Sequence record: PZ583739.1
Direction: 5' to 3' (one strand)
From: a phage
Length of the DNA stretch: 64,000 nt
Translations under genes and position numbers: made by a program
In this document: piece after piece, positions 1 through 64,000 of the stretch
How positions within the stretch are numbered: position 1 is the first letter of the stretch
Layout of the letters: each line of letters begins with the position of its first letter
Notes under the pieces: generated by a model
What the model saw: the letters and a program-made list of their open reading frames with translations, nothing else
What the model was told of the DNA's origin: nothing
The model's database searches: none

Positions 1-384
1 ACTTCGTGACTTAACACCATCTAATGCAGCGCTACAGAAGTCCTGGAGCAGTGTCCAATACTGAATTGACGTATCAATCTTCAGTACGCTTGAATCTGCG
101 GCCATGACTGTTTTCAATTCTGACTTCTCGTACACATCCATGCATACTTCTTCCCCTGGGTCACCCCTTCCTGTATAATGGTCTAGTCGTTTTTTCAGTG
201 CAGTTTTCTTCTGAATCTCAAGACGCATTATTTCTTTCTTGCAGTTGGTATACAATCTCAACCATTTGCTATGCAACAAAACGTTGTTTTGTGTTTCATA
301 TTGAAGTTGTGTACCATCAATTTTTAAATCTGCATCTAACTCATCCTGAAAGACTTCTAACTTATATTCAATCTCTGTTTTCAT
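1..384 (-). CDS. uvsY: UvsY recombination mediator (partial; 3' end beyond window start)
   Basis: Minus-strand frame open from ATG at 382-384 to position 1; translation MKTEIEYKLEVFQDELDADLKIDGTQLQYETQNNVLLHSKWL... resembles T4 UvsY; adjacent to gene 25 as in T4. Confidence 0.8.
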   Translation of the reverse strand, partial: MKTEIEYKLEVFQDELDADLKIDGTQLQYETQNNVLLHSKWLRLYTNCKKEIMRLEIQKKTALKKRLDHYTGRGDPGEEVCMDVYEKSELKTVMAADSSVLKIDTSIQYWTLLQDFCSAALDGVKSRS

Positions 385-412
385 AATGTATCCAATGTAA
401 GGGTCTAGAACC

Positions 413-438
413 ATTATACAGCCATAAAATTAAAGCAT
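413..438 (-). promoter_or_regulatory. MotA-box middle promoter upstream of uvsY
   Basis: Minus strand reads aTGCTTTA, 12 nt spacer, TATAAT, about 30 nt upstream of the uvsY ATG. Confidence 0.5.
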
Positions 439-827
439 TAACCGTTTTGACTTAGCTGAATCCTGATTTGTTCGAGGGTATCAGGGTCATCAACAATGCT
501 GAACTGAACTGTTACGATAATGGAGTTATCATCATACATAGGGACAACTGCCACCTGTAGATTGCTTATCCTTGGTTCGAAGTTCCGCACCGCGGAGACG
601 ATGTTGCGTTTAATGGTATCTGTGATTAATGGAGTGATATTCTCGAAAAGCTGATTACTTATATCACATCCAAATTCAGGCATAAAAGGCCTTGACCCTT
701 TTCTTGTGGTGATTATTCCCAAAAGACTGTTCTTAACAGACCTTGCACCAGTTACTTTAGCAACGTCTTTATCCCAACTTGTAGATAAGTCGGGAGACAC
801 ATCGCTATACATTTTGTTTATATTCAT
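438..827 (-). CDS. 25: baseplate wedge subunit gp25
   Basis: 129 aa; MNINKMYSDV...LLGIITTRKGSRPFMPEFGCD... matches T4 gp25 (lysozyme-like GPW family) in sequence and length. Confidence 0.9.
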   Translation of the reverse strand: MNINKMYSDVSPDLSTSWDKDVAKVTGARSVKNSLLGIITTRKGSRPFMPEFGCDISNQLFENITPLITDTIKRNIVSAVRNFEPRISNLQVAVVPMYDDNSIIVTVQFSIVDDPDTLEQIRIQLSQNG

Positions 828-1451
828 TTACATAAACTTAAAGAATTCTTTAAGCCCCTTAATTACATGGACAGAATGTGCTCCGCACTCGCAAGAGATA
901 GGAATAGCCATTTGGACCTGTGGCTTGAGAAGTTCTTCTGTTAGTGCATTTATATCATCGAGGGTAATTGCATTGTACAGGTCCTCGATTTCAGCTTCAT
1001 TTAAGTCATCAACAACGATGCGCTCACCGCCTTCCGTGATAATATATTCGATACAACAAGCAATCATTTTTCCTTTATCACCATCTTCAAACAGTCCAGG
1101 ATAACGGAATTTAATTTTAAACGCCCCGAAATCACGAATAACTTCAGACTCATCCACGATGCTTGCGCGACTTATAGTCACAGGAATATCTTGTTCCTTT
1201 CCGCACTCACATACCCATGTATGCTCGACGTTAACAGCTCCGAGACTATTTGCCCAGAGATTAATAAGAAGCAGCTCGGCTTCCTGTTTGTTTAACCCTT
1301 TAGCATCAGTGCATTTATTAAGCAGTTCAATTATTGCAGGTTCCATACGCTTTTCTAATTTTGCCTGAAGCAAATCTTTGTATTCGCGCAAGGTAAAAGC
1401 CCTACAATTTATAGTTTTATTTTTAATTTGGACAATAAATTCATAAGTCAT
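828..1451 (-). CDS. 26: baseplate hub subunit gp26
   Basis: Track ORF 828..1484 starts at TTG; first ATG at 1449-1451 has SD AAGGAG and lies downstream of a late promoter; 207 aa fits T4 gp26 size and position. Confidence 0.75.
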   Translation of the reverse strand: MTYEFIVQIKNKTINCRAFTLREYKDLLQAKLEKRMEPAIIELLNKCTDAKGLNKQEAELLLINLWANSLGAVNVEHTWVCECGKEQDIPVTISRASIVDESEVIRDFGAFKIKFRYPGLFEDGDKGKMIACCIEYIITEGGERIVVDDLNEAEIEDLYNAITLDDINALTEELLKPQVQMAIPISCECGAHSVHVIKGLKEFFKFM

Positions 1452-1468
1452 AATTTGCTCCTTTACTG

Positions 1469-1476
1469 TATTTATA
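1469..1476 (-). promoter_or_regulatory. T4-type late promoter (TATAAATA) for gene 26
   Basis: Plus-strand tatttata at 1469-1476 is TATAAATA on the minus strand, just upstream of the gene 26 SD/ATG. Confidence 0.6.
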
Positions 1477-1480
1477 AATA
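1473..1480 (+). promoter_or_regulatory. T4-type late promoter (TATAAATA) for gene 51
   Basis: tataaata at 1473-1480, 25 nt upstream of the gene 51 ATG; overlaps the divergent gene 26 late promoter. Confidence 0.6.
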
Positions 1481-1504
1481 TCAATAAAGATAAAAGGGGA
1501 TTCT

Positions 1505-2257
1505 ATGGCCAATATCGTAAGATGTGAAATGCCAGACGGAGTTCATCGTTTCAAACCGTTTACAGTCGCTGATTACCGTGATTTACTGCTTGTGCGAAAC
1601 GACATGAACAACAAACCCGTCGAAGAACAAAAACAATTATTAGACGAACTGTTGGAAGATTATTTTGGAGAGTATCCAAAAGCATGGAGGCCTTACATAT
1701 TTCTGAAGGTATTCACTTCCTCTATCGGTAAGACAAAAGTCCCGGTAGCGTTTGAATGTCAAAAATGTAAAAAGACAAAGCAGACTTTGTTTAACCTGAA
1801 TCAGGGTCCATTAGTAAATCCAACGATGGAAACCGCCGGGATAAAAATACAATTTAAGTTCCCTGAAGTGGAATATAAAGATAAGTCAGAGCTTGTCTTG
1901 AATACCATCCAGACTGTCGAAGACTCGGAACAAAAATACAATTGGGAAGACCTTCCTGAAGAAACAAAGATGCAGGTTATCGATGCAATTGATATAGAGA
2001 GCCTCGAAGCACTCCTTAAGAAAATGCATTCGGTTTATATTCCATTTACATATGGCTGTTGTGAAAAGCACAAAACCGAATACACTGACCTGCTTGACGT
2101 CTTTAAGCTTATCCTTAACCCGGATGAAGTCTTTGTATTTTATCAAATTAACCACTTGCTGGTAAAGAATCAATATTCGCTGGATAGCATCATGCATATG
2201 ATTCCTATTGAACGAGGTATTGCTTTATCACTAGTTGAGAAGGACTTGAAAAAATGA
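1505..2257 (+). CDS. 51: baseplate hub assembly protein gp51
   Basis: 250 aa; size and position as T4 gp51; Cys-pair motifs; shares conserved blocks with gp26. Confidence 0.75.
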
Positions 2258-3423
2258 CAGTTAAATCTATGCAGCGCGAAGGCTTTCCTAATATCAGCAT
2301 CCGCCTTTACGAAGATTATGATGCATGGCTTGAGCACCGTTTTGTGGAACTAGCTGCTACCTTTACAACGTTAACCATGCGCGATTCCCTTTACGGAAGA
2401 AATGAAGGTCTCTTGCAATTCTATGATACGAAAAACCTACATACAAAAATGAATGGTGAACAGGTTATTCAGATTTCCGTTAAGAATGCCAACTCTGACC
2501 GAACCCAATCTAGAATATATGGAAGTAAACACTTTGCCGTTTCCGTGGATTCAAAGGGTGATAACATAATTACAATTCAGTTGGCTCCTATTCACGAAAT
2601 TGAAGACTTGAAATTTAGTCGTATGTTTTACCCGAGCGTACAGGAAACATTAGTCGAAATGGCCGGGGTAATTTATCAAGATAGACCATTACTTTCCCCA
2701 CCAATAAACGGCATAAACGTTTATGCTCCTAACGTTCCATGGTGTGATTCGATGCACCAATATATGGAATTCATAAGGGAAGTTGGCCTGTCGGTAGAAA
2801 CTGATAAATTTGTTTTTGTATGGGAAGATATTGATGGGATAAGTATCCAGGATTATGAATGGTTAACATCACAAGAGCCAATTAATTTTGTGGTGGGGGA
2901 ACCTCGATTGGTTGGGCAATTTGTACAAAACCTGACTACTCCTTTAGCCTTCGATTTTGAATGGTTAACAAAGGCAAACCAACACACAAGAAAACCATAC
3001 GAAAACGCAACTGTGTATGCGCATTCATTCCTTGATAAGAACGCAACCAGAATAACTTTTGGGGAAGGACAAAACAGTATTCTGGTATCTCGTTCCGGTG
3101 GCTATGCAGATTACACATACCGAAATGGTTTCGAGGAAGCACAACGATTGATAACTATGTCACAATACGACGGTTACGCGCATTGCAAAACATACGGGAA
3201 CTTTGAACTGACCCCGGGTGATAAGATAAATTTCTTTGACCCTAAGAACCAATTCAAATATGATTTTTACGTAGACGAAGTTATTCATGAAGTGAGTAAC
3301 AATACATCAATTACAAACCTCTATATGTTTACCAATGGTAAGCCTATCGAAGTTGAAGAACCACCGAAGGTTAAAAATGAACTTAAAACTGATTCTGCCG
3401 ACGAAGAAAATACAGCTGGGTGA
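2254..3423 (+). CDS. 27: baseplate hub subunit gp27
   Basis: 389 aa; length and position match T4 gp27; ATGA overlap with gene 51 stop. Confidence 0.85.
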
Positions 3424-3895
3424 TAAAGAGATTCATGTTCCTAAGCTTGGTCTCAAGCATCACAATCTGATTAAAAACGAACCTAACCCATACGCTGCAT
3501 TAAGAAAGATTATGCAATCGATATTCCCTAATCTTACAGCAGCCGAATCCGACTTTGTATCTTTACATCTCCTGGAATTCAATGGTAAGCTAAAAGACAA
3601 ACGCGAGATTAATGGATTTACATATAAGCTGGATGATGTTTATATCTGTCAGCGCCTTGAATTTTCTTATCAAGGGAAGACATTTAAATTCCGCTCCAAT
3701 AAACCGTATGAAGAATTCGGACCAGTTGACAATCTCCTGGAGACCCTTTATCTCGGGGAAGATGTTCCAGACTTTCTGGATATGCCTGCTTTTGTTGCTA
3801 AGTGGGCAGACGATATCACAAGCACATTAGCAATCCCGGGCCCGAATGGTCCTGTTAAGGGGTTACTGAAAATAATGGAACTCCTAAATGAATAA
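3377..3895 (+). CDS. 28: baseplate hub distal subunit gp28
   Basis: Track ORF starts at ATG 3335 with no SD; ATG at 3377 has SD GAAGG and gives 172 aa, close to T4 gp28 (177 aa); start uncertain. Confidence 0.7.
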
Positions 3896-5633
3896 GAACT
3901 CCGAACAAACAAGCTTCAGACGCGGTGGACCTAATAAAAAGCTTATCGAAGAATTAGCACCACAAAGGAGGGCGGAAGCCCTCTCTGCTGAACAGAATGA
4001 TGAATTATCGAATCTGAATACAACCCTTACAAATACTCAGGCTGCAACCGAACTTGTATCGGAAGCTATTGAGGATAAGGGTAATCAGATTATTGAGAAT
4101 ATCCAAACCAATAATGGAGTCCTCCAGGATATCAGTGCTGGGGTCGAACTGACGGCCGAAGCCACCGAGAAGACTCAACAAGGGATTAAAAACCTCACGG
4201 ATATTCTCTCGGATAAGCTCGACAAACTCAGTGCAATGATAAGCGGTAAAATAGGCGTCACGTCTCCTGTGGCTGGTTCTGAAAGCCTTAAACCTGTGGA
4301 AAATGCACTACCAGAGCCTGAAGAGAATAAGCCCACAGCGAGCGTTCCGGCGCTCATACCGCCAGAAGAACAAAAGCCCGACGCTGACTTCATTCCGGAA
4401 CCAGAACAGCCAAAAACCGATGCAGAAGGTAAAGAGACTAATACCTGGTCACTTGGTGATAAGCTTGATACCCTTTCGAAGATAACCGAAAAAGGATTTA
4501 AGGCATCGGTTTCTGTTGCTGACCGAATCTCCGGGATGCTGTTCAAATATACAATTACGGCAGCAGCCGAAGCAGCCAAGCTTATTGGTGGATTATTGTT
4601 GTTGGTATTCGGTATCGATGCGATACGAGTTTACTTCCAATATTTCATGAAGCAATTCGAAAAAGGATGGGCCGAATTTAATGATAAGTTCAAAGAATGG
4701 GGTCCGTTGCTCGAAGGGTTAATGACCTGGGCTAAGAACGCTGAAGCTATGTTCAGTGAAAGAAATTGGCTTGGACTGGCAGAAGCTATTATCCGTGGAA
4801 TGGTCAACTTAACGAAGAATATGGCTCAACTTCTTATGCTTGGTATTTCAAAATTAATCTCGGCTATTTTAAGTAAAATCCCTGGGATGGGTGATTTAGC
4901 AGATAATGTGGAAGCCTCAGCTTTGATGTCTTATCAGCAAAATACAGGGGCAACTCTGGATGATGAAGACCAAACCAAGATAGCAAAATATCATGACAAA
5001 CGTTCGGCCGAAGCAATGGAAGCTGCAGAGAAGATGAATAAGAAGTATAAGGATAAACCTGAACTAATTAATCAAGCCGAAAAATATGGTAACCTTACCA
5101 AGGAACAAGCTGACCAGCTTCGCGCGGGTGGGATTGACACAAGCTTCAGAGACCTTCCGGAAGAAGAACGTCTGGACTATTTCAAGAAGCGTGACAAAGC
5201 ACAGGCTGATATTATTCGTTTGACCCAAACTGCTGACAACCTAATGAAGCCAGACGCAACCGATAAAAAGAATGCGATGGAAATGAGAGCTAACATTGAA
5301 AAACAATTAGCTGACCCAGCTATGGCAAAAGGTGGAGCTCCGAAAGACCTGAATATGCGCACCCTGTTGGAAAAACTTGATAAGTCTCTCGAGAAGTTCA
5401 AAGACGAACCGAAAGTTAAACCGCCGGATGTTAAGACTTCTCCGGATGCACAACAAGCTGCGAAGGTTGACGAAGGTATGAAGGCCAAAGAAAATAAATA
5501 CAAGGATGCACCAGCTCAGGCACAAATTAACACGGTCAATAATATTCAGAAGACTTCCAGGACGCAATACAATATGCCTCCTCAAAGTTCAACCCCTGCC
5601 CCTGGCATGAGACAGGCCACGAGAATTAACTAA
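3888..5633 (+). CDS. 29: baseplate hub subunit / tail length determinant gp29
   Basis: 581 aa; coiled-coil and hydrophobic central segment; length and position match T4 gp29. Confidence 0.8.
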   Translation: MNKNSEQTSFRRGGPNKKLIEELAPQRRAEALSAEQNDELSNLNTTLTNTQAATELVSEAIEDKGNQIIENIQTNNGVLQDISAGVELTAEATEKTQQGIKNLTDILSDKLDKLSAMISGKIGVTSPVAGSESLKPVENALPEPEENKPTASVPALIPPEEQKPDADFIPEPEQPKTDAEGKETNTWSLGDKLDTLSKITEKGFKASVSVADRISGMLFKYTITAAAEAAKLIGGLLLLVFGIDAIRVYFQYFMKQFEKGWAEFNDKFKEWGPLLEGLMTWAKNAEAMFSERNWLGLAEAIIRGMVNLTKNMAQLLMLGISKLISAILSKIPGMGDLADNVEASALMSYQQNTGATLDDEDQTKIAKYHDKRSAEAMEAAEKMNKKYKDKPELINQAEKYGNLTKEQADQLRAGGIDTSFRDLPEEERLDYFKKRDKAQADIIRLTQTADNLMKPDATDKKNAMEMRANIEKQLADPAMAKGGAPKDLNMRTLLEKLDKSLEKFKDEPKVKPPDVKTSPDAQQAAKVDEGMKAKENKYKDAPAQAQINTVNNIQKTSRTQYNMPPQSSTPAPGMRQATRIN

Positions 5634-5641
5634 GGAATAAC

Positions 5642-6736
5642 ATGAAAGTAAAAGAACTCGATATTGATATTGCGGGTTTATTTAACGGAGGTTCTAAGAC
5701 CTCCGCTGGGCAGTCAAAAGCTGCCCAGACTCAAGCTACTATTGTGGCGCAATATCCAGCAGAACGAGCTTCCGGTAATGATTCTTCAGATGATATGCGA
5801 GTTAATGACCTTTATAAAAATGGTCTGTTATTCACGGCATACAATTTCAGTTCAAGAACATCTCCGGAATTACGCTCAGACAGGTCAAGCCAATTGACTT
5901 CATTAAAGAAAGTTTCCAATGGTGCTTCATTTAACCCGGTTAAAAGTTTAACATCTTTTGCTAAATCGAAATTAACCGGCGCTGGCTCAACCGGTAAAAG
6001 TTTTGATTCAAACGCTGTTGCAAATATCCTGTTGCCTCGTTCGAAGTCCGATGTAGAATCCGTATCGCATCGATTCAACGATGTTGGTGAGTCTCTTATT
6101 ACGAAAGGTGGTGGCTCAGCTACAGGTATTCTTAGTAACATCGCATCGACTGCAGTTTTCGGCGCACTCGAATCAGTTACAAACGGTGTAATGGCCGACC
6201 ATGGCGAACAGATTTACACAACCGCGCGAAGCATGTATGCTGGTCCCGATAACAGGACAAAAGTTTATACCTGGGAAATGACTCCACGTTCGGCCCAGGA
6301 CTTAATCCAGATAGTGAAGATATACGAGATTTTTAACTATTACTCCTATGGGGAAACCGGTAAAAGTTCGTTTGCTTCCGAGCTGAAAGATAAAATCGAT
6401 ACATGGTATAAATCCACCTTCAAAAAGGAAGCAATCGATAACTTTGACGGCAAGTTGCTCGGTGAAGAGATAACAAGCTTCCTAACGAACGTTCTGGTGG
6501 TCTCTAACCCTACTATCTGGTATATCCGCAACTTCGGTGATACAAGCTCGTACGATGGCCGTGGGGAGCTATTTGGGCCGTGCCAGATTCAGAGCATAAG
6601 ATTCGATAAATCCCCGGATGGTCATTTCGGTGGATTAGCTATTGCTCCTAACCTGCCATCGACTTTTGTACTTGAAATCACTTTCCGTGAAATCATTACG
6701 CTTAACCGTGGCTCATTATATGCGGAAGGTTTCTAA
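5642..6736 (+). CDS. 48: baseplate tail tube cap gp48
   Basis: 364 aa, same length as T4 gp48; syntenic. Confidence 0.8.
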   Translation: MKVKELDIDIAGLFNGGSKTSAGQSKAAQTQATIVAQYPAERASGNDSSDDMRVNDLYKNGLLFTAYNFSSRTSPELRSDRSSQLTSLKKVSNGASFNPVKSLTSFAKSKLTGAGSTGKSFDSNAVANILLPRSKSDVESVSHRFNDVGESLITKGGGSATGILSNIASTAVFGALESVTNGVMADHGEQIYTTARSMYAGPDNRTKVYTWEMTPRSAQDLIQIVKIYEIFNYYSYGETGKSSFASELKDKIDTWYKSTFKKEAIDNFDGKLLGEEITSFLTNVLVVSNPTIWYIRNFGDTSSYDGRGELFGPCQIQSIRFDKSPDGHFGGLAIAPNLPSTFVLEITFREIITLNRGSLYAEGF

Positions 6737-7695
6737 TGTTTACTTTACAAGAATTTCAAACACAAGCGATTAATATCGACTTACAAAGGAATAACCTTTT
6801 TAGTGTGGTCTTCGCGACCACACCTTCCTCCAAATCTCAGAATCTTCTGGACCAGTTTGGTGGCGCATTATTCAGCAACCTTCCTGTTAACTCAGATTGG
6901 TTCGGATTAACACAAGGTGACTTAACTCAAGGGATAACAACTCTTGTTACTGCCGGGACACAAAAGCTTATTCGCAAATCAGGGATAAGCAAATATCTTA
7001 TCGGGGCAATGAGTAACCGTGTTGTGCAATCATTATTGGGGGAATTTGAGGTTGGTACTTACCTGCTTGATTTCTTTAATATGGCATATCCAACGGCTGG
7101 TCTATTAGTTCACTCTGTTAAGCTTCCGGATAACACATTGAACTACGAAATGGACCTTAACCATAATGCACCAAATATCAAGATAACAGGGAGAGAATAT
7201 TCTCCATTGGTATTGAGCTTCAGAATGGATTCAGAGGCAGGGAACTTTAGAGCATTTAACGATTGGGTCAACTCTGTACAGGACCCAGTTACCCAGCTAA
7301 GGGCCTTGCCTGAAGACGTTGAAGCTGATATTCAGGTTAACCTTCATTCGCGTAACGGATTGCCGCATACGGTTGTTATGTTAACTGGTTGTGTTCCTGT
7401 AAGTGTATCAGCGCCTGAATTGAGTTATGAAGGGGATAATCAGATAGCTACATTTGATGTAACTTTTGCTTATCGCGTTATGTCAACTGGTGCGGTGGGA
7501 AGAGCTGCGGCATTGGAATGGTTGGAAGATAAGGTTATTAAGGGTGTATCTGGTATTAGTTCAGATAACAACTTGAACTCAGAAGTTGCCAAATTGAGCC
7601 GCTTGTCTGGTGCTCAATCTGGATTAACAAGTCTATACAATACGTTTACTGGTTCTGGGAGAACAGTCTCTGGTGGAAGTCAACGTATATTATAA
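6736..7695 (+). CDS. 54: baseplate tail tube initiator gp54
   Basis: 319 aa; T4 gp54 is about 320 aa; syntenic; followed by terminator. Confidence 0.8.
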   Translation: MFTLQEFQTQAINIDLQRNNLFSVVFATTPSSKSQNLLDQFGGALFSNLPVNSDWFGLTQGDLTQGITTLVTAGTQKLIRKSGISKYLIGAMSNRVVQSLLGEFEVGTYLLDFFNMAYPTAGLLVHSVKLPDNTLNYEMDLNHNAPNIKITGREYSPLVLSFRMDSEAGNFRAFNDWVNSVQDPVTQLRALPEDVEADIQVNLHSRNGLPHTVVMLTGCVPVSVSAPELSYEGDNQIATFDVTFAYRVMSTGAVGRAAALEWLEDKVIKGVSGISSDNNLNSEVAKLSRLSGAQSGLTSLYNTFTGSGRTVSGGSQRIL

Positions 7696-7702
7696 AAAGA
7701 AA

Positions 7703-7724
7703 GGGACCCGAAGGTCCCTTTTTT
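7703..7724. terminator. bidirectional rho-independent terminator
   Basis: gggacc-cgaa-ggtccc hairpin flanked by an A-run and a T-run, between convergent gene 54 (+) and the 7723..8013 ORF (-). Confidence 0.7.
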
Positions 7725-8013
7725 ATTTGCGGAATGAAATGAAACCTGCTGCAGTCATTACAACTTCTTTCTTAGCAAAGACTGTAATTGCAATTGGTGC
7801 TTCAGATTCAAGTTGCCCAGTTACTACACCATTAAAAATATTTTCTGTTTGTTCAGAATTTACAAAGTTTTCAACAGGGCGAAGGTCAAACTTCTTATCT
7901 TCGCCAAACACGCGCCGCAGTTCATTACCCACCGCGCTGTCAAACTCTTCTGAAGCCGGGATAACATTCTCAACTACCAGTTCCTGACCATTAAAGCGAA
8001 AAGATGATTTCAT
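7723..8013 (-). CDS. hypothetical protein (alt.-1-like by position)
   Basis: Track ORF start ATG 8044-8046 lies inside the promoter -10 box; ATG at 8011-8013 has leader catgaggaaaacaaaATG; 96 aa. Confidence 0.5.
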   Translation of the reverse strand: MKSSFRFNGQELVVENVIPASEEFDSAVGNELRRVFGEDKKFDLRPVENFVNSEQTENIFNGVVTGQLESEAPIAITVFAKKEVVMTAAGFISFRK

Positions 8014-8044
8014 TTTGTTTTCCTCATGTGCAATTGATATGAAC

Positions 8045-8074
8045 ATTGTATCGCACTTCCTTGTGCCTGTAAAC
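8045..8074 (-). promoter_or_regulatory. early promoter, T4-type -35 GTTTAC / -10 TACAAT
   Basis: Minus strand GTTTAC, 18 nt, TACAAT, immediately after the alt stop codon. Confidence 0.5.
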
Positions 8075-8076
8075 CC

Positions 8077-10143
8077 CTACGAAAGGAATTTAGGAGGAAT
8101 AGCTTCCAAATTAATACAACTAGCAAGAATACCAAGCCCTTGATTGACTTTCTTCGTTACCCCAGAGGATGCAAACGATGCAAAGTCAACAGATTCTACT
8201 GGCTCTTCTGTTTCCTCGCCCTGATAAACGACAAGCTCACCAGTTTCCATCAACACATCACCATCATAGATAACTGCATTTTCAGCCAGCATTTCGGTAG
8301 TCTGGATATCAGCTTCCAACAGTTTGACGTTTGCGTTTCCTTTATACGATGCATCGGTAATCTTGGTAATCTTAACTACAGTCCCACGAGGAAGAATAAC
8401 TTCCTGCTCGGATGTGTTGTTAGATAATTGACCAGGAAGAATGACGTTAATTAAATCAGCTCCAGAGATTTTCCAACCGACATGCATCATTGCATTATCA
8501 GGATTTGCCCCAGGAATATTAGGAAGCACAATTTCCTCGTCACCCTGGAAAGTGGTTCCATCGCGATAATCCTGATGAACTGCAGCCATAGCAACGTTTG
8601 CAACCCAACCGCCAAAGATAATCGGTTTAAGGGATGTTGATACATAGTTACGGAAATAAAATAACTTCGACTGCTTAATTTTATTAAACGTAGGAACGTT
8701 TAGATATTGACCACGCCATAGAGTAATATCTGGAGGTAGTTTTTGACCAACCTCAAATGCCGAGTCCATCACTTTTATTTTATGTGCAACATCTTTAGCG
8801 CTATTAAGGAATTCAGCTTCTTCCTCGTAATAATTACCCATCAAATAATTGTTGATGTCAATATAGTTAACGCCACAATAGCCCATGATTGTTCCTTTTT
8901 GACTTACGGTAAAACGGGCTGCTTCATTGTAGCTACTAACGAAATTCAAGATACTTTCGGTGGAGTCGTCTGCAAAATCATTAACTGCCGCACGAATTCC
9001 CGCAGTATATTCTTTTTCCCAAAGCTCTGCTGCATATTCGGCTGCATTTAGATTTGGTGGAGCAGAAGCCATTTGTTTTTCGATAAATGCGGCTTTACGT
9101 AGATTAAGAACCTCAGCACATGACTCAGCAAAAATCTGCATCTGCTTCATACTGCCAACCGGAGCACGTTTAAGTTCACGGTGCATGCGATTAAAAATAG
9201 GGTCAGTATCTTCAATACGAATTTCTTCTTTCCACACCCCGTTAGAACGCATAGCATAATCTGCTGCTTTCATACGGAACATCGCATTAGCATCCGATGG
9301 TTTAATAATAGTTTGTAATTCTTTATAATTCTTTATTGGTTCAGCAGTTACCGGTTTGCTAAATTTAGCAGCTTCTGCATCAATTTCATCCCAACCTTCG
9401 GGAACTTCATCTCGAGGTGCATACTGGGCCTGTGCGATAGCTCTGCGACTGATTTTTGTTTTCTGTGCAACAGAAGCATCAGTCTTTTTGTTTGCTGCAT
9501 CAATCAGAATCTCGGCCGCGATTTCTTGGTTGGAAACCTGTGTACCTGTATCTTTATCAGTGAATACATCGCCAACTTTAGTTTCGACTTTTTGATATTT
9601 CGCAGGGACTGGTGGCATACCATCAACCGAAAGCAGGTCAACACCTTTTTTGTACATAATTACGTATGCGTTCTTTTTACCAAGGCCAGAAGCATTCGGA
9701 AGAACACGATAACGGCCACCAGTTTTCATCTGAATCAGTCGAGTCATAATACGAATAACAGCTTGCTCTTGTCCTTTCATCTTTTTGGATGGGAAACGGA
9801 ACAATACTACATCTGGTTTGCCTAGTTTAATGCTTTCCCAGACAGTAGTAAAAATCAGGTTAATCGCATCAATAGGTTTTTCACCTAAACCGCCTTTCAG
9901 AGGAACAGCATGACCGTGTGAAGTACCGGAGAGCAGGAATACCTCAGCAATCGCATCGCCACGTTTATATTGTTTAACAGTTTCTTTGCCCGTGAATTGC
10001 ATCAAACGAGCCATAAGAGAATCTGTACCAGGAACAGCGAAGTGCCACACCTGTGGTACTTTATATTTCGGGTTCATATCAATGACAGGGTAGTTCAGAC
10101 CTTCTGTATCGGTGTCAAAGAGTTCATTTAATTGTTCAGACAT
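8077..10143 (-). CDS. alt: Alt ADP-ribosyltransferase (virion-packaged)
   Basis: 688 aa vs T4 Alt 682 aa; position between gene 54 and gene 30 as in T4; preceded by late promoter. Confidence 0.8.
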   Translation of the reverse strand: MSEQLNELFDTDTEGLNYPVIDMNPKYKVPQVWHFAVPGTDSLMARLMQFTGKETVKQYKRGDAIAEVFLLSGTSHGHAVPLKGGLGEKPIDAINLIFTTVWESIKLGKPDVVLFRFPSKKMKGQEQAVIRIMTRLIQMKTGGRYRVLPNASGLGKKNAYVIMYKKGVDLLSVDGMPPVPAKYQKVETKVGDVFTDKDTGTQVSNQEIAAEILIDAANKKTDASVAQKTKISRRAIAQAQYAPRDEVPEGWDEIDAEAAKFSKPVTAEPIKNYKELQTIIKPSDANAMFRMKAADYAMRSNGVWKEEIRIEDTDPIFNRMHRELKRAPVGSMKQMQIFAESCAEVLNLRKAAFIEKQMASAPPNLNAAEYAAELWEKEYTAGIRAAVNDFADDSTESILNFVSSYNEAARFTVSQKGTIMGYCGVNYIDINNYLMGNYYEEEAEFLNSAKDVAHKIKVMDSAFEVGQKLPPDITLWRGQYLNVPTFNKIKQSKLFYFRNYVSTSLKPIIFGGWVANVAMAAVHQDYRDGTTFQGDEEIVLPNIPGANPDNAMMHVGWKISGADLINVILPGQLSNNTSEQEVILPRGTVVKITKITDASYKGNANVKLLEADIQTTEMLAENAVIYDGDVLMETGELVVYQGEETEEPVESVDFASFASSGVTKKVNQGLGILASCINLEAIPPKFLS

Positions 10144-10168
10144 AATAGGTTCCTTATAAAATATGATG

Positions 10169-10176
10169 TATTTATA
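10169..10176 (-). promoter_or_regulatory. T4-type late promoter (TATAAATA) for alt
   Basis: Minus strand TATAAATA about 25 nt upstream of the alt ATG. Confidence 0.6.
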
Positions 10177-10178
10177 CT

Positions 10179-10200
10179 AAAAAAGGGCCGAAGCCCTTTT
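10179..10200 (-). terminator. rho-independent terminator after gene 30
   Basis: gggc-cgaa-gccc hairpin with a flanking T-run on the minus strand, directly after the ligase stop. Confidence 0.6.
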
Positions 10201-10201
10201 G

Positions 10202-11734
10202 TTATTTTAACCCGGTCTTTGACCAGTCGCCAAATACATCTTCGAATGTGTCTGCATGGTCTTTATCGAAACGGAACCCTTTGATAATCGGCAGGAACAA
10301 TGCAACCGTATTATCTTTACGAGTCTCGGAAGTCAACCAACCATTACATTCACAGTCAGCAATCATTCCAACCAATTCACCTTTACGGGCTTTAACCATC
10401 AAGGCTTCACGGTCCATTTCATGACGCTCATCAATCGGAATAGAAACCCATTTTTTGGTTTTCTTATCTTTAACTTGAGTTGTGTCTTTAAAACCAGAAC
10501 CACAGTTATTTGTAATCTTACCGCAAGAAGAACGAAGCACAACACCGCCAATCTTATTCGGGTCTTTATCGTGCTCGTAATATCCAATGATTTCCATTGC
10601 AATGTCAATTACTTCTTTGAACTTGTACAAGTTCTTTGAGCGCTTGTTTTCCCAAATCGATGCCATGTTCTTAAGGATAATACCTTCAAGACCTTCATCC
10701 ACATATTTCTTATAGATAACCTTCGCTTCATCGAGATTGTTAACAACATGGTTTTCAATCAGAATCATGCGGTCGAAACCATGCAGCACCACGTTATCTG
10801 CAATCATCTTTTCCAGAACAGCAAAACGCACATCGTATTTCAACGGATTGAGAATCTTAACATCAGAATAGACTTCAATCAGTGGAACATAATCCCAAAC
10901 CTGGAATTTCATACAAGCAGCTTCTGTTGCAGAAATAGTTCCTTTCAATGATTTGTTTGCCAGACCATTTGAAAAGGTTCTTGATTCCGCAGTTTCTTGT
11001 GCAGGGGCAATCTCATCTGTATCGTCAAAAAGGAAGCCCAAACCATCATTCTGGGAAGCTATTTTCTGTTCATGATATACTAACTCGCCGTCAATCAAAA
11101 CGCCCTCAGGATGTCTCTCACGCGCTTCACGGGTAGCTTCAATCAATTCCTTTTTAAGAAGGTCAAGCTTGAGGTATTCGTTGCCAGCTCGGGATAACAA
11201 TCGAACATCATCCAACTCATCACCACGAACTTCTGCGAAACACCGAGCGCCGTCGGCTTTCAATTGCGCAAAGGCCGGGAACTTAATGTTCTTGGCAATA
11301 CCGGCTTCATCATAGGAAGAAGCGAGCATCTGCGGTTGTTCAGGAATTAAACCTTTCCAAACCTTATTTGCAATTGATACGGATGCCCCGCATTCCAGGT
11401 CACGCATCATCACACGGCGAAGAACTTCAACATCTGCTTTTTTACCATCAGCAATATAGCCAGATAATTCCTCGATTGCAGCATTACCTGTTAATTTACG
11501 AGAGGCTAATGTAAATTCGATAAAGTCAAGCATATCATCGATATTCAACATGCCAAAGCTTTGAGACGTTGTCCCAGGTTTTGGCCATTTCTTGATATAG
11601 AACTGGATGCCTTTGGAATATGTCAAACGATACACACGTTTGAGGGTTTCATTGTCAGAATACGATTCCAGAATAGCTTGTTTCTCTTTAGTGGAATCGG
11701 TTGCAGCAATTTCATTTAAAATATCTAAAATCAT
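10202..11734 (-). CDS. 30: ATP-dependent DNA ligase gp30
   Basis: Track start is GTG at 11740; ATG at 11732-11734 with SD AAGAGGTGA gives MILDILNEIA...; ligase KADGAR adenylation motif; about 510 aa. Confidence 0.9.
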   Translation of the reverse strand: MILDILNEIAATDSTKEKQAILESYSDNETLKRVYRLTYSKGIQFYIKKWPKPGTTSQSFGMLNIDDMLDFIEFTLASRKLTGNAAIEELSGYIADGKKADVEVLRRVMMRDLECGASVSIANKVWKGLIPEQPQMLASSYDEAGIAKNIKFPAFAQLKADGARCFAEVRGDELDDVRLLSRAGNEYLKLDLLKKELIEATREARERHPEGVLIDGELVYHEQKIASQNDGLGFLFDDTDEIAPAQETAESRTFSNGLANKSLKGTISATEAACMKFQVWDYVPLIEVYSDVKILNPLKYDVRFAVLEKMIADNVVLHGFDRMILIENHVVNNLDEAKVIYKKYVDEGLEGIILKNMASIWENKRSKNLYKFKEVIDIAMEIIGYYEHDKDPNKIGGVVLRSSCGKITNNCGSGFKDTTQVKDKKTKKWVSIPIDERHEMDREALMVKARKGELVGMIADCECNGWLTSETRKDNTVALFLPIIKGFRFDKDHADTFEDVFGDWSKTGLK

Positions 11735-11743
11735 AATCACCTC

Positions 11744-12022
11744 TTAGTCGTTGGCTCTATTATATGCCACATCTTCCAAAAGCAAATCCAGACGTTTGTG
11801 ATAAGTGAACACAAATTTAGTCGCCCCATCTGGTTTCATTTTAGTCATGAAGTGAACATAGATAAATCCTTGCTCAACACATTCCCGCCAGATTGGGTTA
11901 TCCTTGACCGGATTAATATCAAACGAGTAATTATGATTCACATGACGAATAAACTGGTTAACATGACCGTAATCCATCGTGGTGACTGGACCACGGTCTG
12001 AAATAGTATGAACGACAAACAT
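11744..12022 (-). CDS. hypothetical protein (30.1-like)
   Basis: Track ORF starts at TTG; first ATG at 12020-12022 with SD AGGGGG; ATGA overlap with upstream stop; 92 aa. Confidence 0.45.
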   Translation of the reverse strand: MFVVHTISDRGPVTTMDYGHVNQFIRHVNHNYSFDINPVKDNPIWRECVEQGFIYVHFMTKMKPDGATKFVFTYHKRLDLLLEDVAYNRAND

Positions 12023-12846
12023 CAATTGCCCCCTTGTCCGCCGGTCGGTTGATTGTACCAATATTCAATACCAGTACCCACGCGTGGGCCATATTGATAT
12101 GGATATGCTGGATTATAACCAGGAGTCCACGGTTGTCCAGGCTGCCAGCCCTGCTGCATTTGTTGCTGAAGACGGCGAGTTTCACGAAACAGCTCTTCCA
12201 GTTTACGGAGTTCATCTGGGGTGAATTCTGGTTTGACTGGTTCATCTTTGTGTTTCAGTTTAAGCTGTCCGGCTACATCGTCCCAATTAAAAACTTTGGA
12301 AGCTGTTTTAGGAATAGCATCACGTTCGCCGCGGGCCATCCAATAAACCGGGACTTCAAGAATTTCACTCGCATGGTCGCAATGGTGTGCAAGGTCATCA
12401 ATATAACAAATGACATTATATTTGTCTTTTGCCTTCTGAAATAACTCCTCTTTAGAGGCTGTATGGCCGCACATCATCACTTCTTTAAATGCGCCAGGGA
12501 ACAAAGCGTTCAGGTTGAATTGACGATTCAGACGGGCATCAATGGAATCACCCAGAGCCGTAACAGCCACAAAATCATATTGCTCTTTGAGGTTATTAAT
12601 AACCCTTAACGCATCCGTGTAAGGAGACAAATAGCGAATAAAATCTGAACAGTTATATTTCTCAATCAACTGTGCTCCCAACTCTTCATCACAATTGAAC
12701 AGTTTACCAGGGGTCACAAATTTTTCATCCTGAATCATTTTAAGGATATGTTCCAGGGGTAAATTATATTTTTGAGCGAAATAAGGCAAGCCTGACTGCC
12801 ATGACAAACATACGCCATCAATATCTGTTAAAATAACGGGTTTCAT
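12022..12846 (-). CDS. HAD-superfamily phosphatase-like protein with Q/P/G/Y-rich C-terminal tail (30.2-like)
   Basis: 274 aa; N-terminal ILTDIDGV (HAD motif I DxDG); last about 50 aa are low complexity QQQMQQGWQPGQPWTPGYNPAYPYQYGP...GGQGGN. Confidence 0.55.
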   Translation of the reverse strand: MKPVILTDIDGVCLSWQSGLPYFAQKYNLPLEHILKMIQDEKFVTPGKLFNCDEELGAQLIEKYNCSDFIRYLSPYTDALRVINNLKEQYDFVAVTALGDSIDARLNRQFNLNALFPGAFKEVMMCGHTASKEELFQKAKDKYNVICYIDDLAHHCDHASEILEVPVYWMARGERDAIPKTASKVFNWDDVAGQLKLKHKDEPVKPEFTPDELRKLEELFRETRRLQQQMQQGWQPGQPWTPGYNPAYPYQYGPRVGTGIEYWYNQPTGGQGGN

Positions 12847-13301
12847 AATGCATCTCTCAATTGGTTAAGTATGTCAATAAATTCTTGTTCAGTCAATATT
12901 GTATCATGAACAGTAAGGTGGCTCGCCATCGAATGCTTTAAAACTTTGCCCTTTGTAGCTTGTAATGCGTCGCGGAATCCTTTGTTTTGGAGCGCTGCTT
13001 CAAAATAAGCATTTGTATACAACTCTTTCCATGATGCAGAGTATCTTGAAAAGGGAATTCCAAGCCAGAAAAGCGTCCCACGGTCCGCAGCTCTTGCATA
13101 AGCTCTTCCACTTTGCTGGGCGGCCAATCCGGACATCCCAAATATACGTTTTTGTTGTTCATTATTTCTCACCTTGCACCCTTGTAGGAAGCATTCAAGA
13201 CCCCCAAACTGGATACCCTCCATAACAAAAGGCCATTTAGCAAAGTTACTTAATGCACATGATGGCCACGGAAAATTACTTCTGATTTCTAACTCAGACA
13301 T
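12843..13301 (-). CDS. NADAR/YbiA-like protein (30.3-like)
   Basis: First ATG at 13299-13301 (track start is GTG); FPWPSCALSNFAKWPFVMEGIQFGGLECFLQGCK resembles NADAR family signature by eye; 152 aa. Confidence 0.5.
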   Translation of the reverse strand: MSELEIRSNFPWPSCALSNFAKWPFVMEGIQFGGLECFLQGCKVRNNEQQKRIFGMSGLAAQQSGRAYARAADRGTLFWLGIPFSRYSASWKELYTNAYFEAALQNKGFRDALQATKGKVLKHSMASHLTVHDTILTEQEFIDILNQLRDAL

Positions 13302-13506
13302 CTTTGACACTGATAATATCTACATCAGCCCAATGACCATAACCAGGTAGACGGTCTTTAATAGATAATCCACCGTCAGATTTCAGCATTTTAATTGTTT
13401 TAGTATATGGTTCAATATTTCGGGCCCATGGGCTCACGTCTGTTACACGATAAGTAACTTCAACCATTTCTGTGCCCAAAATTTTCTGAATCAGTTTCTT
13501 AAACAT
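13294..13506 (-). CDS. hypothetical protein
   Basis: 70 aa ORF packed in the minus-strand early gene run with short overlaps to its neighbours. Confidence 0.45.
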   Translation of the reverse strand: MFKKLIQKILGTEMVEVTYRVTDVSPWARNIEPYTKTIKMLKSDGGLSIKDRLPGYGHWADVDIISVKDV

Positions 13507-13507
13507 A

Positions 13508-13702
13508 TTATCCTCGCTTTAAGCATTTGATTACAGACAACTCACCACCCATGCGAACGTCTTCAGTTCCATCAACCCACAAGACTGCATATGCTTCTTT
13601 AATTCGGGTATTGCCTAATTTAAACGCAGGCAGGACCTTTGAAATCATTCCAGGAATACCCACACCTTTTAACTGAACTGTTTGTGATAAGAATAGTTGC
13701 AT
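13508..13702 (-). CDS. hypothetical protein
   Basis: 64 aa ORF, tightly packed in the same operon. Confidence 0.4.
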   Translation of the reverse strand: MQLFLSQTVQLKGVGIPGMISKVLPAFKLGNTRIKEAYAVLWVDGTEDVRMGGELSVIKCLKRG

Positions 13703-13989
13703 TAGAACCTCGTCAGGAAACCGCGTGATTTAACATTACCGCCATTAATATCAGATGAATTAATTTCCCGCGCCGCAATTGGGTCAATATCAATGTCGCG
13801 TCTAAGCTTGGTGATTGCCAGAGTATCACGTCCATTAACAGTCCTGAATTCAACTGGGCAAACTACATCAACATAGTTCTTAATGGAATCGCGTGTTGGT
13901 TCACACCCAGCAGGAACATTAGGGCCTTTTTTAGAGAAAACAACTTCACAGAAATTTTTACGTGTATCAAAGTAAGTAGTCATAAACAT
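13702..13989 (-). CDS. hypothetical protein
   Basis: 95 aa ORF, tightly packed in the same operon. Confidence 0.4.
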   Translation of the reverse strand: MFMTTYFDTRKNFCEVVFSKKGPNVPAGCEPTRDSIKNYVDVVCPVEFRTVNGRDTLAITKLRRDIDIDPIAAREINSSDINGGNVKSRGFLTRF

Positions 13990-14030
13990 AGTATTTTCCT
14001 CAAGGGGCTTTCGCCCCCCCCCATTTAAGA

Positions 14031-14396
14031 TTAGATATCAAATTCATTAAGAACTACATCAAAGATTGCTTCCAGGTGTTCAGGTTTTGCTTTGTTGCTC
14101 AGGATGTGACGAATCCAAGTTTTAACCAGAAGCTTGCGATTAACACCATTCCAGCAAGGATGAGTCCCTAAATCACGTTCACGGAAATCATCATCTAAAG
14201 CAATTTTAAAAGTTGAACCAGTCATAGTGATTGAAAGAGTGATACCATTTTCAAATCGCATATAAACGTAGTTAGGAGTCATATACTGTTCAATTTCGCA
14301 CACTGAACCATTTTTATGTTTCCATAAGCAAATAAATTCAGAAGAACCTGGGATGCAGTTAGAAACATATTTGCGTTCAAAGTTGATGTAGTTCAT
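14031..14396 (-). CDS. hypothetical protein
   Basis: 121 aa ORF preceded by a promoter/hairpin element at 14400-14460. Confidence 0.5.
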   Translation of the reverse strand: MNYINFERKYVSNCIPGSSEFICLWKHKNGSVCEIEQYMTPNYVYMRFENGITLSITMTGSTFKIALDDDFRERDLGTHPCWNGVNRKLLVKTWIRHILSNKAKPEHLEAIFDVVLNEFDI

Positions 14397-14467
14397 TTTA
14401 TTCTCCAGTTGTTTTCATTTGTTGGTACAGGTCTATAATATCATAACCTGTACCAAAGTAAACTGTT

Positions 14468-14836
14468 TTATGCGACTTTAATCCAATTATCTAAATTTAA
14501 TTCACCCTTAGCTTTCATTTTTTCAATCAAATCATCAGCAGTAGTGCGACCATTTTGATACCATGTAACATCTTCAGAATAACCAGTTTCTTCATCTTCA
14601 TAGGTCTTACAACGAATCTTACCAAGAATCAAAGTTTTCAGTTCGTAGGTATCACCAGTAAAAAAGTTTGTTACCATAATTTTCCAAGAGAAGTCATCAG
14701 AAGGACCTTCTGGAGTCATACAAGAAACGAATTCAAATTGTTCTTTATACAAGTGCCATTGCATTTCTTTAGTTTCAATGGCTTTGTAACCGTCGTGGTC
14801 TTTACCTTTGATGTATGAGTTAAGATTGATTTTCAT
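14468..14836 (-). CDS. hypothetical protein
   Basis: 122 aa; ATG preceded by the conserved leader ...actggagaataaaATG shared with three other loci. Confidence 0.5.
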   Translation of the reverse strand: MKINLNSYIKGKDHDGYKAIETKEMQWHLYKEQFEFVSCMTPEGPSDDFSWKIMVTNFFTGDTYELKTLILGKIRCKTYEDEETGYSEDVTWYQNGRTTADDLIEKMKAKGELNLDNWIKVA

Positions 14837-14877
14837 TTTATTCTCCAGTGTTTTATTGTGTAACTCAGTATGGAATC

Positions 14878-14907
14878 ATTATGCACTGGTCAAACCCTGT
14901 TGTAAAC
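14878..14907 (-). promoter_or_regulatory. early promoter (GTTTAC / CATAAT) with conserved leader
   Basis: Minus strand GTTTAC, 18 nt, CATAAT, followed by the leader gattccatactgagttacacaat...ggagaataaaATG. Confidence 0.5.
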
Positions 14908-14918
14908 CCCTTTATGGA

Positions 14919-14948
14919 AAATAAAAAAGGGACTCCGAAGAGTCCCTG
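14919..14948 (-). terminator. rho-independent terminator
   Basis: gggactc-ttcg-gagtccc hairpin plus T-run on the minus strand after the small ORF 14952..15113. Confidence 0.6.
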
Positions 14949-14951
14949 AAC

Positions 14952-15113
14952 TTATGCTTTCGGCTTACCAAAGCAAGCTGCATCGGCACGCAATACCGCA
15001 CGAGCACGAGCCTGAAGTTTATCAGTTACCTGATTGATTCGCTGGTTGGACGCACGCTTGTAACCAGCGCGTTTGGAGGAGCCATCAACAACTTTAACTT
15101 CTTTCTTAGCCAT
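14952..15113 (-). CDS. small basic protein (53 aa), not in the ORF track
   Basis: ATG at 15111-15113; translation MAKKEVKVVDGSSKRAGYKRASNQRINQVTDKLQARARAVLRADAACFGKPKA; followed by terminator. Confidence 0.4.
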   Translation of the reverse strand: MAKKEVKVVDGSSKRAGYKRASNQRINQVTDKLQARARAVLRADAACFGKPKA

Positions 15114-15144
15114 ATTAAATTCTCTTTAAAATAGAATGCAGGAC

Positions 15145-15435
15145 TTATTGACATTGCCTGCGCAAGCCCTCAAGGGGGAACATAGGTTTTGTATATTTAA
15201 CGACAGGATAACCATAAACCTCGTCATCATACCAACCACGACTTAGACAGATAACCTTTTTCTGACGCGTGATAGTACAAAATACATTCAAGAGGTACAC
15301 CACAAAATTATCGGGGTCTAAAACTATAATGATTCGCAAACCATTAATCAGATAATTCGGTGGCTCCTCGGATGATATTAAAGACAATATACAAGCAGGT
15401 ATCATATTATAGTGGAGGTACCTGCCAACATCCAC
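15145..15435 (-). CDS. questionable ORF
   Basis: 96 aa ORF in a region that may be largely regulatory; no clear SD; composition not convincing. Confidence 0.2.
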   Translation of the reverse strand: MDVGRYLHYNMIPACILSLISSEEPPNYLINGLRIIIVLDPDNFVVYLLNVFCTITRQKKVICLSRGWYDDEVYGYPVVKYTKPMFPLEGLRRQCQ

Positions 15436-15442
15436 CTAAAGC

Positions 15443-15697
15443 TTACTTCAGGGTTACGACAAAATGGCGAACAGCTTTACGGGCAGCAGATGCCAGTGGC
15501 TTAGCAAATTTCAGTTCATCTTTTGCTTCGAGCACTGCGCGAAGGTCGGTTTGAACCGGGTTAAGATGTTTGAAATACTGCAGAATTTCCAGTGCTTCGG
15601 CTTCAACATCAATAGATGCGCCGTAGTTTTCGTGACCGTTATTCCATGCAGTGCGTTGCAGTTCAAGAGCGTGTTGTAATTGTTTGTTTAAAGACAT
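15443..15697 (-). CDS. rIII: rIII lysis-inhibition accessory protein
   Basis: Track ORF starts at TTG; first ATG at 15695-15697 gives an 84 aa protein (T4 RIII is 82 aa); position between the 30.x genes and gene 31 as in T4. Confidence 0.55.
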   Translation of the reverse strand: MSLNKQLQHALELQRTAWNNGHENYGASIDVEAEALEILQYFKHLNPVQTDLRAVLEAKDELKFAKPLASAARKAVRHFVVTLK

Positions 15698-15851
15698 TTT
15701 AGAAGCCTCAATATGAGGTGAATATTTGGTGGACACGTTCTTCTGAATTTCACTTCCTTTCGGCAAGTCTCTCAGTTGTAGTCCACCGTTTAGGATTAGC
15801 TAACCCCATACACCAGCAAAGCTCTGTATGACATCAACCAATCCATATTAT

Positions 15852-15859
15852 TATTTATA
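15852..15859 (-). promoter_or_regulatory. T4-type late promoter (TATAAATA) upstream of rIII
   Basis: Minus strand TATAAATA about 155 nt upstream of the rIII ATG. Confidence 0.45.
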
Positions 15860-15868
15860 ACGCTAATT

Positions 15869-16216
15869 TTACTTATAAAGACAAGGAACAGCTTTATAAT
15901 GACAGGTCACAAATTTCTGCTTAACTTCTTTAGCCTGCTTAAGTCCCAGAGCAACCAGAGGATGTGGAACGTTTGCAATCTTGCCAACCGGAAGAGGAGT
16001 CAAATCACCCACTTCACAGAAACCTTCAGGAACATCCGGACCAATCGAAAATACTTCACACATCTCTGGGATTTCACCCTGATGGAGTTTTCCGATAACG
16101 ATACCTGATGCCGTAGTTTCTTCATCACCAGCTTGCTTTGGCTCAGAAACCAAAATAATATATTCACCTACTGCTTTAATTGGTAATTCCATATTTAATC
16201 CATGTTGTTTGGTCAT
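15869..16216 (-). CDS. 31: co-chaperonin gp31 (GroES-like)
   Basis: [16 protein letters not shown]...[14 protein letters not shown] matches T4 gp31; alternative ATG at 16190-16192 may be the true start. Confidence 0.8.
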
Positions 16217-16222
16217 GTATTA

Positions 16223-16247
16223 ATAATAACACGCACCGTTTGAAGCA
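16223..16247 (-). promoter_or_regulatory. MotA-box middle promoter for gene 31
   Basis: Minus strand aaTGCTTCA, 12 nt, TATTAT, just upstream of the gene 31 start. Confidence 0.45.
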
Positions 16248-16547
16248 TTAAAGGACAAGCAGAGTCTCGGTCTGTAGCCCATTCACGGAAATCAATTTAT
16301 TGAAACAGAATGAACGCCATTCATTAAGCTTGGTATCAAATACCCGGATATAGCTAACTGGTTCTTTATTGGCTTCTGGTCCAGGGGCCTGGATTTCTTT
16401 ATACGGTAGCAGGTCCAGGTCGCGAGTACAAGTCATACGACGGATGCTACCATCTGCTTTTTCAAACAGAACTTCGTGAAAACCAACAGACAAAATAGTC
16501 TTGACTTTTTCACGGAGACGAATTGTTTCTTGTTCAGTTAAAATCAT
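16248..16547 (-). CDS. hypothetical protein
   Basis: 99 aa ORF between gene 31 and cd. Confidence 0.45.
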   Translation of the reverse strand: MILTEQETIRLREKVKTILSVGFHEVLFEKADGSIRRMTCTRDLDLLPYKEIQAPGPEANKEPVSYIRVFDTKLNEWRSFCFNKLISVNGLQTETLLVL

Positions 16548-16549
16548 AA

Positions 16550-16783
16550 TTATTCCAGAATAGTTTTGATAGTGGTTGCATTACGCTCTTTTAGAGCTCT
16601 TAATAGGCTATGGCAATTATCAAGAATAGGCACCGTTTTATATTTCATTTCGGGGCGAACCCACTCGGATTTATAGTACGATTTCCAACGAGAGAAAAAG
16701 TATTTTTTATATTCTACTGAATAGGCTACCAGGTTTTCACCTTTTGAGTTCAGACCTGAAAACTTAACTAGACGAAATTTCAT
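16550..16783 (-). CDS. hypothetical protein
   Basis: 77 aa ORF, 2 nt after the neighbouring gene. Confidence 0.45.
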   Translation of the reverse strand: MKFRLVKFSGLNSKGENLVAYSVEYKKYFFSRWKSYYKSEWVRPEMKYKTVPILDNCHSLLRALKERNATTIKTILE

Positions 16784-17364
16784 TATTCACCACAAAATTC
16801 GTTAATGTTTTCCCAGTTCAATTTGTCTAGACTACGCTTAGGCACATTGAACACCTCAATTCCCGCGTTCTTCAGGATATCATCCCAACCAGGAATATTC
16901 TTATCATACGTTTCACAGTAAACCAATTTCTTGATTCCTGATTGAGAAATTGCCTTTGCACAATCAGGACAAGGAGAAAGCGTCACATACATAGTAGCGC
17001 CTTCAATTGACGAACCCATTCTGGCTGCGAACAGAATCGCATTAAGCTCAGCATGAATTTCGTTGTTCTTTGACCATGCAGAATGTTCTTCGCGATGAGC
17101 TTTCGCCAATACAAAACGGTCAACCTGACTGAATCTCACGCATTCTGGCTTATGACCAGGGATGAGAACAGGTTTAGGTTTATTCAGTAACCAACCTTGC
17201 TCTTCCGCATGCTCGCAACAGTTAACCCCACCTGCAGGGGAACCATTATACCCTGTAGAAATAATGCGGCCATTCTTTTCAATAACAGCTCCCACTTTCC
17301 AGGAGCAACATTTGGATTCTTGAGATACAAGGTATGCGATTTGCAGAACAGTAGTTGGTTTCAT
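16783..17364 (-). CDS. cd: dCMP deaminase
   Basis: 193 aa (same as T4 Cd); zinc-binding CCEHAE and PCPDC motifs of the cytidine/dCMP deaminase family. Confidence 0.9.
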   Translation of the reverse strand: MKPTTVLQIAYLVSQESKCCSWKVGAVIEKNGRIISTGYNGSPAGGVNCCEHAEEQGWLLNKPKPVLIPGHKPECVRFSQVDRFVLAKAHREEHSAWSKNNEIHAELNAILFAARMGSSIEGATMYVTLSPCPDCAKAISQSGIKKLVYCETYDKNIPGWDDILKNAGIEVFNVPKRSLDKLNWENINEFCGE

Positions 17365-17700
17365 TTACATCACCACGAGATAATTGGTTTTAATAGTTTC
17401 AACACGATATAATTCATGTCGCAATTTAGTAATGCTCTTAACATGTGTTGTAATTATACTATCACCGTCGCTGAAGCGTTTTTTCTTATCGCCAAAAATC
17501 ACCCCAAACATTCGCTCACCAATTTCTACAGGAGCTTCTGTGATAACAACCGCATCATAATTACTTGGGTGAATACTTTTAAACAGAGCATCATTCACAA
17601 GCGTTACTTTGATAAATGCAGCTGTCTCCGGGTCCAACTTACGATGGTCACCCAAATCATTTTTAAGTGCTTCCTGAAAAATATCCATTAAATTCATCAT
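17365..17700 (-). CDS. hypothetical protein
   Basis: 111 aa ORF contiguous with cd. Confidence 0.45.
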   Translation of the reverse strand: MMNLMDIFQEALKNDLGDHRKLDPETAAFIKVTLVNDALFKSIHPSNYDAVVITEAPVEIGERMFGVIFGDKKKRFSDGDSIITTHVKSITKLRHELYRVETIKTNYLVVM

Positions 17701-17942
17701 TGAATATACACTCGCTGCGCTTCAACCAGACCGTCAGAACCCAATTTCAGTTGGGTCAACTGGTCACCACCTTTTAGAGTAATTTTCGGATTAATGACAA
17801 TCATAAAACTGCGTGCAGATTCCTGAATAACTTGCAAAGTCGCAGCAGGGAATCGCTGTGATACGCGGTTAATCATCTCTTGAGCAAATGCCTTCACTTT
17901 TTCGTGGAACTCTTCAACAGTAATTGGGGTTTCGCTAAGCAT
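17697..17942 (-). CDS. hypothetical protein
   Basis: 81 aa ORF with 4-nt overlap to its neighbour. Confidence 0.45.
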   Translation of the reverse strand: MLSETPITVEEFHEKVKAFAQEMINRVSQRFPAATLQVIQESARSFMIVINPKITLKGGDQLTQLKLGSDGLVEAQRVYIQ

Positions 17943-18484
17943 CAGATTGTCTCCTGTTTTACTTGTTTAACGATAGAAGCTTTTGTGATATCGCCTTTGA
18001 TAATATAGCAATCTTCAACAGTACCACGGTTTAACAGACGCTCTGCTTCGCCTTCCGCATATTCTTTTGACACATGACGAGAGTTAATCTCAATCTTGCC
18101 ATTTTTAACCACAAGCAATTTCCAAACTGATGCAAGTTTTACTGGCACAGGTTCAACTTCTGGCTTAACACCAACTTCTGCCTGGATGAAATAATCAAAT
18201 TCATCAGACAATGGACCAGCAGAAACAAACATTGCCCCATGATGCCTGTTCTGTGTGCCAGATATTTTTGGCAAATCCACAAAATCATTTTCATCAATCA
18301 AACGAATCTCACAAACTTTTTTACCGCCGCTGATGTCATCGGATAAAATCTTAACTTCAAACGGAGTCATACCGATGTATCCAGCAATTTGGTAATTGGC
18401 TGCCCAGCCTCCGGCAATAAACTGTTTTTTGGCATTTTCAGATACAAATTTGTAAAACTTACCTTCTTCAAAGAAATCGCTCAT
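17942..18484 (-). CDS. hypothetical protein
   Basis: 180 aa; ATG preceded by leader catgaggaaaacaaaATG and an early promoter. Confidence 0.5.
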   Translation of the reverse strand: MSDFFEEGKFYKFVSENAKKQFIAGGWAANYQIAGYIGMTPFEVKILSDDISGGKKVCEIRLIDENDFVDLPKISGTQNRHHGAMFVSAGPLSDEFDYFIQAEVGVKPEVEPVPVKLASVWKLLVVKNGKIEINSRHVSKEYAEGEAERLLNRGTVEDCYIIKGDITKASIVKQVKQETI

Positions 18485-18513
18485 TTTGTTTTCCTCATGT
18501 GTTGATGAAATTC

Positions 18514-18542
18514 ATTATACACCATCCATGGTGAAAGTAAAC
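18514..18542 (-). promoter_or_regulatory. early promoter (GTTTAC / TATAAT)
   Basis: Minus strand GTTTAC, 17 nt, TATAAT, then leader ...catgaggaaaacaaaATG. Confidence 0.6.
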
Positions 18543-18544
18543 AC

Positions 18545-18823
18545 TTAAATTGCTTCGACAACTACCGTTTGTTTCTGGAAGTCCATTTTGCATGAAATAG
18601 CCAAAATATGGTTATCAATTTTAAATGGAACAATTGCAAATGCTGCACCAGGCGTGAGTTGAACAGTGATTGCATCAACTGCATCCGGGAACATGATTTC
18701 CAGAATAGCAGACAAACGACCGTGCACTTTTAGTTCAGTCGACACGTCGACGCTTTCGTATAGATAATCAGATACAATCTGACTAAAAAGTACTTTAACA
18801 ATTTCAGAATATGTAGGAAACAT
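18545..18823 (-). CDS. hypothetical protein
   Basis: 92 aa ORF. Confidence 0.45.
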   Translation of the reverse strand: MFPTYSEIVKVLFSQIVSDYLYESVDVSTELKVHGRLSAILEIMFPDAVDAITVQLTPGAAFAIVPFKIDNHILAISCKMDFQKQTVVVEAI

Positions 18824-18894
18824 TTCTTTTCTCGCTTAGTTATTGGGGTATCCAAAGGACCTAGACCCCATTATATCATAAAATTTTTAAAGCG

Positions 18895-19110
18895 TTAATG
18901 GACGGTATGCACCTTGACATTAACGATAAATCGGTCAATGACTTCAGTCAGCGGAACGAATTCAACATAATATTCGCCCTTGTACCGTTCGTTGATGTCA
19001 TTACGCAGTGCAGCCAGGTTATTGATAAGAGCAGGAGACATATTCTGACCTACCAGTTTCTGAAGCTCTTTATAAGCTTCTTCTTCAACTTCATGGTGTT
19101 TGTTATACAT
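18895..19110 (-). CDS. hypothetical protein
   Basis: Track ORF 18895..19179 overlaps its neighbour by 77 nt; internal ATG at 19108-19110 with SD GGAAG gives 71 aa; start uncertain. Confidence 0.35.
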   Translation of the reverse strand: MYNKHHEVEEEAYKELQKLVGQNMSPALINNLAALRNDINERYKGEYYVEFVPLTEVIDRFIVNVKVHTVH

Positions 19111-19300
19111 AATGTTCTTCCAAGAAGGCCAAGAGTTCTGGAGCGGATTTAAAGATACCGCCATCGACCTTGTCTTCATCTTTATAGTCCATTACATCCA
19201 GGCCAATACGTCCATCAGTTAAAGGCCATACACTGAAAAAGTATTCGTAACGTTTTTCAATCTCTTCGATTGTACGAAAAATCTTTTCGATATTATTCAT
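19103..19300 (-). CDS. hypothetical protein
   Basis: 65 aa ORF. Confidence 0.4.
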   Translation of the reverse strand: MNNIEKIFRTIEEIEKRYEYFFSVWPLTDGRIGLDVMDYKDEDKVDGGIFKSAPELLAFLEEHYV

Positions 19301-19492
19301 AGGTTTTCCATGGTAATTGGATTCGAGTTTGTTTTACAGTAAGCTCGACCTCGGGATTCAATTTTTTCAATCGGAGACATTCTTCCCAGGCGTCTGATTC
19401 GTTACTGAACGTATAGAAACGGCCGTCAATAACTACAATCTTTTTCTGATTGGTAATATTAACAATGGCCCAGGTATCGCAATAATAGCCCA

Positions 19493-19493
<1 letters not shown>
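19293..19493 (-). CDS. hypothetical protein
   Basis: 66 aa ORF immediately upstream of pseT. Confidence 0.4.
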
Positions 19494-20715
<1,222 letters not shown>

Positions 20716-20743
20716 AATAATTTCCCCAATTTTATAATCCGTA

Positions 20744-20777
20744 GGAGCATTATACTCTGCTCCCATGAGTTTGTACA
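20744..20777 (-). promoter_or_regulatory. early promoter embedded in stem-loop (PeSL-like)
   Basis: Minus strand TGTACA, 17 nt, TATAAT; inverted repeat ggagca/tgctcc brackets the -10 box. Confidence 0.5.
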
Positions 20778-20881
20778 CTACTTTCCAAAAAGACCTTGAA
20801 CACATAAAGTGGCCGCAATTCCAAAACAAAAACAGAATGCACCAAATCTAACAATATCCCAACCAAGGCTACAGTTCTCTA

Positions 20882-21172
20882 TCATTTACAACGTTCCTCT
20901 TTTAGTTCAGAACGATAATAACATAACATACCTTTTTGGTCATGTACATATCTTTTTACATCATTCATCCAAATCCGGAATTCTTGCGATGCTTCAAAAG
21001 GCATACCAACCCAGGCTTGACCCTCAATTACCTTAACTTCCCATTGCTGTTTGTAATCAGCCAATGCAACAGGCCAATTGGGATGAACTTGGATTGTGGG
21101 CTCCACAACGGGCTTCTGGGCACATGAAACGAGTCCAATAGCCAAACATACTGCCATGATAGATTTCATCAT
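20882..21172 (-). CDS. o-spanin (outer-membrane lipoprotein spanin subunit; pseT.2-like)
   Basis: 96 aa; signal peptide with lipobox LVSC; 4-nt overlap with the upstream i-spanin gene. Confidence 0.7.
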   Translation of the reverse strand: MMKSIMAVCLAIGLVSCAQKPVVEPTIQVHPNWPVALADYKQQWEVKVIEGQAWVGMPFEASQEFRIWMNDVKRYVHDQKGMLCYYRSELKEERCK

Positions 21173-21522
21173 TTGGTGAGCTCCTGGAAGTCCCGGGCGA
21201 ACTTATCAAAAGACTGATTAATCTGTTTTTCAACTAATTTAGGCTTCGCTACCACAACCTTAGTACGTTTTGCATCTGCACGGAGTTTATCATTTTCCTT
21301 CTGCAGAAGTTCAACATATTCCTGCCGCTCCTGGTCAAGGAGATTAATTTGATTAATTTGGTCTTTTACTGATTGCAGATTTTTCGCGTTATCTTCTGCA
21401 ACTTTGGTGACCGCAGCCACCTCTGTCTTGAGATTATCTACTTTTGCTTTTAGATAGAAACCACTACCAGCAGTTACTACCAGGGCGAGCATAAGCCCTG
21501 CAGTGAGATTACTTATTTGCAT
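21169..21522 (-). CDS. i-spanin (inner-membrane spanin subunit; pseT.3-like)
   Basis: 117 aa; N-terminal transmembrane segment LTAGLMLALVVTAGSGFYL followed by a long coiled-coil-like region. Confidence 0.7.
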   Translation of the reverse strand: MQISNLTAGLMLALVVTAGSGFYLKAKVDNLKTEVAAVTKVAEDNAKNLQSVKDQINQINLLDQERQEYVELLQKENDKLRADAKRTKVVVAKPKLVEKQINQSFDKFARDFQELTK

Positions 21523-22016
21523 AACTTGATGATTACCTCAACAATATCATCCTGGGATAAACCATTCAGGAGGATGTGATTTGTACTGTCAGACGCTGAA
21601 ATGCGGAACTGATTACCAACTTCATCCGCCATATCATCCTGGGTTAACACTGGGTGTTTAATTCCCAGGCGGTGTTGAAGTGTCAGGGGTTCAACCACAA
21701 CATAACAAACACATCCATTGATATGTACATTAGGTTGGGTCTGGTTAATGAACACTTCTGCATCATATTTAACCAAATGGTTCTTTAAGAATTCAACCAT
21801 TTCAGGAACAGATTCATGCAGTGCTTCTTTCCGCTCTTCTGATTTTTTATCGCGATATTCTTTTTGTTTCGCCTTCAACTTTTTGTTAGAGGCGAGTTTT
21901 TTCCGCAGGTCAGTCATAAGACCAATTTTCTTGGTCCCTTTATAGACATAAATTCCGTCATGACGGTCACCATATTCATTGACAATCATTTCATTTGAAA
22001 TCAGTTGCATATCCAT
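21513..22016 (-). CDS. alc: Alc-like protein (assignment by position and size only)
   Basis: ATG at 22014-22016 gives 167 aa (T4 Alc is 167 aa); lies between rnlA and the spanins as T4 alc does. Confidence 0.4.
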   Translation of the reverse strand: MDMQLISNEMIVNEYGDRHDGIYVYKGTKKIGLMTDLRKKLASNKKLKAKQKEYRDKKSEERKEALHESVPEMVEFLKNHLVKYDAEVFINQTQPNVHINGCVCYVVVEPLTLQHRLGIKHPVLTQDDMADEVGNQFRISASDSTNHILLNGLSQDDIVEVIIKLCK

Positions 22017-22029
22017 AATATTTTCCTCA

Positions 22030-22263
22030 TTAGTAGCGGTTATAACCCCGGGGACCAAAAGAGTTGGCACCCAGGCGCTCATCTTTCTTTTTGGCTCTTG
22101 CTCTAAACCCGGAATCACCTGTTTGAGCTTTCAGTTCTTTTAACAATTTGGCCTTTAGGTCAGTAATGAAACCAATCCGGCGGTCTCCCTTATAGACATA
22201 GATTCCATCATTTCTGTCACCATATGCCTTTGTAACTCTGTCATTTGTAATTAAGTTTAACAT
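22030..22263 (-). CDS. short paralog of the Alc-like N-terminus
   Basis: 77 aa; MLNLITNDRVTKAYGDRNDGIYVYKGDRRIGFITDLKAKL parallels MDMQLISNEMIVNEYGDRHDGIYVYKGTKKIGLMTDLRKKL of the downstream gene. Confidence 0.45.
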   Translation of the reverse strand: MLNLITNDRVTKAYGDRNDGIYVYKGDRRIGFITDLKAKLLKELKAQTGDSGFRARAKKKDERLGANSFGPRGYNRY

Positions 22264-22294
22264 GTTTTGGTCCTCATCAGTAGTTGATGGAACC

Positions 22295-22332
22295 ATTATG
22301 TATAGAAAGAAGGGGCTTGTACACCCCTTTTT
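22295..22332 (-). promoter_or_regulatory. terminator hairpin overlapping early promoter (PeSL-like)
   Basis: Minus strand gggg-tgtacaag-cccc hairpin with T-run after the rnlA stop; TGTACA, 17 nt, CATAAT, then leader caactactgatgaggaccaaaacATG. Confidence 0.5.
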
Positions 22333-22333
22333 A

Positions 22334-23470
22334 TTATTCAGGAAGGATTACTTCCGCCTGGTAGTCTAACGGAATGTAAAGTTTATGATTTTTAAGGAAA
22401 ACTTTATTGATTTGAGCAATCGTTTGTTCAGTTTCCTGTGGGCGTTGATAGGTGTTCATTAATACGGAGAACAATCCCGGATATGGTTTACATAACTCTT
22501 GACCTTTAATCGCAAACTCGCGACGGTCTTTTCCTGCTAACTGTTTTTGTGCATCAAGCAACAGTCCAAGAGTGTTGGACAGATAATCCAGATGTGTTGC
22601 AGTAAAGGCAGTAACTTTTTCACGAGCATAAGTATCGCCAGTAAACATGGCAATAACATCATCCGCGCCGCCAGCAACAACAACTTCAAACAGTCGCTCA
22701 TTATTATTAATGGAGTCTTTAGTATGATGCAGAGCACAATACCATTCTGTTTTCATCTTGAACTTCTGACCGTTAGCCATCTCATAGACGAAGCCTTCAA
22801 TCTCTTTCATACCGCGAACATTCTCAATGGTTGCCGGGTCATATGCTTCAACCAGGAAAGGACGAAGCGCTGCATCTTTGAACAGCTCCTGATAAGGAAT
22901 ATATTCACCAGTTTCATTATGACGAACGTTCAGTAAAATCAGGTCACGTTCCTGGTAAGGCAAAACAATGCGGTTGGTCGGTGCAACATATTCCATGTTG
23001 CATGTATAACCAGCTTCAGTGATTTCAGTCACACGAGCCCTGAATGCACTGCGATGTTCTTGTTTAAACACCTGCAAGGATTCAGCTGCTTGGGAGCTTT
23101 TGATTGACCCTTTGGATTTAAAGGCGATATTGGTCTGGTCCATATAAGTGGAAACCAAACTACCATCAGCTTTTGCAGTAACCAGGACAACTTCATCAAG
23201 GTTAAGGTCCATGGTCATTGGATTCTCACCCAGATTAAAGAATTTTTCCATAGGACGAGCAGCAATGCGAACTGGACCATTGTCATCCATTTCAAACATA
23301 ATGCCACGGCACTCCAGCGCATCATCAAGGAGCCAATCACTATAGGAAGCATAGTTATAGCTAAAGATGCGGAACTTAGTTTCAAATGGAGAAACAAAAT
23401 CCGTATAGAAAAACTTACCTTTATCAGATTCGGCGCAAAGCTTCATTAAGTTATCATATAATTCAATCAT
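22334..23470 (-). CDS. rnlA: RNA ligase 1
   Basis: 378 aa; FRIFSYNYASYSDWLLDDALECRGIMFEMD and KADGSL (adenylation lysine motif) match T4 Rnl1 (gp63). Confidence 0.9.
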   Translation of the reverse strand: MIELYDNLMKLCAESDKGKFFYTDFVSPFETKFRIFSYNYASYSDWLLDDALECRGIMFEMDDNGPVRIAARPMEKFFNLGENPMTMDLNLDEVVLVTAKADGSLVSTYMDQTNIAFKSKGSIKSSQAAESLQVFKQEHRSAFRARVTEITEAGYTCNMEYVAPTNRIVLPYQERDLILLNVRHNETGEYIPYQELFKDAALRPFLVEAYDPATIENVRGMKEIEGFVYEMANGQKFKMKTEWYCALHHTKDSINNNERLFEVVVAGGADDVIAMFTGDTYAREKVTAFTATHLDYLSNTLGLLLDAQKQLAGKDRREFAIKGQELCKPYPGLFSVLMNTYQRPQETEQTIAQINKVFLKNHKLYIPLDYQAEVILPE

Positions 23471-23877
23471 TTCTTCACCTTATGTTGGTAATTCCACGGG
23501 GGATTAAAAAGCTTGATGAACATCGGCTCTTCCAGTGACATAGTTTCGACTGACATTGTGCCAAGTTCATTGGTCATTGACAGATTGAAACACTGTCGAG
23601 CATAGAATACCACCTTTTTACCTTCTTGTAAAGCTTCGTGTATCATCCGGGATTTGTTTGAATCGCTCGTCTGGTCGATTCGGTTAATTGCAGTCCGGTA
23701 ATAGTTGATACGCTTCTTAAGGTTGTTCGTCTTACCAATATACACTAGTTCATCATCAACTGAAATAGCATAGATAACATTTTTCTTGTTCGCGAGAGTA
23801 AGGGTAGGGATTGTACCATTGACTAACTCCAACTCCGCGTATTTTATAAAACTATATTCGTCAGCGATTTGTTTCAT
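23467..23877 (-). CDS. denA: endonuclease II (GIY-YIG)
   Basis: Track start is TTG; ATG at 23875-23877 gives 136 aa as in T4 EndoII; GIY-YIG-type motif VIYAISVDDELVYIGKTNNLKKRINYY. Confidence 0.75.
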   Translation of the reverse strand: MKQIADEYSFIKYAELELVNGTIPTLTLANKKNVIYAISVDDELVYIGKTNNLKKRINYYRTAINRIDQTSDSNKSRMIHEALQEGKKVVFYARQCFNLSMTNELGTMSVETMSLEEPMFIKLFNPPWNYQHKVKK

Positions 23878-23881
23878 AGAC

Positions 23882-23900
23882 AAAAAGGGCCGGAGCCCTT
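23882..23900 (-). terminator. rho-independent terminator after nrdB
   Basis: gggc-tccg-gccc hairpin followed by TTTTTG on the minus strand, between nrdB and denA. Confidence 0.55.
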
Positions 23901-23903
23901 TCC

Positions 23904-25082
23904 TTATAGATATTTACGGAAACCAGCAAGAACGTTCTCATCGACGTCATTGTCAATCTGGGCTACCAGGTAAGCAGACAACTCAACTTCTTGTGGTGCT
24001 GATTGCACATTATCAGAGTTCAGATATTCGCGAATCCATGGAATCGGGTGCTTAGTAGATTCTAACACGATTTCACACGGGAGACCGCATTGCTTCATAC
24101 GAGAAACTGTAAGGTAATCGATGAACCGGTTAAGAATCTCGACGCTCAGACCAGGGAGTCCACCATCTTTAAACAGATGCACGGCCCATTCTTTTTCCTG
24201 GCGATTAACTTCCATGAAAATGGAAGCGGCTTCTGCTTCACATTCGTGCGCGATTTTAACCCATTCGTCACCGTCAACACCAGTCTGCAGCTGACGAAGA
24301 ATATATTGGGTCCCCTTAAGGTGGAGCTGTTCATCACGGGCGATGAACTTCATTATCTTCGCATTGCCTTCCATGATTTCCATGTTCTTATGGAAGTTGA
24401 AAGTACATGCGAAAGATACATAAAAACGAATAGCTTCCAGGGCGTTAATAACATGCAGGCAGAGATAAAGAGACTTCATCAATGCTCGTTTGGCGATAGC
24501 TTCTTGTTTGATAGCTCGTTCCAAACGTTCGTCCGCTTCGGGAGTTTCTTTGGCCAGTTCAACAAAAGCAATCTGATTTTGCCATTGACGAGTTTTATTC
24601 AGAACATCATCATAGTAATGACCAATGGATTCTGCGCGCTTCATGATTGCATCATCTAACAGGATTTCGTCGAATACCTTCGCCGGGTCCGTATAGAGAT
24701 TTCGCATGATGTGCGTATAAGAACGAGAGTGAATTGTCTCGCTGAATGTCCAGGTCTGAATCCATGTATCAAGACTTGGGTCAGAAACTAATGCGGCTAA
24801 TGCTGCAGCTGGAGCGCGACCCTGAATACTATCCAGAAGTGATTGGTATTTCAGGTTGTTGGTAAAAAGTTTTTGTTGATGGTCAGGAAGCTTATTAAAT
24901 TGAGCTCCGTCCATCATCAGGTTTACTTCCTCTGGACGCCAGAAGAATGATAATTGCTTTTCTGTTAATTCTTCGAAAACTTTATGGCGCTGGATATCAT
25001 AACGGGCGATGCCCAATCCTGAGCCAAAAAACATAGGCTCGGCTAAAACATCCACTGGAGTGGTATTAAAAACTGTACTCAT
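23904..25082 (-). CDS. nrdB: ribonucleotide reductase small subunit (aerobic, class Ia)
   Basis: 392 aa uninterrupted ORF with diiron-ligand EExxH-type blocks; syntenic with T4 nrdB. Confidence 0.9.
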   Translation of the reverse strand: MSTVFNTTPVDVLAEPMFFGSGLGIARYDIQRHKVFEELTEKQLSFFWRPEEVNLMMDGAQFNKLPDHQQKLFTNNLKYQSLLDSIQGRAPAAALAALVSDPSLDTWIQTWTFSETIHSRSYTHIMRNLYTDPAKVFDEILLDDAIMKRAESIGHYYDDVLNKTRQWQNQIAFVELAKETPEADERLERAIKQEAIAKRALMKSLYLCLHVINALEAIRFYVSFACTFNFHKNMEIMEGNAKIMKFIARDEQLHLKGTQYILRQLQTGVDGDEWVKIAHECEAEAASIFMEVNRQEKEWAVHLFKDGGLPGLSVEILNRFIDYLTVSRMKQCGLPCEIVLESTKHPIPWIREYLNSDNVQSAPQEVELSAYLVAQIDNDVDENVLAGFRKYL

Positions 25083-25120
25083 TTTATTTCCTCAATAGCT
25101 CATCCATGAGCATAATTATA

Positions 25121-27376
25121 TCAAAGTTTACAGGCGGAGCAGTCTTCTGCTTTAGGAGCTTCGATTTCGTAATCGTCTGTTCCGGAACCATCTCTAGTGT
25201 TATGATAATAAAGGTTTTTCCCACCAAAATACCAGAAGTACATCAAGTCGTCAAGCATAACTGACATCGGAACTTTTCCTTTCGGATAATTCTGCGGGTC
25301 ATAATACGTATTTGCCGATGCTGACTGACAAATCCATTTCAACATAATCGCGACTTGGGTCAGATAAGGTTTGTTACCCTGCTTAGCCAGTACCCATGCG
25401 TAATCGTACAATCCTTTATTGTGTTCGATATTCGGAACAACCTGGTTAAAGGAACCTTCTTTACTTTCCTTGATACTTACTGGACCGCGCGGAGGTTCGA
25501 TACCGTTTGTACTGTTGGAAACTTGGGAAGATGACTCACAAGGCATAAGTGCTGATAATGTGCTATTACGGATGCCATGTTCAACCAGGTCTTCCCGCAA
25601 CTGCGCCCAGTCACAAACGTAGTTTGGAGCTGCGATTTGGTCAATCTTTTTATTGTACCAGTCGATAGGTAATTCGCCTCGAGCCCAACGAGTGTCTGAA
25701 TAATATTCGCAAGGTCCTTTTTCTTTGGCGAGCTTGATTGATGCTCGGATAAGGCCATATTGTAATCTCTCGAACAGTTCATGCGTTAAATCGTTTGCAT
25801 CAGCGTAGGAAGCGAAATTGCTTGCCAACCATGCAGCATAGTTAGTAACCCCAACACCCAGGTTGCGGCGTTTTTTGGCTTTCAGAGCTTCTTTAACCGG
25901 ATAACCCTGGTAGTCCAACAGGTTATCAAGAGCACGAACCTGAACTTCAGCCAGCTCGTTAATCTTATCTTGGTCCTGCCAGTCAAAACTATCCAAAACA
26001 AATGCAGACAATGTGCACAATCCGATTTCAGCATCTTCGCTGTTCACATCAGTAGTCGGGATTGCAATTTCGCAGCAAAGGTTTGATTGACGAATCGGAG
26101 CCTTGTCGCGGATGAACGGAGTGTAGTCATTCACGTTATCGACGAACTGTGGATAAACCCTGGCCGTACCGGAACGTTCGGTCATGAATAATTCAAATAC
26201 ATCTTTTGCTTTGATGCGCTTCTTACGAACCGTCGGGTCTTTTTCTAAGGCTTCATATAACTCGCGGAATTTATCCGGGTTATCAAAATATGAATAATAC
26301 AATTCACCGCCAGCTTCGTGTGGACTAAACAGAGTGATGTAATCATTCTTAGCCAGTCGTTCCATCATCAGGTTATTCAGCTGGACGCCATAGTCCATAT
26401 GTCTGATGCGGTTTTCTTCAACGCCCTTGTTGTTCTTCAGAACGAGTAAATTTTCAACTTCCAAATGCCAAATAGGATAATAAGCAGTAGCAGCGCCGCC
26501 ACGGATTCCACCTTGTGAACATGATTTAACAGCCGTTTGGAAATGTTTCCAGAACGGAATAACACCAGTATGCTTGACTTCGCCCATACCGATTTTCGAA
26601 CCTTCAGCACGAATCATGCCAACGTTGATACCGATACCCGCACGCTTACTGATATATTCGATGATTGAATTAGCAGTCTTATTAATTGACTTCAGGGAGT
26701 CAGCCGCTTCGATAACCACACAGGAACTGAACTGCCTGGTAGGTGTTCTGGCGCCCGCCATGATAGGTGTGGGCAACGAAACCTGTCGGGTGGATACTGC
26801 ATCATAAAAACGGCAAACGTGCTTCAGGCGGTCCGTTGGTTCATCCTGGTGCAGTGCCATGCCGATAGCCATGATAGCGAATTGTGGAGTCTCGTAGATT
26901 TTACCAGTGGTTTTATCTTTAACCAGGTATTTCTCTTTAAGTTGCATCGCGCCTGCATAAGTCAGGTCAAAATCACGTTCATGCTTGATACGAGATTCCA
27001 GGTAAGTAATCTCTTCGGCGGAGTAGCTTGACAACAGCTCCGGGTCGTATTTACCTTCATTAACACAATAAGAAATCTGGTCAATAAAAGAACGCGGCTC
27101 AAATTGTCCATAAACATCTTTACGCAGAGCAAACATCGTAGCTTTGGCTGCAACATATTGGTAATCTGGTTCTTCAACCGAGATAAGCCCAGCAGACACT
27201 TTGATGATAACCGTCTGAATATCGCGAGTAGTCATACCATCGCGCAGATGTGGTTTGATTGTTTCATATAATTCGTATGGGTCGATATTGGTTCCTTCAC
27301 ATGACCAAGAAAGAACTTTAATAATTTTCTGGCCATCAAAATCTTGGGATACACCACTACTTTTTTGTACTTGCAT
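25121..27376 (-). CDS. nrdA: ribonucleotide reductase large subunit (aerobic, class Ia)
   Basis: 751 aa; conserved NLCCEI/GLCTLSA-type active-site blocks; T4 NrdA is 754 aa. Confidence 0.95.
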   Translation of the reverse strand: MQVQKSSGVSQDFDGQKIIKVLSWSCEGTNIDPYELYETIKPHLRDGMTTRDIQTVIIKVSAGLISVEEPDYQYVAAKATMFALRKDVYGQFEPRSFIDQISYCVNEGKYDPELLSSYSAEEITYLESRIKHERDFDLTYAGAMQLKEKYLVKDKTTGKIYETPQFAIMAIGMALHQDEPTDRLKHVCRFYDAVSTRQVSLPTPIMAGARTPTRQFSSCVVIEAADSLKSINKTANSIIEYISKRAGIGINVGMIRAEGSKIGMGEVKHTGVIPFWKHFQTAVKSCSQGGIRGGAATAYYPIWHLEVENLLVLKNNKGVEENRIRHMDYGVQLNNLMMERLAKNDYITLFSPHEAGGELYYSYFDNPDKFRELYEALEKDPTVRKKRIKAKDVFELFMTERSGTARVYPQFVDNVNDYTPFIRDKAPIRQSNLCCEIAIPTTDVNSEDAEIGLCTLSAFVLDSFDWQDQDKINELAEVQVRALDNLLDYQGYPVKEALKAKKRRNLGVGVTNYAAWLASNFASYADANDLTHELFERLQYGLIRASIKLAKEKGPCEYYSDTRWARGELPIDWYNKKIDQIAAPNYVCDWAQLREDLVEHGIRNSTLSALMPCESSSQVSNSTNGIEPPRGPVSIKESKEGSFNQVVPNIEHNKGLYDYAWVLAKQGNKPYLTQVAIMLKWICQSASANTYYDPQNYPKGKVPMSVMLDDLMYFWYFGGKNLYYHNTRDGSGTDDYEIEAPKAEDCSACKL

Positions 27377-27409
27377 GTTTTCCTCTATAGTTCAAAAGGG
27401 TTGGGAACC

Positions 27410-27655
27410 TTAAATTGTCTCTGGTAGTTCCGAAGTCATTTCATCATTATATTCTTCTTCTGACTGGACAGTGATGTCAAAATATGACTGGACATCACCG
27501 GCTGAATCATGACAGTAGACACGTTCATGTCGTTTGGCCAGAAATTTGATTCCGTCAATAGTGATATAAGAATTTGGCGCAGGTAAATCCTGTTCGGTAA
27601 ATTGTGGCATTTCAAAAATGACTTCGCCTGACTGGCGTTTAAATCGTAAATTCAT
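27410..27655 (-). CDS. hypothetical protein
   Basis: 81 aa ORF between td and nrdA. Confidence 0.45.
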   Translation of the reverse strand: MNLRFKRQSGEVIFEMPQFTEQDLPAPNSYITIDGIKFLAKRHERVYCHDSAGDVQSYFDITVQSEEEYNDEMTSELPETI

Positions 27656-27714
27656 AATTTCCTCTCATTAAATTTTAAATAATTATATCACAGTGCCCTG
27701 AAGCGGAATCGTAT

Positions 27715-28014
27715 TTATGTACCCAAATCCTCGAGCGAAAAGGTGTCTTTGAAAAGTTTGTTAACGACCAGAGCGATAACGTCGCCATGACATGACTTCG
27801 GTTTGCATGTGCAGGCTAATCGCATTCCACGAAGGGTTTCAAGGTGTTCTCTTTTGATTTCACCCGATTTAATCTTTGCTATGAAATATTCTTTAAAGTT
27901 CTTTATGTTTTCTTCTCGGGTACCATCTTTATATGGGTTTCCCCACATGGTACCCCGTTGAATATTCACATCAAAGTCGGATTGATATTTGTTAACAACC
28001 CGACAGGCTTTCAT
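27715..28014 (-). CDS. hypothetical protein with Cys-rich motif
   Basis: 99 aa; conserved-looking WGNPY and CTCKPKSCHGD motifs; family not confirmed. Confidence 0.45.
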   Translation of the reverse strand: MKACRVVNKYQSDFDVNIQRGTMWGNPYKDGTREENIKNFKEYFIAKIKSGEIKREHLETLRGMRLACTCKPKSCHGDVIALVVNKLFKDTFSLEDLGT

Positions 28015-28075
28015 AATAGGAAGTTAAGCCCGACCATTACGGCCAGAAATAAAATACCGACAATTTGAATTTTCA

Positions 28076-28272
28076 TTAGACCTCGACAATAAACCAGATA
28101 GACCGATTGAAATCATCATATTCATACGATTTAATTACACGCATAACATAAAGTTCTTTACCCTGGACAAAAATCGTTGTTTTCTCTTTAGGCAGTTCAT
28201 CGAGACTTATGTTCATTTTTTCAAACAGCACCTCATTGGCGCCGTATCTATTGTTTACTATACGAATATTCA

Positions 28273-28273
<1 letters not shown>
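28076..28273 (-). CDS. hypothetical protein
   Basis: 65 aa ORF abutting td. Confidence 0.4.
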
Positions 28274-30049
<1,776 letters not shown>

Positions 30050-30059
30050 TATATTTTCC

Positions 30060-30299
30060 TCACGCTTTCTTAGCGACTTTCCAGTCAGCTTTAAATTGGT
30101 CAACATCAGAGTGGTGAATCCAGAAACCAGATGAGCTACCATCTTCATAAAGAGGACAACCATCACACTCATCTTTCCAACCCATCGCACATAAAGTTTC
30201 TTCAGCTTTTTCCAGGGCTTCTGGATTGTTACCCTGGATTGTAAAGTACCATTTGCCTTTAACTTCTGAATCTTTGATGCTCTCACGTTGTAATTTCAT
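30060..30299 (-). CDS. hypothetical protein
   Basis: 79 aa; ATG preceded by conserved leader ...actggagaataaaATG. Confidence 0.5.
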   Translation of the reverse strand: MKLQRESIKDSEVKGKWYFTIQGNNPEALEKAEETLCAMGWKDECDGCPLYEDGSSSGFWIHHSDVDQFKADWKVAKKA

Positions 30300-30340
30300 T
30301 TTATTCTCCAGTGTTTTAGTTGTTAACTCAGTATGGGACC

Positions 30341-30369
30341 ATTATGTCATAGCCCCATTTGGTTGTACA
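30341..30369 (-). promoter_or_regulatory. early promoter (TGTACA / CATAAT) with conserved leader
   Basis: Minus strand TGTACA, 17 nt, CATAAT, then leader ggtcccatactgagttaacaac...ggagaataaaATG. Confidence 0.5.
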
Positions 30370-30376
30370 CTACTTT

Positions 30377-30643
30377 TTAAATTTTATCAAGCCATTTGCC
30401 AAGTTTAATCATTTCCTTGGTGGCTTTTTCCATACTTCTGAACTTAACTAATAAAGGATGAGTATCAACCCCCATAACAAGATTGGTTGCAAGACTGTGT
30501 TCACCAACAAGCCATAATGAGTATGTTTGAACATCCAGACCATAATTTCTGTCTTTATGAACTCGTACACCCATTACTTCAAATTGATCGCTTGCTTTTT
30601 CTACTGCATCCAGGAAATCATCTTTAGTCATGTTAGACCCCAA
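30377..30643 (-). CDS. hypothetical protein
   Basis: 88 aa ORF. Confidence 0.45.
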   Translation of the reverse strand: MGSNMTKDDFLDAVEKASDQFEVMGVRVHKDRNYGLDVQTYSLWLVGEHSLATNLVMGVDTHPLLVKFRSMEKATKEMIKLGKWLDKI

Positions 30644-31007
30644 AAGTTGCTTTAATCAGCGCAATGACTTCTGCGGCATTTTTGTGATTGACTTGCACAT
30701 GAATGGTTTGGGTATCAACATCAGGAGCATCGCCATCAACTTCCAGGAAGTGACGGAATTCCCATTCAGCGAGTTCAAAGTACTCATCAGGCCCACCCAT
30801 ACTATTCAGGATAGTGCCATCTTTCATTTCAACTTTTTCAACAAAATAATCACCTTCAATATAACTCATATCCAGGACTTTGAAGGAATTGCCGTGTTGT
30901 TCCATCAACTTGACCATGCATGAATTATAATTATCATCAGCAATGGCAGAAGTGATGAATTGTTTTTTAGCAGCAGGGTCCAATACGTAAAATTTACCGG
31001 TTTCCAT
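30633..31007 (-). CDS. hypothetical protein (paralog of 31356..31718)
   Basis: 124 aa; shares DEYFELAEWEF / DDYFELSEEEF and start motifs with the 120 aa protein at 31356..31718. Confidence 0.5.
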   Translation of the reverse strand: METGKFYVLDPAAKKQFITSAIADDNYNSCMVKLMEQHGNSFKVLDMSYIEGDYFVEKVEMKDGTILNSMGGPDEYFELAEWEFRHFLEVDGDAPDVDTQTIHVQVNHKNAAEVIALIKATFGV

Positions 31008-31065
31008 TTTAATTTCCTCATTTTTGTTGAGGGAACATGATAATATGTTCCCATTGGTTTGTATA

Positions 31066-31293
31066 CTACGCTTGAATTAAGCCCATATAAAATTCAGCGT
31101 CTTCAGCATGCATACCGTCACAATACTCATCAGCCATAAAGCGAGTAAGGTCTTCAAGAGGACCTTGAACTTCAATTTGAATACTAAAGAATTGCGTATC
31201 TTTAATGTAAGTCATACTCAAAGAAGGATAGCGATTACGGATAACTTCGTAAGTGTATTCAAAATCAACGATATCAATATTAACCTTAGCCAT
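31066..31293 (-). CDS. hypothetical protein
   Basis: 75 aa ORF preceded by the promoter-hairpin at 31322-31352. Confidence 0.45.
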
Positions 31294-31321
31294 TTTATTT
31301 TCCTCATGTAGTTGATAGGTC

Positions 31322-31352
31322 TATAATAACATAATCATAGACCCGTTGTAAA
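31322..31352 (-). promoter_or_regulatory. early promoter (GTTTAC) with stem-loop over the -10 region
   Basis: Minus strand GTTTAC, then hairpin ggtctat...atagacc containing a TATTAT-like -10, then leader ...catgaggaaaataaaATG. Confidence 0.45.
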
Positions 31353-31355
31353 CTG

Positions 31356-31718
31356 CTATTTGAAAGCTTTTTGTAGAAGTTCAATGATTTGGTCGACGTT
31401 ATTAGCATCTACAACACAATTAATAGAAACCGCCCCCGAAGGTGTTTTCGTATAATTGGAGTATTCACGGAAGCAATAAAACTCTTCTTCACTAAGTTCA
31501 AAATAATCATCACCCATGCCATCATCATTATAGATTGCACCATTAGCACAAATGATTTCGGTTACATAATCATAGCCGTCTGCACTTGATATTGATTTAA
31601 CTTCAAACCAACCGCCATTTTCTTGGATGATGTCGACCATACTAGCATTCGATGAACTAATATCAATGAAAGATTTAATACGATGTGGATTGAACTCATA
31701 TTTTTTGCCGATTTCCAT
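31356..31718 (-). CDS. hypothetical protein (paralog of 30633..31007)
   Basis: 120 aa; SD GAGGAAA; paralogous to 30633..31007. Confidence 0.5.
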   Translation of the reverse strand: MEIGKKYEFNPHRIKSFIDISSSNASMVDIIQENGGWFEVKSISSADGYDYVTEIICANGAIYNDDGMGDDYFELSEEEFYCFREYSNYTKTPSGAVSINCVVDANNVDQIIELLQKAFK

Positions 31719-31756
31719 TTTTATTTCCTCAGTTGTTATCAGTAGTTGATGGAATC

Positions 31757-31785
31757 ATTATGCCTTAGCTCAAAGGACTTGTACA
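31757..31785 (-). promoter_or_regulatory. early promoter (TGTACA / CATAAT)
   Basis: Minus strand aaaaagtagTGTACA, 17 nt, CATAATgattcc, then leader caactactgataacaactgaggaaataaaATG. Confidence 0.5.
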
Positions 31786-31800
31786 CTACTTTTTGAAAAT

Positions 31801-31824
31801 AAAAAAGGGACCCGAAGGTCCCCT
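31801..31824 (-). terminator. rho-independent terminator after gene 32
   Basis: gggacc-ttcg-ggtccc hairpin followed by a T-run on the minus strand. Confidence 0.65.
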
Positions 31825-31828
31825 TATA

Positions 31829-32740
31829 TTAAAGGCCAGCCAGAAGGTCGTCAAGACCATCATCAGAAGGCTCTGGAGTGCTTGGAGCGGTCGCAGTGCG
31901 TTCAGACTTAGCAGGTTTGCTGGAAGTGAAGTCTTCCATATCTTTATCAAAATCGTCCAGGTCAGCGCCCAGTTTATCGGCTTGCGCAGCAGCTTTAGAA
32001 GCAGCACCACCGAGAGCAGCTGTACCCATTACTTTAGAGAATTTCTTCTGATTCTCTTCAAGGGATTTAAATGTCAGCAATTCATTCAGGTCAGACATTT
32101 CGTCCCAAAGTTTTTTCTGGAATGCTTCATCATTGATACCAGCGATTTCAGACTGGTTCATGAATTTGGAATCATCGTAATTTTTATAACCGGAAACCAT
32201 TTTAGATTTCAGTACGAAGTTCGCACCTTCAAACGGACAAGTTACATCAATAGCTGTTTCGCCCATGTCAACATCAACTTCAACCATCTGGTTGATTTTG
32301 TCCATGATTTTCTTGCCGAAGCGATATTTGAATACTTGACCTTCGTTAGACGGAACTGCAGGGTCTTTAATGACCAGGATGTTAGCCCAGTAAGAAGTAT
32401 TACGCTTCAGTTTACGATATTCGGATTCGTTTGTATTGTACAGGTCATTCTTATTCATGTACGCACACACAGGGCAGTTTTCATAATCACCGTGAGTAGA
32501 AGTACAGTTTTCAATATACCATTGACCAGCATTTTTAAAGCCGTGGTTAACGAGCTTGATGAATGGAGATGGATTTTCTTCATTCTTAGAAGGTAGGAAA
32601 CGAATAACCGCAGAGCCGACGCCATCAGTATCTTTCAGTTTCCATTCTTTTTTATCGTCAGAAGAGAAACCAGCACCACCTTTCAGAGCGTTAAGGGAAG
32701 CAGCCAGGTCAGCAGGGTTTTTACGTTTAAACATAGACAT
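31829..32740 (-). CDS. 32: single-stranded DNA-binding protein gp32
   Basis: MFKRK...[13 protein letters not shown]...VIRFLPSK...CPVC zinc motif...acidic C-terminus; matches T4 gp32; true start may be the second ATG at 32732-32734. Confidence 0.9.
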
Positions 32741-32800
32741 ATGATTTTCCTTAGATTATTTGATTTTTAGCAGTTGTTTTGATTACGTATTAATTATACT

Positions 32801-33469
32801 TCAAAGTGATTGAAGCGTTATTTGACAGTTTTTAACGGTCTCGATGAACAATTTACGAGCTTCAAGAGAATCTATATTTAAGATTTTCTTATAGGCATTT
32901 AGTTTGGTTGAATACTTTTCCCAAACCAAGTCGTTAGTCTGTTCATCATGTTTATTTATAATACCTAAAAATGAATCAAGCAAACAAAACGTTTCAAATG
33001 AGATAACATTCGATTGGAGAAGTTTGAAAATATAACTTGTATTCACTTTAGTATTATACTCGAAAATCTCTTGGAGCGATTTGACTTCGACTTTCTTACT
33101 GAAGTAATAGATGTTCTTTATATCATCTTCGTATACTTGTCTAATTCTTTTAAGTCGGCCAATGTATTCTCTATAAAATATCAGAGCATCGGCATCACTT
33201 ATATCGCCTATCCATGCATCCTGGTTTGCAACCAGGTTTGACATGAATATTAACGTTAATTCTTTAAGAGTGTACTTATCGCTAAGCTTTTCGAAAAAAT
33301 ACTTATCGCGACGTTTTTGATAAGCACTATCGGAGATTCGCATGGTCCAGTTATATTTGATAATATCATAACGACCCGAAAAATGCTGTTTGATGGATAA
33401 GTACAGTTGGTATACTGATTTACCATTTATATATCGGTTGTTATTTGGAGGCATGCGAATCGTAATCAT
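32801..33469 (-). CDS. 59: helicase loader gp59
   Basis: 222 aa; YQKRRDKYFF, LVANQDAWIGDISDADAL, EIFEYN blocks match T4 gp59. Confidence 0.85.
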   Translation of the reverse strand: MITIRMPPNNNRYINGKSVYQLYLSIKQHFSGRYDIIKYNWTMRISDSAYQKRRDKYFFEKLSDKYTLKELTLIFMSNLVANQDAWIGDISDADALIFYREYIGRLKRIRQVYEDDIKNIYYFSKKVEVKSLQEIFEYNTKVNTSYIFKLLQSNVISFETFCLLDSFLGIINKHDEQTNDLVWEKYSTKLNAYKKILNIDSLEARKLFIETVKNCQITLQSL

Positions 33470-33759
33470 AACAAAAAGTCCAGCGTATTAGTTTTCTGTG
33501 TACGAGACATACTAGGACGAAGCAAGTTATCATCATATGCTTCATTCATAATCTTATCGACGATTCCCGCAGGGATATATCGCGCAAAATTACCTTCAGG
33601 AATTCCACGTTCTTCCAACCAGGCAGTCGCAGCTTCCAGATAAGACATTTCAGTTGACTCGACCATGGCTTCAATATCAAGCCCGTTTTGCTGCTTACTA
33701 ATCGCCCCGGAAGGCGATTCAGTTTTCTGTGTATCAAAATTAACTAAAGAGGACATCAT
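33466..33759 (-). CDS. 33: late transcription co-activator gp33
   Basis: Track ORF starts at TTG; ATG at 33757-33759 with SD GGAG gives about 97 aa ending ...DNLLRPSMSRTQKTNTLDFLL; start uncertain. Confidence 0.55.
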   Translation of the reverse strand: MMSSLVNFDTQKTESPSGAISKQQNGLDIEAMVESTEMSYLEAATAWLEERGIPEGNFARYIPAGIVDKIMNEAYDDNLLRPSMSRTQKTNTLDFLL

Positions 33760-34009
33760 AGAGCTCCACAGCTTCGGTTTTTTCATCTTCAAAACGCTCA
33801 CGAGTGCCTTTATGATACAGGCCGAGCTGTGTATTGAACATCTTACCGTCAACGCCTAATTCGGTTTTTGCCTTGTCTTTAAGGTCTTTAATTTCGTCTG
33901 CATATGCTTCCATTTTTAATTTGGTATCGGAAGCAGCTTTAATCAGCTTGGCCAGTTCAGCACCATGAGTATCAGGACAAAATTCAACTTTCACTTTTTT
34001 CTCTTTCAT
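33740..34009 (-). CDS. dsbA: dsDNA-binding late transcription protein DsbA
   Basis: 89 aa, same size and position as T4 DsbA. Confidence 0.6.
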   Translation of the reverse strand: MKEKKVKVEFCPDTHGAELAKLIKAASDTKLKMEAYADEIKDLKDKAKTELGVDGKMFNTQLGLYHKGTRERFEDEKTEAVELYDVLFS

Positions 34010-34017
34010 AATATACC

Positions 34018-34962
34018 TTAATAAAATTCAGCAATGTTTGCAGTTAGTTTAGACAAACCAGACTTAACAAAGTAAGGATAAACTTTACTTTTGGCTGGGA
34101 TAACGTAATTATTATATCGTTCTAAGATTGAAGCGGATATTTCCGTTGGGATAAAGTCCATATCAATCAACAATTGGTTTTCACAGAATCTATTATATTG
34201 CTCTTCTGTTAAAAGCGTTTTCAGCACGTCATGGTCGTAATAGTTGAGAGCAATTTGTTCAAGCTCGGCTGCACGGGTTGGTGGAGTACGTTCACCTTCT
34301 TCATGAGTATAATAAAAATCACCACGAACCTTGATGCTTGACACGTTATCTTTTTTGTCACCTTTAACAACCTTTGTCACGCAATCCATAAGGGCATCGC
34401 CTGATTTAGTTTTGACATATTTTTTCTGCATCGGGGACCATTGTTTCACCCCAGGGAATTTATGCAACTGTGTAAAGTCACCATCCGAAGAAACAATCAT
34501 AACCGGATGTCCTAGACTAGTGAGCAACTTCGTTAATACTGCAATATGGTCATCAGCCTCGACTTTATCCATATTCATCACGATGTAAGGCATGTATTTT
34601 TCCATTTCATCGATGATGATGTGCATGGCAGCATGTAGACCTTCCCAATCGAATTGAGACTCTTCACGAGCCTTTGCACGGTTTTTCTTATAATAATAAG
34701 ATTTAGTCCGGCGCCAATAGCCATTCTTCGAGTTATCAACACAAATAATTGGAATTGTATAACCAAGCTTTTTGAACTGTACGATATTTTTTCGGATAGA
34801 GTTCAGAACCAAGTGTCTGGTCATTGCAGTTGTTACTTTCGGAAAGCCTGCGTCTTTGCCGAATTCCTGAAAGGCTGCAGCCATGATGAGCTGACTAAAA
34901 TCGAGTAACTGAAAACCTTCTTTTTGACGGTCTTCTTCAGGGAGTAAAAAATCTAAATTCAT
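34018..34962 (-). CDS. rnh: RNase H (FEN-1 family 5'-3' exonuclease)
   Basis: 314 aa; blocks CVDNSKNGYWRR, YYKKNRAKAREES, VEADDHIAVL, SSDGDFTQL match T4 RNase H. Confidence 0.9.
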   Translation of the reverse strand: MNLDFLLPEEDRQKEGFQLLDFSQLIMAAAFQEFGKDAGFPKVTTAMTRHLVLNSIRKNIVQFKKLGYTIPIICVDNSKNGYWRRTKSYYYKKNRAKAREESQFDWEGLHAAMHIIIDEMEKYMPYIVMNMDKVEADDHIAVLTKLLTSLGHPVMIVSSDGDFTQLHKFPGVKQWSPMQKKYVKTKSGDALMDCVTKVVKGDKKDNVSSIKVRGDFYYTHEEGERTPPTRAAELEQIALNYYDHDVLKTLLTEEQYNRFCENQLLIDMDFIPTEISASILERYNNYVIPAKSKVYPYFVKSGLSKLTANIAEFY

Positions 34963-35019
34963 ATGAACCTCTGTTCAATTAGTTGACTCGATTATATTAG
35001 CATAAAATTTTTAAAGCAA

Positions 35020-35027
35020 TATAAATA
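35020..35027 (+). promoter_or_regulatory. T4-type late promoter (TATAAATA) for gene 34
   Basis: tataaata 31 nt upstream of the gene 34 ATG. Confidence 0.6.
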
Positions 35028-35057
35028 CACATATACCAATCAATAAGGATAAAGCAC

Positions 35058-38000
35058 ATGGCCGATATTTTAAAACCAGCATTCAGAGCAACATCCGGTC
35101 TCGATGCTGCTGGTGAGAAAGTCATTAATGTCGCAAAAGCTGATTACTCAGTTTTATCAGACGGCGTTAACGTAGGTTTCTTTATAGAAGAAAACACAAT
35201 TCAACAATATGATGCGACGCGCGGATACAAAAAGAACTTTGCGGTTATTAATGATAACCGTATTTGGGTTGCTCAACGTGATATTCCGGCACCAGCTGGA
35301 GCATTTACCCCTCAGTATTGGTTAGCAACTCGTACTGACCCTAAATGGGAAACTGTTGCATCTCCAACTCGTCAGCTTAGCTCCGGGGAATTTATCGCAG
35401 TCGACTCAGCTGCAAGCTTTACCACATTTACATTGCCTCCGAACCCGACTGATGGTGATACCATCGTTATTAAAGATATCGGCGGTAATACCGGTTATAA
35501 TGAAATTAAAGTTCAATCGAGCAATGTGCCTGGTCAAGGTAACCAAAAGATTGTTCGCTTTGGTAATCAGTATCCGGAAATTTTAATTACCAAACCATTC
35601 TCTTATAACATGCTTATCTTTTCAAACCGCTTATGGCAATTTTGGGAAGCTGGCAACGAAGAACGTGGCATCAGAATAGAACCATCGACAGGTCGTTTCC
35701 ATGCACAAGCTGGCGACTTTATTATGCGTCGTTATACAACTGGTGCACCGATTACTTTCATTCTTCCTAAGTATGCAAACCAGGGTGATATTGTCAAATC
35801 TGTTGATATCGATGGCATGGGACCAACGTTCCACCTGATGGTTGAAACCTTTGACACCAGTTCCAGTCTTGGGAAAGCTGGCCAGCATCAAATGGAATTC
35901 CGTACCACAGGTGATGGTTTCTTCGTTTATGATGCTGCCGAAAAACTCTGGCATGTTTGGGACGGTGATTTTAAAACTCGTCTTCGCGTTATTCGCGACA
36001 GCGTTAAACTTTTACCAAACGAAAGTGTCATTGTATTTGGCGAAGATAACTCAACTCCGGCAACGATTAATATCGATTTGCCAACTAATGTTTTGCAAGG
36101 CGATATTGTTAAGATTGCGCTGAACTATCTCCGTAAATCGCAGACTGTTAATATAAGAGCTGCTGTTGGCGATAAGATTGCAACTGACATTAAATTGCTG
36201 CAATTCCCTAAACGTTCCGAGTATCCACCAGATACAACTTGGGTGATGGTTGATTCATTGACCTTTAATGGCAACATCAGTTATACTCCGGTTATTGAAT
36301 TATCATATGCAGAAGATGCAGTGTCTGGAACAAGTTATTGGGTTGTCGCTCAGAACGTCCCGACTGTCGAACGAGTTGACTCATTAAATGATTCCACGCG
36401 TACACGTCTTGGTGTTATTGCTCTGGCAAACCAGACTCAGGCAAACGTTGACCATGAAAATAACCCAGAAAAAGAACTCGCAATTACCCCTCAGACTTTA
36501 GCCAACCGTGTTGCTAAAGAGAACCAACGAGGCATTGCCAGAATCGCAACGACTGCTCAAGTAAATCAGAACAGTGATTTTGCATTTGTTGATGATGTAA
36601 TTATTTCTCCGAAAAAACTCAATGAACGTACGGCAACAGAAACGAGACGCGGGCTCGCAGAACTCGCCACACAGCAAGAAACCGATGCGGGTGTAGATGA
36701 TACCACAATTATAACTCCAAAGAAACTGCAAGCTCGCCAGGGCTCAGAATCGCTATCCGGTATTGTAACTTACGTTTCAACGACTGGTGCAACTCCTGCT
36801 GCTTCGCGTGAATTAAATGGTACAAACGTTTATAATAAAAATACGGTTAATCTGGTTGTTTCTCCGAAAGCTCTTGACCAGTACAAAGCTACTTACACCC
36901 AACAAGGTGCGGTTATTCTTGCGGTTGAAAGTGAAGTAATTGCTGGTACTTCTCAATCTGGATGGGCAAACGCAGTCGTTACTCCAGAAATGTTGCATCG
37001 CAAAACTGCTCTTGATTCCCGTATCGGTTTAATCGAGATTGCAACTCAAGTAGAAACAGATGCAGGAACCGATTATACCAGAGCTGTGACTCCTAAAACG
37101 TTAAATGACCGTAAAGCATCAGAAACGTTAACCGGCATAGCCGAGATTGCTACGCAATCAGAATTTGATACTGGAACTGATGATACTCGTATCTCAACTC
37201 CATTAAAAATTAAAAATAGATTTAATAATACTGCTCGTACTTCTGTTAATGCATTAAGTGGTTTAGTAGAAACAGGGACGCTCTGGGACCATTATAGCCT
37301 GAATATTCTTGAAGCAAATGAGACTCAGCGTGGTACGGCAAGATTAGCAACTCAGGGTGAAGTCAATACCGGCACTGACGATAAAACAATCGTTACCCCG
37401 CTTAAATTGATGTCGAAAAAAGCCACTGAAAATGCCGAAGGTATTGTTCGCATCGCGACAAACGCAGAAGCAACAGCAGGTACATCAAAAGTCTTGGCCA
37501 TCAGTCCGTCAGCGCTGAAATATATTGCACAAACGGAAACAACCTGGGAAGCATCTGAAACCCTACGTGGATTTGTTCGTTTATCTTCTGGTACAGCTAC
37601 TTCGGCCGCAACTACAACGACTGGTGCAGGATTTACATATGCAAATGGCGTGTATACTCCGGACCCAAGTAAACTGGTTAGCTACGCAAAATCTGGATAT
37701 GCAGTTTCACCTTACGAATTAAACCGCGTATTGCAAAACTTCCTACCGATAAATGCGATGGCTGTTAATGCTGAAAAACTGGATAACCTTGATTCGACCC
37801 AGTTTATTCGTCGTGATATTGCTCAGACTGTTGAAGGTGTGTTAACTCTTACCAAACAGACAAATATATCTGCTCCGGTTGTATCGACGAGCACTGCAGT
37901 GTTTACTGATGTAACGGCTGGCACTTCGACGTTCGGAACTGTGAACGTTGTTAACGGAACTAACAAGTGGAAAATCACCGCTCCTTCCACCGGAACGACA

Positions 38001-39014
38001 ATGACTATTGGCGATACGACTAACGTATTGACATTAAACACCGCCTCGGGTAATGCTGCTGTACTGAACAACCTTAGCGCCGGAAATGATGTTCAAGCCA
38101 AAAATAATTACGTTCTAAATGGTCGTACTATCGCAACCACAACGGGTGAAGCTTCTGGTGCAACTCTGGCTCTGGGTGATAACTCGCAGAATTTAGTGCT
38201 TAAAACTCTTGATGCTGGTAATATCATAGCAAATGGTGGCGGTGCATTTAAAGTCCTGACCGAGAAAAACGCTGTTGAGATTGTAGATAGAAACTTTGTT
38301 AACCAAGGCGGTGATACAATGTCTGGTGTGCTCCATGTGAATGCTCCGGTCCGTGTATTCGGTACGAAACCAAGTCTTATCGCACAAGCTCCGACTGCAG
38401 ATACTGTTGGCTTCTGGTCTGTCGATATCAATGATGAACCGACTTATAGTCAGTTCCCTGGTTATTGGACAATGAAGTTAAAACGTCAGGTAAACATTGA
38501 TACAGTTCAAACTAAACCTGCTGGGGTAACTGATGAAGTTTGGAATGCTTCTGGTTGGTTAACTGAAAATGGAACTTTCGCCTCGCCTGTTATTCGTTAT
38601 CGTAATGACGATGGTACACTCGGTGATGAAGTATTAGGTAGCTCTGGCCAAAAACTGCGCGGAACCTGGTTTGACTATTCGGTTCGTGATAAGGAAGTTA
38701 AATACCCTGGTACGTTAACTCAGTTTGGTAATACATTGGATTCATGTTATCAGGATTGGGTGTGTTATCCAACTGGATTGAACGGTGGTACTATTCGTTA
38801 TACTCGTACATGGCAGAAAAATAAATCTGCATGGACGACTTTTGCAATGGTTTACACCGCGGATAACCCTCCGTCTGCAGAGGATGTTGGTGCATTACCG
38901 GCCGACAACACAACAATGGGGAACTTAACCATTCTCGATTGGTTGCGTATCGGTAACGTGCGCATCATCCCAGACCCGACCACTAAATCCGTTAAGTTTG
39001 AATGGGTTGAATAA
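35058..39014 (+). CDS. 34: long tail fibre proximal subunit gp34
   Basis: 1318 aa (T4 gp34 is 1289 aa); repetitive fibre sequence; first gene of the 34-35-36-37-38 operon. Confidence 0.85.
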   Translation: MADILKPAFRATSGLDAAGEKVINVAKADYSVLSDGVNVGFFIEENTIQQYDATRGYKKNFAVINDNRIWVAQRDIPAPAGAFTPQYWLATRTDPKWETVASPTRQLSSGEFIAVDSAASFTTFTLPPNPTDGDTIVIKDIGGNTGYNEIKVQSSNVPGQGNQKIVRFGNQYPEILITKPFSYNMLIFSNRLWQFWEAGNEERGIRIEPSTGRFHAQAGDFIMRRYTTGAPITFILPKYANQGDIVKSVDIDGMGPTFHLMVETFDTSSSLGKAGQHQMEFRTTGDGFFVYDAAEKLWHVWDGDFKTRLRVIRDSVKLLPNESVIVFGEDNSTPATINIDLPTNVLQGDIVKIALNYLRKSQTVNIRAAVGDKIATDIKLLQFPKRSEYPPDTTWVMVDSLTFNGNISYTPVIELSYAEDAVSGTSYWVVAQNVPTVERVDSLNDSTRTRLGVIALANQTQANVDHENNPEKELAITPQTLANRVAKENQRGIARIATTAQVNQNSDFAFVDDVIISPKKLNERTATETRRGLAELATQQETDAGVDDTTIITPKKLQARQGSESLSGIVTYVSTTGATPAASRELNGTNVYNKNTVNLVVSPKALDQYKATYTQQGAVILAVESEVIAGTSQSGWANAVVTPEMLHRKTALDSRIGLIEIATQVETDAGTDYTRAVTPKTLNDRKASETLTGIAEIATQSEFDTGTDDTRISTPLKIKNRFNNTARTSVNALSGLVETGTLWDHYSLNILEANETQRGTARLATQGEVNTGTDDKTIVTPLKLMSKKATENAEGIVRIATNAEATAGTSKVLAISPSALKYIAQTETTWEASETLRGFVRLSSGTATSAATTTTGAGFTYANGVYTPDPSKLVSYAKSGYAVSPYELNRVLQNFLPINAMAVNAEKLDNLDSTQFIRRDIAQTVEGVLTLTKQTNISAPVVSTSTAVFTDVTAGTSTFGTVNVVNGTNKWKITAPSTGTTMTIGDTTNVLTLNTASGNAAVLNNLSAGNDVQAKNNYVLNGRTIATTTGEASGATLALGDNSQNLVLKTLDAGNIIANGGGAFKVLTEKNAVEIVDRNFVNQGGDTMSGVLHVNAPVRVFGTKPSLIAQAPTADTVGFWSVDINDEPTYSQFPGYWTMKLKRQVNIDTVQTKPAGVTDEVWNASGWLTENGTFASPVIRYRNDDGTLGDEVLGSSGQKLRGTWFDYSVRDKEVKYPGTLTQFGNTLDSCYQDWVCYPTGLNGGTIRYTRTWQKNKSAWTTFAMVYTADNPPSAEDVGALPADNTTMGNLTILDWLRIGNVRIIPDPTTKSVKFEWVE

Positions 39015-39022
39015 GAGGTAAT

Positions 39023-40153
39023 ATGGAAAAATTTATGGCAGAGTTTGGACAAGGATACGTCCAAACGCCAGTTATATCAGAAAATAATGCCGTTAAATTT
39101 AAAATGAGTATAGCAGGGAGCTGTACTCTTTCCACGGTGAAATCGTATATCAAATTTCAGGATGAACAAATCGGACCAACTACTTTTGGCAATGGTTTGA
39201 CTCTATTAGAAATTGATACAACTACGAATAAAATTGTTAACACGAAAAACTATTCATTGACCAGCACACATGATGTAATCAGTCAGGCATTAATCACCTT
39301 TGTGGAATCTGTTCCAGCTGGAAGATTGATTGCTTTTATTTCTTCTGGGAAACTAAATGCCTCGCAAACATTAATTGACTGGCTTCGTAAATGTGGCTCA
39401 AGAGCATTCCCCGAGAAATGGCTGATTGATAAAGTTGATACATCGTACTCGGCTTTTTACATAACCGGCCGGAACGTAATTGTTTCGGAGCATGTTAAGT
39501 ATAATGACGGGAAGTTAGTTGAGGATGTTTCGACTCCGCTTGAAGTCGTTTATGATACCTTTAGTGATATAGGAGCAACAGGCTATCCTGTGCGCATAAC
39601 GGAAGACGAGAGCACGTATTCATCAACAGGTGATGGAACATCAACCTCAATTAGAAGGTTCCCCACAGAGGACCTGGTGACTCCTATGAGCACATATAAC
39701 CTTTTACCTTTGGATGTGCTTTACCTGAAGTTTCAGATGTCATTTGACGCTGAACTGAAAGCCGCCGGGACTGTAAGGACTTCGGTTCGATTCTTTAAAA
39801 GTCCTAGCACTTCTCCGATATCAAATACAAACATCGATATTGCAGCAAACGTTCCAGCTGGTGCATGGGTAAGTTTCGAAAGATATGTTGAGATTCCAGC
39901 GGGAGCCGATGGCTTTACAGTAGTAACATCAAGGACTGTAGCTGTGGGAACTGGGTCAATACGTAATATTGTTATTGGTGAGATAACCAGAGGTGACTCG
40001 GCATTCAAACCAGCTGAATTTGGTGTCAACGGCATAAGGATGTCATATGCAAACGATGCAACAAATACAGGCAATACAATTGTAACATTACCAGATGCAC
40101 AAGCTCCGAGAGCCGGCAAGATATACGCAGCCGAACTACGAGAAAAACAATAG
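39023..40153 (+). CDS. 35: long tail fibre hinge connector gp35
   Basis: 376 aa (T4 gp35 is 372 aa); syntenic. Confidence 0.75.
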   Translation: MEKFMAEFGQGYVQTPVISENNAVKFKMSIAGSCTLSTVKSYIKFQDEQIGPTTFGNGLTLLEIDTTTNKIVNTKNYSLTSTHDVISQALITFVESVPAGRLIAFISSGKLNASQTLIDWLRKCGSRAFPEKWLIDKVDTSYSAFYITGRNVIVSEHVKYNDGKLVEDVSTPLEVVYDTFSDIGATGYPVRITEDESTYSSTGDGTSTSIRRFPTEDLVTPMSTYNLLPLDVLYLKFQMSFDAELKAAGTVRTSVRFFKSPSTSPISNTNIDIAANVPAGAWVSFERYVEIPAGADGFTVVTSRTVAVGTGSIRNIVIGEITRGDSAFKPAEFGVNGIRMSYANDATNTGNTIVTLPDAQAPRAGKIYAAELREKQ

Positions 40154-40174
40154 GACTCTTCGGAGTCCTTTTTT
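40153..40174 (+). terminator. rho-independent terminator (partial) after gene 35
   Basis: ggactc-ttcg-gagtcc hairpin followed by TTTTTT. Confidence 0.6.
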
Positions 40175-40177
40175 CGT

Positions 40178-40185
40178 TATAAATA
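40178..40185 (+). promoter_or_regulatory. T4-type late promoter (TATAAATA) for gene 36
   Basis: tataaata 36 nt upstream of the gene 36 ATG. Confidence 0.6.
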
Positions 40186-40220
40186 CAAAATATCATATGC
40201 CGGTTGAAGAGGACTTATAA

Positions 40221-40868
40221 ATGGCAGATTTAAAACTAGGCTCAACAGCCGGAGGTTCGGTCCTCTGGCACCAGGGTAATTTCCCATTAACACCAGTCAG
40301 TAATGACTTATATTTCAAAACTTATAAAATTTATTCCGAATATAACAAGCCACAAGCAGTCGATAACGATTTCGTTTCTAAAGCTCTTGGTGGTAATTAT
40401 AAAGCAAACGTATATTTTGAACAAGGCCTGACATTTAATGATTCAAATGGTTACGGGATTAAGTTGGGGGCGAGAACGGGCGGTGCACCATTTACAGCAT
40501 CTTTCCGTATTAAAGGGCCGTTTGGATTTGAGACTGAAACGGGAACACCATTCGTTATTTTTGACCCTGACACTACGACAGGAGCAAAACGTCTTACTGT
40601 TATGGGTGATACGTTAGCTCGACAGATTTATGATGAAACAGGACGTGTATTTTCTCCAGGGAATACTCCGTCAAAAGCTCAAGTTGGTCTTAGTAATGTA
40701 ACTAACCAGCAACAGGTGGAACTAAATAATAGTACATTGCAAACAATGACAGGTAACTTGTCAGCACCTAATTTCTTCTCTAGGAACCCAGCATCAGACC
40801 CGGCTCACGTGCCCCGTTTTGACCAAATCGTTCTTAAAGACTCCGTACAAGATTTTGGATATTATTAA
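40221..40868 (+). CDS. 36: long tail fibre distal connector gp36
   Basis: 215 aa (T4 gp36 is 221 aa); syntenic. Confidence 0.75.
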   Translation: MADLKLGSTAGGSVLWHQGNFPLTPVSNDLYFKTYKIYSEYNKPQAVDNDFVSKALGGNYKANVYFEQGLTFNDSNGYGIKLGARTGGAPFTASFRIKGPFGFETETGTPFVIFDPDTTTGAKRLTVMGDTLARQIYDETGRVFSPGNTPSKAQVGLSNVTNQQQVELNNSTLQTMTGNLSAPNFFSRNPASDPAHVPRFDQIVLKDSVQDFGYY

Positions 40869-40876
40869 GAGGCATT

Positions 40877-43800
40877 ATGGCTACTTTAAAACAAATACAA
40901 TTTAAAAGAAGTAAGGTTGCCGGCGTTCGCCCGGCGCCAACAGTTCTTGCCGAAGGTGAACTGGCTATCAACTTGAAAGACCGCTTACTTTTTACTAAAG
41001 ATGACACCGGCGCCATCATTGACCTTGGCTTTGCTAAAGGCGGTAATATTGATGGTAACGTTATTCATAACGGTAACTACACCCAAACCGGTGCCTATAC
41101 TATAGCCGGAGCTATTTCACAAACGTCTGGACATTTTACTACTACTGGTAATATAATAGCAACCGGTGATGTCACAGCAAAAGCCCGTTTAATGACAGAT
41201 AATGGTGAAGTTCTTGTACGAGGTACAGGAACCACTCATGTTCGATTCCAGGATTTGGCTGATGCTCGAGAAAGAGGTATAATTTATTCTCAAAACCGTA
41301 CTGGGGATACCAAGCAAATCTTGAACGTTCGTGTTCAGGATTACACTAATTCAACATCTAATATTTTTGCATTCAACGGCGATGGTTTATTTTATGCTCC
41401 GTCTATTTCCAGCGGAACATCGGTGAAATCTCCAGTAATTTATACTAATACCGTTGATACTGGTAATAAATCAGCTCTTGATTATGATATATCTTCATTA
41501 GCAAATAATAATCCTGCAAGTTCAAGCGCAACAGCTATTAACTATCTTAGAATAAGTAGACACGCTGTCGATGGAATTAGGTATCGTGAACTTAATAATG
41601 TAAATGGTATTTCATGGCATTCTATTTCTACAGCCGGAACAGCTAAGTATCTTTGGTCATTTAATGCAGATGGCGATGTCAAAACATCAAATTCTCTTTC
41701 CGTTGGCCTACCTGGGGATAGCTCAGGATACTCAACATTAGGTCCGTCTGCTATCGCACTTGGTGACAATAACACAGGTTTGAAATGGAAACAAGACGGT
41801 CAGTTCCATACAATTAATAATGGAGCTTATACTTTACTTACATCTCCAACTGAAGTTACAAGCCTTAAACAGTTAGTTGCGGGTTATTCAACCAACGGTT
41901 CTGATTTAATTCTTCCTACAACTCAAAACTATCCATTAGTTATTGTTAATACTACTAATGATAAAAACGGCTTCGGCGACGGTCAAACTCTTTTAGGTTA
42001 CCACCAAAGCGGCAAATATCACCATTATTTTCGTGGCAAAGGTGTAACAAACGTTAACACCGATGGTGGGTTGTTGGTTACTCCTGGCAACGTTGAAGTC
42101 CGTGGTGGTTCGGTTAATATTGATGGTCTCAGTAATGCTTCGACAGTGCTTTTTAAAGGAAATACAACAGGAAGTAGTTCAGTTGATAATATAGAGCTCA
42201 AAGTTTGGGGTGACACTTTTAATACAGTAGATGGTTCTCGTAAAAACGTAGTGGAAATATCCGATGCTACTAGCTGGATGCACTATATTCAACGAACTAC
42301 AGCAGGTAAAGTCGAATCCTATTTAAATGGTACCATGAATGTAATTGAAGGATTGTCTGTCAATCAAGATACATCCTTAAAACGCAATCTGTATGTTTCC
42401 AATGAAATTAAAGTTCGCGCGGCGAGTGGTCTTCGTATTTGGAACGATAAGTACGGTGTTATTTTTCGAAATTCAGAAGACCAGCTGCATATTATCCCAA
42501 CCAATGTTAATGCCGGCGAAAGTGGCGGATTAGGTCCATTACGCCCATTAAGTATTATGTTAGACACGGGTCTGGTTAAAATCCCTAACTTAGAAGCAGA
42601 CCAGGTTTCTTTTAAGGGTAGCGGCGTATTAGAATTCCCTAATAGTAGCGGCGCATCTTATGCCAACCAGAACACGACTAAAGCTCCGTTGTATCAAGCA
42701 CTTGATGCTGCGACTCAAGCATTTTATCCTATTACTAAGCAGAAAAATATCGATTCGAATGTAACTGTTACGCAAGGTATGGACCGAGCTACGAGCGAAT
42801 ACCGAATTGTTGCCCAAGGTGATTTGCTTGGCGATGGCGTTACAACCGGATTAAAATACTGGCGCTTTACCAAAGAAGGTAACTTCATGGCCCAGAACCG
42901 CTTATATGCCGGTACAGCTTATATGAATACCGATGGTAATATTGCAGGTTCTATTTGGAAAAAGTATAGCGGTGCTACTAACCTTGACGCAGCGGTGAAT
43001 ACTCGTGTAGGTAAAGGCGGCGATACAATGACAGGTAAATTGGTCATTGATGCTCCAGGCGATCCTTTAGTATTAAAAACAACCGCAGGTAATAGCTCGC
43101 ATATCCGTTCTGATGTAAATGGTACCGGCAACTGGTATGTTGGTAAAGGTGGCGATGATAACGGAATAGCTCTTTACAGTTATGCTACCAACTCGGGTAT
43201 GTACATCACTAATGATGGGGCTTTCAACGTAGAACTTTCTGGTGCTGGCTTAGCAATGCAGATGAATTATTATCGCATGTATGTTAATGGCCGAGCATGG
43301 GTTAATACACAAGGTCATGGTTACGGAAACCAATGGCAAACAGAAGCTCCTTATTTCGTCGACTTTGGTGAATCTGTTCCTAAAGATAGCTATATGCCAA
43401 TTATCAAAGGAAAAAGCACTCTAATTACCGACGGATATTCTACTAAAGCAGACTTTGGTATTATTCGATTAGGTGGAGCTGCTACTTGGGGTTCTGCTGT
43501 TATTCGTGTGGGTTCTGCCGAAAGCGGCGATGCAAGCCATCCTAATGCAATATTTGTATTTCAGGCCAATGGTGATTTTGTTGCACCTGCCGGTTTACGA
43601 GCCAGAGCTAACCTAGGCGTGGGCACAATCCCGGTATGGGGCGGCGCATCCATTGCCATTGGGGACGATGACACCGGCTTAGTCCATGGTGGTGACGGTC
43701 GAATTAATATGTATGCTAACTCGCAACATATTGCAAGCTGGGGAGCCGGTTATCAGATTCATGAAGGTCTTTGGGATACCCATGGGGCTTTGTGGACTGA

Positions 43801-44221
43801 AACAGGAAAAGCTATTATTTCTTATGGGCATTTAGTCCAACAAAGTGATGCCTATTCTACATATGTCCGTGATGTGTATGTCCGTTCTGATATTCGTGTT
43901 AAAAAAGACCTTGTTAAATTTGAAAATGCTTCTCGGAAGCTTTCTAAAATTAACGGCTACACATATATGCAGAAACGTGGAACTGACGAAGAAGGTAATC
44001 AGAAATGGGAACCTAATGCTGGTTTAATTGCTCAAGAAGTTCAAGCTATTTTACCTGAATTGGTTGAAGGCGACCCTGATGGTGAAGCTTTACTTCGTTT
44101 GAACTATAACGGTGTAATTGGTTTAAATACAGCTGCAATCAATGAGCACACTGCAGAAATAGCAGAATTGAAATCAGAGATTGAAGAACTTAAAGCTTTA
44201 GTTAAATCATTGTTAAAATAA
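40877..44221 (+). CDS. 37: long tail fibre distal subunit gp37
   Basis: 1114 aa; Gly/Asn/Thr-rich fibre repeats; C-terminal SDIRVKKDL block suggests an autoproteolytic chaperone domain. Confidence 0.85.
43886..44218 (+). other. putative C-terminal intramolecular chaperone (autoproteolytic, S74-like) domain of gp37
   Basis: Last 111 aa begin with SDIRVKKDL (Ser at 43886) and end in a coiled-coil-like [22 protein letters not shown]; resembles the self-cleaving chaperone domains of endosialidases and T5 pb1. Confidence 0.5.
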
Positions 44222-44226
44222 TAAGA

Positions 44227-44240
44227 GGGGCTTCGGCCCC
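44227..44240 (+). other. GC hairpin with UUCG loop between genes 37 and 38
   Basis: ggggc-ttcg-gcccc with no T-run; overlaps the gene 38 SD region. Confidence 0.4.
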
Positions 44241-44252
44241 TTGGAGGTTTAT

Positions 44253-45035
44253 ATGGCAGTAGTAGGACCGTGGGTAGGGTGGTCTGCGAGGGTACAAACT
44301 GGGGACCCTTGGATGGGCGGCGCTGCCCAACGATTGAGAATGGGTATTCCGTTTTGGATGAGTAATATGGTAGGTCGGTCTGTTGAAATAATTCACACAC
44401 TTGGAGCCGACCATAACTTTAACGGGCAATGGTTTAGAGACCGTTGTTTTGAAGCCGGTGCTGCCCCTATTGTGTTTAATATCACAGGTGATTTAGTATC
44501 TTATACTAAAGATGTTCCGTTGTTCTTTATGTATGGCGATACCCCTAATGAATACGTTACTTTGAATATTCACGGCGGGGTCCATATGTGGGGCCGTGGT
44601 GGTAACGGTGGGACCCGTGTTTGGGTAGCGGGTACAAATGGTGGTGATGTAATTCAAAACGACATTGGTGGCAGACTCCGTATCTGGAACTATGGCGTTA
44701 TAGCTTCAGGGGGCGGCGGCGGTGCCGGATGTGCTTCAAATAACTCTTGGCTTGTGGCGGGTACAGCTGGTGGCGGTGGCGGTAGACCATATGGATTAGG
44801 TGGTACTAATGGCGCCGTAAACCCAGGCGGCAACGCTAGTTATACCGGACCAGGTGGCGGTGGTAGCTTTGGTGGACAGTGGGGTGGTGGTAATGGCGGC
44901 GACGCGGGTGGGGCTGGTGGCGGCGCTTACGGACGAAGCGTTACATACGGCTCACAAGGCGGAGCTGGACGAGCTGTATTCGGAAGTTCTCCTTCATGGG
45001 GCGCTACAGGCACTATCTACGGCTCCTGGCTATAG
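44253..45035 (+). CDS. 38: tail fibre adhesin gp38 (T2/S16-type, polyglycine-rich receptor-binding protein)
   Basis: Track start 44241 is TTG; ATG at 44253 with SD GGAGG gives MAVVGPWVG...; Gly-rich motifs ([24 protein letters not shown]) between variable segments; ends GSWL. Confidence 0.85.
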
Positions 45036-45046
45036 TACATAAGCGC

Positions 45047-45054
45047 TATAAATA
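45047..45054 (+). promoter_or_regulatory. T4-type late promoter (TATAAATA) for holin gene t
   Basis: tataaata 19 nt upstream of the t ATG, with SD AAGGAG between. Confidence 0.6.
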
Positions 45055-45072
45055 TCTTTAAAGGAGAAAAGT

Positions 45073-45726
45073 ATGGAACCAAAAGTAGGAATATCAATAC
45101 CCGACCTACTTTTTGGACTTCTTGATAGAATTTTTAAAGATAATGCGACCGGGAAAGTTGTTTTTTCCCGGGTACTAGTTATTGTTCTATTATTTTTAAT
45201 GGCGGTAATCTGGTATAAAGGTGATGCACTTTTAGATGCGTACAGGGATGCTTCATATGCCTCATACACAGAAATGATAAGGCAAGACCAGGACAACAGA
45301 TTTAAAATTGCAGCTATCGAGCAAATCCAGATAGTCCACTCGTCAAGTGGGGCAGACTTTACAGCAATATATTCTTTTAGACCAACTAACCTTAACTACT
45401 TTGTGGATATGGTGGGATACGAGGGGATATTGCCTGATACAGTCGACGAAAAAAATTTAGGTGGGTTTCCAATAGATAAAACTTCGGCGGAATATTTGGC
45501 GGGGGTTAATGGTAATTATTTTGAATCCAGTACGGAATCTGTATTCTTACCAACAAAGAAAAAAAGCAGCTTCTCATATATGTTCAGCTGCCCATTCTTT
45601 AATTTGGAAAACGTTTATGCAGGTACAGTCTCACTGTACTGGTATAAGCAAAAACCTAACCTTGGTTTTGATAGGCTTTCTGCTATGTGTGGACAAGCAG
45701 GTCGTACGCTTGGGCGTACACGTTAG
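45073..45726 (+). CDS. t: holin T (lysis inhibition-sensitive holin)
   Basis: 217 aa; LLFGLLDRIFKDNATGKV, single transmembrane segment, LPTKK...YMFSCPFFNLENVYAGT blocks match T4 holin T. Confidence 0.9.
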   Translation: MEPKVGISIPDLLFGLLDRIFKDNATGKVVFSRVLVIVLLFLMAVIWYKGDALLDAYRDASYASYTEMIRQDQDNRFKIAAIEQIQIVHSSSGADFTAIYSFRPTNLNYFVDMVGYEGILPDTVDEKNLGGFPIDKTSAEYLAGVNGNYFESSTESVFLPTKKKSSFSYMFSCPFFNLENVYAGTVSLYWYKQKPNLGFDRLSAMCGQAGRTLGRTR

Positions 45727-45998
45727 AATCCGGAGGTATACATCATAAGATAACGGTGTATATCTTCGAATCCTTCGTTAAATTGTTCAATGATTTGTTC
45801 AATTTCATCTTCAGATAAACTTTTAAACAACTTGTTAAACGATACATTGTTTAACTCATTCCCATTCTCATTTCTCAATCCCAACTCATTCAAAAACGCG
45901 ATAAACACATCACGCTTCATCGTAATATCTTCCCGGTCGGTTTTAATCAAAATTGAAGTTATAGTAACAATTTCAGAAACGATTTCAAATTTAGTCAT
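45723..45998 (-). CDS. asiA: anti-sigma70 factor AsiA
   Basis: 91 aa; EIVTITSILIK...FIAFLNELG...FNEGFEDIHRYLMMYT matches T4 AsiA (90 aa). Confidence 0.85.
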   Translation of the reverse strand: MTKFEIVSEIVTITSILIKTDREDITMKRDVFIAFLNELGLRNENGNELNNVSFNKLFKSLSEDEIEQIIEQFNEGFEDIHRYLMMYTSGF

Positions 45999-46047
45999 TT
46001 TAATTTACTCAAGTATTCAATAAGACATTCAATTATTCAGTAAGGGT

Positions 46048-46076
46048 ATTATACTATTATTCCTCTGGGTTGTACA
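46048..46076 (-). promoter_or_regulatory. early promoter (TGTACA / TATAAT) for asiA
   Basis: Minus strand TGTACA, 17 nt, TATAAT, about 45 nt upstream of the asiA ATG. Confidence 0.55.
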
Positions 46077-46221
46077 CATGATTTTCCATGTGTACAACAT
46101 ATTCCTGATACATCTGTTCAACTGGTTCCTGGAACTTAAAATCAGCTCCAAGGAATTCCTCAAAGCAAGCCAGCTCGCGTGTACGTTGACCGGTGATGGT
46201 GTTCTCTAAGTTATGACTCAT
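46057..46221 (-). CDS. small acidic ORF (54 aa), not in the ORF track
   Basis: ATG at 46219-46221; MSHNLENTITGQRTRELACFEEF...; overlaps the asiA promoter; speculative. Confidence 0.25.
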   Translation of the reverse strand: MSHNLENTITGQRTRELACFEEFLGADFKFQEPVEQMYQEYVVHMENHVYNPEE

Positions 46222-46310
46222 AATGATTCCCTTTGTGCTTCTGCTTACGTTTGGACTGCATTTTGGTTTTCTTCTTGTCCTTATGGACAGACGCCTTATT
46301 GAAATCGTGC

Positions 46311-46592
46311 TTAGCTACCAGATTGTTCATGCAATTTCCTTAATTGATATTCAAGAGAACTAATAATTTCTTTATTGGTTGCTATATACATATCACGCAG
46401 GAAAGGCTTCAATCCTACCATGCTTTCATGAAATGTCTTAGAACTAATATCCTTTATATATTCATGGTCTAAGGCTATCCATGCAGGTTGGTTAACATAA
46501 GTTCCCCAGTTGTCTTCCATCATAGTGTTCAGACGTTTGATATGATTGATATGGGTTTCGATTGCATCAATCTGGAGTTGTTTAAGGTTCAT
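46311..46592 (-). CDS. hypothetical protein (Arn position in T4)
   Basis: 93 aa ORF near asiA, where T4 carries arn (92 aa); sequence identity not verifiable by eye. Confidence 0.4.
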   Translation of the reverse strand: MNLKQLQIDAIETHINHIKRLNTMMEDNWGTYVNQPAWIALDHEYIKDISSKTFHESMVGLKPFLRDMYIATNKEIISSLEYQLRKLHEQSGS

Positions 46593-47080
46593 TAGTAAAG
46601 GTCCTCTGAATAAAGTTCTTTTTCGCTACCGCCACGTTCAATACGCACCTGATTTGCATAAGTCGCAATAATCATTGCTTCTTCGCGGGTCCAGTAATTG
46701 CTGTATTGGTCAATGAATCCTTGGTCGTCACCACAAACATGGTCCGACACAAGTTTATCACTTACCTGGTCAAGCACTTCTGCCATATCCTTGGAATAAT
46801 GTCTGGCACCAGGAATAACCAGAGTCCCACCATCTTTTAACTTAAAGCGGTTGGCTGCACATACAATCCGTCGCTGATATTTTTCATTATTGTTCCAATG
46901 AGCAATCTGCCAACAGATTTCAGGAACTTCTTCTAAAACATCCTCTTCCGTATATTCGGTGTAGTCACCATAGGCCTGTAATTTAGCTGCTAGACTTTCT
47001 GGAGTTTCACGAGAAAGAGCTTTATCTAATAAAGCCATACGGTCTTTAAAGGATAATTCTTTACCTTTTAATGGATTCAT
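46592..47080 (-). CDS. hypothetical protein
   Basis: Track start is TTG; ATG at 47078-47080 in ATGA overlap with the upstream stop; 162 aa. Confidence 0.45.
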
Positions 47081-47409
47081 TTGAACCAACCTTTAACACG
47101 TTGCCACAGACTTTTCTGTTGAGCTTTATTAACACCAATTGAGCGAATAACTGGTTGTGATTCCTGGTATTCTTTATAGTCAGCTTTATATACTTCATAT
47201 GCTGCTGGAACAAAAGCACCAATCGCTGCCATGAAGTTCTTGCGGACGCCAAACGGTGCTGTCGCATCATCCTGACGATGAATAAGATACTGACCAGCTT
47301 TGACCTTGACAATAGTTCCAAGGTAAGCGCCATGATACCAAACATCCCAACCCTCTTGAGTAGGTTCCGCACAAGCACGCAATTCATTAACAATATTCAG
47401 CTTATTCAT
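47077..47409 (-). CDS. hypothetical protein
   Basis: 110 aa; SD GAGGAAAT; preferred over the overlapping frame 47061..47393. Confidence 0.45.
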
Positions 47410-47416
47410 AATTTCC

Positions 47417-48025
47417 TCACTTTAAGATGTTAATAACATGTTGAATGTTTTCAGTTGACATATGATTGTCAATGTAGGTATTCAATCCACCTACTTTAAC
47501 GCTAAATCCCACGTCTGTAAACTGTTTTACTATCTTTTGTTCAGTATTATACGCATGCACACGAATCTGACCATCACGACGTACATCAATCTGTTTTAAT
47601 GTCTTGATACGCTTGAACTTCACAATCAGATTGCTGCGGTCTTCTGAAATGCTCTTAAAGTCAATACCAATAGACAATAATTGCTCTTTGATATATTCTG
47701 CAGTCGCTTCCATTTCATCAGTCACACCGCGTTTTGTTCTTGTCTTCTTCACTTCCAGAAGGTCGGGATTATTTTCATTCGCCCACAATTCTGCTGCATC
47801 CAGAATAAGGTCAACACCTTTTTCTGTAACCATCAAACCATCACCGGAAGCTTCAACATAGTTGTTATTCAACAATGTCTGTACACTATCAATTGATGTG
47901 TTCTGCTGGTCTAAAACAACTTCTGGACTCACAAAGTTGTTTTTGTATACAAACACCAGAGCATTAACATCAGTCTCATGTAGAGCGTTCTGGGAGCATT
48001 TAACGATATAATTTAACTTGTTCAC
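47417..48025 (-). CDS. motA: middle transcription activator MotA
   Basis: 202 aa aligning with T4 MotA from the N-terminus; apparent GTG start at 48023-48025 with SD AAGGGA. Confidence 0.75.
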   Translation of the reverse strand: MNKLNYIVKCSQNALHETDVNALVFVYKNNFVSPEVVLDQQNTSIDSVQTLLNNNYVEASGDGLMVTEKGVDLILDAAELWANENNPDLLEVKKTRTKRGVTDEMEATAEYIKEQLLSIGIDFKSISEDRSNLIVKFKRIKTLKQIDVRRDGQIRVHAYNTEQKIVKQFTDVGFSVKVGGLNTYIDNHMSTENIQHVINILK

Positions 48026-48027
48026 AA

Positions 48028-48243
48028 TTATCCCTTAATAGATTTCATATAATTTGATGCATATGATTGTACCACAGTACGTTTCATATGGGAAGTAGAA
48101 ACAATCACATCAATCGCTTGTTTACGTTCTTCTTTAGAGTTTGCCAGTTTGAACATGTCAAAGTAGTAATAACAAGCTTCTTTATTAGATTTGAATTTAG
48201 CGTTAATGTATTCTTGACCTTCATTCTGTTGTGCAGTAAACAT
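48028..48243 (-). CDS. hypothetical protein
   Basis: Track start is TTG; ATG at 48241-48243 preceded by conserved leader ...ctttggagaataaaATG; 71 aa. Confidence 0.45.
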   Translation of the reverse strand: MFTAQQNEGQEYINAKFKSNKEACYYYFDMFKLANSKEERKQAIDVIVSTSHMKRTVVQSYASNYMKSIKG

Positions 48244-48292
48244 TTTATTCTCCAAAGTTTTTGTGATTCATTGTGTAACTCAGTATGGAATC

Positions 48293-48321
48293 ATTATGCA
48301 GCGGGTCAAGGGGATTGTACA
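48293..48321 (-). promoter_or_regulatory. early promoter (TGTACA / CATAAT) with conserved leader
   Basis: Minus strand aaaaagtagTGTACA, 17 nt, CATAATgattccatactgagttacacaatgaatcac...ggagaataaaATG. Confidence 0.5.
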
Positions 48322-48334
48322 CTACTTTTTTTAA

Positions 48335-48360
48335 AATAAAAAAGGACCCCGAAGGGTCCT
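48335..48360 (-). terminator. rho-independent terminator
   Basis: ggaccc-ttcg-gggtcc hairpin followed by TTTTTTATTTT on the minus strand; forms a terminator-promoter cassette with the adjacent promoter. Confidence 0.6.
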
Positions 48361-48457
48361 AGTCTTTATCTATCTTATTACCAATAAACATACCAACAAT
48401 CACACCTGCGATTGCCGCGAAAATACAAAGCAATGCAAACTCAACTCCAAAACTCAT
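48359..48457 (-). CDS. small hydrophobic peptide (32 aa), not in the ORF track
   Basis: MSFGVEFALLCIFAAIAGVIVGMFIGNKIDKD directly downstream of gene 52; speculative. Confidence 0.3.
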   Translation of the reverse strand: MSFGVEFALLCIFAAIAGVIVGMFIGNKIDKD

Positions 48458-49833
48458 AGAGCCTCCAAATCATTAAGGTATTCAGTTTTAACATCAGTTG
48501 TCTTCCAGTACTCATGCTCAGCTTTCTTAGCCTTTGCTTCGTCTGCAAGCTTCTTGGCTTCATCAGAGGTCATATGGTAGATGTTCATCGCCACTAACTT
48601 CTCTGCATAATCGCCATATATTTCACTCGCCTGGAGTTCCTCAATCAACTTCTTACGAGGTTTCCCCTGGATAATAACCTTACCATCAATCACTTCTTTA
48701 ATAAAGAAGACTTTCGCACGGGCCAGTTTAAATGCCGCTTCAGTTTCTTTAATCTTGCTGTCAATTCGCACTTGAACATAGGTCTTACGGACATCCACGA
48801 AATCGCGAATCAGGTCAAGCGTGTTGGTGTATTCAGCTAATTTGCCTTTGTGATTAAGCACAGTTAAGTTCTGGGAGAGTTTCTCAATCAGACCAAAGTC
48901 TTTCATGATTTTCTCATGATTCTCTTCTTCAGTGCCATCCAACTTGTATTCTTTGCGGAATTTAATCTTAAACCCAAAACCATGTTCACCGCAGTTATCT
49001 TTCCAGGTGATAAAACCTTTCTCTTCCAGCGGGTCAAGTATTTTACTTGTATATTTTTCCAGGTTCCATTGGACCGGGATTTCAGTAATTTCCATTTGAG
49101 TCCGGGAAGTCATTTTGTATGTGCCATGAAGCTCATACTTACCAGGCTCTTCCAGCTCAACAACTTCACCGCGGAATTCTGGATATTTTACTTTCGGAGC
49201 AACCGGCTCACGACCTTCCACGATAGCTTTAACAGCTTCCTTGACGTCCTGGAACGAATGAGGAAGTATATCAGTAGCGAAGCCAACAGCAATCCCAGAA
49301 GTGGCGTTAAGTAATACAGTAGGAATAACAGGAAGATAAAAAGCAGGAGGCTTATGTTCTTCATCAGGATGGACCGGAGCATATTCTGTATCCTTAAACA
49401 AGTTATAAAAGTTCTTTGAAACCCTTGCGAATACATAACGAGCTGATGATGCTTCTGGCACCATTCTGGAACCAAAGTTGCCTTGTCCATCAAACATGGG
49501 GTATTCATTTTTATATGTTGCGACCAGACCAGAAGTTGCTTCTTCCGCTGATGCTTCGCCATGGTGATAACCATAATCAGCTACGCCACCTGCGATGGAT
49601 GCAACCTTATGGAATTTATTCTTATCACCACGAGCCAGGTCTAATGCTCTCGCCATAACAAATCTGTGAACTGGTTTAAAACCATCAATCATGTTTGGGA
49701 TGGCACGACCTTCCACAGTGTAGATAGCATATGACAATGCTTCCACATCAATAATGTCTTTTAGACTGCGTGGGTTAAGGGTCCCCACGGAATCACTGAA
49801 CTGTTTGGACATCATACTTAAAACGTCAGACAT
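48454..49833 (-). CDS. 52: DNA topoisomerase II medium subunit gp52
   Basis: 459 aa; GyrA-like N-terminal region (GFKPVHRFVMARALD...ASIAGGVADYGYHHGEAS); position after motA as in T4. Confidence 0.9.
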   Translation of the reverse strand: MSDVLSMMSKQFSDSVGTLNPRSLKDIIDVEALSYAIYTVEGRAIPNMIDGFKPVHRFVMARALDLARGDKNKFHKVASIAGGVADYGYHHGEASAEEATSGLVATYKNEYPMFDGQGNFGSRMVPEASSARYVFARVSKNFYNLFKDTEYAPVHPDEEHKPPAFYLPVIPTVLLNATSGIAVGFATDILPHSFQDVKEAVKAIVEGREPVAPKVKYPEFRGEVVELEEPGKYELHGTYKMTSRTQMEITEIPVQWNLEKYTSKILDPLEEKGFITWKDNCGEHGFGFKIKFRKEYKLDGTEEENHEKIMKDFGLIEKLSQNLTVLNHKGKLAEYTNTLDLIRDFVDVRKTYVQVRIDSKIKETEAAFKLARAKVFFIKEVIDGKVIIQGKPRKKLIEELQASEIYGDYAEKLVAMNIYHMTSDEAKKLADEAKAKKAEHEYWKTTDVKTEYLNDLEAL

Positions 49834-49841
49834 ATATCACC

Positions 49842-49982
49842 TTACCAGATTAACGAATGTACTGCCATTATAGCATCAGAAATAAAAAGCACAACCTGCA
49901 CTAATGCAAATACAACTCCATAATACAGCGCTACCAATAAGGCAGCAAGGGCTAACGAGTAGCCCAGGATTTTCTTAATCAT
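49842..49982 (-). CDS. small hydrophobic peptide (46 aa), not in the ORF track
   Basis: MIKKILGYSLALAALLVALYYGVVFALVQVVLFISDAIMAVHSLIW; ATGA overlap with the upstream stop; speculative. Confidence 0.3.
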   Translation of the reverse strand: MIKKILGYSLALAALLVALYYGVVFALVQVVLFISDAIMAVHSLIW

Positions 49983-50143
49983 TTATTAATAGCCGATTCA
50001 AGAAATTTAACTAAGGCATCCAGTACAAACCATGTGCAAATAAATCCTGCAAAAAGAGTACTTGGGACCCATACACCTGTAGCAAAAAGAGTCACAGCAA
50101 CGATAACAGCTACGAGCCAGATAAAAGTAAAAACTGATTGCAT
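49979..50143 (-). CDS. ac: small membrane protein (Ac-like by position)
   Basis: Track start is TTG; ATG at 50141-50143 with SD GAGGAAAAC gives 54 aa with two hydrophobic segments; T4 Ac is 51 aa at this position. Confidence 0.4.
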   Translation of the reverse strand: MQSVFTFIWLVAVIVAVTLFATGVWVPSTLFAGFICTWFVLDALVKFLESAINK

Positions 50144-50150
50144 GTTTTCC

Positions 50151-50231
50151 TCAGGGGCGTCCAAAGACGCCAGTTAATTTCAGATTATGACGATGCCATT
50201 GCATCACGTGCTCATTATGGAAATTACTCAT
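50151..50231 (-). CDS. stp: Stp peptide (suppressor of three-prime phosphatase; anticodon-nuclease activating peptide)
   Basis: 26-codon [29 protein letters not shown]; T4 Stp is 26 aa with a very similar sequence; lies between ndd and ac as in T4. Confidence 0.7.
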
Positions 50232-50232
50232 A

Positions 50233-50682
50233 TTAATAGCTCTGCAGAATGAATTTAAAGTTATCAGCAAGCATGCGATTCATTTCTGAAAGGGTCTGAC
50301 AATCAGAATTATGTGAGCGAGTGAACGCCATCGCAATTTGACCTTTACCGTAACCAGTTGTCAGAGGTTTCATTTTAGAAACTGGGACAAACAGGACTTC
50401 ATAGATAACCCCATTGTTCGCCATTGTGCGAGACAGTTGAGAACGCTGTTTGCGGATGTGACTTAATACAGTGTCAAACCCTTGTTGTGAACGTTGGTTA
50501 CCAACATAAAAACGTGCGGCAACAATACGTGATTCACCTTCACCTTTAACCACGAAATAAAAACCTGGTTGAGTGATAGCTTCTTTAGTTGGACGCCCTG
50601 CAACATAATTGCCATTATGGATGTAAGCAACAGTGGTAGCGCCAGCATTCAGTACGTCACGACGGGTCATGTAAGTAGTCAT
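50233..50682 (-). CDS. ndd: nucleoid disruption protein Ndd
   Basis: 149 aa; [37 protein letters not shown]...[20 protein letters not shown]...[15 protein letters not shown] matches T4 Ndd. Confidence 0.8.
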
Positions 50683-50720
50683 ATTAATTTCCTCAGTAAG
50701 TTAAAGTTTTGTGCTCCAGT

Positions 50721-50755
50721 GGGGTCATTATACTCTGACCCCATGAGTTTGTACA
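50721..50755 (-). promoter_or_regulatory. early promoter embedded in stem-loop (PeSL-like), near-identical copy of 62473..62507
   Basis: Minus strand TGTACA, 17 nt, TATAAT; ggggtca/tgacccc inverted repeat brackets the -10; about 45 bp nearly identical to 62465-62510. Confidence 0.55.
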
Positions 50756-51100
50756 CTATTTTTGAAGTTGTTCTAAAATAAATCCGCTGGTGTAAAGGCT
50801 TGCATTATACAGGCGGTCAAGAGATAACGAATCCAATCCATAAGCTTCACGAATTGCATTGATAACACTTTCATAACTTGTATAATAAACATCGCGATAA
50901 TCGCGGTCCATAGTCATGCGGAACTTAATAAATTTGTAGAAACCAGTTTCAGGGTCCTGATAGAATGCAAATTCTGCAGACATCAAATTTTTAAGGTTAA
51001 CAGCCTTTGTACCACCTGAATAACTTAAATCAAATGCTTCTGATACGCTAATCTGTTTAAAGAACATAATGTTGCGATTACCAAAAAATACTTTAGACAT
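50756..51100 (-). CDS. hypothetical protein
   Basis: Track ORF 50756..51124; ATG at 51098-51100 with SD GGAAAA gives 114 aa. Confidence 0.45.
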   Translation of the reverse strand: MSKVFFGNRNIMFFKQISVSEAFDLSYSGGTKAVNLKNLMSAEFAFYQDPETGFYKFIKFRMTMDRDYRDVYYTSYESVINAIREAYGLDSLSLDRLYNASLYTSGFILEQLQK

Positions 51101-51110
51101 AATATTTTCC

Positions 51111-51323
51111 TTATTCAGCGTCAACAGAAATAGCCATCAGTTCATCAACGGTAAGGCACTGTACACTAGGGCCTACACAAAAACGCTTAGTTGAATCATA
51201 AAGGTCCGTAGCATTAACAGGTTGTAATTCGGTCCCAACTTGCAAAGGAGAAATGCGAATCAGTTGTTGGCCATTATGTAATACAAAGCTCTCGCCGACT
51301 ACCACATCTTTAAAAAGTTTCAT
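51111..51323 (-). CDS. hypothetical protein
   Basis: 70 aa ORF. Confidence 0.4.
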   Translation of the reverse strand: MKLFKDVVVGESFVLHNGQQLIRISPLQVGTELQPVNATDLYDSTKRFCVGPSVQCLTVDELMAISVDAE

Positions 51324-51340
51324 AATGTTTTCCTCAGAAG

Positions 51341-51529
51341 TTAAAGAATTTCTTCAATTTGGATGTATTTGCTATAACCTTCCTCAATGAGGATATCACG
51401 AGCACAATCAGCACTGATATAAGCATTAAAGCTAAGGGTTGCAATCACTTTACCGTGCAGCTTTACTTTATAAATTCGATTACCCATAATATTTTCCTCA
51501 GAAGTTAAAGAATACACGTACATGGTCAA
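51341..51529 (-). CDS. hypothetical protein
   Basis: 62 aa ORF; start may be an internal ATG. Confidence 0.35.
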   Translation of the reverse strand: MTMYVYSLTSEENIMGNRIYKVKLHGKVIATLSFNAYISADCARDILIEEGYSKYIQIEEIL

Positions 51530-51822
51530 TCATAAAAACGATTGGGAAAATGCTCAATACCATTAACAACACAAACATGTTCCAAATGACTTTAAGTAAC
51601 TTTTTCATAATCATCTCCAGCAGTTGATAGGTTCATTATACTACAACCACCGGAGATGTACAACTCTTTTATGCAAGTTTCATTAATAATAAACTAAAAC
51701 AAACGCAAATTACTGGGATACACAACATCCAGATAAGACACCAGGTTTTGCTGCTCAAAATATCACCTCTTTTATTTCAATCAGACCCCTGTGCAATGCG
51801 GTGCGAAGGTCATAAAGAATAT

Positions 51823-52020
51823 CTATGCCATCAACATTATCCAGTTTTCCATCAATAAGCTTTTTAAATCACGCTTTGATGCAACTAGCGGGCGAAGAAA
51901 TTTACATTCAGAAAGAGACAATTCTGTAGTAATATCATCACCATCACCTGACGCATCATACATGGCAGCAACAACCATACCTGTAACTTTGTGCTTGGCG
52001 TAATATAATTTGATATCCAT
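51823..52020 (-). CDS. hypothetical protein
   Basis: ATG at 52018-52020 preceded by leader catgaggaaaacaaaATG (also seen at 8013 and 18484); 65 aa. Confidence 0.4.
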   Translation of the reverse strand: MDIKLYYAKHKVTGMVVAAMYDASGDGDDITTELSLSECKFLRPLVASKRDLKSLLMENWIMLMA

Positions 52021-52030
52021 TTTGTTTTCC

Positions 52031-52186
52031 TCATGCATAACGATTGTATGTATTTTTGCGACACGCGTAAAATTGACGCTCAGTAACTGCAAAACTTTTT
52101 CCGCGCTGTTGCATTAATTTAAAAAATTCAGTAATATCGCCATTAACTTCAAGGTATAAAGTCATTGCATATTGAGCAGGTTTCAT
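52031..52186 (-). CDS. small ORF (51 aa), not in the ORF track
   Basis: ATG at 52184-52186 preceded by conserved leader ...actggagaataaaATG; MKPAQYAMTLYLEVNGD... Confidence 0.35.
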   Translation of the reverse strand: MKPAQYAMTLYLEVNGDITEFFKLMQQRGKSFAVTERQFYACRKNTYNRYA

Positions 52187-52211
52187 TTTATTCTCCAGTC
52201 TGTTTGGTAAC

Positions 52212-52254
52212 TCAGTATGGAATCATTATACAATAGACTCCATACTGATGTACA
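52212..52254 (-). promoter_or_regulatory. early promoter embedded in stem-loop (PeSL-like)
   Basis: Minus strand TGTACA, 18 nt, TATAAT; 10-bp inverted repeat tcagtatgga/tccatactga brackets the -10. Confidence 0.5.
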
Positions 52255-52265
52255 CTACTTTTTAA

Positions 52266-52541
52266 TTAATTGTGCATTTGTTCTTTAACTTCTTTATATG
52301 CGCCAACTGCATTCACGACCCCAGTAAAATCTGCAGTCCCACGATATAGATAGAAAGCAATTTCAGTCAGGTGGTATACTTCAAATTCTGAAAGATAAAT
52401 GATAACGTCATAATATGCAACTTGACCCTGGACTTCGTTGAATGCCACATCAAAAATTTCATGGGTTGGAAAATTGATGTTGTTGTTTTTGAGTGCTTGG
52501 ATAAGGATTTGTTTGATGTTGTGAGTAGTAACGTGTTCCAT
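52266..52541 (-). CDS. hypothetical protein
   Basis: Track ORF 52266..52646 overlaps its upstream neighbour; ATG with SD GAGGA gives 91 aa (MEHVTTHNIKQ...). Confidence 0.45.
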   Translation of the reverse strand: MEHVTTHNIKQILIQALKNNNINFPTHEIFDVAFNEVQGQVAYYDVIIYLSEFEVYHLTEIAFYLYRGTADFTGVVNAVGAYKEVKEQMHN

Positions 52542-52588
52542 GATAATGTCCTCATTTGTTGGTATGAGGACATTATTACACAGTTGGT

Positions 52589-53185
52589 TCAGCTTGTAAA
52601 CCGGTGATAGGGAAATTTTTCTTCTGAACAAGAACGGAGGTACCAACCATCCCCTTGTGACTTCTGCACAAGACCAGACTCAGGAACGAAAGCACCAGGT
52701 CCAGCAAGGAATTTTGGTTTAAATCTATAACCTTTGAGAGTCTCTTTTACATTAAACATAATCATAAGGTCAGCAAGCTTGTGTTGCATAAAAGGACCAA
52801 GATTGACCCCGTAACCATGCGGATAATCACCCTGGTGACCAGTATGCACGGATATCCATTTGGAACCAGACTGATGAGTCTTGACTTCGATTCTTACCCC
52901 TTCCTTCGAAACTACATCAAATGCAAAGGAATAAGGATTATCGTAATCTTCATCACCGCCACATAAAAAACCGGAGGTCCATTTAGCAATAGCTTGTTCA
53001 GCCATTGTGGCCACCATACATCTTTGCATGACTTGCTCACGGTCCTGACCTGGGTCTTTACGCAATGAATACCTAGCCGTGTCTACAATCTTTTGCAGGG
53101 ATTCAGGGGTTAAGTCTTCCTTTGTATAAAGAAAGGAGGGCATCTTTTTCAGATGCTCCCATGTTTTACTCTTCTGAATCATCAG
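52589..53185 (-). CDS. hypothetical protein (T4 denB position; identity unconfirmed)
   Basis: Track start is TTG at 53266; ATG at 53180-53182 (adopted end coordinate 53185 is approximate within a few nt) gives about 198 aa; lies between rIIB and the ndd-proximal genes. Confidence 0.35.
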   Translation of the reverse strand: MMIQKSKTWEHLKKMPSFLYTKEDLTPESLQKIVDTARYSLRKDPGQDREQVMQRCMVATMAEQAIAKWTSGFLCGGDEDYDNPYSFAFDVVSKEGVRIEVKTHQSGSKWISVHTGHQGDYPHGYGVNLGPFMQHKLADLMIMFNVKETLKGYRFKPKFLAGPGAFVPESGLVQKSQGDGWYLRSCSEEKFPYHRFTS

Positions 53186-53186
53186 C

Positions 53187-53507
53187 TCATCCTTTAAAAT
53201 ACATATCGGATTTTTCGACAATATCCAAAGAATTTTGCTCAGCTTGCTCTTGATAATCACTGCCAATATAAACTTTGTCTACATGAACGACGCCATAATA
53301 AATTCTGGCACTTTCGGCTAGAGTGGAATGGTCCAGACTACGAAGTTCTTCTTTCGTTGCAAGAATGATGTCTCTCGCATATAACCGGCCAGTTGACTTT
53401 GTAGAAGCATAATGGCAATCAACACAATAAACAATATCCGCAACATGATTACCATGCAACCGAATTTCGTTAATAGATTCATCACCAACGTTCATATAGT
53501 TAATCAT
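53187..53507 (-). CDS. hypothetical protein
   Basis: 106 aa ORF. Confidence 0.4.
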   Translation of the reverse strand: MINYMNVGDESINEIRLHGNHVADIVYCVDCHYASTKSTGRLYARDIILATKEELRSLDHSTLAESARIYYGVVHVDKVYIGSDYQEQAEQNSLDIVEKSDMYFKG

Positions 53508-53510
53508 AAT

Positions 53511-53708
53511 TTATTCACCAAAATAAGAGATACGAACTGCCAGTATATGAGCATAAGCGCCCATCGCGTCGAGTTGTGCAATCAAAAGACCTTGTTGACG
53601 GATGTCAAGAGTTTCAAAAACACCGCCCTTAATAAATTCTTCAAGAGCATTGATTTTCAAAACCAGCTGGTCGTATTCTTCAACTACACGTGCTTGGAAA
53701 CCTAACAT
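53511..53708 (-). CDS. hypothetical protein
   Basis: 65 aa ORF directly downstream of rIIB. Confidence 0.4.
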   Translation of the reverse strand: MLGFQARVVEEYDQLVLKINALEEFIKGGVFETLDIRQQGLLIAQLDAMGAYAHILAVRISYFGE

Positions 53709-53720
53709 AAAGCCTCATTA

Positions 53721-53734
53721 GGGGCCGAAGCCCC
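53721..53734 (-). other. GC hairpin with tetraloop between rIIB and the next gene
   Basis: ggggc-cgaa-gcccc (UUCG-type loop on the minus strand); no strong T-run, so may be an RNA stability or processing element rather than a terminator. Confidence 0.4.
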
Positions 53735-53741
53735 GATTAAT

Positions 53742-54713
53742 TTAAAATTGTTCAGTTACATCATCAAGGACCAGGTAACCACAGACCCTCATCTTACTAT
53801 CCCCATAATCCACCGGGATACTTACAACATCACGCGGGTGAACTTTACAGGATACGATGCGTCCATCACCATGACCAAAACCACTTCCGATATAGCCTTT
53901 AGAGCAAACATGCAACCCGGTTGAACAGGTCTGTTCGTCATTGTCATTCACACGAGAGCGCGGCATTTTAACATATTGACCAGGGCTGTTGTCGAATGTG
54001 TTTGAGTGACAATCTTTGTAAGTTGCACGAACCATTTTCCATGCGATGAAATGACCGTCTTCGGTGATTTCGATATCGTTTGCAACCAGGAAGTCAAACA
54101 AACGCTGTACAGCTTTCTCACTCGGATTCTCAAGGAGATTCTCAAGGAACGGCAGATAGAATTCAAAGTCTTCACCATTTTGCATTGAATCAATGATACG
54201 AGTAACCAGGCCAGAGCGCAGTTCAATTCCCTGATAGAACAAACTACCACCTTCAATACGCACATCACCTTTCACATATTTTTGTACTGCAGCTTTGATT
54301 GAGATAAACTCGATAGCATCTTCATAACGGAATTCAATCAATGCCTGAATAATATCATCAAAGTGTTTATGGTCTTTTGTTGCGTTCCAGACTGTACGGC
54401 CTTCAGTGATGGAAACGAATTTACTCGATGCGTTCCATACGATTTCCGGGCGGCTTCCACCGATTGTATCAGTAACCGGGACTTCAACCGTTACTGTCAC
54501 CGGAGCATTAATCGCCACGCCAACAGCTGCTTTCAGTGATGCAGAAATGGTTTTAGCTAATTTTGATTCTTTATCATTTTTCAAAACGCGGCGAATGGTG
54601 TCGACGGACACGGCAAAATATTCTGCCAATTCAGGCTGGGTATAATTGCCTGTTGAATACATCTGGACCACATCAGCTTGTTCGGCTTTAGACATACATT
54701 TGATATTAAACAT
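53742..54713 (-). CDS. rIIB: rIIB protein
   Basis: 323 aa; MFNIKCMSKAEQADVVQMYSTGNYTQPELAEYFAVSVDTIRRVLKN and the C-terminal half closely match T4 rIIB. Confidence 0.9.
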   Translation of the reverse strand: MFNIKCMSKAEQADVVQMYSTGNYTQPELAEYFAVSVDTIRRVLKNDKESKLAKTISASLKAAVGVAINAPVTVTVEVPVTDTIGGSRPEIVWNASSKFVSITEGRTVWNATKDHKHFDDIIQALIEFRYEDAIEFISIKAAVQKYVKGDVRIEGGSLFYQGIELRSGLVTRIIDSMQNGEDFEFYLPFLENLLENPSEKAVQRLFDFLVANDIEITEDGHFIAWKMVRATYKDCHSNTFDNSPGQYVKMPRSRVNDNDEQTCSTGLHVCSKGYIGSGFGHGDGRIVSCKVHPRDVVSIPVDYGDSKMRVCGYLVLDDVTEQF

Positions 54714-54714
54714 A

Positions 54715-56949
54715 TTATTCCTTATTGGCCGCTTCCACGGCCTTCATGATTTGAGCAACGTTCTGTACTTGTTCAGTTGACATAGCGTTACGGTTATATA
54801 AAAAGTGTGAAACAATCGGGTGATTCTTTTCAAATTCAAAAACCATTTTATCGCTTGTTACTGAAGCGTTTTTGGTCAGGTCGTAATAAATCTTATTACA
54901 AAGGACCAGTGTTTCCTGCATGGTTTTATCAACCGTTCCACTGTTATATGCGTTATAAGCAAAGAACTTATTGAACTGCATTAGTTCGGCATAGTCAGTA
55001 TTCACATCTTTCTGAACATCTTTTGCATAAAAATACTTGAACATAAAATTCAGTTCTGCATATTCAGACAGGATAGGAATATAATAACGCGAACGGCTTG
55101 AAGCGGCAATGTACTGGTCCACATCAACCGCATCAATCAATTCTACATAACGATTGACCGCAGCTTCAATCAGACAATCACACTGCGTCAGCTTGGTAAC
55201 CTTTTTCTGAAGCTGTGGACGAATAACACAGAATTCATTGATTTCCAACAGGTTTGCCAGTTTACACAATGTCTGGGTCCCGAAGGTCGTGGTGCCATAT
55301 TCCTGATTCAACGGGGAAATGCTACTGCGGTTAATGAATACAGCATAACCATCGATTTCCTCTGCATCAGCTGCACATGTAAATTCTTCAACAGACTGCC
55401 ATTTGCCATTAGTTTTAGTCCAACGAATCACCGATGGAGTCTTTGACTTAACACGCTCTTTCGGGTCCGCAACCGGAATCCAGTCTTTTACAAGGGCAGT
55501 CAGTTCAGACGTACGATAGATATTAACTGTATCGCCTTTAAATCGTTCCTGGAGTTGAACCATCAACCGTGTTTGAATTTCGCTGGTCGGGTCAACAAAC
55601 AGTAAACTACTACCCTGACGAGTCGGGACTTTACCAGATGCAATAAGCTTTTTGGCTTTTGCACTGGTATCATACAACATTGAACTGATACCGCGAATCA
55701 TCGCAATTCGCCCTTTAACATCATCAATAACAATGTTCAAGGTATCATTCTGAATACCAAACATGCTCGTCAGACTTGCTGTGTTCGAGTTTGAGCTTGA
55801 GTTGCGCAGACGTTTCAGACGAGTGTCACGATAGATATCATAAACAACCCCGGCATTAATAAGGTCTTTGTCCAGCTCGAACATTTCGTACATCTGGTTA
55901 AAGGTCAATTGTGATTTCGTAAATTTCGTTTCAGCATTACGAGCTTTCAGAAAATTACGAGCTTCATAATTCAGATTCTGCAATTCGCGATATGTATGGC
56001 GGAGACATTCTGATTCCTGCCATTTCTTACAATCGTCTTCCATGACTTTCTTATCAAGGGTTTCAATACGTTCAACGATATTTGCGACCGTACGTTTGTC
56101 CAGCGATAATGCTTCACGAGAAGGTGCGATATCCAGCGAACCCATCGGGAACTTAATAAAGACAACATCATTTTTGGCAGTCATCCAGGTTTTCTTTGTA
56201 TACCCGCCATCAATCGGATAAACAATTCCGCCATAAATTGCATAAAGTCCATAACGTTCTGGGCTGCTATAATCAATACGCTCTGGAGCATAATAATCAT
56301 CAAATTCCGGGAAATAATTAATTTCGCCTACGCCTTGTACTTCAGCCAGTCCAGCAAATGGGCGCATGATATATGCAATCTCGTGGCGGAACTTACCAAA
56401 ATCATTACTATCAACCGGGACAACAACTTCAATCCCTGTGCGGTCGCCAGGTTTCATTGGTTCGCTAAAGGTTGGCTTAATCTGTGGACCATCGCCGTCC
56501 ATATAAGCGACATAACCATTAACTTGACCATCATGATATGAAATCAGGCTAAACGTCTCTGTATAACTGAACGGAGATTTAGAACCCAGACCAAAGCCAC
56601 CAATAAAATCGTTGGATTCAGCCTTGGATGATGCAAAGAAACTGTTATACAGACCTGGGGTATTTTCATCACCACGAATCTGGAAATCACTCATACCTGG
56701 ACCAAAGTCACGACATACAAAACGTGGGTCCAGTTCGCCAGGAGCTTGAACAATGAATTTATCCTGACAGCCATTGAGCATATGAGCATCAATCATATTG
56801 GTAATCAGCTCACGAACAACCGCGCGCACCTTGTTTGTATAAAGGTCGCTGGTCAGAATCTTAAACACCTTTGGAGATGCCTGGATTGTGAATGCTGATG
56901 CTTTGGCACCATTACCAAGGATTGTTTCTTTTTCAGTTTCTAAAATCAT
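54715..56949 (-). CDS. rIIA: rIIA protein (GHKL-type ATPase fold)
   Basis: 744 aa; ETILGNGAKASAFTIQAS...RELITNMIDAH...FIGGFGLGSKSPF match T4 rIIA. Confidence 0.9.
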   Translation of the reverse strand: MILETEKETILGNGAKASAFTIQASPKVFKILTSDLYTNKVRAVVRELITNMIDAHMLNGCQDKFIVQAPGELDPRFVCRDFGPGMSDFQIRGDENTPGLYNSFFASSKAESNDFIGGFGLGSKSPFSYTETFSLISYHDGQVNGYVAYMDGDGPQIKPTFSEPMKPGDRTGIEVVVPVDSNDFGKFRHEIAYIMRPFAGLAEVQGVGEINYFPEFDDYYAPERIDYSSPERYGLYAIYGGIVYPIDGGYTKKTWMTAKNDVVFIKFPMGSLDIAPSREALSLDKRTVANIVERIETLDKKVMEDDCKKWQESECLRHTYRELQNLNYEARNFLKARNAETKFTKSQLTFNQMYEMFELDKDLINAGVVYDIYRDTRLKRLRNSSSNSNTASLTSMFGIQNDTLNIVIDDVKGRIAMIRGISSMLYDTSAKAKKLIASGKVPTRQGSSLLFVDPTSEIQTRLMVQLQERFKGDTVNIYRTSELTALVKDWIPVADPKERVKSKTPSVIRWTKTNGKWQSVEEFTCAADAEEIDGYAVFINRSSISPLNQEYGTTTFGTQTLCKLANLLEINEFCVIRPQLQKKVTKLTQCDCLIEAAVNRYVELIDAVDVDQYIAASSRSRYYIPILSEYAELNFMFKYFYAKDVQKDVNTDYAELMQFNKFFAYNAYNSGTVDKTMQETLVLCNKIYYDLTKNASVTSDKMVFEFEKNHPIVSHFLYNRNAMSTEQVQNVAQIMKAVEAANKE

Positions 56950-56956
56950 GTTTTTC

Positions 56957-57166
56957 TCACTTTATGTTACGTTTGATTAATTCTGCAACTTCAAGAAGTT
57001 CATCCTTTGTTGCGGTGTCTGAAGCTATTTTAATACGGATTTCTTTGAAGCGTTCTTTAAACTCTTCAGCTTCTCTTATATCAAAAAATCGTTGGATAAC
57101 ACGGTATTCTTTATGGATAGCCTTATCAAACAGTTCCATATTAACTTTGAAGTTCGTCATTTCCAA
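56957..57166 (-). CDS. hypothetical protein
   Basis: 69 aa ORF between gene 39 and rIIA. Confidence 0.4.
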   Translation of the reverse strand: MEMTNFKVNMELFDKAIHKEYRVIQRFFDIREAEEFKERFKEIRIKIASDTATKDELLEVAELIKRNIK

Positions 57167-57425
57167 TCTCCTGCAATATTTTTCTCATACTACGCATGGT
57201 AGCTTTATGTTCTTGGCCATGGTATATCAATGCAAGGAGTGCTTCAATTCGCTCCTCAGGGACCTTCTGGCCAGCCTTAATGCTCATGGCTGTTGTTCTT
57301 ACCGCTAACAAGTAACTTCGCTTCCTGTCGTTATCTGGGAGCCCCTGCACCTTCCTCAGGCCTGCTTCCATAATACACCGTGCGACATTTTGCAGATTAA
57401 CTAAACTTCCGTCAGACATAATCAT
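57141..57425 (-). CDS. hypothetical protein
   Basis: 94 aa ORF downstream of the early promoter at 57443-57471. Confidence 0.4.
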   Translation of the reverse strand: MIMSDGSLVNLQNVARCIMEAGLRKVQGLPDNDRKRSYLLAVRTTAMSIKAGQKVPEERIEALLALIYHGQEHKATMRSMRKILQEIGNDELQS

Positions 57426-57442
57426 ATTTTCACCTCAAAGAC

Positions 57443-57497
57443 ATATTAACACACTTTTTGTGGCTTGTACATAATAAAAAAGGACCCGAAGGTCCTT
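57443..57497 (-). promoter_or_regulatory. terminator hairpin followed by early promoter (PeSL-like cassette)
   Basis: Minus strand aggacc-ttcg-ggtcct hairpin plus TTTTTTATT, then TGTACA, 17 nt, TAATAT. Confidence 0.5.
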
Positions 57498-57501
57498 TTG
57501 G

Positions 57502-57654
57502 CTACTCAACTTTATAGACTTGCCCATATGCGGTATAGTATTCACCATCCCAGGTCTCGCACATAATGGTGACAAAGGATGCAAACAGAGGTTTAGTCTC
57601 GGCCCACAGATAACCGTATTCGCCATTTGACAACGTAACCCACCACTTTTTCAT
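57502..57654 (-). CDS. small ORF (50 aa), not in the ORF track
   Basis: ATG at 57652-57654 with SD AGGAGAAG; MKKWWVTLSNGEYGYLWAETKPLF...; preferred over the overlapping track ORF 57435..57626. Confidence 0.35.
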   Translation of the reverse strand: MKKWWVTLSNGEYGYLWAETKPLFASFVTIMCETWDGEYYTAYGQVYKVE

Positions 57655-57693
57655 GGACTTCTCCTATAAGACGGGAGAATATTCTCCCGTATC

Positions 57694-57701
57694 TATTTAT
57701 A
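57694..57701 (-). promoter_or_regulatory. T4-type late promoter motif (TATAAATA) overlapping the gene 39 stop
   Basis: Minus strand TATAAATA immediately upstream of a 20-bp palindrome and the small ORF at 57502..57654. Confidence 0.4.
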
Positions 57702-59529
57702 GCGTCGCATTCATCCAGTCTTTACGCTGCTGGGAATCTTTACCGAATAGCATTTCGAACAGTTCTTTCCAATTGTCGGGCAATTGAACAACTTCGAATA
57801 CTGGCTCGAGCAATACGCGTTTGTACTCTGAATCTTCCAGAGAACCAAGCCCCTTGATATATCGAATGGTATGCTTCGGAAGTTTATCCTTAGCTTCTTC
57901 GTAATCAGGAAGAGAATAGAACCATTCTTGTTTATCTTTGAGCTGTGCAATAATAACAGGAGTTTTCACAAAGCGAATTCGTCCTTCATGGAACAGCTCT
58001 GGCCAGTTACTGAAAAACGCCAATAACGATGGATAGATACTACCAACACCATCCACATCCGCATCTGTCATGATAGCAATGTTTCGGTAATTCATATTCT
58101 CGGCCGGTTGTCCAATCGTTAAACCAGTAATCGCACACACATCAAAGGCTTCAGCGTTCTTCATAACTTCAACAGCTTTCAGACCCCATGTGTTTTTAAA
58201 CTTACCACGTAACGGATAAGCACCTTGCAATTCACGGTCACGAACCTTGATAAACGGACCCGTTGCAGAATCTCCTTCGGTCAGGAATAGAGTCGTTTCC
58301 AGCTTATCATTACCCCATTCGTTGGCTTTGATATGCTTTTGTACCTTGGCCTTTGAAGCTTTCTTATTTGCTTTAGTCTCTGCTGCTTTCTCTGCAGCCA
58401 ATTTACGAGCCAATGCAGCTTCAATGATAGGCGTCAGAATAGCTTCTGATTTTAACAACGAACCAGCTAACTTTTTGCCATCAACCTGGATATGTGATTT
58501 AATTTCACCGGCAGGTGAAGTCAATCGCTCCTTAGTCTGGGAATCAAATCGCATGTTCTTCATATTGCGAATAAACATCAACAATGTAATACATTCTTTA
58601 ACGCGTGCTTTGGTTACTTCAATTTTATACTTGCGTTTAATCGCCGGGATTAACACATCACACATTTCATCCATAACACATTCAATATGGTGACCACCAT
58701 TTTTTGTATGGATTCCGTTAACATAAGTCACATGACGGAAACCATCGGGTGACCGACCAATTGCAATTGAGCAATTATCTTGTTCCTGAATAATGATTTC
58801 ATCATCGTATTGCTTGGCATATTTTTTAAAGTGACCTTGCACTTTTTTACCATTGAACTTGAATTCGATATCCGGATAAATGACTGCAAGAGTCTGGATT
58901 TGGTCAAGCATAATTTGGACATATGTTTCGTCAAAACCAGACGTTTCAAAATTCGAAAAATCCGGAATAAATTTAACTTTAGTTCCTTGCAACTTTGATG
59001 GTTTTGATTTCCATGAAATATTATCAAGTCCATTTGAACAATTAACGGTTAATTCATTTTTCCCATCTGATGTAGTGCCTGTGAACAATATTGAAAAAAT
59101 ATTGGTAAGACTGGACCCAACTCCGTTCATCCCAGTGGTAACACGATTTGCATCATCACTAAAGTTTCCACCCGAACGAACCTTGGTCCATGCAGCGACC
59201 GGCCCAGGAATTTCTTCGCCTTCTGGGGTTACAACAATCGCCTGTGGAATGCCTCGACCATTATCTTCAACGGTCACTTCGTTTGTTTTGATATCAATAT
59301 TCAATGAAATTTTGTTTGCAAATTTAAAATTGGTGCGAATAGCTTCATCAATAGAGTTATTTGCAATTTCTTCGATTAATTTAATTAAACCTGGAACGTA
59401 TTGAACCTTTTTATATTCACCAAACAGAAAAATTTCTTTGTCTTCATTGGTAACACTACCGATGTACATTGATGGGCGAGCTTTTACGTGAGCTACATCA
59501 GAAAGGATTTGAATTTCATTCTTAATCAT
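57697..59529 (-). CDS. 39: DNA topoisomerase II large subunit, fused gp39/gp60 form (GyrB-like ATPase)
   Basis: 610 aa continuous ORF; GHKL ATPase motifs (NSIDEA, EDNGRGIP) at the N-terminus; longer than T4 gp39 (516 aa), consistent with the gp60 part being fused. Confidence 0.9.
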   Translation of the reverse strand: MIKNEIQILSDVAHVKARPSMYIGSVTNEDKEIFLFGEYKKVQYVPGLIKLIEEIANNSIDEAIRTNFKFANKISLNIDIKTNEVTVEDNGRGIPQAIVVTPEGEEIPGPVAAWTKVRSGGNFSDDANRVTTGMNGVGSSLTNIFSILFTGTTSDGKNELTVNCSNGLDNISWKSKPSKLQGTKVKFIPDFSNFETSGFDETYVQIMLDQIQTLAVIYPDIEFKFNGKKVQGHFKKYAKQYDDEIIIQEQDNCSIAIGRSPDGFRHVTYVNGIHTKNGGHHIECVMDEMCDVLIPAIKRKYKIEVTKARVKECITLLMFIRNMKNMRFDSQTKERLTSPAGEIKSHIQVDGKKLAGSLLKSEAILTPIIEAALARKLAAEKAAETKANKKASKAKVQKHIKANEWGNDKLETTLFLTEGDSATGPFIKVRDRELQGAYPLRGKFKNTWGLKAVEVMKNAEAFDVCAITGLTIGQPAENMNYRNIAIMTDADVDGVGSIYPSLLAFFSNWPELFHEGRIRFVKTPVIIAQLKDKQEWFYSLPDYEEAKDKLPKHTIRYIKGLGSLEDSEYKRVLLEPVFEVVQLPDNWKELFEMLFGKDSQQRKDWMNATL

Positions 59530-60322
59530 TTTTGACCTCTAAATTTTTAGTATAACCTAAACATTTCCAACTGGACCATTTTACATCATCGGAATTGCAG
59601 CGTTTTCGTAATGTAGGATAACTAATACCAAGAACTTCGGCGGCTTCTTTTCGGGTTGTGAATATGACCCCATTTATAGAGTACGTTTTAGCCTCGGGAT
59701 TTTTATCACCAGAGAATAATTTTGATAATTTATCTTTGTGTTCAAGAGAAAGATGTTTGCCAAAGAAATGATGATTTTCGCCTGCTTTACGCAGGGAGAC
59801 ATTATAACCAAAATCATCGGGGTATGGCTTTCTTTTAACACCAGTTCCATATATTCTATTATATTCGGTTTTATCTAACAGTTTATTCCGTTTTTTAACG
59901 GCTTCGCCTTTAAGTAAATTAATTTCCGCTTTTCTTGGATGATTGGACATTGTGTCACCACCAAAATCCGCCAACGTTATATTATAACCGTTTTTGATAG
60001 AATTTAATTCAGTTATCCAGAAACTTTCTCTTTTCAAGAAATATTTTTTATTATAAACTTCTATATTTTCTATTAGTTTGCATACAAATGATTCTTTACC
60101 GTATTTGTCATATGCAAACTGTAAATGGCTGTTTATGCCAACACCTTTGGATAAATTCCGAAAATGCGTGGCAATTCTACGATGAAAATCATTTGAACTT
60201 CCTATATAATATTTTTGAGATATTAAATTATAAATTATATAAATCCCACTATTTCCACTCGATGGTGGAATATAATCAGGAAATTTATTTTTTATTATCC
60301 CGAATACTTCATTAATCATCAT
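59522..60322 (-). mobile_element. GIY-YIG homing endonuclease (Seg-like) gene
   Basis: 266 aa; GIYIIYNLISQKYYIGSS GIY-YIG motif; C-terminal helix-turn-helix-like segment EAAEVLGISYPTLRKR; overlaps the gene 39 start by 8 nt. Confidence 0.75.
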
Positions 60323-60344
60323 CTTTCCTCTTGTGTATGGAGGT

Positions 60345-60370
60345 ATTATAAGTCACATGTTTTAAAGCAA
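60345..60370 (-). promoter_or_regulatory. MotA-box middle promoter upstream of the homing endonuclease gene
   Basis: Minus strand TTGCTTTA, 12 nt, TATAAT, then SD AAGAGGAAAG and ATG. Confidence 0.45.
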
Positions 60371-60388
60371 AAAGGCCCGAAGGCCTTT
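60368..60388 (-). terminator. rho-independent terminator
   Basis: ggcc-ttcg-ggcc hairpin flanked by T-runs, directly after the stop of 60388..60786. Confidence 0.55.
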
Positions 60389-60786
60389 TATTTGAATCGA
60401 AGCTGCTCTAACATTTTAATAGCTTGTAGACGGCCGGCTTCAGTTTTAACCGTAATAATAACATCGCCGCCAGTAACAACGATATCCTCTTTTGATTCCT
60501 GTTCGGTTATTTCAGAATCACATTCCGGGACTTCTTCAAAATATTTAAATTCATCACCAAAAATAAGACCGGTTCCATTACGACTATGGAAAGAAAATCC
60601 AGTTCCATCGATAGTACTAAATTCCGTAACAACATTTGCTTCCATCTTAGTGACTGAAAACTCTTTGGTAGTAACCAAATCAATGATAGAGGTTCCCTGT
60701 TGGTTCAAAATGCTACCAGGCATACCAACATGTTTAAGGAAGCCATCTAAATCTTTAATGTGATAACTCTTTCCAATTTTAAACAT
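60388..60786 (-). CDS. hypothetical protein
   Basis: 132 aa ORF. Confidence 0.45.
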   Translation of the reverse strand: MFKIGKSYHIKDLDGFLKHVGMPGSILNQQGTSIIDLVTTKEFSVTKMEANVVTEFSTIDGTGFSFHSRNGTGLIFGDEFKYFEEVPECDSEITEQESKEDIVVTGGDVIITVKTEAGRLQAIKMLEQLRFK

Positions 60787-60793
60787 AATATCC

Positions 60794-61054
60794 TCATTCG
60801 AATCGGATGGTTGAATTCTTAAACAGCAATCCAGAACAAACAGTTCCTTTAACTTTCTTACCAGTTGGCCCTACGGCCGTAAAGCCTGTGTGTTGGAAAT
60901 CATCTTCAGAGCAACCCAACCAGTTATAACCGGTGATTTGGATTTGTTCATAGCCGTTTGCATCTAATACACGAATGGCATTATCTGCATCAGTACAACT
61001 AGCCAATGAAACCGCCAGTACCAGTGCTGCAATAGAACGATTAATGTATTTCAT
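60794..61054 (-). CDS. small lipoprotein
   Basis: 86 aa; signal peptide MKYINRSIAALVLAVSLASC with lipobox LASC; SD GAGGAT. Confidence 0.55.
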   Translation of the reverse strand: MKYINRSIAALVLAVSLASCTDADNAIRVLDANGYEQIQITGYNWLGCSEDDFQHTGFTAVGPTGKKVKGTVCSGLLFKNSTIRFE

Positions 61055-61060
61055 ATATCC

Positions 61061-61234
61061 TCACTTCAAAAGGTCGTAAAAACCGCCATTAACATGTTTA
61101 GGAGCCGAGACTAACCGAACAGCCAGCCGATGGCAATCAGGACAAACATCATTATCTCTTTCAGAGATTTTCTTGATTTTTTCGTATTCTTTCGCGCAGT
61201 CATTGGATTGACATTTGTAATCATAAAGTGGCAT
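61061..61234 (-). CDS. zinc-ribbon protein (FmdB-like CxxxxC...CxxC), not in the ORF track
   Basis: 57 aa; MPLYDYKCQSNDCAKEYEKIKKISERDNDVCPDCHRLAV...; N-terminal MPxYxYxC pattern typical of FmdB-type zinc ribbons. Confidence 0.45.
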   Translation of the reverse strand: MPLYDYKCQSNDCAKEYEKIKKISERDNDVCPDCHRLAVRLVSAPKHVNGGFYDLLK

Positions 61235-61235
61235 G

Positions 61236-61610
61236 TTATTCCTTAAAGTGTGCTTTCAACATCTGGTAAACGGTCCAGGCTTCAGAGTTATTAGAAATGG
61301 TGATTTTAGTCAAAGGGAATTCGCTTGGTTCAAATGCTTCATCAGCGTCTTCGCATTCATCTTCAGTATCGTCATCTTTTTCTTCTTCAAAGAAACGACG
61401 CTCATCTTCCTTTATGAATATTCTCTCTATTCCACCGGTCGAAAATTCTATCCGATATACATCACCACCTTCAATTCCGACTGGTCTAAATCCTTCACCA
61501 TTGATTATAGCATCAGCTATATTATCATTATCAGAGCATAACAAACGAAATCTGCTTTCAGCAACATTATCTTTAAAATAATACCATTTATCAGTTTCAA
61601 ATTTCAACAT
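61236..61610 (-). CDS. hypothetical protein with acidic C-terminal region
   Basis: Track ORF 61236..61733 overlaps its upstream neighbour; ATG at 61608-61610 with SD GGAAGGA gives 124 aa. Confidence 0.45.
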   Translation of the reverse strand: MLKFETDKWYYFKDNVAESRFRLLCSDNDNIADAIINGEGFRPVGIEGGDVYRIEFSTGGIERIFIKEDERRFFEEEKDDDTEDECEDADEAFEPSEFPLTKITISNNSEAWTVYQMLKAHFKE

Positions 61611-61827
61611 GATAAGTCTCCTTCCAAAAATCTGTGCCATCTTCTGATTCTTCGCGGAACAGCGCATAGCTAGGTAGTTCTGCATCTTTATCTGCGTACA
61701 CATAAATGATGTCAGTGGTACAAAGAAATTCATTGATGTTTTTCTTCACAATCACTTTATCACTTTCAGCAGTGTCCCAGAACTCTTCAGCAGTCAGGGA
61801 AGTGGTCACACAATTTTCATTAAACAT
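61597..61827 (-). CDS. hypothetical protein
   Basis: 76 aa ORF. Confidence 0.4.
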   Translation of the reverse strand: MFNENCVTTSLTAEEFWDTAESDKVIVKKNINEFLCTTDIIYVYADKDAELPSYALFREESEDGTDFWKETYHVEI

Positions 61828-61875
61828 AATATTCTCCTCATTGATAGGGTAATTTTACCCTATCATTTTTATAAT

Positions 61876-62436
61876 TTAGGCACGATGAATATCAGCATAC
61901 TCAACGATAAAGCTTTCAGGAACCACCTTAAAGGTTCCAAGGAACACGATGTTATAGAGCTTAACGCCTTCTTCAACCCACTGGTCTGTGATGTAACCAG
62001 ACATGCTAGTGGTTTCATAAGTACCAAAAGGTTCGTCAACATATTCAAACGGTTTAGGTGAAACAAAAAAGACACCTTTGCCCAATTTCCATTTAAAATC
62101 AACCCCAACATGAGACTGGTCAATGGTTTCAACGTCTTGAGCAATTACGCCACGGATATCATTGCTTTCGCACACATATCCATCATGGGATTCAACTTCT
62201 TCAACCACAGGGAGGTTGGCGGCAGTAATAGCAGTTGATTCCAGGAATTTAGCACGAACATAAGCGAATTGAGTTTCAGTCTGACCATTTTTGGGAATGA
62301 TACGCACCTTTACTTCATTATCAGGATGGTCAACAAAAATATCAGCACGAATACTGACAACCTCAACAAAACGTCCAGCGGCTCTTGAACGAGATTTTTT
62401 GGATACGCGAACGATTTCGCCAGCTTCAACTTTCAT
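61876..62436 (-). CDS. hypothetical protein (paralog of 62516..63268)
   Basis: 186 aa; C-terminal GYITDQWVEEGVKLYNIVFLGTFKVVPESFIVEY parallels GWVTDQWIEDGVELLNVVHAGEFTVVPRSMVVEI of the neighbouring gene. Confidence 0.5.
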   Translation of the reverse strand: MKVEAGEIVRVSKKSRSRAAGRFVEVVSIRADIFVDHPDNEVKVRIIPKNGQTETQFAYVRAKFLESTAITAANLPVVEEVESHDGYVCESNDIRGVIAQDVETIDQSHVGVDFKWKLGKGVFFVSPKPFEYVDEPFGTYETTSMSGYITDQWVEEGVKLYNIVFLGTFKVVPESFIVEYADIHRA

Positions 62437-62472
62437 AATTTTCTCTCTTGGTTAATAAGTTTATTCTCCAGT

Positions 62473-62507
62473 GGGGTCATTATACTCTGACCCCAAGAGT
62501 TTGTACA
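62473..62507 (-). promoter_or_regulatory. early promoter embedded in stem-loop (PeSL-like), near-identical copy of 50721..50755
   Basis: Minus strand TGTACA, 17 nt, TATAAT; ggggtca/tgacccc stem around the -10. Confidence 0.55.
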
Positions 62508-62515
62508 CTTTAAAT

Positions 62516-63268
62516 TTAATTAAAAATTTCAACAACCATGGAACGTGGTACAACAGTAAATTCACCAGCATGGACAACGTTCAGGAGTTCAACACCATCT
62601 TCAATCCACTGGTCTGTTACCCAACCACAAATGGAACTATTAAATGGGCGTTTGATTTGAACTGGTTTGCACAACAAGTCAATAGGGTCACCCAGCTCGC
62701 TAACTTCTTCCAGCAGTACAGATTCACGCGGATAAAGGATAGCTTCAAGATTGTCACCTGATTCATTGACTGCAGTAAATTCAAAGATGCTTTGGTGATT
62801 GTGGTACTTAACTGTTTTAACGGTAAATGGAGCAAATCCAAAAATACCTTTCAGTACCCGCCAACCAGCATTCAATGCATTAGTATTATCAAAATCACCA
62901 TATCCAACAAGTTGATAGGTTTTGTCAACTTTGATAGGAGTTTCTTCAACTTCTTTGAAGAGTTCAATCTCAGCTTCATAAACCGTAATTTTTTCTACTT
63001 CATTTGTATCAAGGCGACGTGCATGTAGAATATATGCTTTATCAAACCAGTTACTTTTTACAAAAGTTTCAACAATAAATTCACCTTCACCTAAAGCATC
63101 AGTCAGAGTATTATACCCAGAAACCATAGCTGCGTTTTGAATAATAGGTTCAATCAGTTGATAAGTTTTGTTAATTTCAATAGTCATATTTTGTTTCTCA
63201 AGTTTTAATGGTTTAATTGGGCGAACATACATACTTACAACATCAAAGTCAATAAATTCTGGTTTCAT
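62516..63268 (-). CDS. hypothetical protein with internal domain repeat (paralog of 61876..62436)
   Basis: 250 aa; two KTYQL-initiated repeats; C-terminal domain homologous to 61876..62436. Confidence 0.5.
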   Translation of the reverse strand: MKPEFIDFDVVSMYVRPIKPLKLEKQNMTIEINKTYQLIEPIIQNAAMVSGYNTLTDALGEGEFIVETFVKSNWFDKAYILHARRLDTNEVEKITVYEAEIELFKEVEETPIKVDKTYQLVGYGDFDNTNALNAGWRVLKGIFGFAPFTVKTVKYHNHQSIFEFTAVNESGDNLEAILYPRESVLLEEVSELGDPIDLLCKPVQIKRPFNSSICGWVTDQWIEDGVELLNVVHAGEFTVVPRSMVVEIFN

Positions 63269-63525
63269 TATGCAACCTTATTGAACATCGCCAGTTGATT
63301 AGGTTGTACAACCATAATTTCACGACGACCTTTTGCGTTTGACACGTTCAGGTAGATGCCTTTGTTCATGTCTGTTTCTTTATCATATACCGCAATTTTA
63401 TTGACAGTAAAGATTTTACCACGAATATTTGTAAATGCACATTCAAACGCTTTGGTCAGACCTGCTTCAGCAGCTTGAAGAGCAGACATTTCATATTGTT
63501 GGCCAATTTCAAAAGAAGTAATCAT
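63268..63525 (-). CDS. hypothetical protein
   Basis: Track start ATG at 63571-63573 lies between the promoter -35 and -10; ATG at 63523-63525 with SD GAGGATAAC gives 85 aa. Confidence 0.4.
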   Translation of the reverse strand: MITSFEIGQQYEMSALQAAEAGLTKAFECAFTNIRGKIFTVNKIAVYDKETDMNKGIYLNVSNAKGRREIMVVQPNQLAMFNKVA

Positions 63526-63556
63526 TTTGTTATCCTCATCAGTAGTTGATGAGATG

Positions 63557-63585
63557 ATTATGTCTCTTTCCATTGGCCTTGTACA
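63557..63585 (-). promoter_or_regulatory. early promoter (TGTACA / CATAAT)
   Basis: Minus strand aaaaagtagTGTACA, 17 nt, CATAATcatctcatcaactactgatgaggataacaaaATG. Confidence 0.5.
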
Positions 63586-63592
63586 CTACTTT

Positions 63593-64000
63593 TTATCGTT
63601 TTTTCGGTAAAGATAACGGGTCTGCATCTTCTTCGGAAGGAACTTCATCTAAACCAAGAGCATAGCGCTGGGCATACTTCAACATCAAAATATCTTTCGC
63701 GCAGTCATGTACCGAATCGTGCGCCACAAATCCATCTAAAGTCCCTTTCGGTAATGGGGTTTCACACATCTTACGGACGAGTGACAGGGCTTCGATGGCT
63801 GTCCTGATATCTCGCTGGTTCCAGAATACAACCGGCTCCAGGTCATAGGTATTCAATTCACGCTCAGGAATCCCCTCATTGCGCTGTAGGTCGCGGATAA
63901 GGTCAACAAATAACGGAAAGTCAAAAGACATTCCACGACACCACATAAGGCTTTCGTATTTGTTAATTCCATTACCATTCAGATAATCAATTGCCTGTTG
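63593..64000 (-). CDS. dexA: DEDDh 3'-5' exonuclease, DexA-like (partial; 5' end beyond window end)
   Basis: Minus-strand frame open to the window edge; C-terminal GFVAHDSVHDCAKDILML resembles the Exo III H-x4-D motif of DnaQ-like exonucleases; T4 dexA lies in this neighbourhood. Confidence 0.45.
   Translation of the reverse strand, partial: QQAIDYLNGNGINKYESLMWCRGMSFDFPLFVDLIRDLQRNEGIPERELNTYDLEPVVFWNQRDIRTAIEALSLVRKMCETPLPKGTLDGFVAHDSVHDCAKDILMLKYAQRYALGLDEVPSEEDADPLSLPKKR

Follow-up and report, generated by a model that had tools for sequence, protein, structure and literature searches.

Alc of bacteriophage T4 (Pfam family PF17527) terminates transcription on cytosine-containing DNA. It acts through RNA polymerase, and the paf mutations that block its action map to R368/P372 of the beta subunit. 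Its mode of action has been an open question since 1993 and no structure of Alc has been deposited. Published surveys flag the genus Gaprivervirus as paradoxical in this respect: these phages keep Alc, DenB and dCTPase and have no hydroxymethylcytosine pathway. A short gene next to alc is already in the public annotation, as SP18_gp241 ("alcb, similar to N-terminal region of Alc"), as VR7_gp243 (VR7ORF243c) and as PHROG 17715. The public records note only the similarity to the Alc N-terminus, and our literature search yielded no study of the function of alcb or of the domain mapping of Alc.

The window, i.e. the whole 64,000-nt stretch of DNA that was analysed (sequence record PZ583739.1), derives from a Gaprivervirus, a VR7/SP18-type T4-like phage. 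Its minus strand carries, in this order, rnlA, a 77-aa ORF, alc and the spanin genes (Table 1); strand and coordinates of both ORFs are as first described in the sequence-only reading, and the two peptides quoted there agree with the translations. The short ORF is alcb. Its product (computed mass 8.8 kDa; pI about 10) matches PHROG 17715 over the full length (positions 1-77 of 77, E=9.1e-54), is 94-100% identical to the proteins of 16 relatives and has the characteristics of the orthologous group: i) a length of 77-78 aa; ii) an Alc-type N-terminal module (N-module) with a GxNSFGP tail; and iii) a location between rnlA and alc. The SP18 and VR7 orthologs represent the same gene (94-100% identity, same position between rnlA and alc), with nothing different, and synteny is likewise kept in the related phages, alcb being present between rnlA and alc in Gapriverviruses. 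alcb also has the position that is typical of the Alc family (between rnlA and pseT.3, downstream of an early promoter), but the full Alc architecture (N-module, long helix and C-terminal domain, about 165 aa) is not found in its 77-aa product. The alcb stop and the alc ATG are separated by a 13-nt spacer, which contains the alc Shine-Dalgarno directly after the stop, and the start of pseT.3 overlaps alc by 10 nt.

Table 1. Features of the rnlA-alc junction, in the direction of transcription (window coordinates)
Feature	Coordinates	Strand	Basis
rnlA (RNA ligase 1), upstream neighbour, context only	22334..23470	-	Pfam RNA_lig_T4_1 + T4_Rnl1_C; rnlA in SP18/VR7 annotation
Terminator-like hairpin AAGGGGTGTACAAGCCCCTT, then CTTTCT, just past the rnlA stop	22310..22329	-	Consensus scan; nearly invariant in 17 genomes
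Promoter-like site TGTACA-17-CATAAT	22295..22323	-	Scan, 9/12
Predicted hairpin GGUUCCAUCA-ACUAC-UGAUGAGGACC, pairing the alcb Shine-Dalgarno	22269..22294	-	RNAfold
alcb Shine-Dalgarno GAGGA, 7 nt before the ATG	22271..22275	-	Sequence; conserved in 16/17 genomes
alcb CDS, 77 aa + stop	22030..22263	-	ORF; Pfam ALC; PHROG 17715
Alc-type N-terminal module, alcb residues 1-45	22129..22263	-	AlphaFold2; invariant residues
Basic tail absent from Alc, alcb residues 46-77	22033..22128	-	pLDDT about 50; dN/dS 0.03
Invariant tail motif G-A-N-S-F-G-P, residues 65-71	22051..22071	-	GxNSFGP in the L017, L018 and L019 copies
Second copy of the duplicated 5' leader (GGTTATAACCGCTACTAATGAGGA)	22024..22047	-	18/24 identical to 22294-22271
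alc (alca), full-length Alc, 167 aa	21513..22016	-	Pfam ALC, 164.9 bits across the entire profile; alc/alca in relatives' annotation
pseT.3 (Rz-like i-spanin), downstream neighbour, context only	21169..21522	-	SP18, VR7 and P8 annotation

The sequence-only reading had described the short ORF as a tandem partial duplication of the alc N-terminus, similar to it in protein and in nucleotide sequence, and our comparisons bear this out. Over its first ~45-60 residues AlcB resembles the N-terminus of Alc far beyond chance (BLASTP, 31/64 identities, E=6e-17); it is recognised by the Pfam ALC profile with 40.3 bits (PF17527, positions 3-62 of 177; cut-off 25 bits) and by that of PHROG 1253, the Alc family, with E=6.5e-13 (positions 3-63 of 169). 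Pairwise local alignment of the nucleotide sequences of alcb and alc yielded a score of 62, compared to 19.5 ± 2.5 (maximum 32) in 300 codon shuffles. The codon-aligned nucleotide identity is 59% (132 nt), but only 45% at third positions, and therefore the duplication is old. The leaders upstream of the two start codons are alike as well (GGTTCCATCAACTACTGATGAGGA vs. GGTTATAACCGCTACTAATGAGGA, 18/24), a comparison in which only 5 of the 63,976 24-mers of the window reach at least 17 matches. The end of alcb, with its last residues and its stop, now lies in the second leader copy, which also provides the alc Shine-Dalgarno (GAGGA, 22028-22024). Adjacent copies, with DNA similarity running upstream through the ribosome-binding site, are as expected for a tandem partial duplication, and by these sequence comparisons alcb was evidently born from the 5' end of alc, through duplication of leader, ribosome-binding site and N-module. 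The event evidently dates back to the ancestor that Gaprivervirus has in common with a few sister lineages known from metagenomes. The AlcB N-module is 38-61% identical to that of every Alc, with no clear nearest neighbour, and an N-module phylogeny was dropped because fifty residues are too few; the only features that argue for a single, in-lineage duplication are the GIYVYKG signature, which AlcB shares with the Alc of its own clade, and the shared tail. A frameshift origin of the AlcB tail was considered by comparing three tails with the three frames of six alc genes, none of which was convincing (best z about 3, from short gapped matches).

A similar gene arrangement is found in the Tequatrovirus vB_EcoM-G28, in which a 351-nt stretch with the rnlA 3' end, the promoter and alc codons 1-48 is perfectly duplicated. 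As in the case of alcb, the resulting 63-aa ORF (KMC08_gp179) holds the N-module only, precedes an intact alc and stems from a partial tandem duplication at the rnlA-alc junction. Unlike alcb, the G28 ORF arose independently and very recently, unless it is an artefact of the assembly (100% identity between the two 351-nt copies). Its tail is out-of-frame rnlA sequence, and it is seen in a single genome and shows no sign of selection. The seemingly accidental product in G28 illustrates that partial duplications at this junction do occur, and one metagenomic variant of alcb (L026) has its tail frameshifted by a 34-nt deletion; both observations would fit with alcb being a non-functional duplication remnant that is still open by chance, an option that the sequence-only reading had put forward. 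The conservation data point the other way. alcb is intact at 77 aa in all of the 17 genomes compared, despite 11-19% synonymous divergence, and most of its variation is at third codon positions (17 of 23 variable sites). Its dN/dS is 0.11 (alc 0.11; rnlA 0.075) and within the genus amounts to 0.33 for residues 1-45 and to 0.03 for the tail, of which 28 aa are identical in 33 of 34 phage records. The ribosome-binding site is conserved, too. Moreover, alcb is retained in three metagenomic lineages, L017, L018 and L019, which have 76-77% identity to this phage in Alc; the AlcB copies of these lineages are only about 50% identical overall, and have the GxNSFGP motif invariant. Judged by these sequence data the remnant reading is effectively refuted, and we give it next to no credence; alcb is very probably a real, functional protein-coding gene. 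Together with the weakened alcb Shine-Dalgarno (GCGGA) of isolate EAWsc9, the L026 deletion indicates that the gene can suffer damage in nature, unless these changes are sequencing errors.

Within the phage collection alcb was found in this genus only; it is missing in the lineages with an Alc of at most 64% identity, and in T4 and G8. An exhaustive HMMER search of 1.84 billion representatives recovered nothing besides AlcB, Alc, the fragment from G28 and six large repeat proteins. The latter were dismissed as compositional artefacts (three of the six were scanned, and each gives hits to numerous unrelated Pfam families without any significant stretch). A word-indexed search for AlcB-like proteins gave 2 clusters, and the AlcB alignment, when run against viral and metagenome contigs, returned no new lineage, just one further near-identical copy (L030, 97%) and Alc N-termini.

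The short ORF had also been credited with its own promoter and Shine-Dalgarno. The Shine-Dalgarno is indeed its own, but the promoter-like site upstream (Table 1) is the positional equivalent of the T4-early-type GTTTAC(A/T)-17-TAnnAT that is located immediately downstream of rnlA in relatives, whether or not these have alcb. The number of such weak promoter matches (9/12) in the region is not above shuffle expectation, and therefore the support for the site is positional homology (L017, L019, L020, L021, L024 and T4). By this homology alcb has no private promoter and is evidently the leading cistron of the unit driven by the ancestral early promoter of alc. Since alc follows with only a 13-nt spacer and its Shine-Dalgarno, the two genes are most likely co-transcribed. 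The -35-like hexamer of the region is held in the loop of the terminator-like hairpin.

The alcb Shine-Dalgarno is predicted to be paired in a hairpin (RNAfold, -12.0 kcal/mol, z=-4.6 in this phage), of which the 5' arm begins directly after the -10 hexamer. Equivalent hairpins with other arm sequences are predicted in L017 and L019 (-10.5 and -13.3 kcal/mol; z -3.6 and -5.6, respectively), and three compensated pair changes are found 3' of the GAGG among the three lineages. In lineages without alcb the hairpin upstream of alc is weak or absent and RNAalifold over all Alc-bearing lineages gave no consensus hairpin; our claim is therefore confined to the three alcb-bearing lineages. In the T4 genes e, soc and I-TevI, mRNA hairpins mask the ribosome-binding site on read-through transcripts and not on transcripts from the proximal promoter. 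The alcb hairpin is similar in that it is stable, pairs the Shine-Dalgarno and should have its 5' arm downstream of the -10 box and ahead of the expected transcription start; it differs in that the proximal promoter is early-type, not late, and in that its support comes from predicted folding and from compensatory changes in three lineages. With the 5' arm in that position, translation of AlcB would be limited to transcripts that start at the proximal early promoter, whereas read-through transcripts could still give Alc. The masking hairpin and the alcb stop so close before the alc Shine-Dalgarno and ATG could also be read as the marks of a cis-acting leader ORF, of which the translation would matter, e.g. 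for coupling to or control of alc, and not the peptide. We consider this very improbable, as it is the amino acids that are conserved while synonymous sites vary, the tail motif stays invariant at about 50% identity, the alc Shine-Dalgarno is predicted to be unstructured and could function alone, and most Alc-bearing phages have no such leader.

The AlphaFold2 model of Alc (pLDDT 92) consists of a helix (8-15), a hairpin (23-33), a long helix (34-80) and an alpha/beta domain (87-166). The model of AlcB (pLDDT 76-92 for residues 1-50) shows a helix (7-14), a beta-hairpin (22-32) and a helix start that match the elements of Alc residues 8-33, and AlcB retains every residue that is invariant in the Alc N-module (I, G, DGI, G, DL). 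According to the models AlcB has lost the whole C-terminal alpha/beta domain and most of the long helix, of which the first ~20 residues are left; the modelled helix (residues 33-53) enters the tail, and disorder is predicted from about residue 54. The divergent basic C-terminus noted in the sequence-only reading was recovered as a tail with a pI of 10.5-11.6 and no counterpart in Alc, and it ends in an aromatic C-terminus. AlcB thus resembles T4 Alc in its N-module, and alcb resembles T4 alc in its genomic neighbourhood and in its early promoter and leader, but the protein is about 110 residues shorter and has a basic GxNSFGP tail that is found in no Alc. The six-frame translation of the window contains the tail motif once, in alcb, and the phage collection contains no other peptide similar to the tail.

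The C-terminal domain of Alc appears to resemble the DNA-binding double-wing domain of MotA. AlcB has no such domain, and termination on cytosine DNA by AlcB alone is therefore unlikely; a role as a modulator of Alc or RNA polymerase is more likely, and the decoy or regulator that the sequence-only reading had suggested would be plausible. By analogy AlcB may be compared to truncated-paralog microprotein regulators, in that it keeps an interaction-sized module, has lost the putative effector domain and is encoded next to the parent gene; it differs from these in its extra conserved motif, which would be needless in a simple dominant negative. By analogy, the most likely mode of docking is through the N-module, which would bind whatever the Alc N-module binds, being either Alc itself or the host RNA polymerase in the vicinity of R368/P372 of its beta subunit. 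Docked AlcB would then fine-tune the shutoff of host transcription by Alc or extend it, and the tail motif may recruit or block a second partner. That AlcB acts on this Alc/RNA-polymerase axis is proposed tentatively, at somewhat less than an even chance. As the best explanation overall we take the combination of a selected gene, docking on Alc or RNA polymerase and control by the Shine-Dalgarno hairpin, which we deem about equally likely to be right or wrong.

The strong constraint on the tail, as compared to residues 1-45, leaves room for a different division of labour, in which neofunctionalisation has led AlcB away from the Alc/RNA-polymerase axis. The basic tail, with its motif invariant across the lineages, its aromatic C-terminus and no similar peptide in other phage proteins, would then be the business end. 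Its target could be nucleic acid or some host protein that has nothing to do with transcription shutoff, or it could decoy a host sensor, with the N-module as a scaffold only. For a mere scaffold, however, it is unexpected that every invariant Alc N-module residue was kept in all AlcB lineages, and alcb has stayed joined to alc in one transcription unit, so that we hold this course of events to be rather unlikely.

A further reading would be that AlcB is a dedicated Alc partner or antagonist that re-tunes Alc-loaded RNA polymerase on DNA. As an Alc antagonist or specificity modifier it would permit a phage without hydroxymethylcytosine to keep Alc while its own DNA is spared termination. In line with this, Gapriverviruses have been published to possess alc, denA, denB and the dCTPase gene in the absence of gene 42, VR7 has no genes 42, beta-gt and alpha-gt at the syntenic positions, the distribution of alcb in the phage collection is limited to this genus, and the modelled layout of a shared module without the putative effector domain is that of a classic dominant negative. 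The association of alcb with the lack of gene 42 comes from a single lineage, however, and no second Alc-like place is seen in Acinetobacter phages ZZ1 and 133 and some Aeromonas phages, for which no known modification enzymes were reported. Furthermore, AlcB and Alc share one early transcription unit, an odd arrangement if AlcB were an antidote, and Gaprivervirus may simply bear some other DNA modification. We therefore regard both the partner/antagonist and the antagonist/specificity-modifier wording as improbable. Should a partner or antagonist role be true, it would allow Gapriverviruses to transcribe their own genome in spite of alc, denB and the dCTPase gene and without dCMP hydroxymethylase and glucosyltransferases, and the GxNSFGP tail would be a new contact that enables this transcription.

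An Alc N-module that was split off by evolution and kept under selection constitutes a ready-made reagent to find the binding partner of the module. Because alcb is confined to the paradoxical genus, work on AlcB could also bear on the puzzle of Alc without hydroxymethylcytosine. If AlcB is a minor accessory protein, the locus is just a well-documented example of how a partial tandem duplication gives rise to a new gene in a T4-like phage.

Two alternative reading frames at the locus were considered. An 88-aa ORF (22296-22030) was rejected as a gene, as the more upstream ATG at which it would start overlaps with the -10 box and as, in 8 of 17 relatives, a TAA separates this ATG from the real one. 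An N-terminally extended alc (189-201 aa, overlapping alcb) that is given in some GenBank records was rejected as well, since the amino acids of the extension are not conserved and a stop closes the extended frame in L019.

The window derives from a T4-like phage of the genus Gaprivervirus (VR7/SP18 group). The 2.4-kb stretch around the 77-aa ORF, alcb, shares 99.0% identity with Yersinia phage vB_YenM_P8 and 91-99% with 33 other Gaprivervirus records. The peptides and coordinates that the sequence-only reading had supplied for alcb and for the full-length, 167-aa alc were right. The pair has been annotated before: in the record of Shigella phage SP18 the genes are named alcb ('similar to N-terminal region of bacteriophage JS98 Alc') and alca, the VR7 counterpart is VR7ORF243c ('similar to T4 Alc'), many newer records label both genes 'inhibitor of host transcription', and PHROG 17715 is a dedicated 77-position family (AlcB match E=9e-54). 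A literature search yielded no paper on alcb itself; the gene is already known as an annotation. In Escherichia phage 212 (PQ765507) the product names are off by one gene, alcb being called 'RNA ligase' and rnlA 'endonuclease'. The pseT.2-pseT stretch (~4120-5090 in the 16 relatives) is variable: the sets of small ORFs differ among Gapriverviruses, with hypothetical proteins of 100-180 aa present or absent.

Genes and other features around alcb in the window
Feature	Coordinates	Strand	Remark
rnlA	23470-22334	-	first in minus-strand gene order
hairpin after rnlA	22310-22329		-35-like hexamer in loop and 3' arm; terminator and promoter overlap
alcb leader hairpin	22269-22294		
alcb, 77-aa ORF	22263-22030	-	between rnlA and alc
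alc	22016-21513	-	3' of alcb
pseT.3 and pseT.2, spanin genes		-	3' of alc
variable pseT.2-pseT stretch	~20400-20880		

The proposal that the alc N-terminus had undergone a tandem partial duplication was borne out, the similarity being real at both the protein and the DNA level. AlcB aligned to Alc with 31/64 identities (BLASTP, E=6e-17), the Pfam family ALC (PF17527; cut-off 25 bits) matched AlcB with 40.3 bits over only positions 3-62 of its 177, and the local alignment of the two genes scored 62 vs 19.5 ± 2.5 for codon shuffles. 5' of the two start codons the DNA remains similar, the Shine-Dalgarno sequence included: the leaders of alcb and alc (GGTTCCATCAACTACTGATGAGGA and GGTTATAACCGCTACTAATGAGGA) are identical at 18 of 24 positions, and only 5 of the ~64,000 24-mers in the window have 17 or more matches. 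Since both leaders are covered, the duplicated unit included leader, ribosome-binding site and first codons; the second leader copy encodes the last alcb residues and the alcb stop codon. At third codon positions only 45% of bases are identical and the duplication is therefore old. We conclude that alcb arose from the 5' end of alc and is a conserved gene that codes for a protein.

Selection was evaluated in 17 genomes (the window and 16 relatives, with rnlA divergence of up to 13%). The ORF is intact in 17/17, with exactly 77 codons, third codon positions account for 17 of the 23 variable sites, and its dN/dS (pairwise Nei-Gojobori) is 0.11, next to 0.11 for alc, 0.11 for pseT.3 and 0.075 for rnlA. 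The earlier suggestion of a duplication remnant is not supported by this intactness and dN/dS and we consider it hardly credible; alcb is very probably a functional gene. The most constrained part of AlcB comprises residues 46-77, which are unlike Alc (dN/dS 0.03, synonymous divergence 0.19), and of 34 phage records, 33 share the same final 28 residues. The 88-aa ORF that a mechanical call starts at an ATG further upstream is not the gene: in 8 relatives it is broken by a TAA, and this ATG overlaps the -10 box. The N-terminal extension with which alc is annotated in P8, UPEC01, CJ20 and DCP80 (189-201 aa, overlapping alcb) is false as well: the frame is open by chance, its amino acids are not conserved and a stop closes it in the metagenome contig L019, so that the constraint belongs to the alcb frame. 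In another metagenome contig (L026, ERZ27275844 k141_9694, 2440-2667) alcb carries a 34-nt tail deletion that shifts the frame, giving a 75-aa product with a new C-terminus that overlaps the alc start; this may be a natural allele that has lost the tail, or else an error of assembly.

Of 50,697 phage records searched in translation, 797 contain the Alc N-terminus, and only 36 of these have a second such place: Gapriverviruses and the two records of phage G28. The short ORF was found between rnlA and alc in all genomes of the conservation set, and a 77/78-aa ALC-family gene takes the same position in the metagenomic L017, L018 and L019 (Alc 76-77% identical to that of the window). It is absent from the contigs L020-L025 (Alc 59-64% identical), T4 and G8, and neither HMMER, run exhaustively over 1.84 billion representatives, nor scans of viral and metagenome contigs gave a further alcb lineage. 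This distribution and the outcome of the searches point to a single birth of alcb, in the ancestor of Gaprivervirus and the L017/L018/L019 sister lineages, and to its retention since. The divergent copies are only ~50% identical to the AlcB of the window, keep all invariant residues of the Alc N-module (the helix/beta-hairpin/helix part, AlcB residues 1-45) and end in a tail whose pattern does not vary, G-F...R-x-G-x-N-S-F-G-P...N-(K/R)-(F/Y). A role unconnected with Alc, in which the tail is the central part, would fit the constraint on residues 46-77; given the kept N-module residues, we regard it as rather unlikely.

In the Tequatrovirus vB_EcoM-G28 (L040, NC_054916, 1300-2001) 351 nt are repeated in tandem without a mismatch, from the 3' end of rnlA through early promoter and Shine-Dalgarno sequence to codon 48 of alc, which yields a 63-aa ORF (Alc residues 1-48 and 15 out-of-frame residues) with an intact alc downstream. 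The repeat is either an independent event or an assembly artefact; unless the latter holds, the rnlA-alc junction can duplicate in this way, and the 63-aa ORF may show what alcb looked like at birth.

Directly after the rnlA stop, relatives with and without alcb carry a T4-early-type promoter (GTTTAC(A/T), 17 nt, TAnnAT). The window has TGTACA-17-CATAAT at the equivalent place, and its -35 falls within the loop of a terminator-like hairpin. Judged by these motifs, alcb appears to have inherited the early promoter and leader. Because of this promoter, the alcb-alc spacing of 13 nt and alc having its own Shine-Dalgarno copy, the two genes most plausibly form a single early transcription unit; of the promoter and Shine-Dalgarno sequence ascribed to alcb earlier, the latter stands, as a leader copy paired within a hairpin, and the private promoter is replaced by the shared one. 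Conservation of the rnlA-alcb spacer far exceeds that of synonymous sites (~5 variable positions in ~71 nt, manual count). In 3/3 alcb-bearing lineages the alcb Shine-Dalgarno sequence is paired within a stable hairpin (the window, L017 and L019; -12.0, -10.5 and -13.3 kcal/mol, z-scores -4.6, -3.6 and -5.6). Its arms differ by lineage, three pair changes immediately 3' of GAGG are compensated, and RNAalifold returned no consensus hairpin over all lineages. Where alcb is lacking, only weak folding is predicted for the equivalent alc leader; behind alcb, the Shine-Dalgarno sequence of alc is predicted to be open. In EAWsc9 only (L007, 2720-2740), the alcb Shine-Dalgarno sequence reads GCGGA instead of GAGGA, a change at the base that bulges from the hairpin. 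That alcb is a cis-acting leader ORF might be considered in view of this structured leader; beside the constraint on its amino acids, we find it very improbable. The 5' arm abuts the -10 box and its Shine-Dalgarno-pairing part occupies the interval from the -10 hexamer to the expected start site, from which we infer that transcripts from the proximal promoter, without the pairing arm, would allow AlcB translation and that read-through transcripts would mask alcb. Ribosome-binding sites are masked on read-through transcripts, with the same geometry, in the T4 genes e, soc and I-TevI; the alcb case is predicted from sequence.

AlphaFold2 modelling with a 22-sequence alignment gave an Alc model of pLDDT 92, in which a helix (8-15) and a beta-hairpin (23-33) are followed by a helix of great length (34-80) and then by an alpha/beta domain (87-166). 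In the AlcB model the N-module recurs (helix 7-14, hairpin 22-32, helix 33-53), and the tail after it is of low confidence. A structural neighbour search with the N-module alone gave nothing informative. AlcB (8.8 kDa, pI ~10) has kept the N-module, lost the C-terminal domain and gained a constrained tail motif. Alc is reported to terminate transcription on cytosine DNA via RNA polymerase and to be blocked by mutations at beta R368/P372; AlcB alone would be unlikely to act as a terminator. In our preferred, still tentative, reading AlcB would use the shared module to dock at the target of the Alc module, whether RNA polymerase or Alc, and would modulate host shutoff, its tail contacting a second partner. 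The role as decoy or regulator that had been suggested earlier is plausible.

Among sequenced phages alcb is restricted to Gaprivervirus, and its presence in a genus without dCMP hydroxymethylase is the most interesting lead, though a single-lineage coincidence. An Alc antagonist tied to this lack of hydroxymethylcytosine is improbable: the association is of that coincidental kind, and other Alc-bearing phages reported without modification enzymes show no second Alc-like place. Two published surveys noted that alc, denA, denB and the dCTPase gene are retained in Gapriverviruses without the hydroxymethylase, and called this unexplained. In VR7 (HM563683, 18000-42000) gene 42 (dCMP hydroxymethylase), beta-gt and alpha-gt are missing from the syntenic positions (uvsX-imm and 47-55), and alc, denA and other genes targeting cytosine DNA are present.

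Follow-up and report, generated by a model that had tools for sequence, protein, structure and literature searches.

The two related genes found between gene 32 and frd in this phage genome are better described as two old members of one family, or as alleles from different lineages, assembled by cassette shuffling and by exchange between genera, than as the products of a duplication. The window, meaning the whole stretch of 64,000 nucleotides that was analysed (record PZ583739.1), is 94-97% identical at the DNA level to the Gaprivervirus phages TH44, vB_EcoM_RZ, EAWsc9 and SP18. This degree of identity points to a T4-like coliphage, and the window can be assigned on this basis to a Gaprivervirus genome. 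The complete explanation, which we consider probable although far from certain, is that of a Gaprivervirus block built of PeSL-type modules, in which diverged FRD2 copies encoding early binders were joined by cassette recombination, including exchange between genera. An earlier note on this DNA had read the pair as consistent with a duplication mediated by the repeated promoter elements.

Every gene around the FRD2 pair lies on the minus strand, in the order g32–B–frd.3–A–X–frd.1–Y–frd–td. The features of the locus are the following:

28273..29133, minus strand: td
29130..29711, minus strand: frd
29708..30049, minus strand: ORF Y
30060..30299, minus strand: frd.1 (DUF5417, 121.7 bits), the next module of the block
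30377..30631, minus strand: ORF X (84 aa, phrog_4423)
30633..31007, minus strand: FRD2 copy A (124 aa, pI 4.5; Pfam FRD2), a Frd.2 of the JS98/Dhakavirus type
31066..31293, minus strand: frd.3 (75 aa; PF05798, 128 bits)
31356..31718, minus strand: FRD2 copy B (120 aa, pI 4.2; Pfam FRD2), a Frd.2 of the T4 type
31804..31825, minus strand: intrinsic terminator hairpin after gene 32 (AAGGGGACCTTCGGGTCCCTTT followed by a T-run; 9-pair stem with 5 GC pairs)
31829..32740, minus strand: gene 32

The terminator hairpin of gene 32 constitutes the upstream boundary of the small-gene block, and the genomic context is that of Pfam FRD2 and of T4 Frd.2, a set of small early genes located between gene 32 and frd. 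The open reading frames of both copies were found on the minus strand at these coordinates, each with an ATG start placed after GAGGAAAnTAAA. ORF X begins 1 nt past the stop codon of copy A, and the same 1-nt spacing from an FRD2 gene was found in all ten loci that contain X (10/10). The absence of a cassette from this gap makes it probable that ORF X shares a transcript with the FRD2 gene that precedes it and is coupled to it in translation.

The relationship between the two copies is clear. They were aligned over their full length by BLASTP with 39/124 identities (31%), 52% positives and E=6e-16, and their Smith-Waterman score of 136 compares with 29±5 (maximum 60) in 2000 shuffles (z=20). 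The similarity noticed in the earlier note is thus significant from end to end. Of the six small proteins encoded in the block, which include Y, frd.1, X and frd.3, no other two form a pair of paralogues, their Smith-Waterman scores not exceeding 33. Both copies match model positions 1-95 of the 96 of Pfam FRD2 (PF03197), with 113.2 bits for copy A and 123 bits for copy B against a gathering cut-off of 29 bits, and both match phrog_622. The start motif and the central motif on which the earlier note had relied were indeed found in both products; they correspond to columns conserved throughout FRD2, namely M-x-x-G-K-x-Y and YFEL-x-E-x-EF-x-x-F in a 32-sequence family alignment. In this same alignment, which comprises both copies, Y7, N24, G35, F38, YFEL-E-x-EF-x-x-F, N107 and F119 (copy B numbering) are invariant or nearly so. 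By these profile and alignment matches, copies A and B are full-length members of the FRD2 family and true relatives of each other. The small gene that separates them is, as had been proposed, unrelated to either: it is frd.3, for which the comparisons described below indicate a mobile single-gene module whose position varies between relatives.

The FRD2 family is old and spread across the Straboviridae, and it appears to be small and confined to phages, with about 35 clusters at 50% identity among 1.84 billion representatives; the named sources are all phages, or a prophage-like E. coli record. Large repetitive proteins (P0063, P0065 and similar) also retrieved by the search of representatives were set aside as spurious, with 3-13 matched stretches of which the best covered about 25-60 residues. 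The pair, its family and its arrangement are already known and ordinary. Indeed, such a pair is already annotated in GenBank for SP18 and JS10 under the names frd.2a and frd.2b, the 'frd.2a' of SP18 being of the copy B type, and the order 32–B–frd.3–A is found in one piece in about 21 database phages.

The earlier note had placed a promoter cassette between the two genes; promoter-like cassettes were found upstream of copy B, frd.3 and copy A, and again upstream of frd.1. These four local cassettes can be aligned with one another:

31719..31797, minus strand: cassette heading copy B (A-rich stretch, GTAGTGTACAA as the -35 box, 17-nt spacer, CATAAT as the -10 box, SD GAGGAAATAAAA; repeat family D1)
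31294..31355, minus strand: cassette upstream of frd.3 (-13.7 kcal/mol, z=-2.45)
31008..31071, minus strand: cassette heading copy A (GTAGTATACAA as the -35 box, SD GAGGAAATTAAA)
30300..30381, minus strand: cassette heading frd.1 (GTAGTGTACAA as the -35 box, stem-loop at 30333-30358 around CATAAT, SD GGAG; reference copy of D1)

In each, a stretch rich in A precedes a -35-like box (GTAGTGTACAA, GTAGTATACAA or CAGTTTACAA), and 17-18 nt separate this box from a -10 box in the form CATAAT, TATTAT or TATCAT, followed by GAGGAAAnTAAA-ATG (GGAG for frd.1). The corresponding hexamers are TGTACA-17-CATAAT for copy B, TTTACA-18-TATTAT for frd.3, TATACA-17-TATCAT for copy A and TGTACA-17-CATAAT for frd.1. 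A stem-loop of the GGG…CCC type was found around the -10 box in three of the four, with stems that differ in sequence and occupy the same position. In the copy A cassette it extends over 31031-31052 (GGGAACAT/ATGTTCCC) and surrounds the -10 (TATTAT/TATCAT), with -11.4 kcal/mol and z=-1.9; the stem-loop of the frd.1 cassette reaches -18.3 kcal/mol (z=-2.3), and the copy B cassette has no strong stem-loop of its own (z=0.03). Further -10 stem-loops are present at about 20.7, 50.7 and 52.2 kb of the window.

All of these cassettes combine σ70-like hexamers 17-18 nt apart with an AT-rich upstream stretch, between a stop codon and the next start. A generic promoter scan of the region returned 11 sites versus 11.6 in shuffled sequence, hence no excess, and the case for promoters therefore rests on the intergenic position of the cassettes, on their recurrence and on the enrichment of their -35 motif. 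The latter, GTAGTRTACAA with at most one mismatch, occurs nine times in the window, always on the minus strand, for 1.8 occurrences expected, and none of 100 shuffles reached nine; most of the nine sites share the build of the cassettes. On these consensus matches, the cassettes are predicted to be early promoters of the σ70 type, and by their organization they correspond to the published PeSL type of element.

A comparison of synteny with related phages, which the earlier note had suggested as a check, revealed that the number of FRD2 copies, their order and the position of frd.3 all vary. Seven distinct gene orders were found in 12 related loci, with A-only, B–A, A–B' and B'…A arrangements among them, B' being a second copy of the B type. 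The orders downstream of gene 32 are given below, a dot standing for a gap of 1-4 nt without a cassette:

Window, RZ, EAWsc9 and TH55 (also DCP80, whose record reaches only X): B–frd.3–A·X–frd.1
SP18: B–A·X–frd.1
VR26, VR5 and Bp7: A·X–frd.3–frd.1
JS10: A·B'·X–frd.3–frd.1
LHE83: B'·X–frd.3–A–frd.1
T4: frd.3–B–frd.1
LF82-8 (Mosigvirus): two divergent FRD2 copies, then frd.1

Two of these relatives allow the junctions to be located precisely. SP18 is devoid of the segment equivalent to 31022..31290: its sequence follows the frd.3 cassette of the window up to GAGGAAAATAAAATG and continues with the coding sequence of copy A, which places the crossover inside GAGGAAAnTAAAATG, within the SD–ATG. In VR26, the crossovers fall in the -35 box at the X|frd.3 junction and in the SD–ATG at the 32|A junction. 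Judged from these junctions, the cassette repeats mediate rearrangement, that is the shuffling, gain and loss of modules, and not duplication. The earlier proposal of a duplication via repeated promoters is accordingly retained only in part, as the repeats do behave as sites of rearrangement in SP18 and VR26; the duplication in place that it implied did not survive the comparisons that follow.

The two copies have distinct affinities. Copy B is 79% identical to T4 Frd.2 in amino acids, and one segment of it is especially close at the DNA level:

31465..31730, minus strand: T4-like segment of copy B (SD and codons 1 to ~85, N-terminal β-barrel domain), ~94% identical to T4 frd.2 in nucleotides

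DNA matches over 31462-31731 are in the range of 92-94%. Past codon ~85, sliding identity to T4 frd.2 falls to 55-75%, and this break coincides with the end of the N-terminal domain. Gene 32, which lies just beside copy B, is only 61% identical to that of T4 in amino acids and ~71% in nucleotides. Read from these identity profiles, copy B is a mosaic of intragenic recombination, with a T4-like 5' part and a diverged remainder. Homologues of copy A are 64-90% identical to it; all that reach 64% belong to Dhakavirus/Gaprivervirus-like phages or to near kin of these, among them VR7 and a single Salmonella phage, and beyond this group identity does not exceed 42%. The modules A, X, frd.3, frd.1 and Y are also close to those of Dhakavirus, with 87-93% nucleotide identity (88-96% in amino acids for JS10), versus 71% for gene 32 and 60-62% in amino acids for frd in comparison with the same phages. 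The Dhakavirus-like modules, together with the T4-like 5' part of copy B, show that the block undergoes horizontal exchange between T4-like phages that infect the same cell.

A neighbour-joining tree of 63 FRD2 members (Kimura distance, midpoint root, bootstrap) is consistent with these affinities. Copy B is grouped with T4 Frd.2 (bootstrap 82), and the B-type clade (bootstrap 97) also contains the second copies of JS10 and LHE83. These B' copies share 55-57% identity with B. Copy A is placed in another clade, across the midpoint root. Bootstrap values are weak for the clade of copy A and for the deep nodes, and only the B-type clade and the grouping of B with T4 were therefore used.

Taken together, the favoured scenario is as follows. 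The small early-gene block between gene 32 and frd is made of modules, each consisting of a PeSL-type cassette and one to a few open reading frames. Two of these modules each bear a divergent FRD2 gene, copy B of the T4 type and copy A of the Dhakavirus/Gaprivervirus type, the latter directly followed by ORF X. These pre-existing diverged members were probably united through homologous recombination at the repeats of the cassettes, in the -35 box and in the SD–ATG, in the course of mixed infections of T4-like phages; Tequatrovirus-like phages would be the donors of the 5' two-thirds of copy B. We infer the direction and the timing of these rearrangements from present-day genomes.

The best surviving alternative is that of an ancient tandem pair, already present in the Tevenvirinae ancestor and then inherited vertically with differential loss, exchange between phages being unimportant. 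It agrees with the age and the Straboviridae-wide distribution of the family, and with the occurrence of B-type and non-B-type copies beside gene 32 in each of the genera Gaprivervirus, Dhakavirus and Mosigvirus. Vertical descent is nevertheless at odds with the excess of similarity observed over the flanking core genes: the N-terminal domain of copy B is ~94% identical to T4 in nucleotides when the flanking core is at about 70%, which calls for a recent exchange, and the A–X–frd.3–frd.1–Y segment is likewise far closer to Dhakavirus than are gene 32 and frd. The order of the modules, moreover, is not conserved. This alternative is consequently held to be unlikely, while retaining some weight. 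A variable number of copies would equally be expected if a tandem pair of ancient date had been lost differentially.

Much less probable is a local duplication of frd.2 by unequal recombination between promoter cassettes, followed by divergence in place. Repeated cassettes do flank both FRD2 genes, a 31-nt stretch over the SD and the first codons (repeat family D2) is 87% identical between A and B, and tandem FRD2 arrays exist elsewhere, as A–B' in JS10, in LF82-8 and with three copies in W70. Copy B, however, is closer to T4 Frd.2 (79% in amino acids, ~94% in nucleotides over the N-terminal domain) than to copy A (31%), an observation that by itself largely refutes the hypothesis. The two copies also fall in separate clades, VR26, VR5 and Bp7 carry A alone at the same place, and the order of the A and B types is reversed in JS10. 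The pair was thus not duplicated in place, and a recent tandem duplication in particular was rejected on the identity between B and T4, on the tree and on the variable gene orders. As for a similarity due to chance or composition, or to one of the two open reading frames not being a real gene, it draws on nothing other than the small size and the 31% identity of the proteins and has a practically negligible probability, given the E-value of 6e-16 and z of 20 that exclude chance, Pfam scores more than 80 bits above the gathering score for both copies, their conservation with dN/dS well below 1, and a confident structural model for each.

The substitution patterns of both copies are those of maintained proteins. 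Compared with close relatives, dN/dS is 0.04-0.08 for copy B and 0.13-0.30 for copy A; by this measure both are under purifying selection, copy A being less constrained. A value of 4.98 obtained for ORF X of DCP80 was disregarded, this open reading frame being delimited differently in that record. AlphaFold2 models built from a 38-sequence alignment reached a pLDDT of 88.9 for copy A and 89.3 for copy B. The order of the elements is the same in both: β1, two helices, β2-β5, a low-confidence stretch at about 91-100 and a C-terminal helix, with strands at residues 6-9, 41-50, 53-61, 66-68 and 87-90 in copy A and 6-9, 37-46, 49-57, 62-64 and 83-85 in copy B. The pLDDT drops to 60 at residues 91-100 in both models, a region read as a linker. 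Each copy is therefore predicted to be a small acidic protein of two domains separated by this flexible linker: at the N-terminus a β-barrel of the SH3/LSm-like kind, into which a helical segment is inserted, and at the C-terminus a short strand-plus-helix unit. [quoted passage not shown]

Fold searches were run with Foldseek on the copy A model, against PDB and BFVD. In BFVD, which holds predicted viral structures, 51 matches were obtained at E≤1e-3, among which GoF of VR7 (E5FIC3, E=1.5e-5) and T4 MotB.1 (P39415, E=3.2e-4). According to these models, copies A and B share the fold of the family that includes GoF and MotB.1, in independent agreement with the work of Kim et al. 2025 (PMC12152347), in which T4 Frd.2, GoF and MotB.1 were united in one family of early proteins with an 'LSm-like fold'. 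Four more remote members of the GoF/MotB.1/Frd.2 group are present elsewhere in the window. The PDB fold search gave no significant match for the copy A model (best E=0.14, with weak Tudor, FeoA and chromo barrels) and, in particular, no significant resemblance to true Sm/LSm proteins, Hfq among them; the PDB sequence search gave no match. No significant clue to function came from NCBIfam, from PADLOC or from the PDB at the level of sequence or fold, and a match of copy B to the RNA polymerase alpha subunit in NCBIfam was dismissed as noise (E=0.055, 12.7 bits for a cut-off of 523).

The GoF(D25Y) mutant alone stabilised an mRNA, wild-type GoF and MotB.1 being without effect, and an amber mutant of T4 frd.2 plated normally (PMC12152347). 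In a CRISPRi-ART survey of T4, frd.2 was the sole gene of unknown function scored as 'Fit' (PMC11879866), a score that contrasts with the normal plating of the amber mutant. With low confidence, we infer that the FRD2 proteins are small early-expressed binders of RNA, or of an RNA-associated or host protein, and that two copies mean two specificities. Expressed early from the σ70-type promoters, they would act as modulators by binding a macromolecule of the host or of the phage, either RNA or a protein associated with it, with a binding specificity of its own for each of the divergent copies. The strong acidity of both proteins (pI 4.2-4.5) disfavours a direct or simple binding of RNA. A more speculative proposal, which we regard as rather doubtful, is that of a modular early effector: the N-terminal barrel and the C-terminal domain of FRD2 proteins would be swapped independently among T4-like genera, as suggested by the domain-boundary chimera of copy B, and the two or three divergent copies retained by a phage, often accompanied by a tightly coupled ORF X, would handle different variants of a host target such as a component of RNA metabolism or defence. 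If true, this would explain why frd.2 is the only fitness-relevant gene of unknown function in the T4 CRISPRi-ART survey.

The discovery value of this locus is small, as a Pfam entry exists, the pair is annotated in relatives and the shuffling of cassettes has been published. Its interest lies in a clean and well-resolved example of the mechanism within a single 2-kb block, with about a dozen close relatives, seven orders, crossovers resolved to the -35 box and to the SD–ATG, and a swap with a T4-like allele at a domain boundary. The term 'duplication' should be replaced by the assembly of divergent members through PeSL-type shuffling and recombination between genera. In addition, the T4 gene of unknown function singled out as 'Fit' is here marked as one that is kept in several divergent copies, which could guide experiments on its target.

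The locus can finally be compared with known systems. Like the two copies described here, T4 Frd.2 (PF03197, phrog_622) is located between gene 32 and frd. T4, however, has a single frd.2 copy downstream of frd.3, whereas in the window frd.3 stands between two copies, one of which, copy B, is chimeric with respect to T4 Frd.2, its N-terminal domain being T4-like and its linker and C-terminal domain diverged. SP18 and JS10 share the two-copy state of the window, annotated there as frd.2a/frd.2b; in SP18 the copies are adjacent instead of being separated by frd.3, and in JS10 they follow the order A–B' instead of B–frd.3–A. The GoF/MotB.1/Frd.2 family is characterized by a bent five-stranded β-sheet barrel, a linker and a variable C-terminal domain, as predicted for both copies. 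As regards the cassettes, the published PeSL stem-loop is mostly found between the -35 and -10 boxes or overlapping the -10, and PeSL crossovers occur between the -10 or the SD and the ATG (Arbiol et al. 2010, PMC2839356). The cassettes of the window resemble these elements by their AT-rich stretch, their σ70-like boxes about 17 nt apart and their GGG…CCC stem-loop over the -10, followed by SD and ATG; they also flank small non-essential open reading frames in a plastic region, with indel junctions located from the -10 to the ATG or in the promoter boxes. The -35 box differs, being mostly GTGTAC/GTATAC in the window versus TTGACA or TTTACW in published PeSLs, the T4/PST consensus being TTTACW–N17–TAYWAT (Comeau et al. 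2014, PMC4122927). The PeSLs were described in RB49/phi1, T4/PST and KVP40/nt-1, and not in Gaprivervirus; promoter and terminator activity as well as mini-circle formation were the subject of experimental work in RB49/phi1 (PMC2839356).

The accessory modules of the block (ORF Y, frd.1, ORF X, frd.3 and copy A, the Dhakavirus/Gaprivervirus-type FRD2 gene) are 87-93% identical in nucleotide sequence to those of Dhakavirus phages, as judged by comparing window positions 29706-31365 with the JS10 (L003) and LHE83 (L013) loci. The flanking core genes, by contrast, are far more divergent from the same phages, with 71% amino acid identity for gene 32 and 60-62% for frd. On these identities, exchange of the whole accessory block between genera postdates the divergence of the core genes.

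The T4-type Frd.2 gene, copy B, was compared at its C-terminal end over window positions 31356-31465 (minus strand). Over the last ~45 nt (31366-31410, minus strand), copy B shares about 87% identity with the B-type copies of JS10 and LHE83 and about 70-77% with T4. Since this 3' end is nearer to JS10 and LHE83, copy B may be a composite of a T4-type N-terminal domain and a Dhakavirus-type C-terminal end. The frd.3 gene of the window (31066-31293, minus strand) shares 96% amino acid identity with the alleles of VR26, VR5 and JS10, in which it is located between ORF X and frd.1, and only 83% with those of EAWsc9 and TH55, despite the same position as in the window. Either independent insertions of frd.3 or an allele replacement at the window's site would account for this pattern.

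Two small ORFs accompany these genes:

30377-30631, minus strand: ORF X, 84 aa, phrog_4423
29708-30049, minus strand: ORF Y, 113 aa, phrog_8592

ORF X, which had no match in a Pfam search, starts exactly 1 nt past an FRD2 stop codon in 10 of the 10 loci having it (spacing compared in the window and in loci L002-L006 and L009-L013). In most loci the upstream gene is copy A; in JS10 and LHE83 it is the B-type copy. This constant spacing suggests that FRD2 and ORF X form a co-transcribed, translationally coupled unit and are possibly functional partners. In the EAWsc9 record, ORF Y is labeled 'type II toxin-antitoxin system PemK/MazF family toxin'. Searches of Pfam, NCBIfam and PADLOC at E<=1 (in Pfam, E<=0.1 for the 113-aa ORF) gave nothing to back this assignment, and the label looks either unsupported or based on structure or remote homology.

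Elsewhere, the window carries four further genes remotely related to the FRD2/GoF/MotB.1 family:

17942-18484, minus strand: remote family relative
60388-60786, minus strand: remote family relative
61236-61733, minus strand: remote family relative
62516-63268, minus strand: remote family relative

Two of them match phrog_622 (E=2e-17 and 3e-29). One also carries a goF-like C-terminus, one has a goF-like N-terminus (phrog_5804/2980), and one is a MotB-like protein whose N-terminal part is weakly FRD2-like. Copies A and B therefore belong to a larger, dispersed gene family.

The early-promoter cassette of the block recurs at other sites in the window:

~20748-20781, minus strand: cassette copy
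48241-48325, minus strand: cassette copy
50680-50759, minus strand: cassette copy
52184-52258, minus strand: cassette copy
63523-63589, minus strand: cassette copy

These are built of AAAAAGTAGTGTACAA, 17 nt and [CT]ATAAT, followed by a Shine-Dalgarno sequence and ATG; in several, a GGG…CCC stem-loop surrounds the -10 element. The cassettes form a genome-wide family in this Gaprivervirus, resembling PeSL, the published promoter-early stem-loop cassette of T4-type phages.

Tandem FRD2 genes are found in other phages as well. Two divergent homologues are adjacent in the Mosigvirus LF82-8 (L008, 2053-2863), and three in Escherichia phage W70 (Vequintavirinae; L007, 2528-3748), an rV5-like phage of a subfamily other than that of the T4-like phages. 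In the tree, one Mosigvirus copy clusters loosely with a Vequintavirinae copy, a grouping that hints at FRD2 transfer between phage families.

Follow-up and report, generated by a model that had tools for sequence, protein, structure and literature searches.

The window analysed here is a stretch of 64,000 nucleotides of phage DNA (sequence record PZ583739.1) from a JS98/RZ-like T-even phage, and it shares 97% DNA identity over its backbone with Gaprivervirus vB_EcoM_RZ. The genes and signals around gp37 and gp38 are the following:

40152 to 40176, plus strand: terminator-like hairpin AGGACTC-TTCG-GAGTCCT with a T-run (consensus scan and sequence reading)
40178 to 40185, plus strand: T4-type late promoter motif TATAAATA (exact-motif search)
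40221 to 40868, plus strand: gp36, distal hinge connector, 215 aa (PHROG 1425, E=1e-56)
40877 to 44221, plus strand: gp37, long tail fibre distal subunit precursor, 1114 aa, 119.5 kDa (PHROG 1699, E=0, full length)
44225 to 44242, plus strand: intercistronic hairpin GAGGGGC-UUCG-GCCCCUU (fold of the 53-nt context)
44243 to 44247, plus strand: gp38 ribosome-binding site GGAGG, 5 nt upstream of the ATG at 44253 (sequence reading)
44253 to 45035, plus strand: gp38, predicted adhesin, 260 aa, 26.2 kDa (PF21721 and PF05268; PHROG 2056)
45047 to 45054, plus strand: late promoter motif TATAAATA of holin t (motif search)
45073 to 45726: holin t, the next gene (PF11031, E=2.2e-66)

On the plus strand between 34 and 46 kb, the motif TATAAATA, the established T4 late promoter, occurs only three times, at 35020 (before gp34), 40178 (before gp36) and 45047 (before t). 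The second copy lies 36 nt upstream of gp36 and is likely where late transcription of gp36, gp37 and gp38 as one unit begins; the hairpin at 40152 to 40176 sits immediately 3' of the gp35 stop and probably ends the gp34-gp35 late transcript. The copy at 45047 delimits the module on its downstream side. The gp36 gene, to whose product the gp37 N-terminus attaches, shows 93-100% nucleotide identity to RZ, MN01, P8 and EAWsc9.

Looking at the gp37-gp38 junction, we found a hairpin (−16.2 kcal/mol, z=−2.2) that separates the gp37 stop from the ribosome-binding site of gp38; its position is kept, with compensatory stem changes, in JS98, PhAPEC2, T2 and T6. Since no U-run is present on the plus strand, it is not an intrinsic terminator of the gp37-gp38 message. 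A mechanical list of open reading frames starts gp38 at the TTG at 44241, a start that we rejected. As this codon lies inside the GGAGG ribosome-binding site and all annotated gp38 homologues begin MAV.G, the ATG at 44253 is the right start, and gp38 runs to a stop at 45033-45035. This confirms the 260-aa protein of the initial annotation, with its MAVVGPWVG beginning and GSWL end; the gp37 frame was likewise exactly where that annotation had placed it. Within gp37 we distinguished the following parts:

42233 to 42556, plus strand: trimerisation-type shaft domain, aa 453-560 (Pfam Gp34_trimer PF21446, E=8.7e-7, 29.9 bits against a cut-off of 27)
42977 to 43726, plus strand: mosaic cassette of the distal shaft, aa 701-950 (50-aa binned protein and 150-nt binned DNA identities)
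43061 to 43222, plus strand: Pfam gp37_trimer inside the cassette, aa 729-782 (PF20744, E=3.5e-5)
43637 to 43885, plus strand: beta-helical tip, aa 921-1003 (aligned to S16 gp37 of 6F45_A)
43886 to 44218, plus strand: Peptidase_S74 C-terminal intramolecular chaperone domain, aa 1004-1114, 12.3 kDa (PF13884, E=1.5e-12)
43886 to 43888, plus strand: predicted nucleophile Ser1004 (dyad equated with endoNF and MyRF)
43901 to 43903, plus strand: predicted general base Lys1009 (same basis)
44138 to 44218, plus strand: heptad helix, aa 1088-1114 (a/d pattern)

The closest gp37 protein is that of phage UP19 (92.1% aa identity), that of P8 being 78.6% identical, and the exact sequence was not found in a collection of 15 billion proteins; this gp37 is a new mosaic allele. 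The mosaicism is most visible in the cassette at aa 701-950, which is 84-98% identical to UP19 and 78-98% to EAWsc9 but only about 36-58% to RZ, MN01 and P8, even though these three match the remainder of gp37. Because gp37 varies too, host range could partly lie outside gp38.

The initial annotation had described a C-terminal domain of roughly 110 aa, beginning SDIRVKKDL, ending in a coiled-coil-like stretch and related to intramolecular chaperones. All of this held up. The domain starts at residue 1004 (nt 43886) and occupies the last 111 residues; PF13884 covers aa 1004-1063, that is, its first 60 residues, with 48 bits against a cut-off of 22. The a/d heptad pattern is clean over the last ~27 residues (I1095, L1098, I1102, L1105, V1109, L1112). 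When aa 997-1114 (118 aa) were used as query, S16 gp37 aligned at E=2e-33 and two further proteins more weakly, the MyRF ICA domain (7DC3, E=0.028) and a phage tail fibre (8JOV, E=0.03), with the S-D-x-R-x-K motif in register in all three. The pair Ser1004/Lys1009 can be equated with S911/K916 of endoNF and S587/K592 of MyRF, with equal +5 spacing (PMC8326128). An SD.[RK].K motif stands 99-113 aa from the C-terminus in the gp37 of T2, T6, JS98, LHE83, IME341 and S16. Among seven relatives of the same tip type each 50-aa bin of the domain is 93-100% conserved, whereas the upstream shaft is mosaic.

The tip and the S74 domain together (aa 921-1114) aligned with S16 gp37 (PDB 6F45_A) at E=1.2e-43, the only PDB sequence matching gp37 at E≤0.001. 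This entry is the solved S16 gp37-gp38 complex, of architecture gp37(3)-gp38(1) (PMC6851490). Going by this alignment, aa 921-1003 would become the C-terminus of the mature fibre and provide the surface on which gp38 docks; across phages, the gp37 tip type co-varies with the type of the gp38 N-terminus. For T2 and T6, gp37 is reported to be cleaved, after which gp38 caps the fibre (PMC3157838).

The gp38 protein divides into two domains, the second of which carries five predicted loops:

44253 to 44372, plus strand: N-terminal attachment domain with Trp7, Trp20 and Trp35, aa 1-40 (PF21721, E=8.7e-20)
44385 to 45032, plus strand: beta-helix body and polyglycine (PGII) sandwich receptor-binding domain, aa 45-260 (PF05268, E=1.4e-79)
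44610 to 44627, plus strand: predicted receptor loop A, aa 120-125, GTRVWV (PP01 loop A, W119-I124)
44736 to 44765, plus strand: predicted receptor loop B, aa 162-171 (PP01 loop B, Q161-V170)
44805 to 44822, plus strand: predicted receptor loop C, aa 185-190, TNGAVN (PP01 loop C, N184-W189)
44865 to 44882, plus strand: predicted receptor loop D, aa 205-210, SFGGQW (PP01 loop D, N204-Y209)
44928 to 44951, plus strand: predicted receptor loop E, aa 226-233, YGRSVTYG (PP01 loop E, N225-S231)

It belongs to PHROG 2056, 'tail fiber protein; host specificity' (E=3e-102). The kinship with T2/S16 gp38 that had been proposed was recovered by profile, with PF21721 (Gp38_N) at 70.9 bits and PF05268 (GP38) at 267 bits, the cut-off being 25 for each, and by structure: residues 1-260 aligned with S16 gp38 (6F45_D) over its full length (E=3.6e-47), and aa 37-258 with the PP01 gp38 receptor-binding domain (9V85, E=2.1e-74). 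The PF05268 match spans profile positions 1-218 of 218 and is collinear with both structures. The N-terminus is of the 'MAV.GPWVG' type, as in S16, P8, IME281 and RB51, and Trp7, Trp20 and Trp35 align with W7, W20 and W36 of S16, whose tryptophans plug three pockets in the gp37 trimer (PMC6851490). Glycine makes up 26.5% of gp38 and 39% of residues 113-245; because gp38 is glycine-rich, G+C rises to 0.55 at 44500-44999 as compared with 0.36-0.45 around.

Across 12 gp38s the glycine motifs are invariant and the loops differ, in agreement with the initial proposal that variable segments between the Gly-rich motifs hold the specificity differences. Since PP01 has the same scaffold, loops A-E could be mapped residue by residue from the alignment to 9V85 and the PP01 loop limits (PMC12892980). 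These loops are 13-65% identical to those of gp38s typed for OmpF, OmpA, FadL, Tsx or OmpC. The five loops are of a 'JS98 type', unlike every receptor-typed gp38 compared; a literature search for the receptor of JS98-type domains gave none. In loop B, Val168 (nt 44754-44756, GTG) stands in place of the Glu of the five relatives aligned, which is seen at the codon level (GAA/GAG) in P8, MN01 and EAWsc9 and in the protein alignment for JS98; PhAPEC2 has Ala. In PP01, the gp38 loops contact OmpC (PMC12892980); when the distal gp38 half is exchanged, receptor use changes with it (bioRxiv 10.64898/2026.04.02.716166); and for the related phage LHE83, anti-gp38 serum was shown to block adsorption (PMC10987938).

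Taken together, gene order, domain content, homology to solved structures, conserved catalytic and anchoring residues and the site of variability indicate that this is, with little doubt, the distal end of a long-tail-fibre operon built on the T2/S16 plan, as first annotated, a reading borne out by the profile matches and the alignments to the S16 and PP01 structures. A chance pattern is excluded, since the curated-profile matches are far above threshold and the alignments to solved structures reach E=1e-43 to 2e-74. We saw no sequence feature at odds with the T2/S16 plan. The protein folds are assigned from identity to the solved structures, and from homologues, T2 and T6 (PMC3157838) and S16 (PMC6851490) for the first two points, we infer that gp37 is cleaved, that gp38 is part of the virion, that the stoichiometry is 3:1 and that a receptor is bound. 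Such a gp37-gp38 tip is an already known, well-described host-recognition type of T-even-like coliphages, and its layout, gp37 with S74 plus a gp38 adhesin, is the commoner one among T-even phages (PMC6851490).

A T4-type arrangement, in which the gp37 C-terminus is the adhesin and gp38 only an assembly chaperone absent from the virion, is exceedingly improbable. Several relatives do carry the annotation 'distal long tail fiber assembly catalyst', a label carried over from T4 that is not evidence; in contrast, gp37 gave no match to the solved T4 gp37 tip at E≤0.001 and ends in an S74 domain instead, gp38 is matched along its entire length by adhesin families and by the S16 and PP01 adhesin structures, and T4 gp38 is very different in sequence (PMC6851490). 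If the S74-like domain were a degenerate, non-cleaving remnant, gp37 would remain full length and the domain would act as a trimerisation tag or stay on the fibre. The limited reach of the Pfam profile fits with this, but the domain keeps Ser1004 and Lys1009, an intact SD-x-R-x-K motif and its coiled-coil helix, it is conserved where the shaft is mosaic, the docking surface would stay covered with the domain still attached, and cleavage of T2 and T6 gp37 is reported (PMC3157838); we consider such a remnant highly improbable.

A further possibility, unlikely in our view, keeps gp38 as the tip adhesin and places an important share of host range elsewhere, the candidates being the exchanged gp37 cassette, for instance if it touches LPS or O-antigen laterally, and the short tail fibres. 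This reading is an addition to the main explanation and not its replacement. The uneven identities of the cassette point this way, as does the occurrence in metagenome contigs of an identical gp38 protein beside a different gp37 (81.7% identical), and many T-even phages need both LPS and a porin (PMC3157838; bioRxiv 10.64898/2026.04.02.716166). However, published swaps of gp38 alone switch the porin receptor (bioRxiv 10.64898/2026.04.02.716166), the sole Pfam match in the cassette is of trimerisation type and no binding domain can be recognised there, and shaft mosaicism may be neutral recombination.

With the T2/S16 plan as the preferred reading, gp36, gp37 and gp38 would probably be co-transcribed from the late promoter at 40178. 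Three gp37 chains of 1114 aa would be put in register by their S74 domains, the heptad helices of which would assemble into a trimeric coiled coil. [quoted passage not shown] The exposed trimeric tip (aa ~921-1003) would then be capped by one gp38, whose N-terminal three-helix domain would insert Trp7, Trp20 and Trp35 into three equivalent pockets. The C-terminal part, a predicted beta-helix with a polyglycine-II sandwich, would project loops A-E distally to bind a host outer-membrane protein, and host specificity would come mainly from these loops, here of the JS98 type.

Among the known systems, the endosialidase endoNF, the T5 L-shaped fibre pb1 and MyRF share PF13884, the Ser-Lys dyad with its +5 spacing at the domain start (PMC8326128), the C-terminal trimerising helix and the location of the domain at the C-terminus of a triple-beta-helix protein; outside the motif the similarity is only distant (E=0.03 to MyRF), and here, unlike in endoNF, cleavage would also uncover a docking site for a separate adhesin. 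Salmonella phage S16, whose gp37-gp38 tip was solved by Dunne et al. 2018 (PDB 6F45, described in PMC6851490), has the same gene order, a gp37 tip and S74 domain that match at E=1e-43, the SD-x-R-x-K motif included, and a gp38 collinear over 260 residues with the same N-terminus, three Trp anchors, beta-helix and glycine motifs. It differs in that its gp38 is ~46-51% identical, with only 13-29% in the five distal loops, and binds Salmonella OmpC. PP01 provides the best-scoring solved gp38 relative (9V85), with a nearly identical beta-helix part and the same polyglycine scaffold; its loop sequences differ, and it binds OmpC of E. coli O157 via loops D and E (PMC12892980). T2 and T6 share the gp37 C-terminal SD-x-R-x-K domain of 99-113 aa and a gp38 with GRM/HVS organisation, whereas their gp38 N-terminus is of the 'MA.VG.PGWIG' type (43-52% identity) and their receptor-binding region is 46-49% identical. 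Classically, T2 uses FadL/OmpF as receptors and T6 uses Tsx. The JS98-type gp38s, those of P8 and of Escherichia phages JS98, MN01, EAWsc9, TH40, TH44 and PhAPEC2, all belong to a single 16-member cluster at 90% identity: aa 113-260 are 97-99% identical to P8, EAWsc9, MN01 and JS98 and 91% to PhAPEC2, and aa 110-260 are 98.0% identical to TH44 and 97.4% to TH40 by tblastn. Residue 4 is Val here and in JS98 and PhAPEC2, and Glu in P8 and MN01; in JS98 and PhAPEC2 the N-terminal attachment domain is of another kind (52% identity) and goes with another gp37 tip. The gp38 of Yersinia phage vB_YenM_P8 is 99.2% identical overall, and the exact protein is present in public metagenome assemblies.

The + strand between 35 and 46 kb carries a T-even long-tail-fibre operon, whose genes were identified with PHROG and Pfam profiles and are laid out as follows.

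35058-39014, + strand, gp34 (1318 aa)
39023-40153, + strand, gp35 (376 aa)
40221-40868, + strand, gp36 (215 aa)
40877-44221, + strand, gp37 (1114 aa)
44253-45035, + strand, gp38 (260 aa)
45073-45726, + strand, holin t (217 aa)

The T4-type late promoter motif TATAAATA is found at 35020 (before gp34), 40178 and 45047 (before t), and the + strand of 34-46 kb contains no further copies. A consensus scan also placed a hairpin resembling a terminator, with a TTCG loop and followed by a T-run, directly 3' of the gp35 stop (40152-40176), and the motif at 40178 begins 2 nt past this T-run. Given the late promoter motifs and the hairpin after gp35, gp36-gp37-gp38 would most likely be read as a single late transcript, and the fibre genes appear, from these signals, to be split into a gp34-35 late unit and a gp36-37-38 late unit. 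The gp35 product (39023-40153) itself matches Pfam PF15711 at aa 57-128 (29.1 bits for a cut-off of 27); this is the interleukin-like EMT inducer (ILEI) domain, a eukaryote-named fold that was unexpected in the hinge protein of the fibre knee, and in EAWsc9 the homologous protein bears the label 'ILEI domain-containing protein'.

The interval from the gp37 stop to the gp38 ribosome-binding site is occupied by a stable hairpin with a UUCG tetraloop (GAGGGGC-UUCG-GCCCCUU, 44225-44242). JS98 (GGGCC-CUCG-GGCCC), PhAPEC2, T2 and T6 keep a hairpin at this position, and the changes in the stem are compensatory. We considered it as a gp37 terminator and rejected this role, since the consensus scan flags the minus strand only, where the T-run lies; on the plus strand the hairpin leads directly into the gp38 ribosome-binding site and, because the U-run is missing, is not a terminator. 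It may instead be an mRNA stability element, or tune the translation of gp38 relative to that of gp37.

Over 20-40 kb, the DNA of the window is 97% identical to that of Escherichia phages vB_EcoM_RZ and DK-13 and 95-96% identical to that of MN01, EAWsc9 and Yersinia phage vB_YenM_P8 (RZ, MN01 and EAWsc9 are assigned to the genus Gaprivervirus). Across the gp37-gp38 stretch the best DNA matches fall to 90-94% and are fragmented, which is typical of this hypervariable locus.

The initial annotation had proposed that gp37 ends in a self-cleaving chaperone domain of about 110 residues that starts with SDIRVKKDL. This motif indeed begins at residue 1004, so that the domain makes up the last 111 of the 1114 residues, and a profile search of aa 1004-1114 returned PF13884 (Peptidase_S74, 'chaperone of endosialidase') on aa 1004-1063, with 48 bits for a gathering score of 22 (E=1.5e-12) and profile positions 1-57 of 58 covered. 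Ser1004 and Lys1009 of SDIRVK represent the Ser-Lys dyad of the family, the lysine lying five residues after the serine. In the known members the catalytic pair is Ser911/Lys916 of endoNF, equivalent to Ser587/Lys592 of MyRF, and mutation of either residue abolishes cleavage (PMC8326128). When full-length gp37 was searched against PDB sequences, aa 921-1114 aligned with S16 gp37 from the S16 gp37-gp38 complex (6F45_A, E=1.2e-43), and nothing else was returned at E<=0.001. [quoted passage not shown] The motif is also located 99-113 residues from the gp37 C-terminus in T2, T6, S16, JS98, LHE83 and IME341. A scan of gp37 and gp38 against NCBIfam, a library aimed at bacterial and archaeal genes, matched no family.

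For the stretch just before the domain, aa 921-1003, the alignment partner is the trimeric beta-helix of S16 gp37 (6F45), and gp37 would likewise be a trimer. The coiled-coil-like end that had been noticed corresponds to a regular heptad-type pattern in the final helix, where I1095, L1098, I1102, L1105, V1109 and L1112 follow a 3-4-3-4-3 spacing; this pattern fits a trimeric coiled coil such as the one that drives trimerisation in MyRF (PMC8326128). In T2 and T6 the gp37 C-terminus is reported to be removed proteolytically, after which gp38 caps the fibre (PMC3157838). We infer that the S74 domain of the present gp37 is released by autoproteolysis, the predicted products being of 107.1 kDa (aa 1-1003) and 12.3 kDa.

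The gp38 gene lies directly 3' of gp37, with 31 nt separating the gp37 stop (44221) from the gp38 ATG (44253). A mechanical ORF list had started it at TTG 44241. We rejected this start because the TTG falls within the GGAGG ribosome-binding site (44243-44247) and is not used by any homologue, all homologues beginning with MAV.G, meaning that the true start is ATG 44253. From this codon gp38 has the 260 residues, the MAVVGPWVG start and the GSWL end that had been described. Glycine accounts for 39% of residues 113-245, and its codons explain the rise of the G+C content to 0.55 at 44500-44999. Two Pfam families cover the protein: Gp38_N (PF21721) on aa 1-40 (70.9 bits for a cut-off of 25, E=8.7e-20) and GP38 (PF05268) on aa 45-260 (267.4 bits for 25, E=1.4e-79, profile positions 1-218 of 218). 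The alignments with solved structures are collinear, that of gp38 1-260 with residues 1-249 of S16 gp38 (6F45_D, E=3.6e-47) as well as that of aa 37-258 with the PP01 gp38 receptor-binding domain (9V85, E=2.1e-74). In S16, a single gp38 monomer sits on the gp37 trimer, attached by three tryptophans that its three N-terminal helices carry at their tips, and its beta-helix is followed by ten polyglycine-II helices that form a sandwich of three layers, with five distal hypervariable loops as the proposed binding site (PMC6851490). Trp7, Trp20 and Trp35 of the present gp38 align with S16 W7, W20 and W36. With matches to solved structures reaching from E=1e-43 (gp37) to 2e-74 (gp38), we regard the fold as settled, and gp38 is predicted to consist of an attachment domain, a beta-helix and a polyglycine-II sandwich. 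By analogy with these relatives, gp38 would be present in the virion, at one copy per fibre, and would act in adsorption.

We compared this assignment with a T4-type tip, in which gp37 is the adhesin and gp38 only a chaperone. That reading was rejected: the gp37 C-terminal region did not match the solved T4 gp37 tip in the PDB search, which gave 6F45_A alone at E<=0.001, and the adhesin families PF21721 and PF05268 account for the whole of gp38. The gene order points to the T2/S16-type tip too, as gp38 was found directly 3' of a gp37 with a cleavable-type C-terminal domain in all 11 relatives in which both genes were read (P8, UP19, JS98, MN01, IME281, RB51, EAWsc9, PhAPEC2, T6, T2 and LHE83), plus IME341. 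The proposed alternation of glycine-rich motifs and variable segments was borne out by a 12-sequence gp38 alignment, in which GRGG, GGGGG, GGGGGRP.G and GNGG[DEN].G show no or almost no variation, the segments in between vary and the C-terminal IYGSWL is conserved. Altogether, the initial annotation of a T2/S16-type module was correct in both observation and interpretation.

No exact copy of gp37 was present in a large protein collection; its best match is the protein of UP19, a Dhakavirus (92.1%). Binned identities show that aa 1-700 are RZ-, MN01-, P8- and UP19-like. Over aa 701-950 (42977-43726), identity per 50-aa bin is 84-98% with UP19 and 78-98% with EAWsc9, and about 36-58% with RZ, MN01 and P8, although the flanking gene parts match those phages; to judge from these identities, this segment is a recombination cassette in the shaft. 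The tip upstream of the S74 domain (aa 951-1000) is less conserved, at 70-88%, and in all relatives sharing the gp38 N-terminal type, conservation of the S74 domain itself (aa 1001-1114) is 93-100%. Since there is no exact match, identities are zoned and UP19 comes out best, the window's gp37 represents a new, recombinant allele of an already known protein.

The exact gp38 protein occurs on metagenome assembly contigs (ENA ERZ27235409/411/529/530 and Logan SRR7532915), and clustering at 90% identity groups it into a set of only 16 members. On these contigs it adjoins a different gp37, 81.7% identical in amino acids to that of the window, meaning that the same adhesin circulates on different fibres. 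Among named phages, gp38 identity is 99.2% with P8, 97% with MN01, 96% with TH44 and EAWsc9 and 90% with JS98. Residues 113-260 are 97-99% identical in P8, EAWsc9, MN01 and JS98 and 91% in PhAPEC2; by tblastn, aa 110-260 are 98.0% identical in TH44 and 97.4% in TH40. The RZ gp38 runs across the end of its record and was compared only partly, its receptor-binding part being probably similar to that of this group. Three genera are represented among the phages sharing the domain: Gaprivervirus, Dhakavirus and Mosigvirus.

Only two residues set the present gp38 apart from that of P8: Val4, where P8 has Glu, and Val168 in loop B. Position 168 is a Glu codon in P8, MN01 and EAWsc9, Glu in JS98 according to the protein alignment, and Ala in PhAPEC2. 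Public records label the gp38 of this family inconsistently or wrongly: JS98, IME281 and PhAPEC2 have 'distal long tail fiber assembly catalyst', P8 has 'tail protein and peptidase', and MN01 and EAWsc9 have 'hypothetical protein'.

For the loops, we transferred loops A-E of PP01 (PMC12892980) through the gp38-PP01 alignment.

Predicted receptor loops of gp38
Loop A, aa 120-125, GTRVWV
Loop B, aa 162-171, ten residues
Loop C, aa 185-190, TNGAVN
Loop D, aa 205-210, SFGGQW
Loop E, aa 226-233, YGRSVTYG

In the 12-sequence alignment the differences are concentrated in these loops and the glycine motifs stay constant. The receptor of T2 is FadL/OmpF and that of T6 is Tsx. Residues 113-260 were compared with the gp38s of known receptor.

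Identity of receptor-typed gp38s to gp38 aa 113-260
IME281, OmpF (PMC6499177), 72%
RB51, OmpF (bioRxiv 10.64898/2026.04.02.716166, PMC3157838), 69%
LHE83, OmpA (PMC10987938), 54%
IME341, FadL (PMC6499177), 50%
T2, 49%
T6, 46%
S16, OmpC (PMC12892980), 46%

IME281 and RB51, both of which bind OmpF, are the closest typed relatives; each loop is nonetheless different, and loop identity to the receptor-typed gp38s is 13-65%. Exchanging the distal half of gp38 suffices to switch the porin receptor (bioRxiv 10.64898/2026.04.02.716166), and gp38s with the same receptor can be far apart in sequence (PMC12032242). The loop set shared with JS98, P8, MN01, EAWsc9, TH40, TH44 and PhAPEC2 (JS98-type) differs from every receptor-typed gp38 compared and defines a small group found in three genera of E. 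coli and Yersinia phages. Literature searches on JS98, PhAPEC2, P8, Dhakavirus and Gaprivervirus gp38 gave no experimental receptor for it, nor did a search of the supplements of a 255-phage receptor screen; the P8 paper only speculates on OmpF. A single change, Q206L, retargets RB68 from OmpF to OmpW, and by analogy the loop-B Glu168-to-Val substitution could be a natural mutation that alters host range or switches the receptor. The sources consulted have so far assigned Tsx, OmpA, OmpF, OmpC, FadL and OmpW to gp38 adhesins; that the JS98-type loops target a receptor other than these six, and that Glu168-to-Val may switch host range, seems to us improbable.

From a practical point of view, these results help annotation, several relatives being mislabelled, and the residue-level map (cleavage dyad, anchoring tryptophans, loops A-E) indicates sites for engineering or swapping specificity. 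Among the phages with JS98-type loops are E. coli and Yersinia phages that are being considered as therapeutic and biocontrol agents.

As compared with known systems, the module is a common, structurally characterised T2/S16-type fibre tip, the standard and structurally solved means of host recognition in most T-even phages, with close relatives already deposited and a gp38 sequence already public; what is newly seen, the gp37 mosaic and one loop-B substitution, is minor. Unlike the window's gp38, which begins with MAV.GPWVG, those of JS98 and PhAPEC2 carry another N-terminal attachment domain (MAVVGIPGWIG, 52% identity), and their gp37 has a correspondingly different, shorter tip. Two attachment-domain types thus co-vary with two gp37 tip types, and one receptor-binding domain is found on both. 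Because JS98 and PhAPEC2 pair the shared domain with the other N-terminus, this combination is direct evidence of a modular joint between the attachment and specificity domains, the natural counterpart of the joint used for engineering chimeric gp38.

Follow-up and report, generated by a model that had tools for sequence, protein, structure and literature searches.

A short segment of the minus strand, in which a promoter lies within an inverted repeat, occurs in nearly identical form before two distant genes of a T4-like coliphage of the genus Gaprivervirus. How did these copies come to be so alike, and what is the hairpin for? We addressed these questions in a window of 64,000 nucleotides, the whole stretch of DNA analyzed here (sequence record PZ583739.1). 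The copies are probably sigma-70 early promoter cassettes of the PeSL type, which carry a hairpin selected at the level of RNA and belong to an old promoter subfamily with additional patch copying. The element is a member of the already described PeSL class and is ordinary for this group of phages, and T4 has it before motB.

Copies 1 and 2 (50714-50757 and 62466-62509) share 43 of 44 bases, the sole mismatch being at 50744/62496. A diverged third copy (20736-20779) differs at 9 of the 44 positions, and 4 of these differences constitute two compensatory stem pair changes (GGGAGCA/TGCTCCC instead of GGGGTCA/TGACCCC). In a search allowing up to three mismatches, the 33-nt core was found at 50725-50757 (no mismatch), 62477-62509 (one) and 20747-20779 (three), and it had no match in 100 dinucleotide-preserving shuffles; none of the three copies is expected by chance. 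The looser pattern TGTACA-N15-19-TATAAT matches six times in the window, compared with 0.08 matches expected. The sequence-only reading had reported the repeat at 50715-50760 and 62465-62510 with one mismatch, and a third related copy at 20741-20777. Both are real, with the quoted sequence located at 50715-50757 and the third copy extending slightly further on either side. Its description of the anatomy also holds: TGTACA, 17 nt and TATAAT are exact on the minus strand in all three copies, and the inverted repeat said to bracket the -10 box forms a G+C-rich stem of 7-8 bp with the -10 box in its loop. The PeSL-like cassette structure is thus present, namely a sigma-70-type early promoter with a stem-loop over the -10 box.

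The genes directly downstream are ndd (copy 1), motB (copy 2) and a pseT.1-like gene (copy 3). Read along the minus strand, each copy comprises an upstream stop codon in an A-rich stretch, GTGTACA (-35), the 17-nt spacer, TATAAT (-10) and a C-rich pre-start stretch, followed in all copies by a GGA(G/U)-A-rich motif and then by a separate ribosome-binding site and ATG (Table 1). The CTGGAG of copy 1 is not the ribosome-binding site of ndd; the true site, GAGGAAATTAATATG, comes after it. The corresponding start regions with ribosome-binding site and ATG are GAGAGAAAATTATG for motB and GGGGAAATTATTATG for the pseT.1-like gene. In copies 1-3 the functional ribosome-binding site is positioned 15-25 nt past the stem, and only the upstream GGAG motif is partly paired.

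Table 1. Positions of the three cassette copies, their parts and related early promoters in the window.
Feature	Position	Strand	Remarks
Copy 1, early promoter cassette before ndd	50714..50757	-	Sequence AGTGTACAAACTCATGGGGTCAGAGTATAATGACCCCACTGGAG
ndd ORF	50233-50682	-	ATG at 50682
Stop codon TAG of the ORF upstream of copy 1	50756-50758	-	Adjoins -35 box; context CTTCAAAAATAG
Copy 1, -35 hexamer TGTACA	50750..50755	-	GTGTAC here, T4 early consensus GTTTAC
Copy 1, -10 hexamer TATAAT	50727..50732	-	Inside hairpin loop
Copy 1, predicted start (A)	50720	-	7 nt downstream of -10; inferred from spacing
Copy 1, hairpin	50720..50743	-	Arms and loop by folding
Copy 1, 5' arm UGGGGUCA	50743-50736	-	
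Copy 1, loop GAGUAUAA	50735-50728	-	8 nt
Copy 1, 3' arm UGACCCCA	50727-50720	-	First base is last T of TATAAT
Copy 1, outer stem extension (CUC)	50747-50745	-	Pairs with GAG of CUGGAG
Copy 1, CTGGAG, start of GGAGCACAAAA	50714..50719	-	Near match to strong RegB-site consensus GGAGRAYARAA
Copy 2, early promoter cassette before motB	62466..62509	-	motB at 61876-62436
Copy 2, parts	-35 62502-62507; -10 62479-62484; hairpin 62472-62495	-	
Copy 2, CTGGAGAATAAA	62471 down to 62460	-	
Stop codon TAA upstream of copy 2	62516-62518	-	Context TTTTTAATTAAATTTAAAG
Copy 3, diverged member	20736..20779	-	Before pseT.1-like ORF (20395-20715) and pseT
Copy 3, parts	-35 20772-20777; -10 20749-20754	-	Stem GGGAGCA/UGCUCCU
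Copy 3, GGAUUAUAAA	20731-20740	-	
Related early promoter	52186..52254	-	Unrelated stem CAGUAUGGAGUC/GAUUCCAUACUG, -10 in loop, then CTGGAGAATAAAATG; z = -5.75
Related early promoter	51614..51662	-	Hairpin of ~17 bp pairs ribosome-binding GGAG with CUCC beside -35; z = -4.8
Related early promoter	30299..30369	-	Stem AUGGGGCU/GGUCCCAU around CATAAT -10; module-swap junction (TH15, TH57)
Related early promoter (TATACA, TATTAT)	31007..31067	-	Stem GGGAACAU/AUGUUCCC around -10; module-swap junction
Related early promoter (TTTACA, TATTAT)	31293..31352	-	10-bp stem overlaps -10; z = -3.2
Related early promoter (TTTACT, TATTAT)	14396..14462	-	Stem UGGUACAGGU/ACCUGUACCA encloses -10; z = -5.1

The T4 early promoter consensus combines a GTTTAC-like -35 element (-36 to -31) and TATAAT (-12 to -7) with A-rich, UP-like sequence around -40 to -44 and extra conserved positions (PMC1524935, PMC2988021), and C is preferred at -3 to -1 of early promoters (PMC1524935). 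The three copies score 10/12 against TTGACA/TATAAT, and they have the features of T4-type early promoters, i.e. GTGTAC/GTTTAC at -35, TATAAT at -10, AAAAA upstream and CCC at -3 to -1. From consensus and spacing, we infer both promoter activity and the start site of the copies. Strong activity early in infection would be predicted from consensus together with orthology to the T4 motB site.

The window contains 17 early-type promoter cassettes, all of them on the minus strand in early regions and none in the tail-fibre block. All 17 share AAAGTAGTGTACA and (T/C)ATAAT and are conserved around the start, and the 3' arm of the hairpin (CCCC before the start) belongs to this general consensus. It could thus be argued that two strong promoters are alike merely through the early consensus and that the inverted repeat is incidental. 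However, copies 1 and 2 are identical at 41 of 46 positions, compared to a median of 20 of 46 among the 136 pairs of the 17 promoters, and their similarity is therefore well beyond the common promoter consensus. Moreover, the identity extends into the spacer, covariation of the stem spans five genera (see below), and other promoters have the like architecture with unrelated stem sequences. We reject pure consensus similarity as a very unlikely explanation in view of the identical spacer and the covarying stem. Nine of the 17 promoters have a hairpin that covers the -10 box and reaches z <= -3 or nearly so; one of these (31032-31060) gave z = -2.3 on a slightly offset segment. The stem at 14396..14462 has about 10 pairs and is longer in the predicted fold. 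The ndd promoter of phage Bp7 has the like architecture with yet another unrelated stem, CGAGAAUCAU/AUGGUUCUCG.

A wider comparison used GenBank phage records. T4 carries TTTACAAACTCTTGGGACCAGAGTATAATGGTCCCGTGGAG before motB (NC_000866, ~7160-7220), with 31 of 35 core bases identical and an equal position relative to motB. The loop GAGUAUAA, the spacer AAACUCUUG, GGAG after the stem and a separate ribosome-binding site are all shared, whereas the T4 -35 element is GTTTAC and the T4 stem is GGGACCA/UGGUCCC rather than GGGGUCA/UGACCCC, which amounts to two compensatory pair changes. By sequence, the T4 motB cassette is the ortholog of copy 2. By contrast, there is no such promoter directly before T4 ndd, where another hairpin is followed by UUGGAG. 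For the orthologous motB site of phage SA21RB, the annotation gives a T4-type early promoter, assigned by similarity, and a terminator that overlaps it. The ndd and motB copies are at fixed orthologous positions in 11 of 11 Gaprivervirus relatives examined. These fixed sites in all relatives led us to reject a mobile element (MITE-like or transposon end), and no target-site duplication was found flanking copies 1-3. Recent transposition does not account for how closely the ndd and motB copies match; their near-identity would rather result from the dispersal of one old promoter subfamily across Tevenvirinae together with patch-wise copying between copies. An exact 22-mer scan of IMG/VR yielded four stretches on three contigs of 170-172 kb and added no diversity, and a scan of IMG/VR with a degenerate cassette pattern gave no match.

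In 71-nt folds, the free energy was -17.3 kcal/mol for copy 1 (z = -2.8) and -19.3 kcal/mol for copy 2 (z = -3.25); the 51-nt folds gave -17.0 and -18.3 kcal/mol, respectively. For copy 3, z was -1.1 in the 71-nt fold and -3.4 in a 51-nt segment. For covariation we compared 14 family members, drawn from Gaprivervirus, Dhakavirus, Tequatrovirus (T4), Kanagawavirus and Mosigvirus. Pairing was maintained at 96.9% of positions, three of the seven stem pairs had changes on both sides, and column pair 18-31 showed five pair types; a single member, Mosigvirus EP32B, had a stem position with an A.C mismatch. None of 500 shuffles scored as high in pairing or covariation, controls that overstate significance for family members that are related sequences, and slid partners paired at 42-52%. 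Pairing and covariation across the five genera indicate that the stem is under selection. A search of the whole window against Rfam 15 gave no match at the gathering threshold.

The two strands are not equivalent in this respect. Of 34 unique strong cassettes, 32 had a sense fold that was more stable than its antisense counterpart, with 59 G.U pairs and 1 A.C mismatch in the sense folds compared with 25 G.U and 22 A.C in the antisense folds. Over nine independent loci of the window, sense minus antisense was -2.9 kcal/mol, compared with the +0.14 that base composition predicts. Copy 1 itself does not have the more stable fold on the sense strand, and the asymmetry argument therefore rests on the family and not on copy 1. 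The G.U wobbles on the sense strand point to an RNA hairpin in read-through transcripts. A DNA cruciform or recombinase site, in which both strands must pair, is rejected as the main role by this asymmetry. The same counts bear on the proposal that the hairpin is an intrinsic terminator of plus-strand transcription, which would be antisense to the early genes. Folding of the plus strand is stable (z about -3), and the plus-strand stem is followed by the moderately U-rich AUGAGUUUGUACACUAUUUUUG, but this U-run is not adjacent to the stem, the element is absent from the terminator scan, and the wobble pairs are on the wrong strand and would be A.C mismatches in antisense RNA. In addition, the window has separate canonical bidirectional terminators. 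We consider an antisense terminator scarcely credible and reject it.

Could the hairpin act as a terminator in the sense direction? It resembles the rho-independent terminators of T4-like phages as a stable G+C-rich hairpin at a gene end, and the SA21RB annotation called the motB element a terminator. It differs from them in that no U-tract follows the stem, which is followed by ACUGGAGCAC or ACUGGAGAAU instead; classical intrinsic termination is therefore doubtful, and we reject a classical rho-independent terminator. Copies 1 and 2 were not listed in a simple terminator scan of 45000-64000, and the canonical terminators of the window are other elements, for example AAAAAGGGACCCGAAGGTCCCTTTT at 7694-7721, 31798-31825 and 57472-57499. 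Hairpin promoters of the type found in phage N4 are read by a virion RNA polymerase and have 3-nt loops. T4-like phages are not known to have an N4-type virion RNA polymerase, and we reject this candidate on these grounds.

We thus favor early promoter cassettes with an RNA-selected hairpin. Host RNA polymerase (sigma-70) would fire the cassettes immediately after infection and drive ndd, motB and pseT.1/pseT. The 7-8 bp hairpin would join the spacer to the pre-start stretch, with selection acting on the sense-strand RNA. The predicted start is at the 3' foot of the stem, and the cassette's own transcripts would therefore be without the hairpin, which would be carried only by RNAs reading through from upstream genes. 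In read-through RNA, the hairpin would most likely insulate the upstream transcription unit. This could be achieved by attenuating or terminating read-through, or by providing a protective structure beside GGAG, a RegB-type cleavage motif. One PeSL stem-loop of phage RB49 was shown to attenuate or terminate read-through, which is the sole experimental test of termination and concerned a different stem-loop (PMC2839356).

Alternatively, the hairpin may be mainly an RNA switch rather than a terminator. The read-through RNA would shield the GGA(G/U)-A-rich motif, either a RegB site or a ribosome-binding site, or would cap a RegB-cleaved upstream fragment, and the locally started RNA would expose the motif, resulting in different translation or decay. 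This is compatible with our preferred explanation and differs from it only in the job of the RNA hairpin; we regard it as a possibility of some weight, if well short of even. In its favor, copies 1 and 2 and T4 motB have an outer stem in which CUC(U) from the spacer is paired with (G)GAG, a GGA(G/U)-(A/U)AUAAA-like sequence directly follows the stem in every family member, and the ~17-bp stem at 51614-51662 sequesters the true ribosome-binding GGAG and is kept in Bp7 with compensatory changes. The strong RegB consensus is GGAGRAYARAA, secondary structure protects from RegB, and genes e and I-TevI provide precedents (PMC3014915). On the other hand, ndd and motB use a ribosome-binding site other than the paired GGAG, and RegB cleavage at the ndd and motB leaders is putative. 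In the window, the RegB-type sequence GGAKDAYARA occurs nine times, always on the minus strand, and eight of the occurrences are just downstream of early promoters, compared to 3.8 expected.

The T4 genes e, soc, 49 and I-TevI have a promoter inside an inhibitory hairpin (reviewed in PMC3014915). The cassettes are similar in that the promoter is in or at the foot of an RNA hairpin, so that read-through transcripts fold and local transcripts do not. At 51614-51662, the ribosome-binding site of the cassette is sequestered exactly as in these T4 genes, whereas copies 1-3 leave the true ribosome-binding site outside the hairpin. The T4 promoters are also late promoters (TATAAATA) and the hairpins block late-gene translation early, whereas the promoters here are early.

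More broadly, we speculate that T-even early genes generally use the -10-box hairpin as an RNA-level device to keep two populations of RNA apart, an extension that we put forward only tentatively. The fold of the read-through RNA would hide the RegB-type GGA(G/U)-A-rich motif or some ribosome-binding sites, or would cap the 3' end after cleavage. Local RNAs would begin just past the stem, with the motif within their first dozen nucleotides, and the exposed motif would destine these RNAs to be cut by RegB, phosphorylated at the 5' end by polynucleotide kinase and rapidly degraded. If true, toxic immediate-early genes such as ndd and motB would possess a 'fire once, then self-destruct' leader, and the late-promoter paradigm of e, soc and I-TevI would extend to early promoters. 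With a start at the foot of the stem, read-through and local transcripts would differ in structure beside the RegB-type motif, and this difference offers a testable idea on the insulation and shut-off of immediate-early genes. The published discussion of PeSL elements instead stresses recombination at the DNA level, and the compensatory stem changes in at least five genera, together with the G.U wobbles in the sense strand, suggest that PeSL stem-loops have a role at the RNA level.

In RB49 and phi1, the commonest positions of the PeSL stem-loop are over the -10 box or between -35 and -10 (Arbiol et al. 2010, PMC2839356), with GGGG...CCCC as the typical stem, and the crossovers of RB49 mini-circles are between the -10 box and the ATG (PMC2839356). 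Later work added T4/PST and KVP40/nt-1 to the phages with PeSL cassettes (Comeau et al. 2014, PMC4122927). Like the RB49/phi1 elements, the cassettes described here are intergenic and repeated, with many copies in variable early regions, an upstream stop codon embedded in A/T-rich sequence, strong -35 and -10 boxes of the sigma-70 type with a 17-nt spacing, a stem-loop of a G-run and a C-run overlapping the -10 box, and a ribosome-binding site and ATG at the 3' end. Among the early regions, those of ndd-denB and motB contain many indels, and some endpoints of indels or rearrangements are also between the -10 box and the ATG. They differ in having GTGTAC/GTTTAC at -35 compared to a near-perfect TTGACA in RB49. 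Furthermore, the ndd and motB copies serve conserved genes as stable orthologous promoters and do not flank ORFans, and breakpoint enrichment is not significant here. The T4/PST elements differ in the placement of the stem-loop, which is upstream of the promoter there and encloses the -10 box here.

The remaining alternative is that the cassettes are mainly recombination linkers, in which short homology or a protein-recognized hairpin or cruciform would promote module exchange, mini-circle excision and reinsertion, with near-identity kept for this purpose. The sequence-only reading had suggested that the cassettes flank variable genes and may mediate their shuffling, and had proposed a comparison of insertion points in related genomes. 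The data support this in part. Flanking was observed for copy 3 only, which adjoins a breakpoint: at least five relatives have a 156-aa ORF between the cassette and the gene downstream of it. Copies 1 and 2 precede the conserved genes ndd and motB, are fixed in all relatives (the motB copy also in T4), and have no gene-content breakpoint on them. Breakpoints were found at 8 of 17 promoter junctions compared to 25 of 65 junctions without a promoter (p = 0.58, not significant), and at 6 of 9 hairpin-promoter junctions compared to 27 of 73 (p = 0.15), statistics that depend on a rough gene map (first-ATG rule and two manual corrections). Most of about 25 distinct insertions in relatives were without a cassette, and many breakpoints were at plain start or stop codons, repeated ribosome-binding regions and homing endonuclease genes. 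The wobble asymmetry also speaks against a DNA cruciform. We therefore consider a primary role in recombination improbable, and the shuffling model is tempered: cassettes are sometimes points of exchange, and breakpoints are spread over gene junctions generally.

What stands of the shuffling proposal are several individual exchanges. TH15 and TH57 carry two neighboring gene modules in swapped positions, with three of three junctions in promoter cassettes. Breakpoints linked to cassettes fall between the -10 box and the ATG, like the RB49 mini-circle crossovers. In SP18, a copy-3-type cassette is 29 nt from the edge of a replaced segment, and this type of cassette is also present there in TH44, TH41 and DK-13. 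Finally, in the ndd promoter of Gaprivervirus a core of ~40 nt is of the motB type and is enclosed by flanks of the ndd type, and in the window the flanks of the ndd upstream region are Bp7-like and the core is motB-type, so that this core resembles a patch taken over from a cassette of the motB type.

The repeat that the sequence-only reading had placed near 50715 lies at 50715-50757, in a T4-like coliphage of the genus Gaprivervirus with mosaic identity of 91-98% to vB_EcoM_RZ, DK-13, P479, UPEC07, VR20, VR26, SP18 and the TH series. Its 33-nt core recurs with one mismatch at 62477-62509 and with three at 20747-20779, against an expectation of none from shuffled sequence, and extended copies 1 and 2 are identical in 43 of 44 bases, which confirms two near-identical loci and a related third. 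The claimed promoter anatomy also held: TGTACA, 17 nt and TATAAT are exact on the minus strand in all three copies, and the -10 box sits in the 8-nt loop of an inverted repeat, GGGGTCA/TGACCCC. The looser pattern TGTACA-N15-19-TATAAT was observed 6 times in the window versus 0.08 expected. The likeness of copies 1 and 2 exceeds a common consensus, since 41 of 46 aligned positions match, compared with a median of 20 across the 136 pairs of the window's 17 early-type promoters. All genes around the cassettes are on the minus strand. In each cassette, an A-rich stretch ahead of the -35 box holds the upstream gene's stop codon (the TAG of copy 1 adjoins the -35 box), and the stem is followed by CTGGAG in copies 1 and 2 or ACGGAT in copy 3, then by 15-25 nt and a distinct ribosome-binding site and ATG.

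These 17 promoters, surveyed with a repeat finder and a motif scan of the window, have a common frame of AAAAAGTAGTGTACA (or GTTTAC), 16-18 nt, (T/C)AT(A/T)AT and a conserved region at the start, for example GATTCCATACTGAGTTA or CCATCAACTAC. A hairpin encloses or overlaps the -10 box in nine of them, with stem sequences that are mutually unrelated; eight of these hairpins are well above shuffled-control stability, with z between about -3 and -5.8; for the ninth, at 31032-31060, z was -2.3 with the segment slightly offset. At 22295-22323 the stem instead surrounds the -35 box, and promoters 31757-31825 and 48293-48362 have a canonical terminator closely upstream, directly adjoining the promoter (31798-31825 and 48335-48362, respectively). 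The canonical bidirectional terminators of the window form two families, AAAAAGGGACCCGAAGGTCCCTTTT and AAAAAGGGCCGAAGCCCTTTT. In the cassette at 51614-51662, the ribosome-binding GGAG of a downstream 38-aa ORF pairs with CUCC beside the -35 box, and the hairpin is retained in Dhakavirus Bp7 through compensatory changes; the arrangement follows the same logic as genes e, soc and I-TevI of T4, but with an early promoter.

Cassette copies, -10 hairpin stems, terminators and RegB-like sites in the window
Feature	Position	Strand	Setting or sequence
Copy 1	50714-50757	minus	immediately 5' of ndd (50233-50682)
Copy 2	62466-62509	minus	immediately 5' of motB (61876-62436)
Copy 3	20736-20779	minus	5' of pseT.1-like ORF (20395-20715), which overlaps pseT start
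-10 hairpin stem			GGGGUCA/UGACCCC
-10 hairpin stem			GGGAGCA/UGCUCCU
-10 hairpin stem			AUGGGGCU/GGUCCCAU
-10 hairpin stem			GGGAACAU/AUGUUCCC
-10 hairpin stem			CAGUAUGGAGUC/GAUUCCAUACUG
-10 hairpin stem			UGGUACAGGU/ACCUGUACCA
-10 hairpin stem			GGUCUAUGAU/AUUAUAGACC
-10 hairpin stem	51614-51662	minus	~17 bp
Bidirectional terminators	7694-7721, 31798-31825, 48335-48362, 57472-57499		
Bidirectional terminators (also)	10171-10205, 23873-23907, 60360-60394		
GGAKDAYARA	14397, 14837, 20731, 30300, 48244, 52187, 60291, 62460, 63526	minus	

Among the eleven relatives aligned, the ndd copy is nearly invariant, and the motB copy changes with pairing retained, to GGGGCCG/UGGCCCC in DK-13 and to GGGGCCA/UGGUCCC in PSD2001, TH15 and TH41. 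The orthologous cassette 5' of T4 motB has GGGACCA/UGGUCCC. Gaprivervirus genomes carry 3-4 copies of this subfamily, and members are present in JS98 (between 55.3 and 55.2), in a Kanagawavirus (5' of ndd, GAGGACA/UGUCCUC) and in a Mosigvirus; the ndd promoter of Dhakavirus Bp7 has an entirely different stem, CGAGAAUCAU/AUGGUUCUCG, in the identical position. Across 14 subfamily sequences (a 13-sequence version was also run), 96.9% of positions are paired, both sides changed in three of seven pairs, and one column pair occurs as five different pair types. None of 500 shuffles reached the observed pairing or covariation score, and sliding the partners lowered pairing to 42-52%.

Sense (minus-strand) folds contain 59 G.U pairs versus one A.C mismatch, and antisense folds 25 versus 22. 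Of 34 unique strong cassettes, 32 have a stabler sense than antisense fold, and at nine independent window loci the sense-antisense difference is -2.9 kcal/mol versus +0.14 expected from composition. As judged by comparing sequences, the stem is thus under selection on the sense strand, which favours a sense molecule in single-stranded form, RNA being the simplest candidate. The same asymmetry in wobble pairs and fold stability opposes two other readings of the inverted repeat, a DNA cruciform and an antisense terminator.

At standard spacing, transcription would start at the A seven bases past TATAAT (50720 and 62472), with which the 3' arm ends; in several T4-like phages, positions -3 to -1 are reported to be C-rich (PMC1524935). 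The cassette's own transcripts would therefore lack the hairpin, which would be carried only by RNAs reading through from upstream genes. One RB49 stem-loop of the promoter-early stem-loop (PeSL) class lowered the expression of a reporter placed downstream to the same degree as rrnB T1 did (Arbiol et al., PMC2839356). In this phage no U-tract lies 3' of the stem, which makes classical termination doubtful. Every subfamily member has a GGA(G/U)-(A/U)AUAAA-like motif directly 3' of the stem, resembling GGAGRAYARAA, the consensus of strong RegB sites; secondary structure blocks RegB (PMC3014915). The window has nine matches to GGAKDAYARA versus 3.8 expected, and eight of them lie just 3' of early promoters. 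The copy 2 and copy 3 matches are distinct from the true ribosome-binding site. In the outer stem, CUC(U) is paired with (G)GAG. From the predicted confinement of the hairpin to read-through RNA, the RegB-like motif, the outer pairing and the RB49 precedent, we infer that the cassette combines an early promoter with an RNA-level insulator hairpin acting on read-through transcripts. Such a hairpin would attenuate read-through, for which there is published precedent; the main alternative is a RegB- or translation-related discrimination of transcripts. An RNA switch telling read-through from locally started early transcripts is a less likely reading.

The proposal that the cassettes flank variable genes and mediate shuffling stood in part. 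When every collinearity break against the eleven relatives was listed, 37 of 44 early-region breakpoint clusters fell at gene junctions; junctions with a promoter were not significantly enriched in breakpoints (8/17 versus 25/65 of those lacking one, p = 0.58), nor were those with a hairpin promoter (6/9 versus 27/73, p = 0.15). No breakpoint fell on copies 1 or 2 among these relatives, and one fell on copy 3, where in TH40, TH44, TH54, TH55 and TH57 a 444-474 bp segment, coding for a 156-aa ORF in TH55, separates the cassette from the downstream gene; its junction lies at start codons with ATGA microhomology, and a second cassette is absent from the segment. Most insertions in relatives lack a cassette, and others are homing endonuclease genes. 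A positive case is seen in TH15 and TH57, in which adjacent early gene modules (30363-31019 and 31072-31737) are in reversed order: each of the three junctions falls within an early promoter cassette, one crossover immediately 3' of the -10 region, and each arrangement keeps a promoter at every junction (TH15 coordinates 31556-32908). The segment replacing 51111-51485 in SP18, TH44, TH41 and DK-13 contains a copy-3-type cassette, 29 nt from its edge in SP18. Upstream of ndd, both flanks are near-exact to Bp7 around a ~40-nt core of motB type, which marks a patch apparently exchanged between promoter cassettes in one lineage or the other.

By every sequence-level criterion, including a stem-loop placed over the -10 box and a stem of G-run/C-run type, the suggested PeSL-like identity fits the RB49/phi1 definition. 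PeSL-like sequences were noted earlier in JS98 (PMC2839356), the ndd region of T4/PST served as a published example of PeSL-associated exchange, and the orthologous motB site of SA21RB is annotated as a promoter with an overlapping terminator. The element is real, selected and of a known kind, first described here in Gaprivervirus, and we grade the significance of the finding as modest.

Several further observations were made. In T4 (2042-2101, minus strand), no early promoter lies immediately 5' of ndd; a different 9-bp hairpin (GGCCGUGUG/CAUGCGGCC) precedes UUGGAG there, and the ribosome-binding region is the same, so that the hairpin-plus-GGAG arrangement survives without a promoter. Two small ORFs are each preceded by a translation-initiation module of 29 nt (51321-51349 and 51485-51513; 97% identity) that reads CATAAT(A/G)TTTTCCTCAGAAGTTAAAGAAT on the plus strand; its copy at 51485-51500 coincides with one end of the segment that is replaced in SP18, DK-13, TH41, TH44 and TH54. 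Downstream of promoter 30341-30369, the overlapping minus-strand ORFs 29708-30286 (GTG, 192 aa) and 30060-30299 (ATG, 79 aa) may represent a gene that has been fused or disrupted; insertions of 188-441 bp occur in relatives at 30046-30069. A 266-aa minus-strand ORF (59522-60322) with GIY-YIG, NUMOD3 and I-TevI DNA-binding domains, hence a Seg-like homing endonuclease, overlaps the beginning of the gene for the topoisomerase large subunit (57697-59529) and is found only in the window and P479 among the relatives examined. The 250-aa gene upstream of motB (62516-63268, minus strand) carries a MotB domain (Pfam PF17613) at its C terminus and a 60-nt stretch (62574-62633) with 73% identity to motB (61946-62005), and is a tandem paralog of motB. 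In the window, motB (186 aa) is ~63 nt longer, at 62138-62188, than in six relatives.
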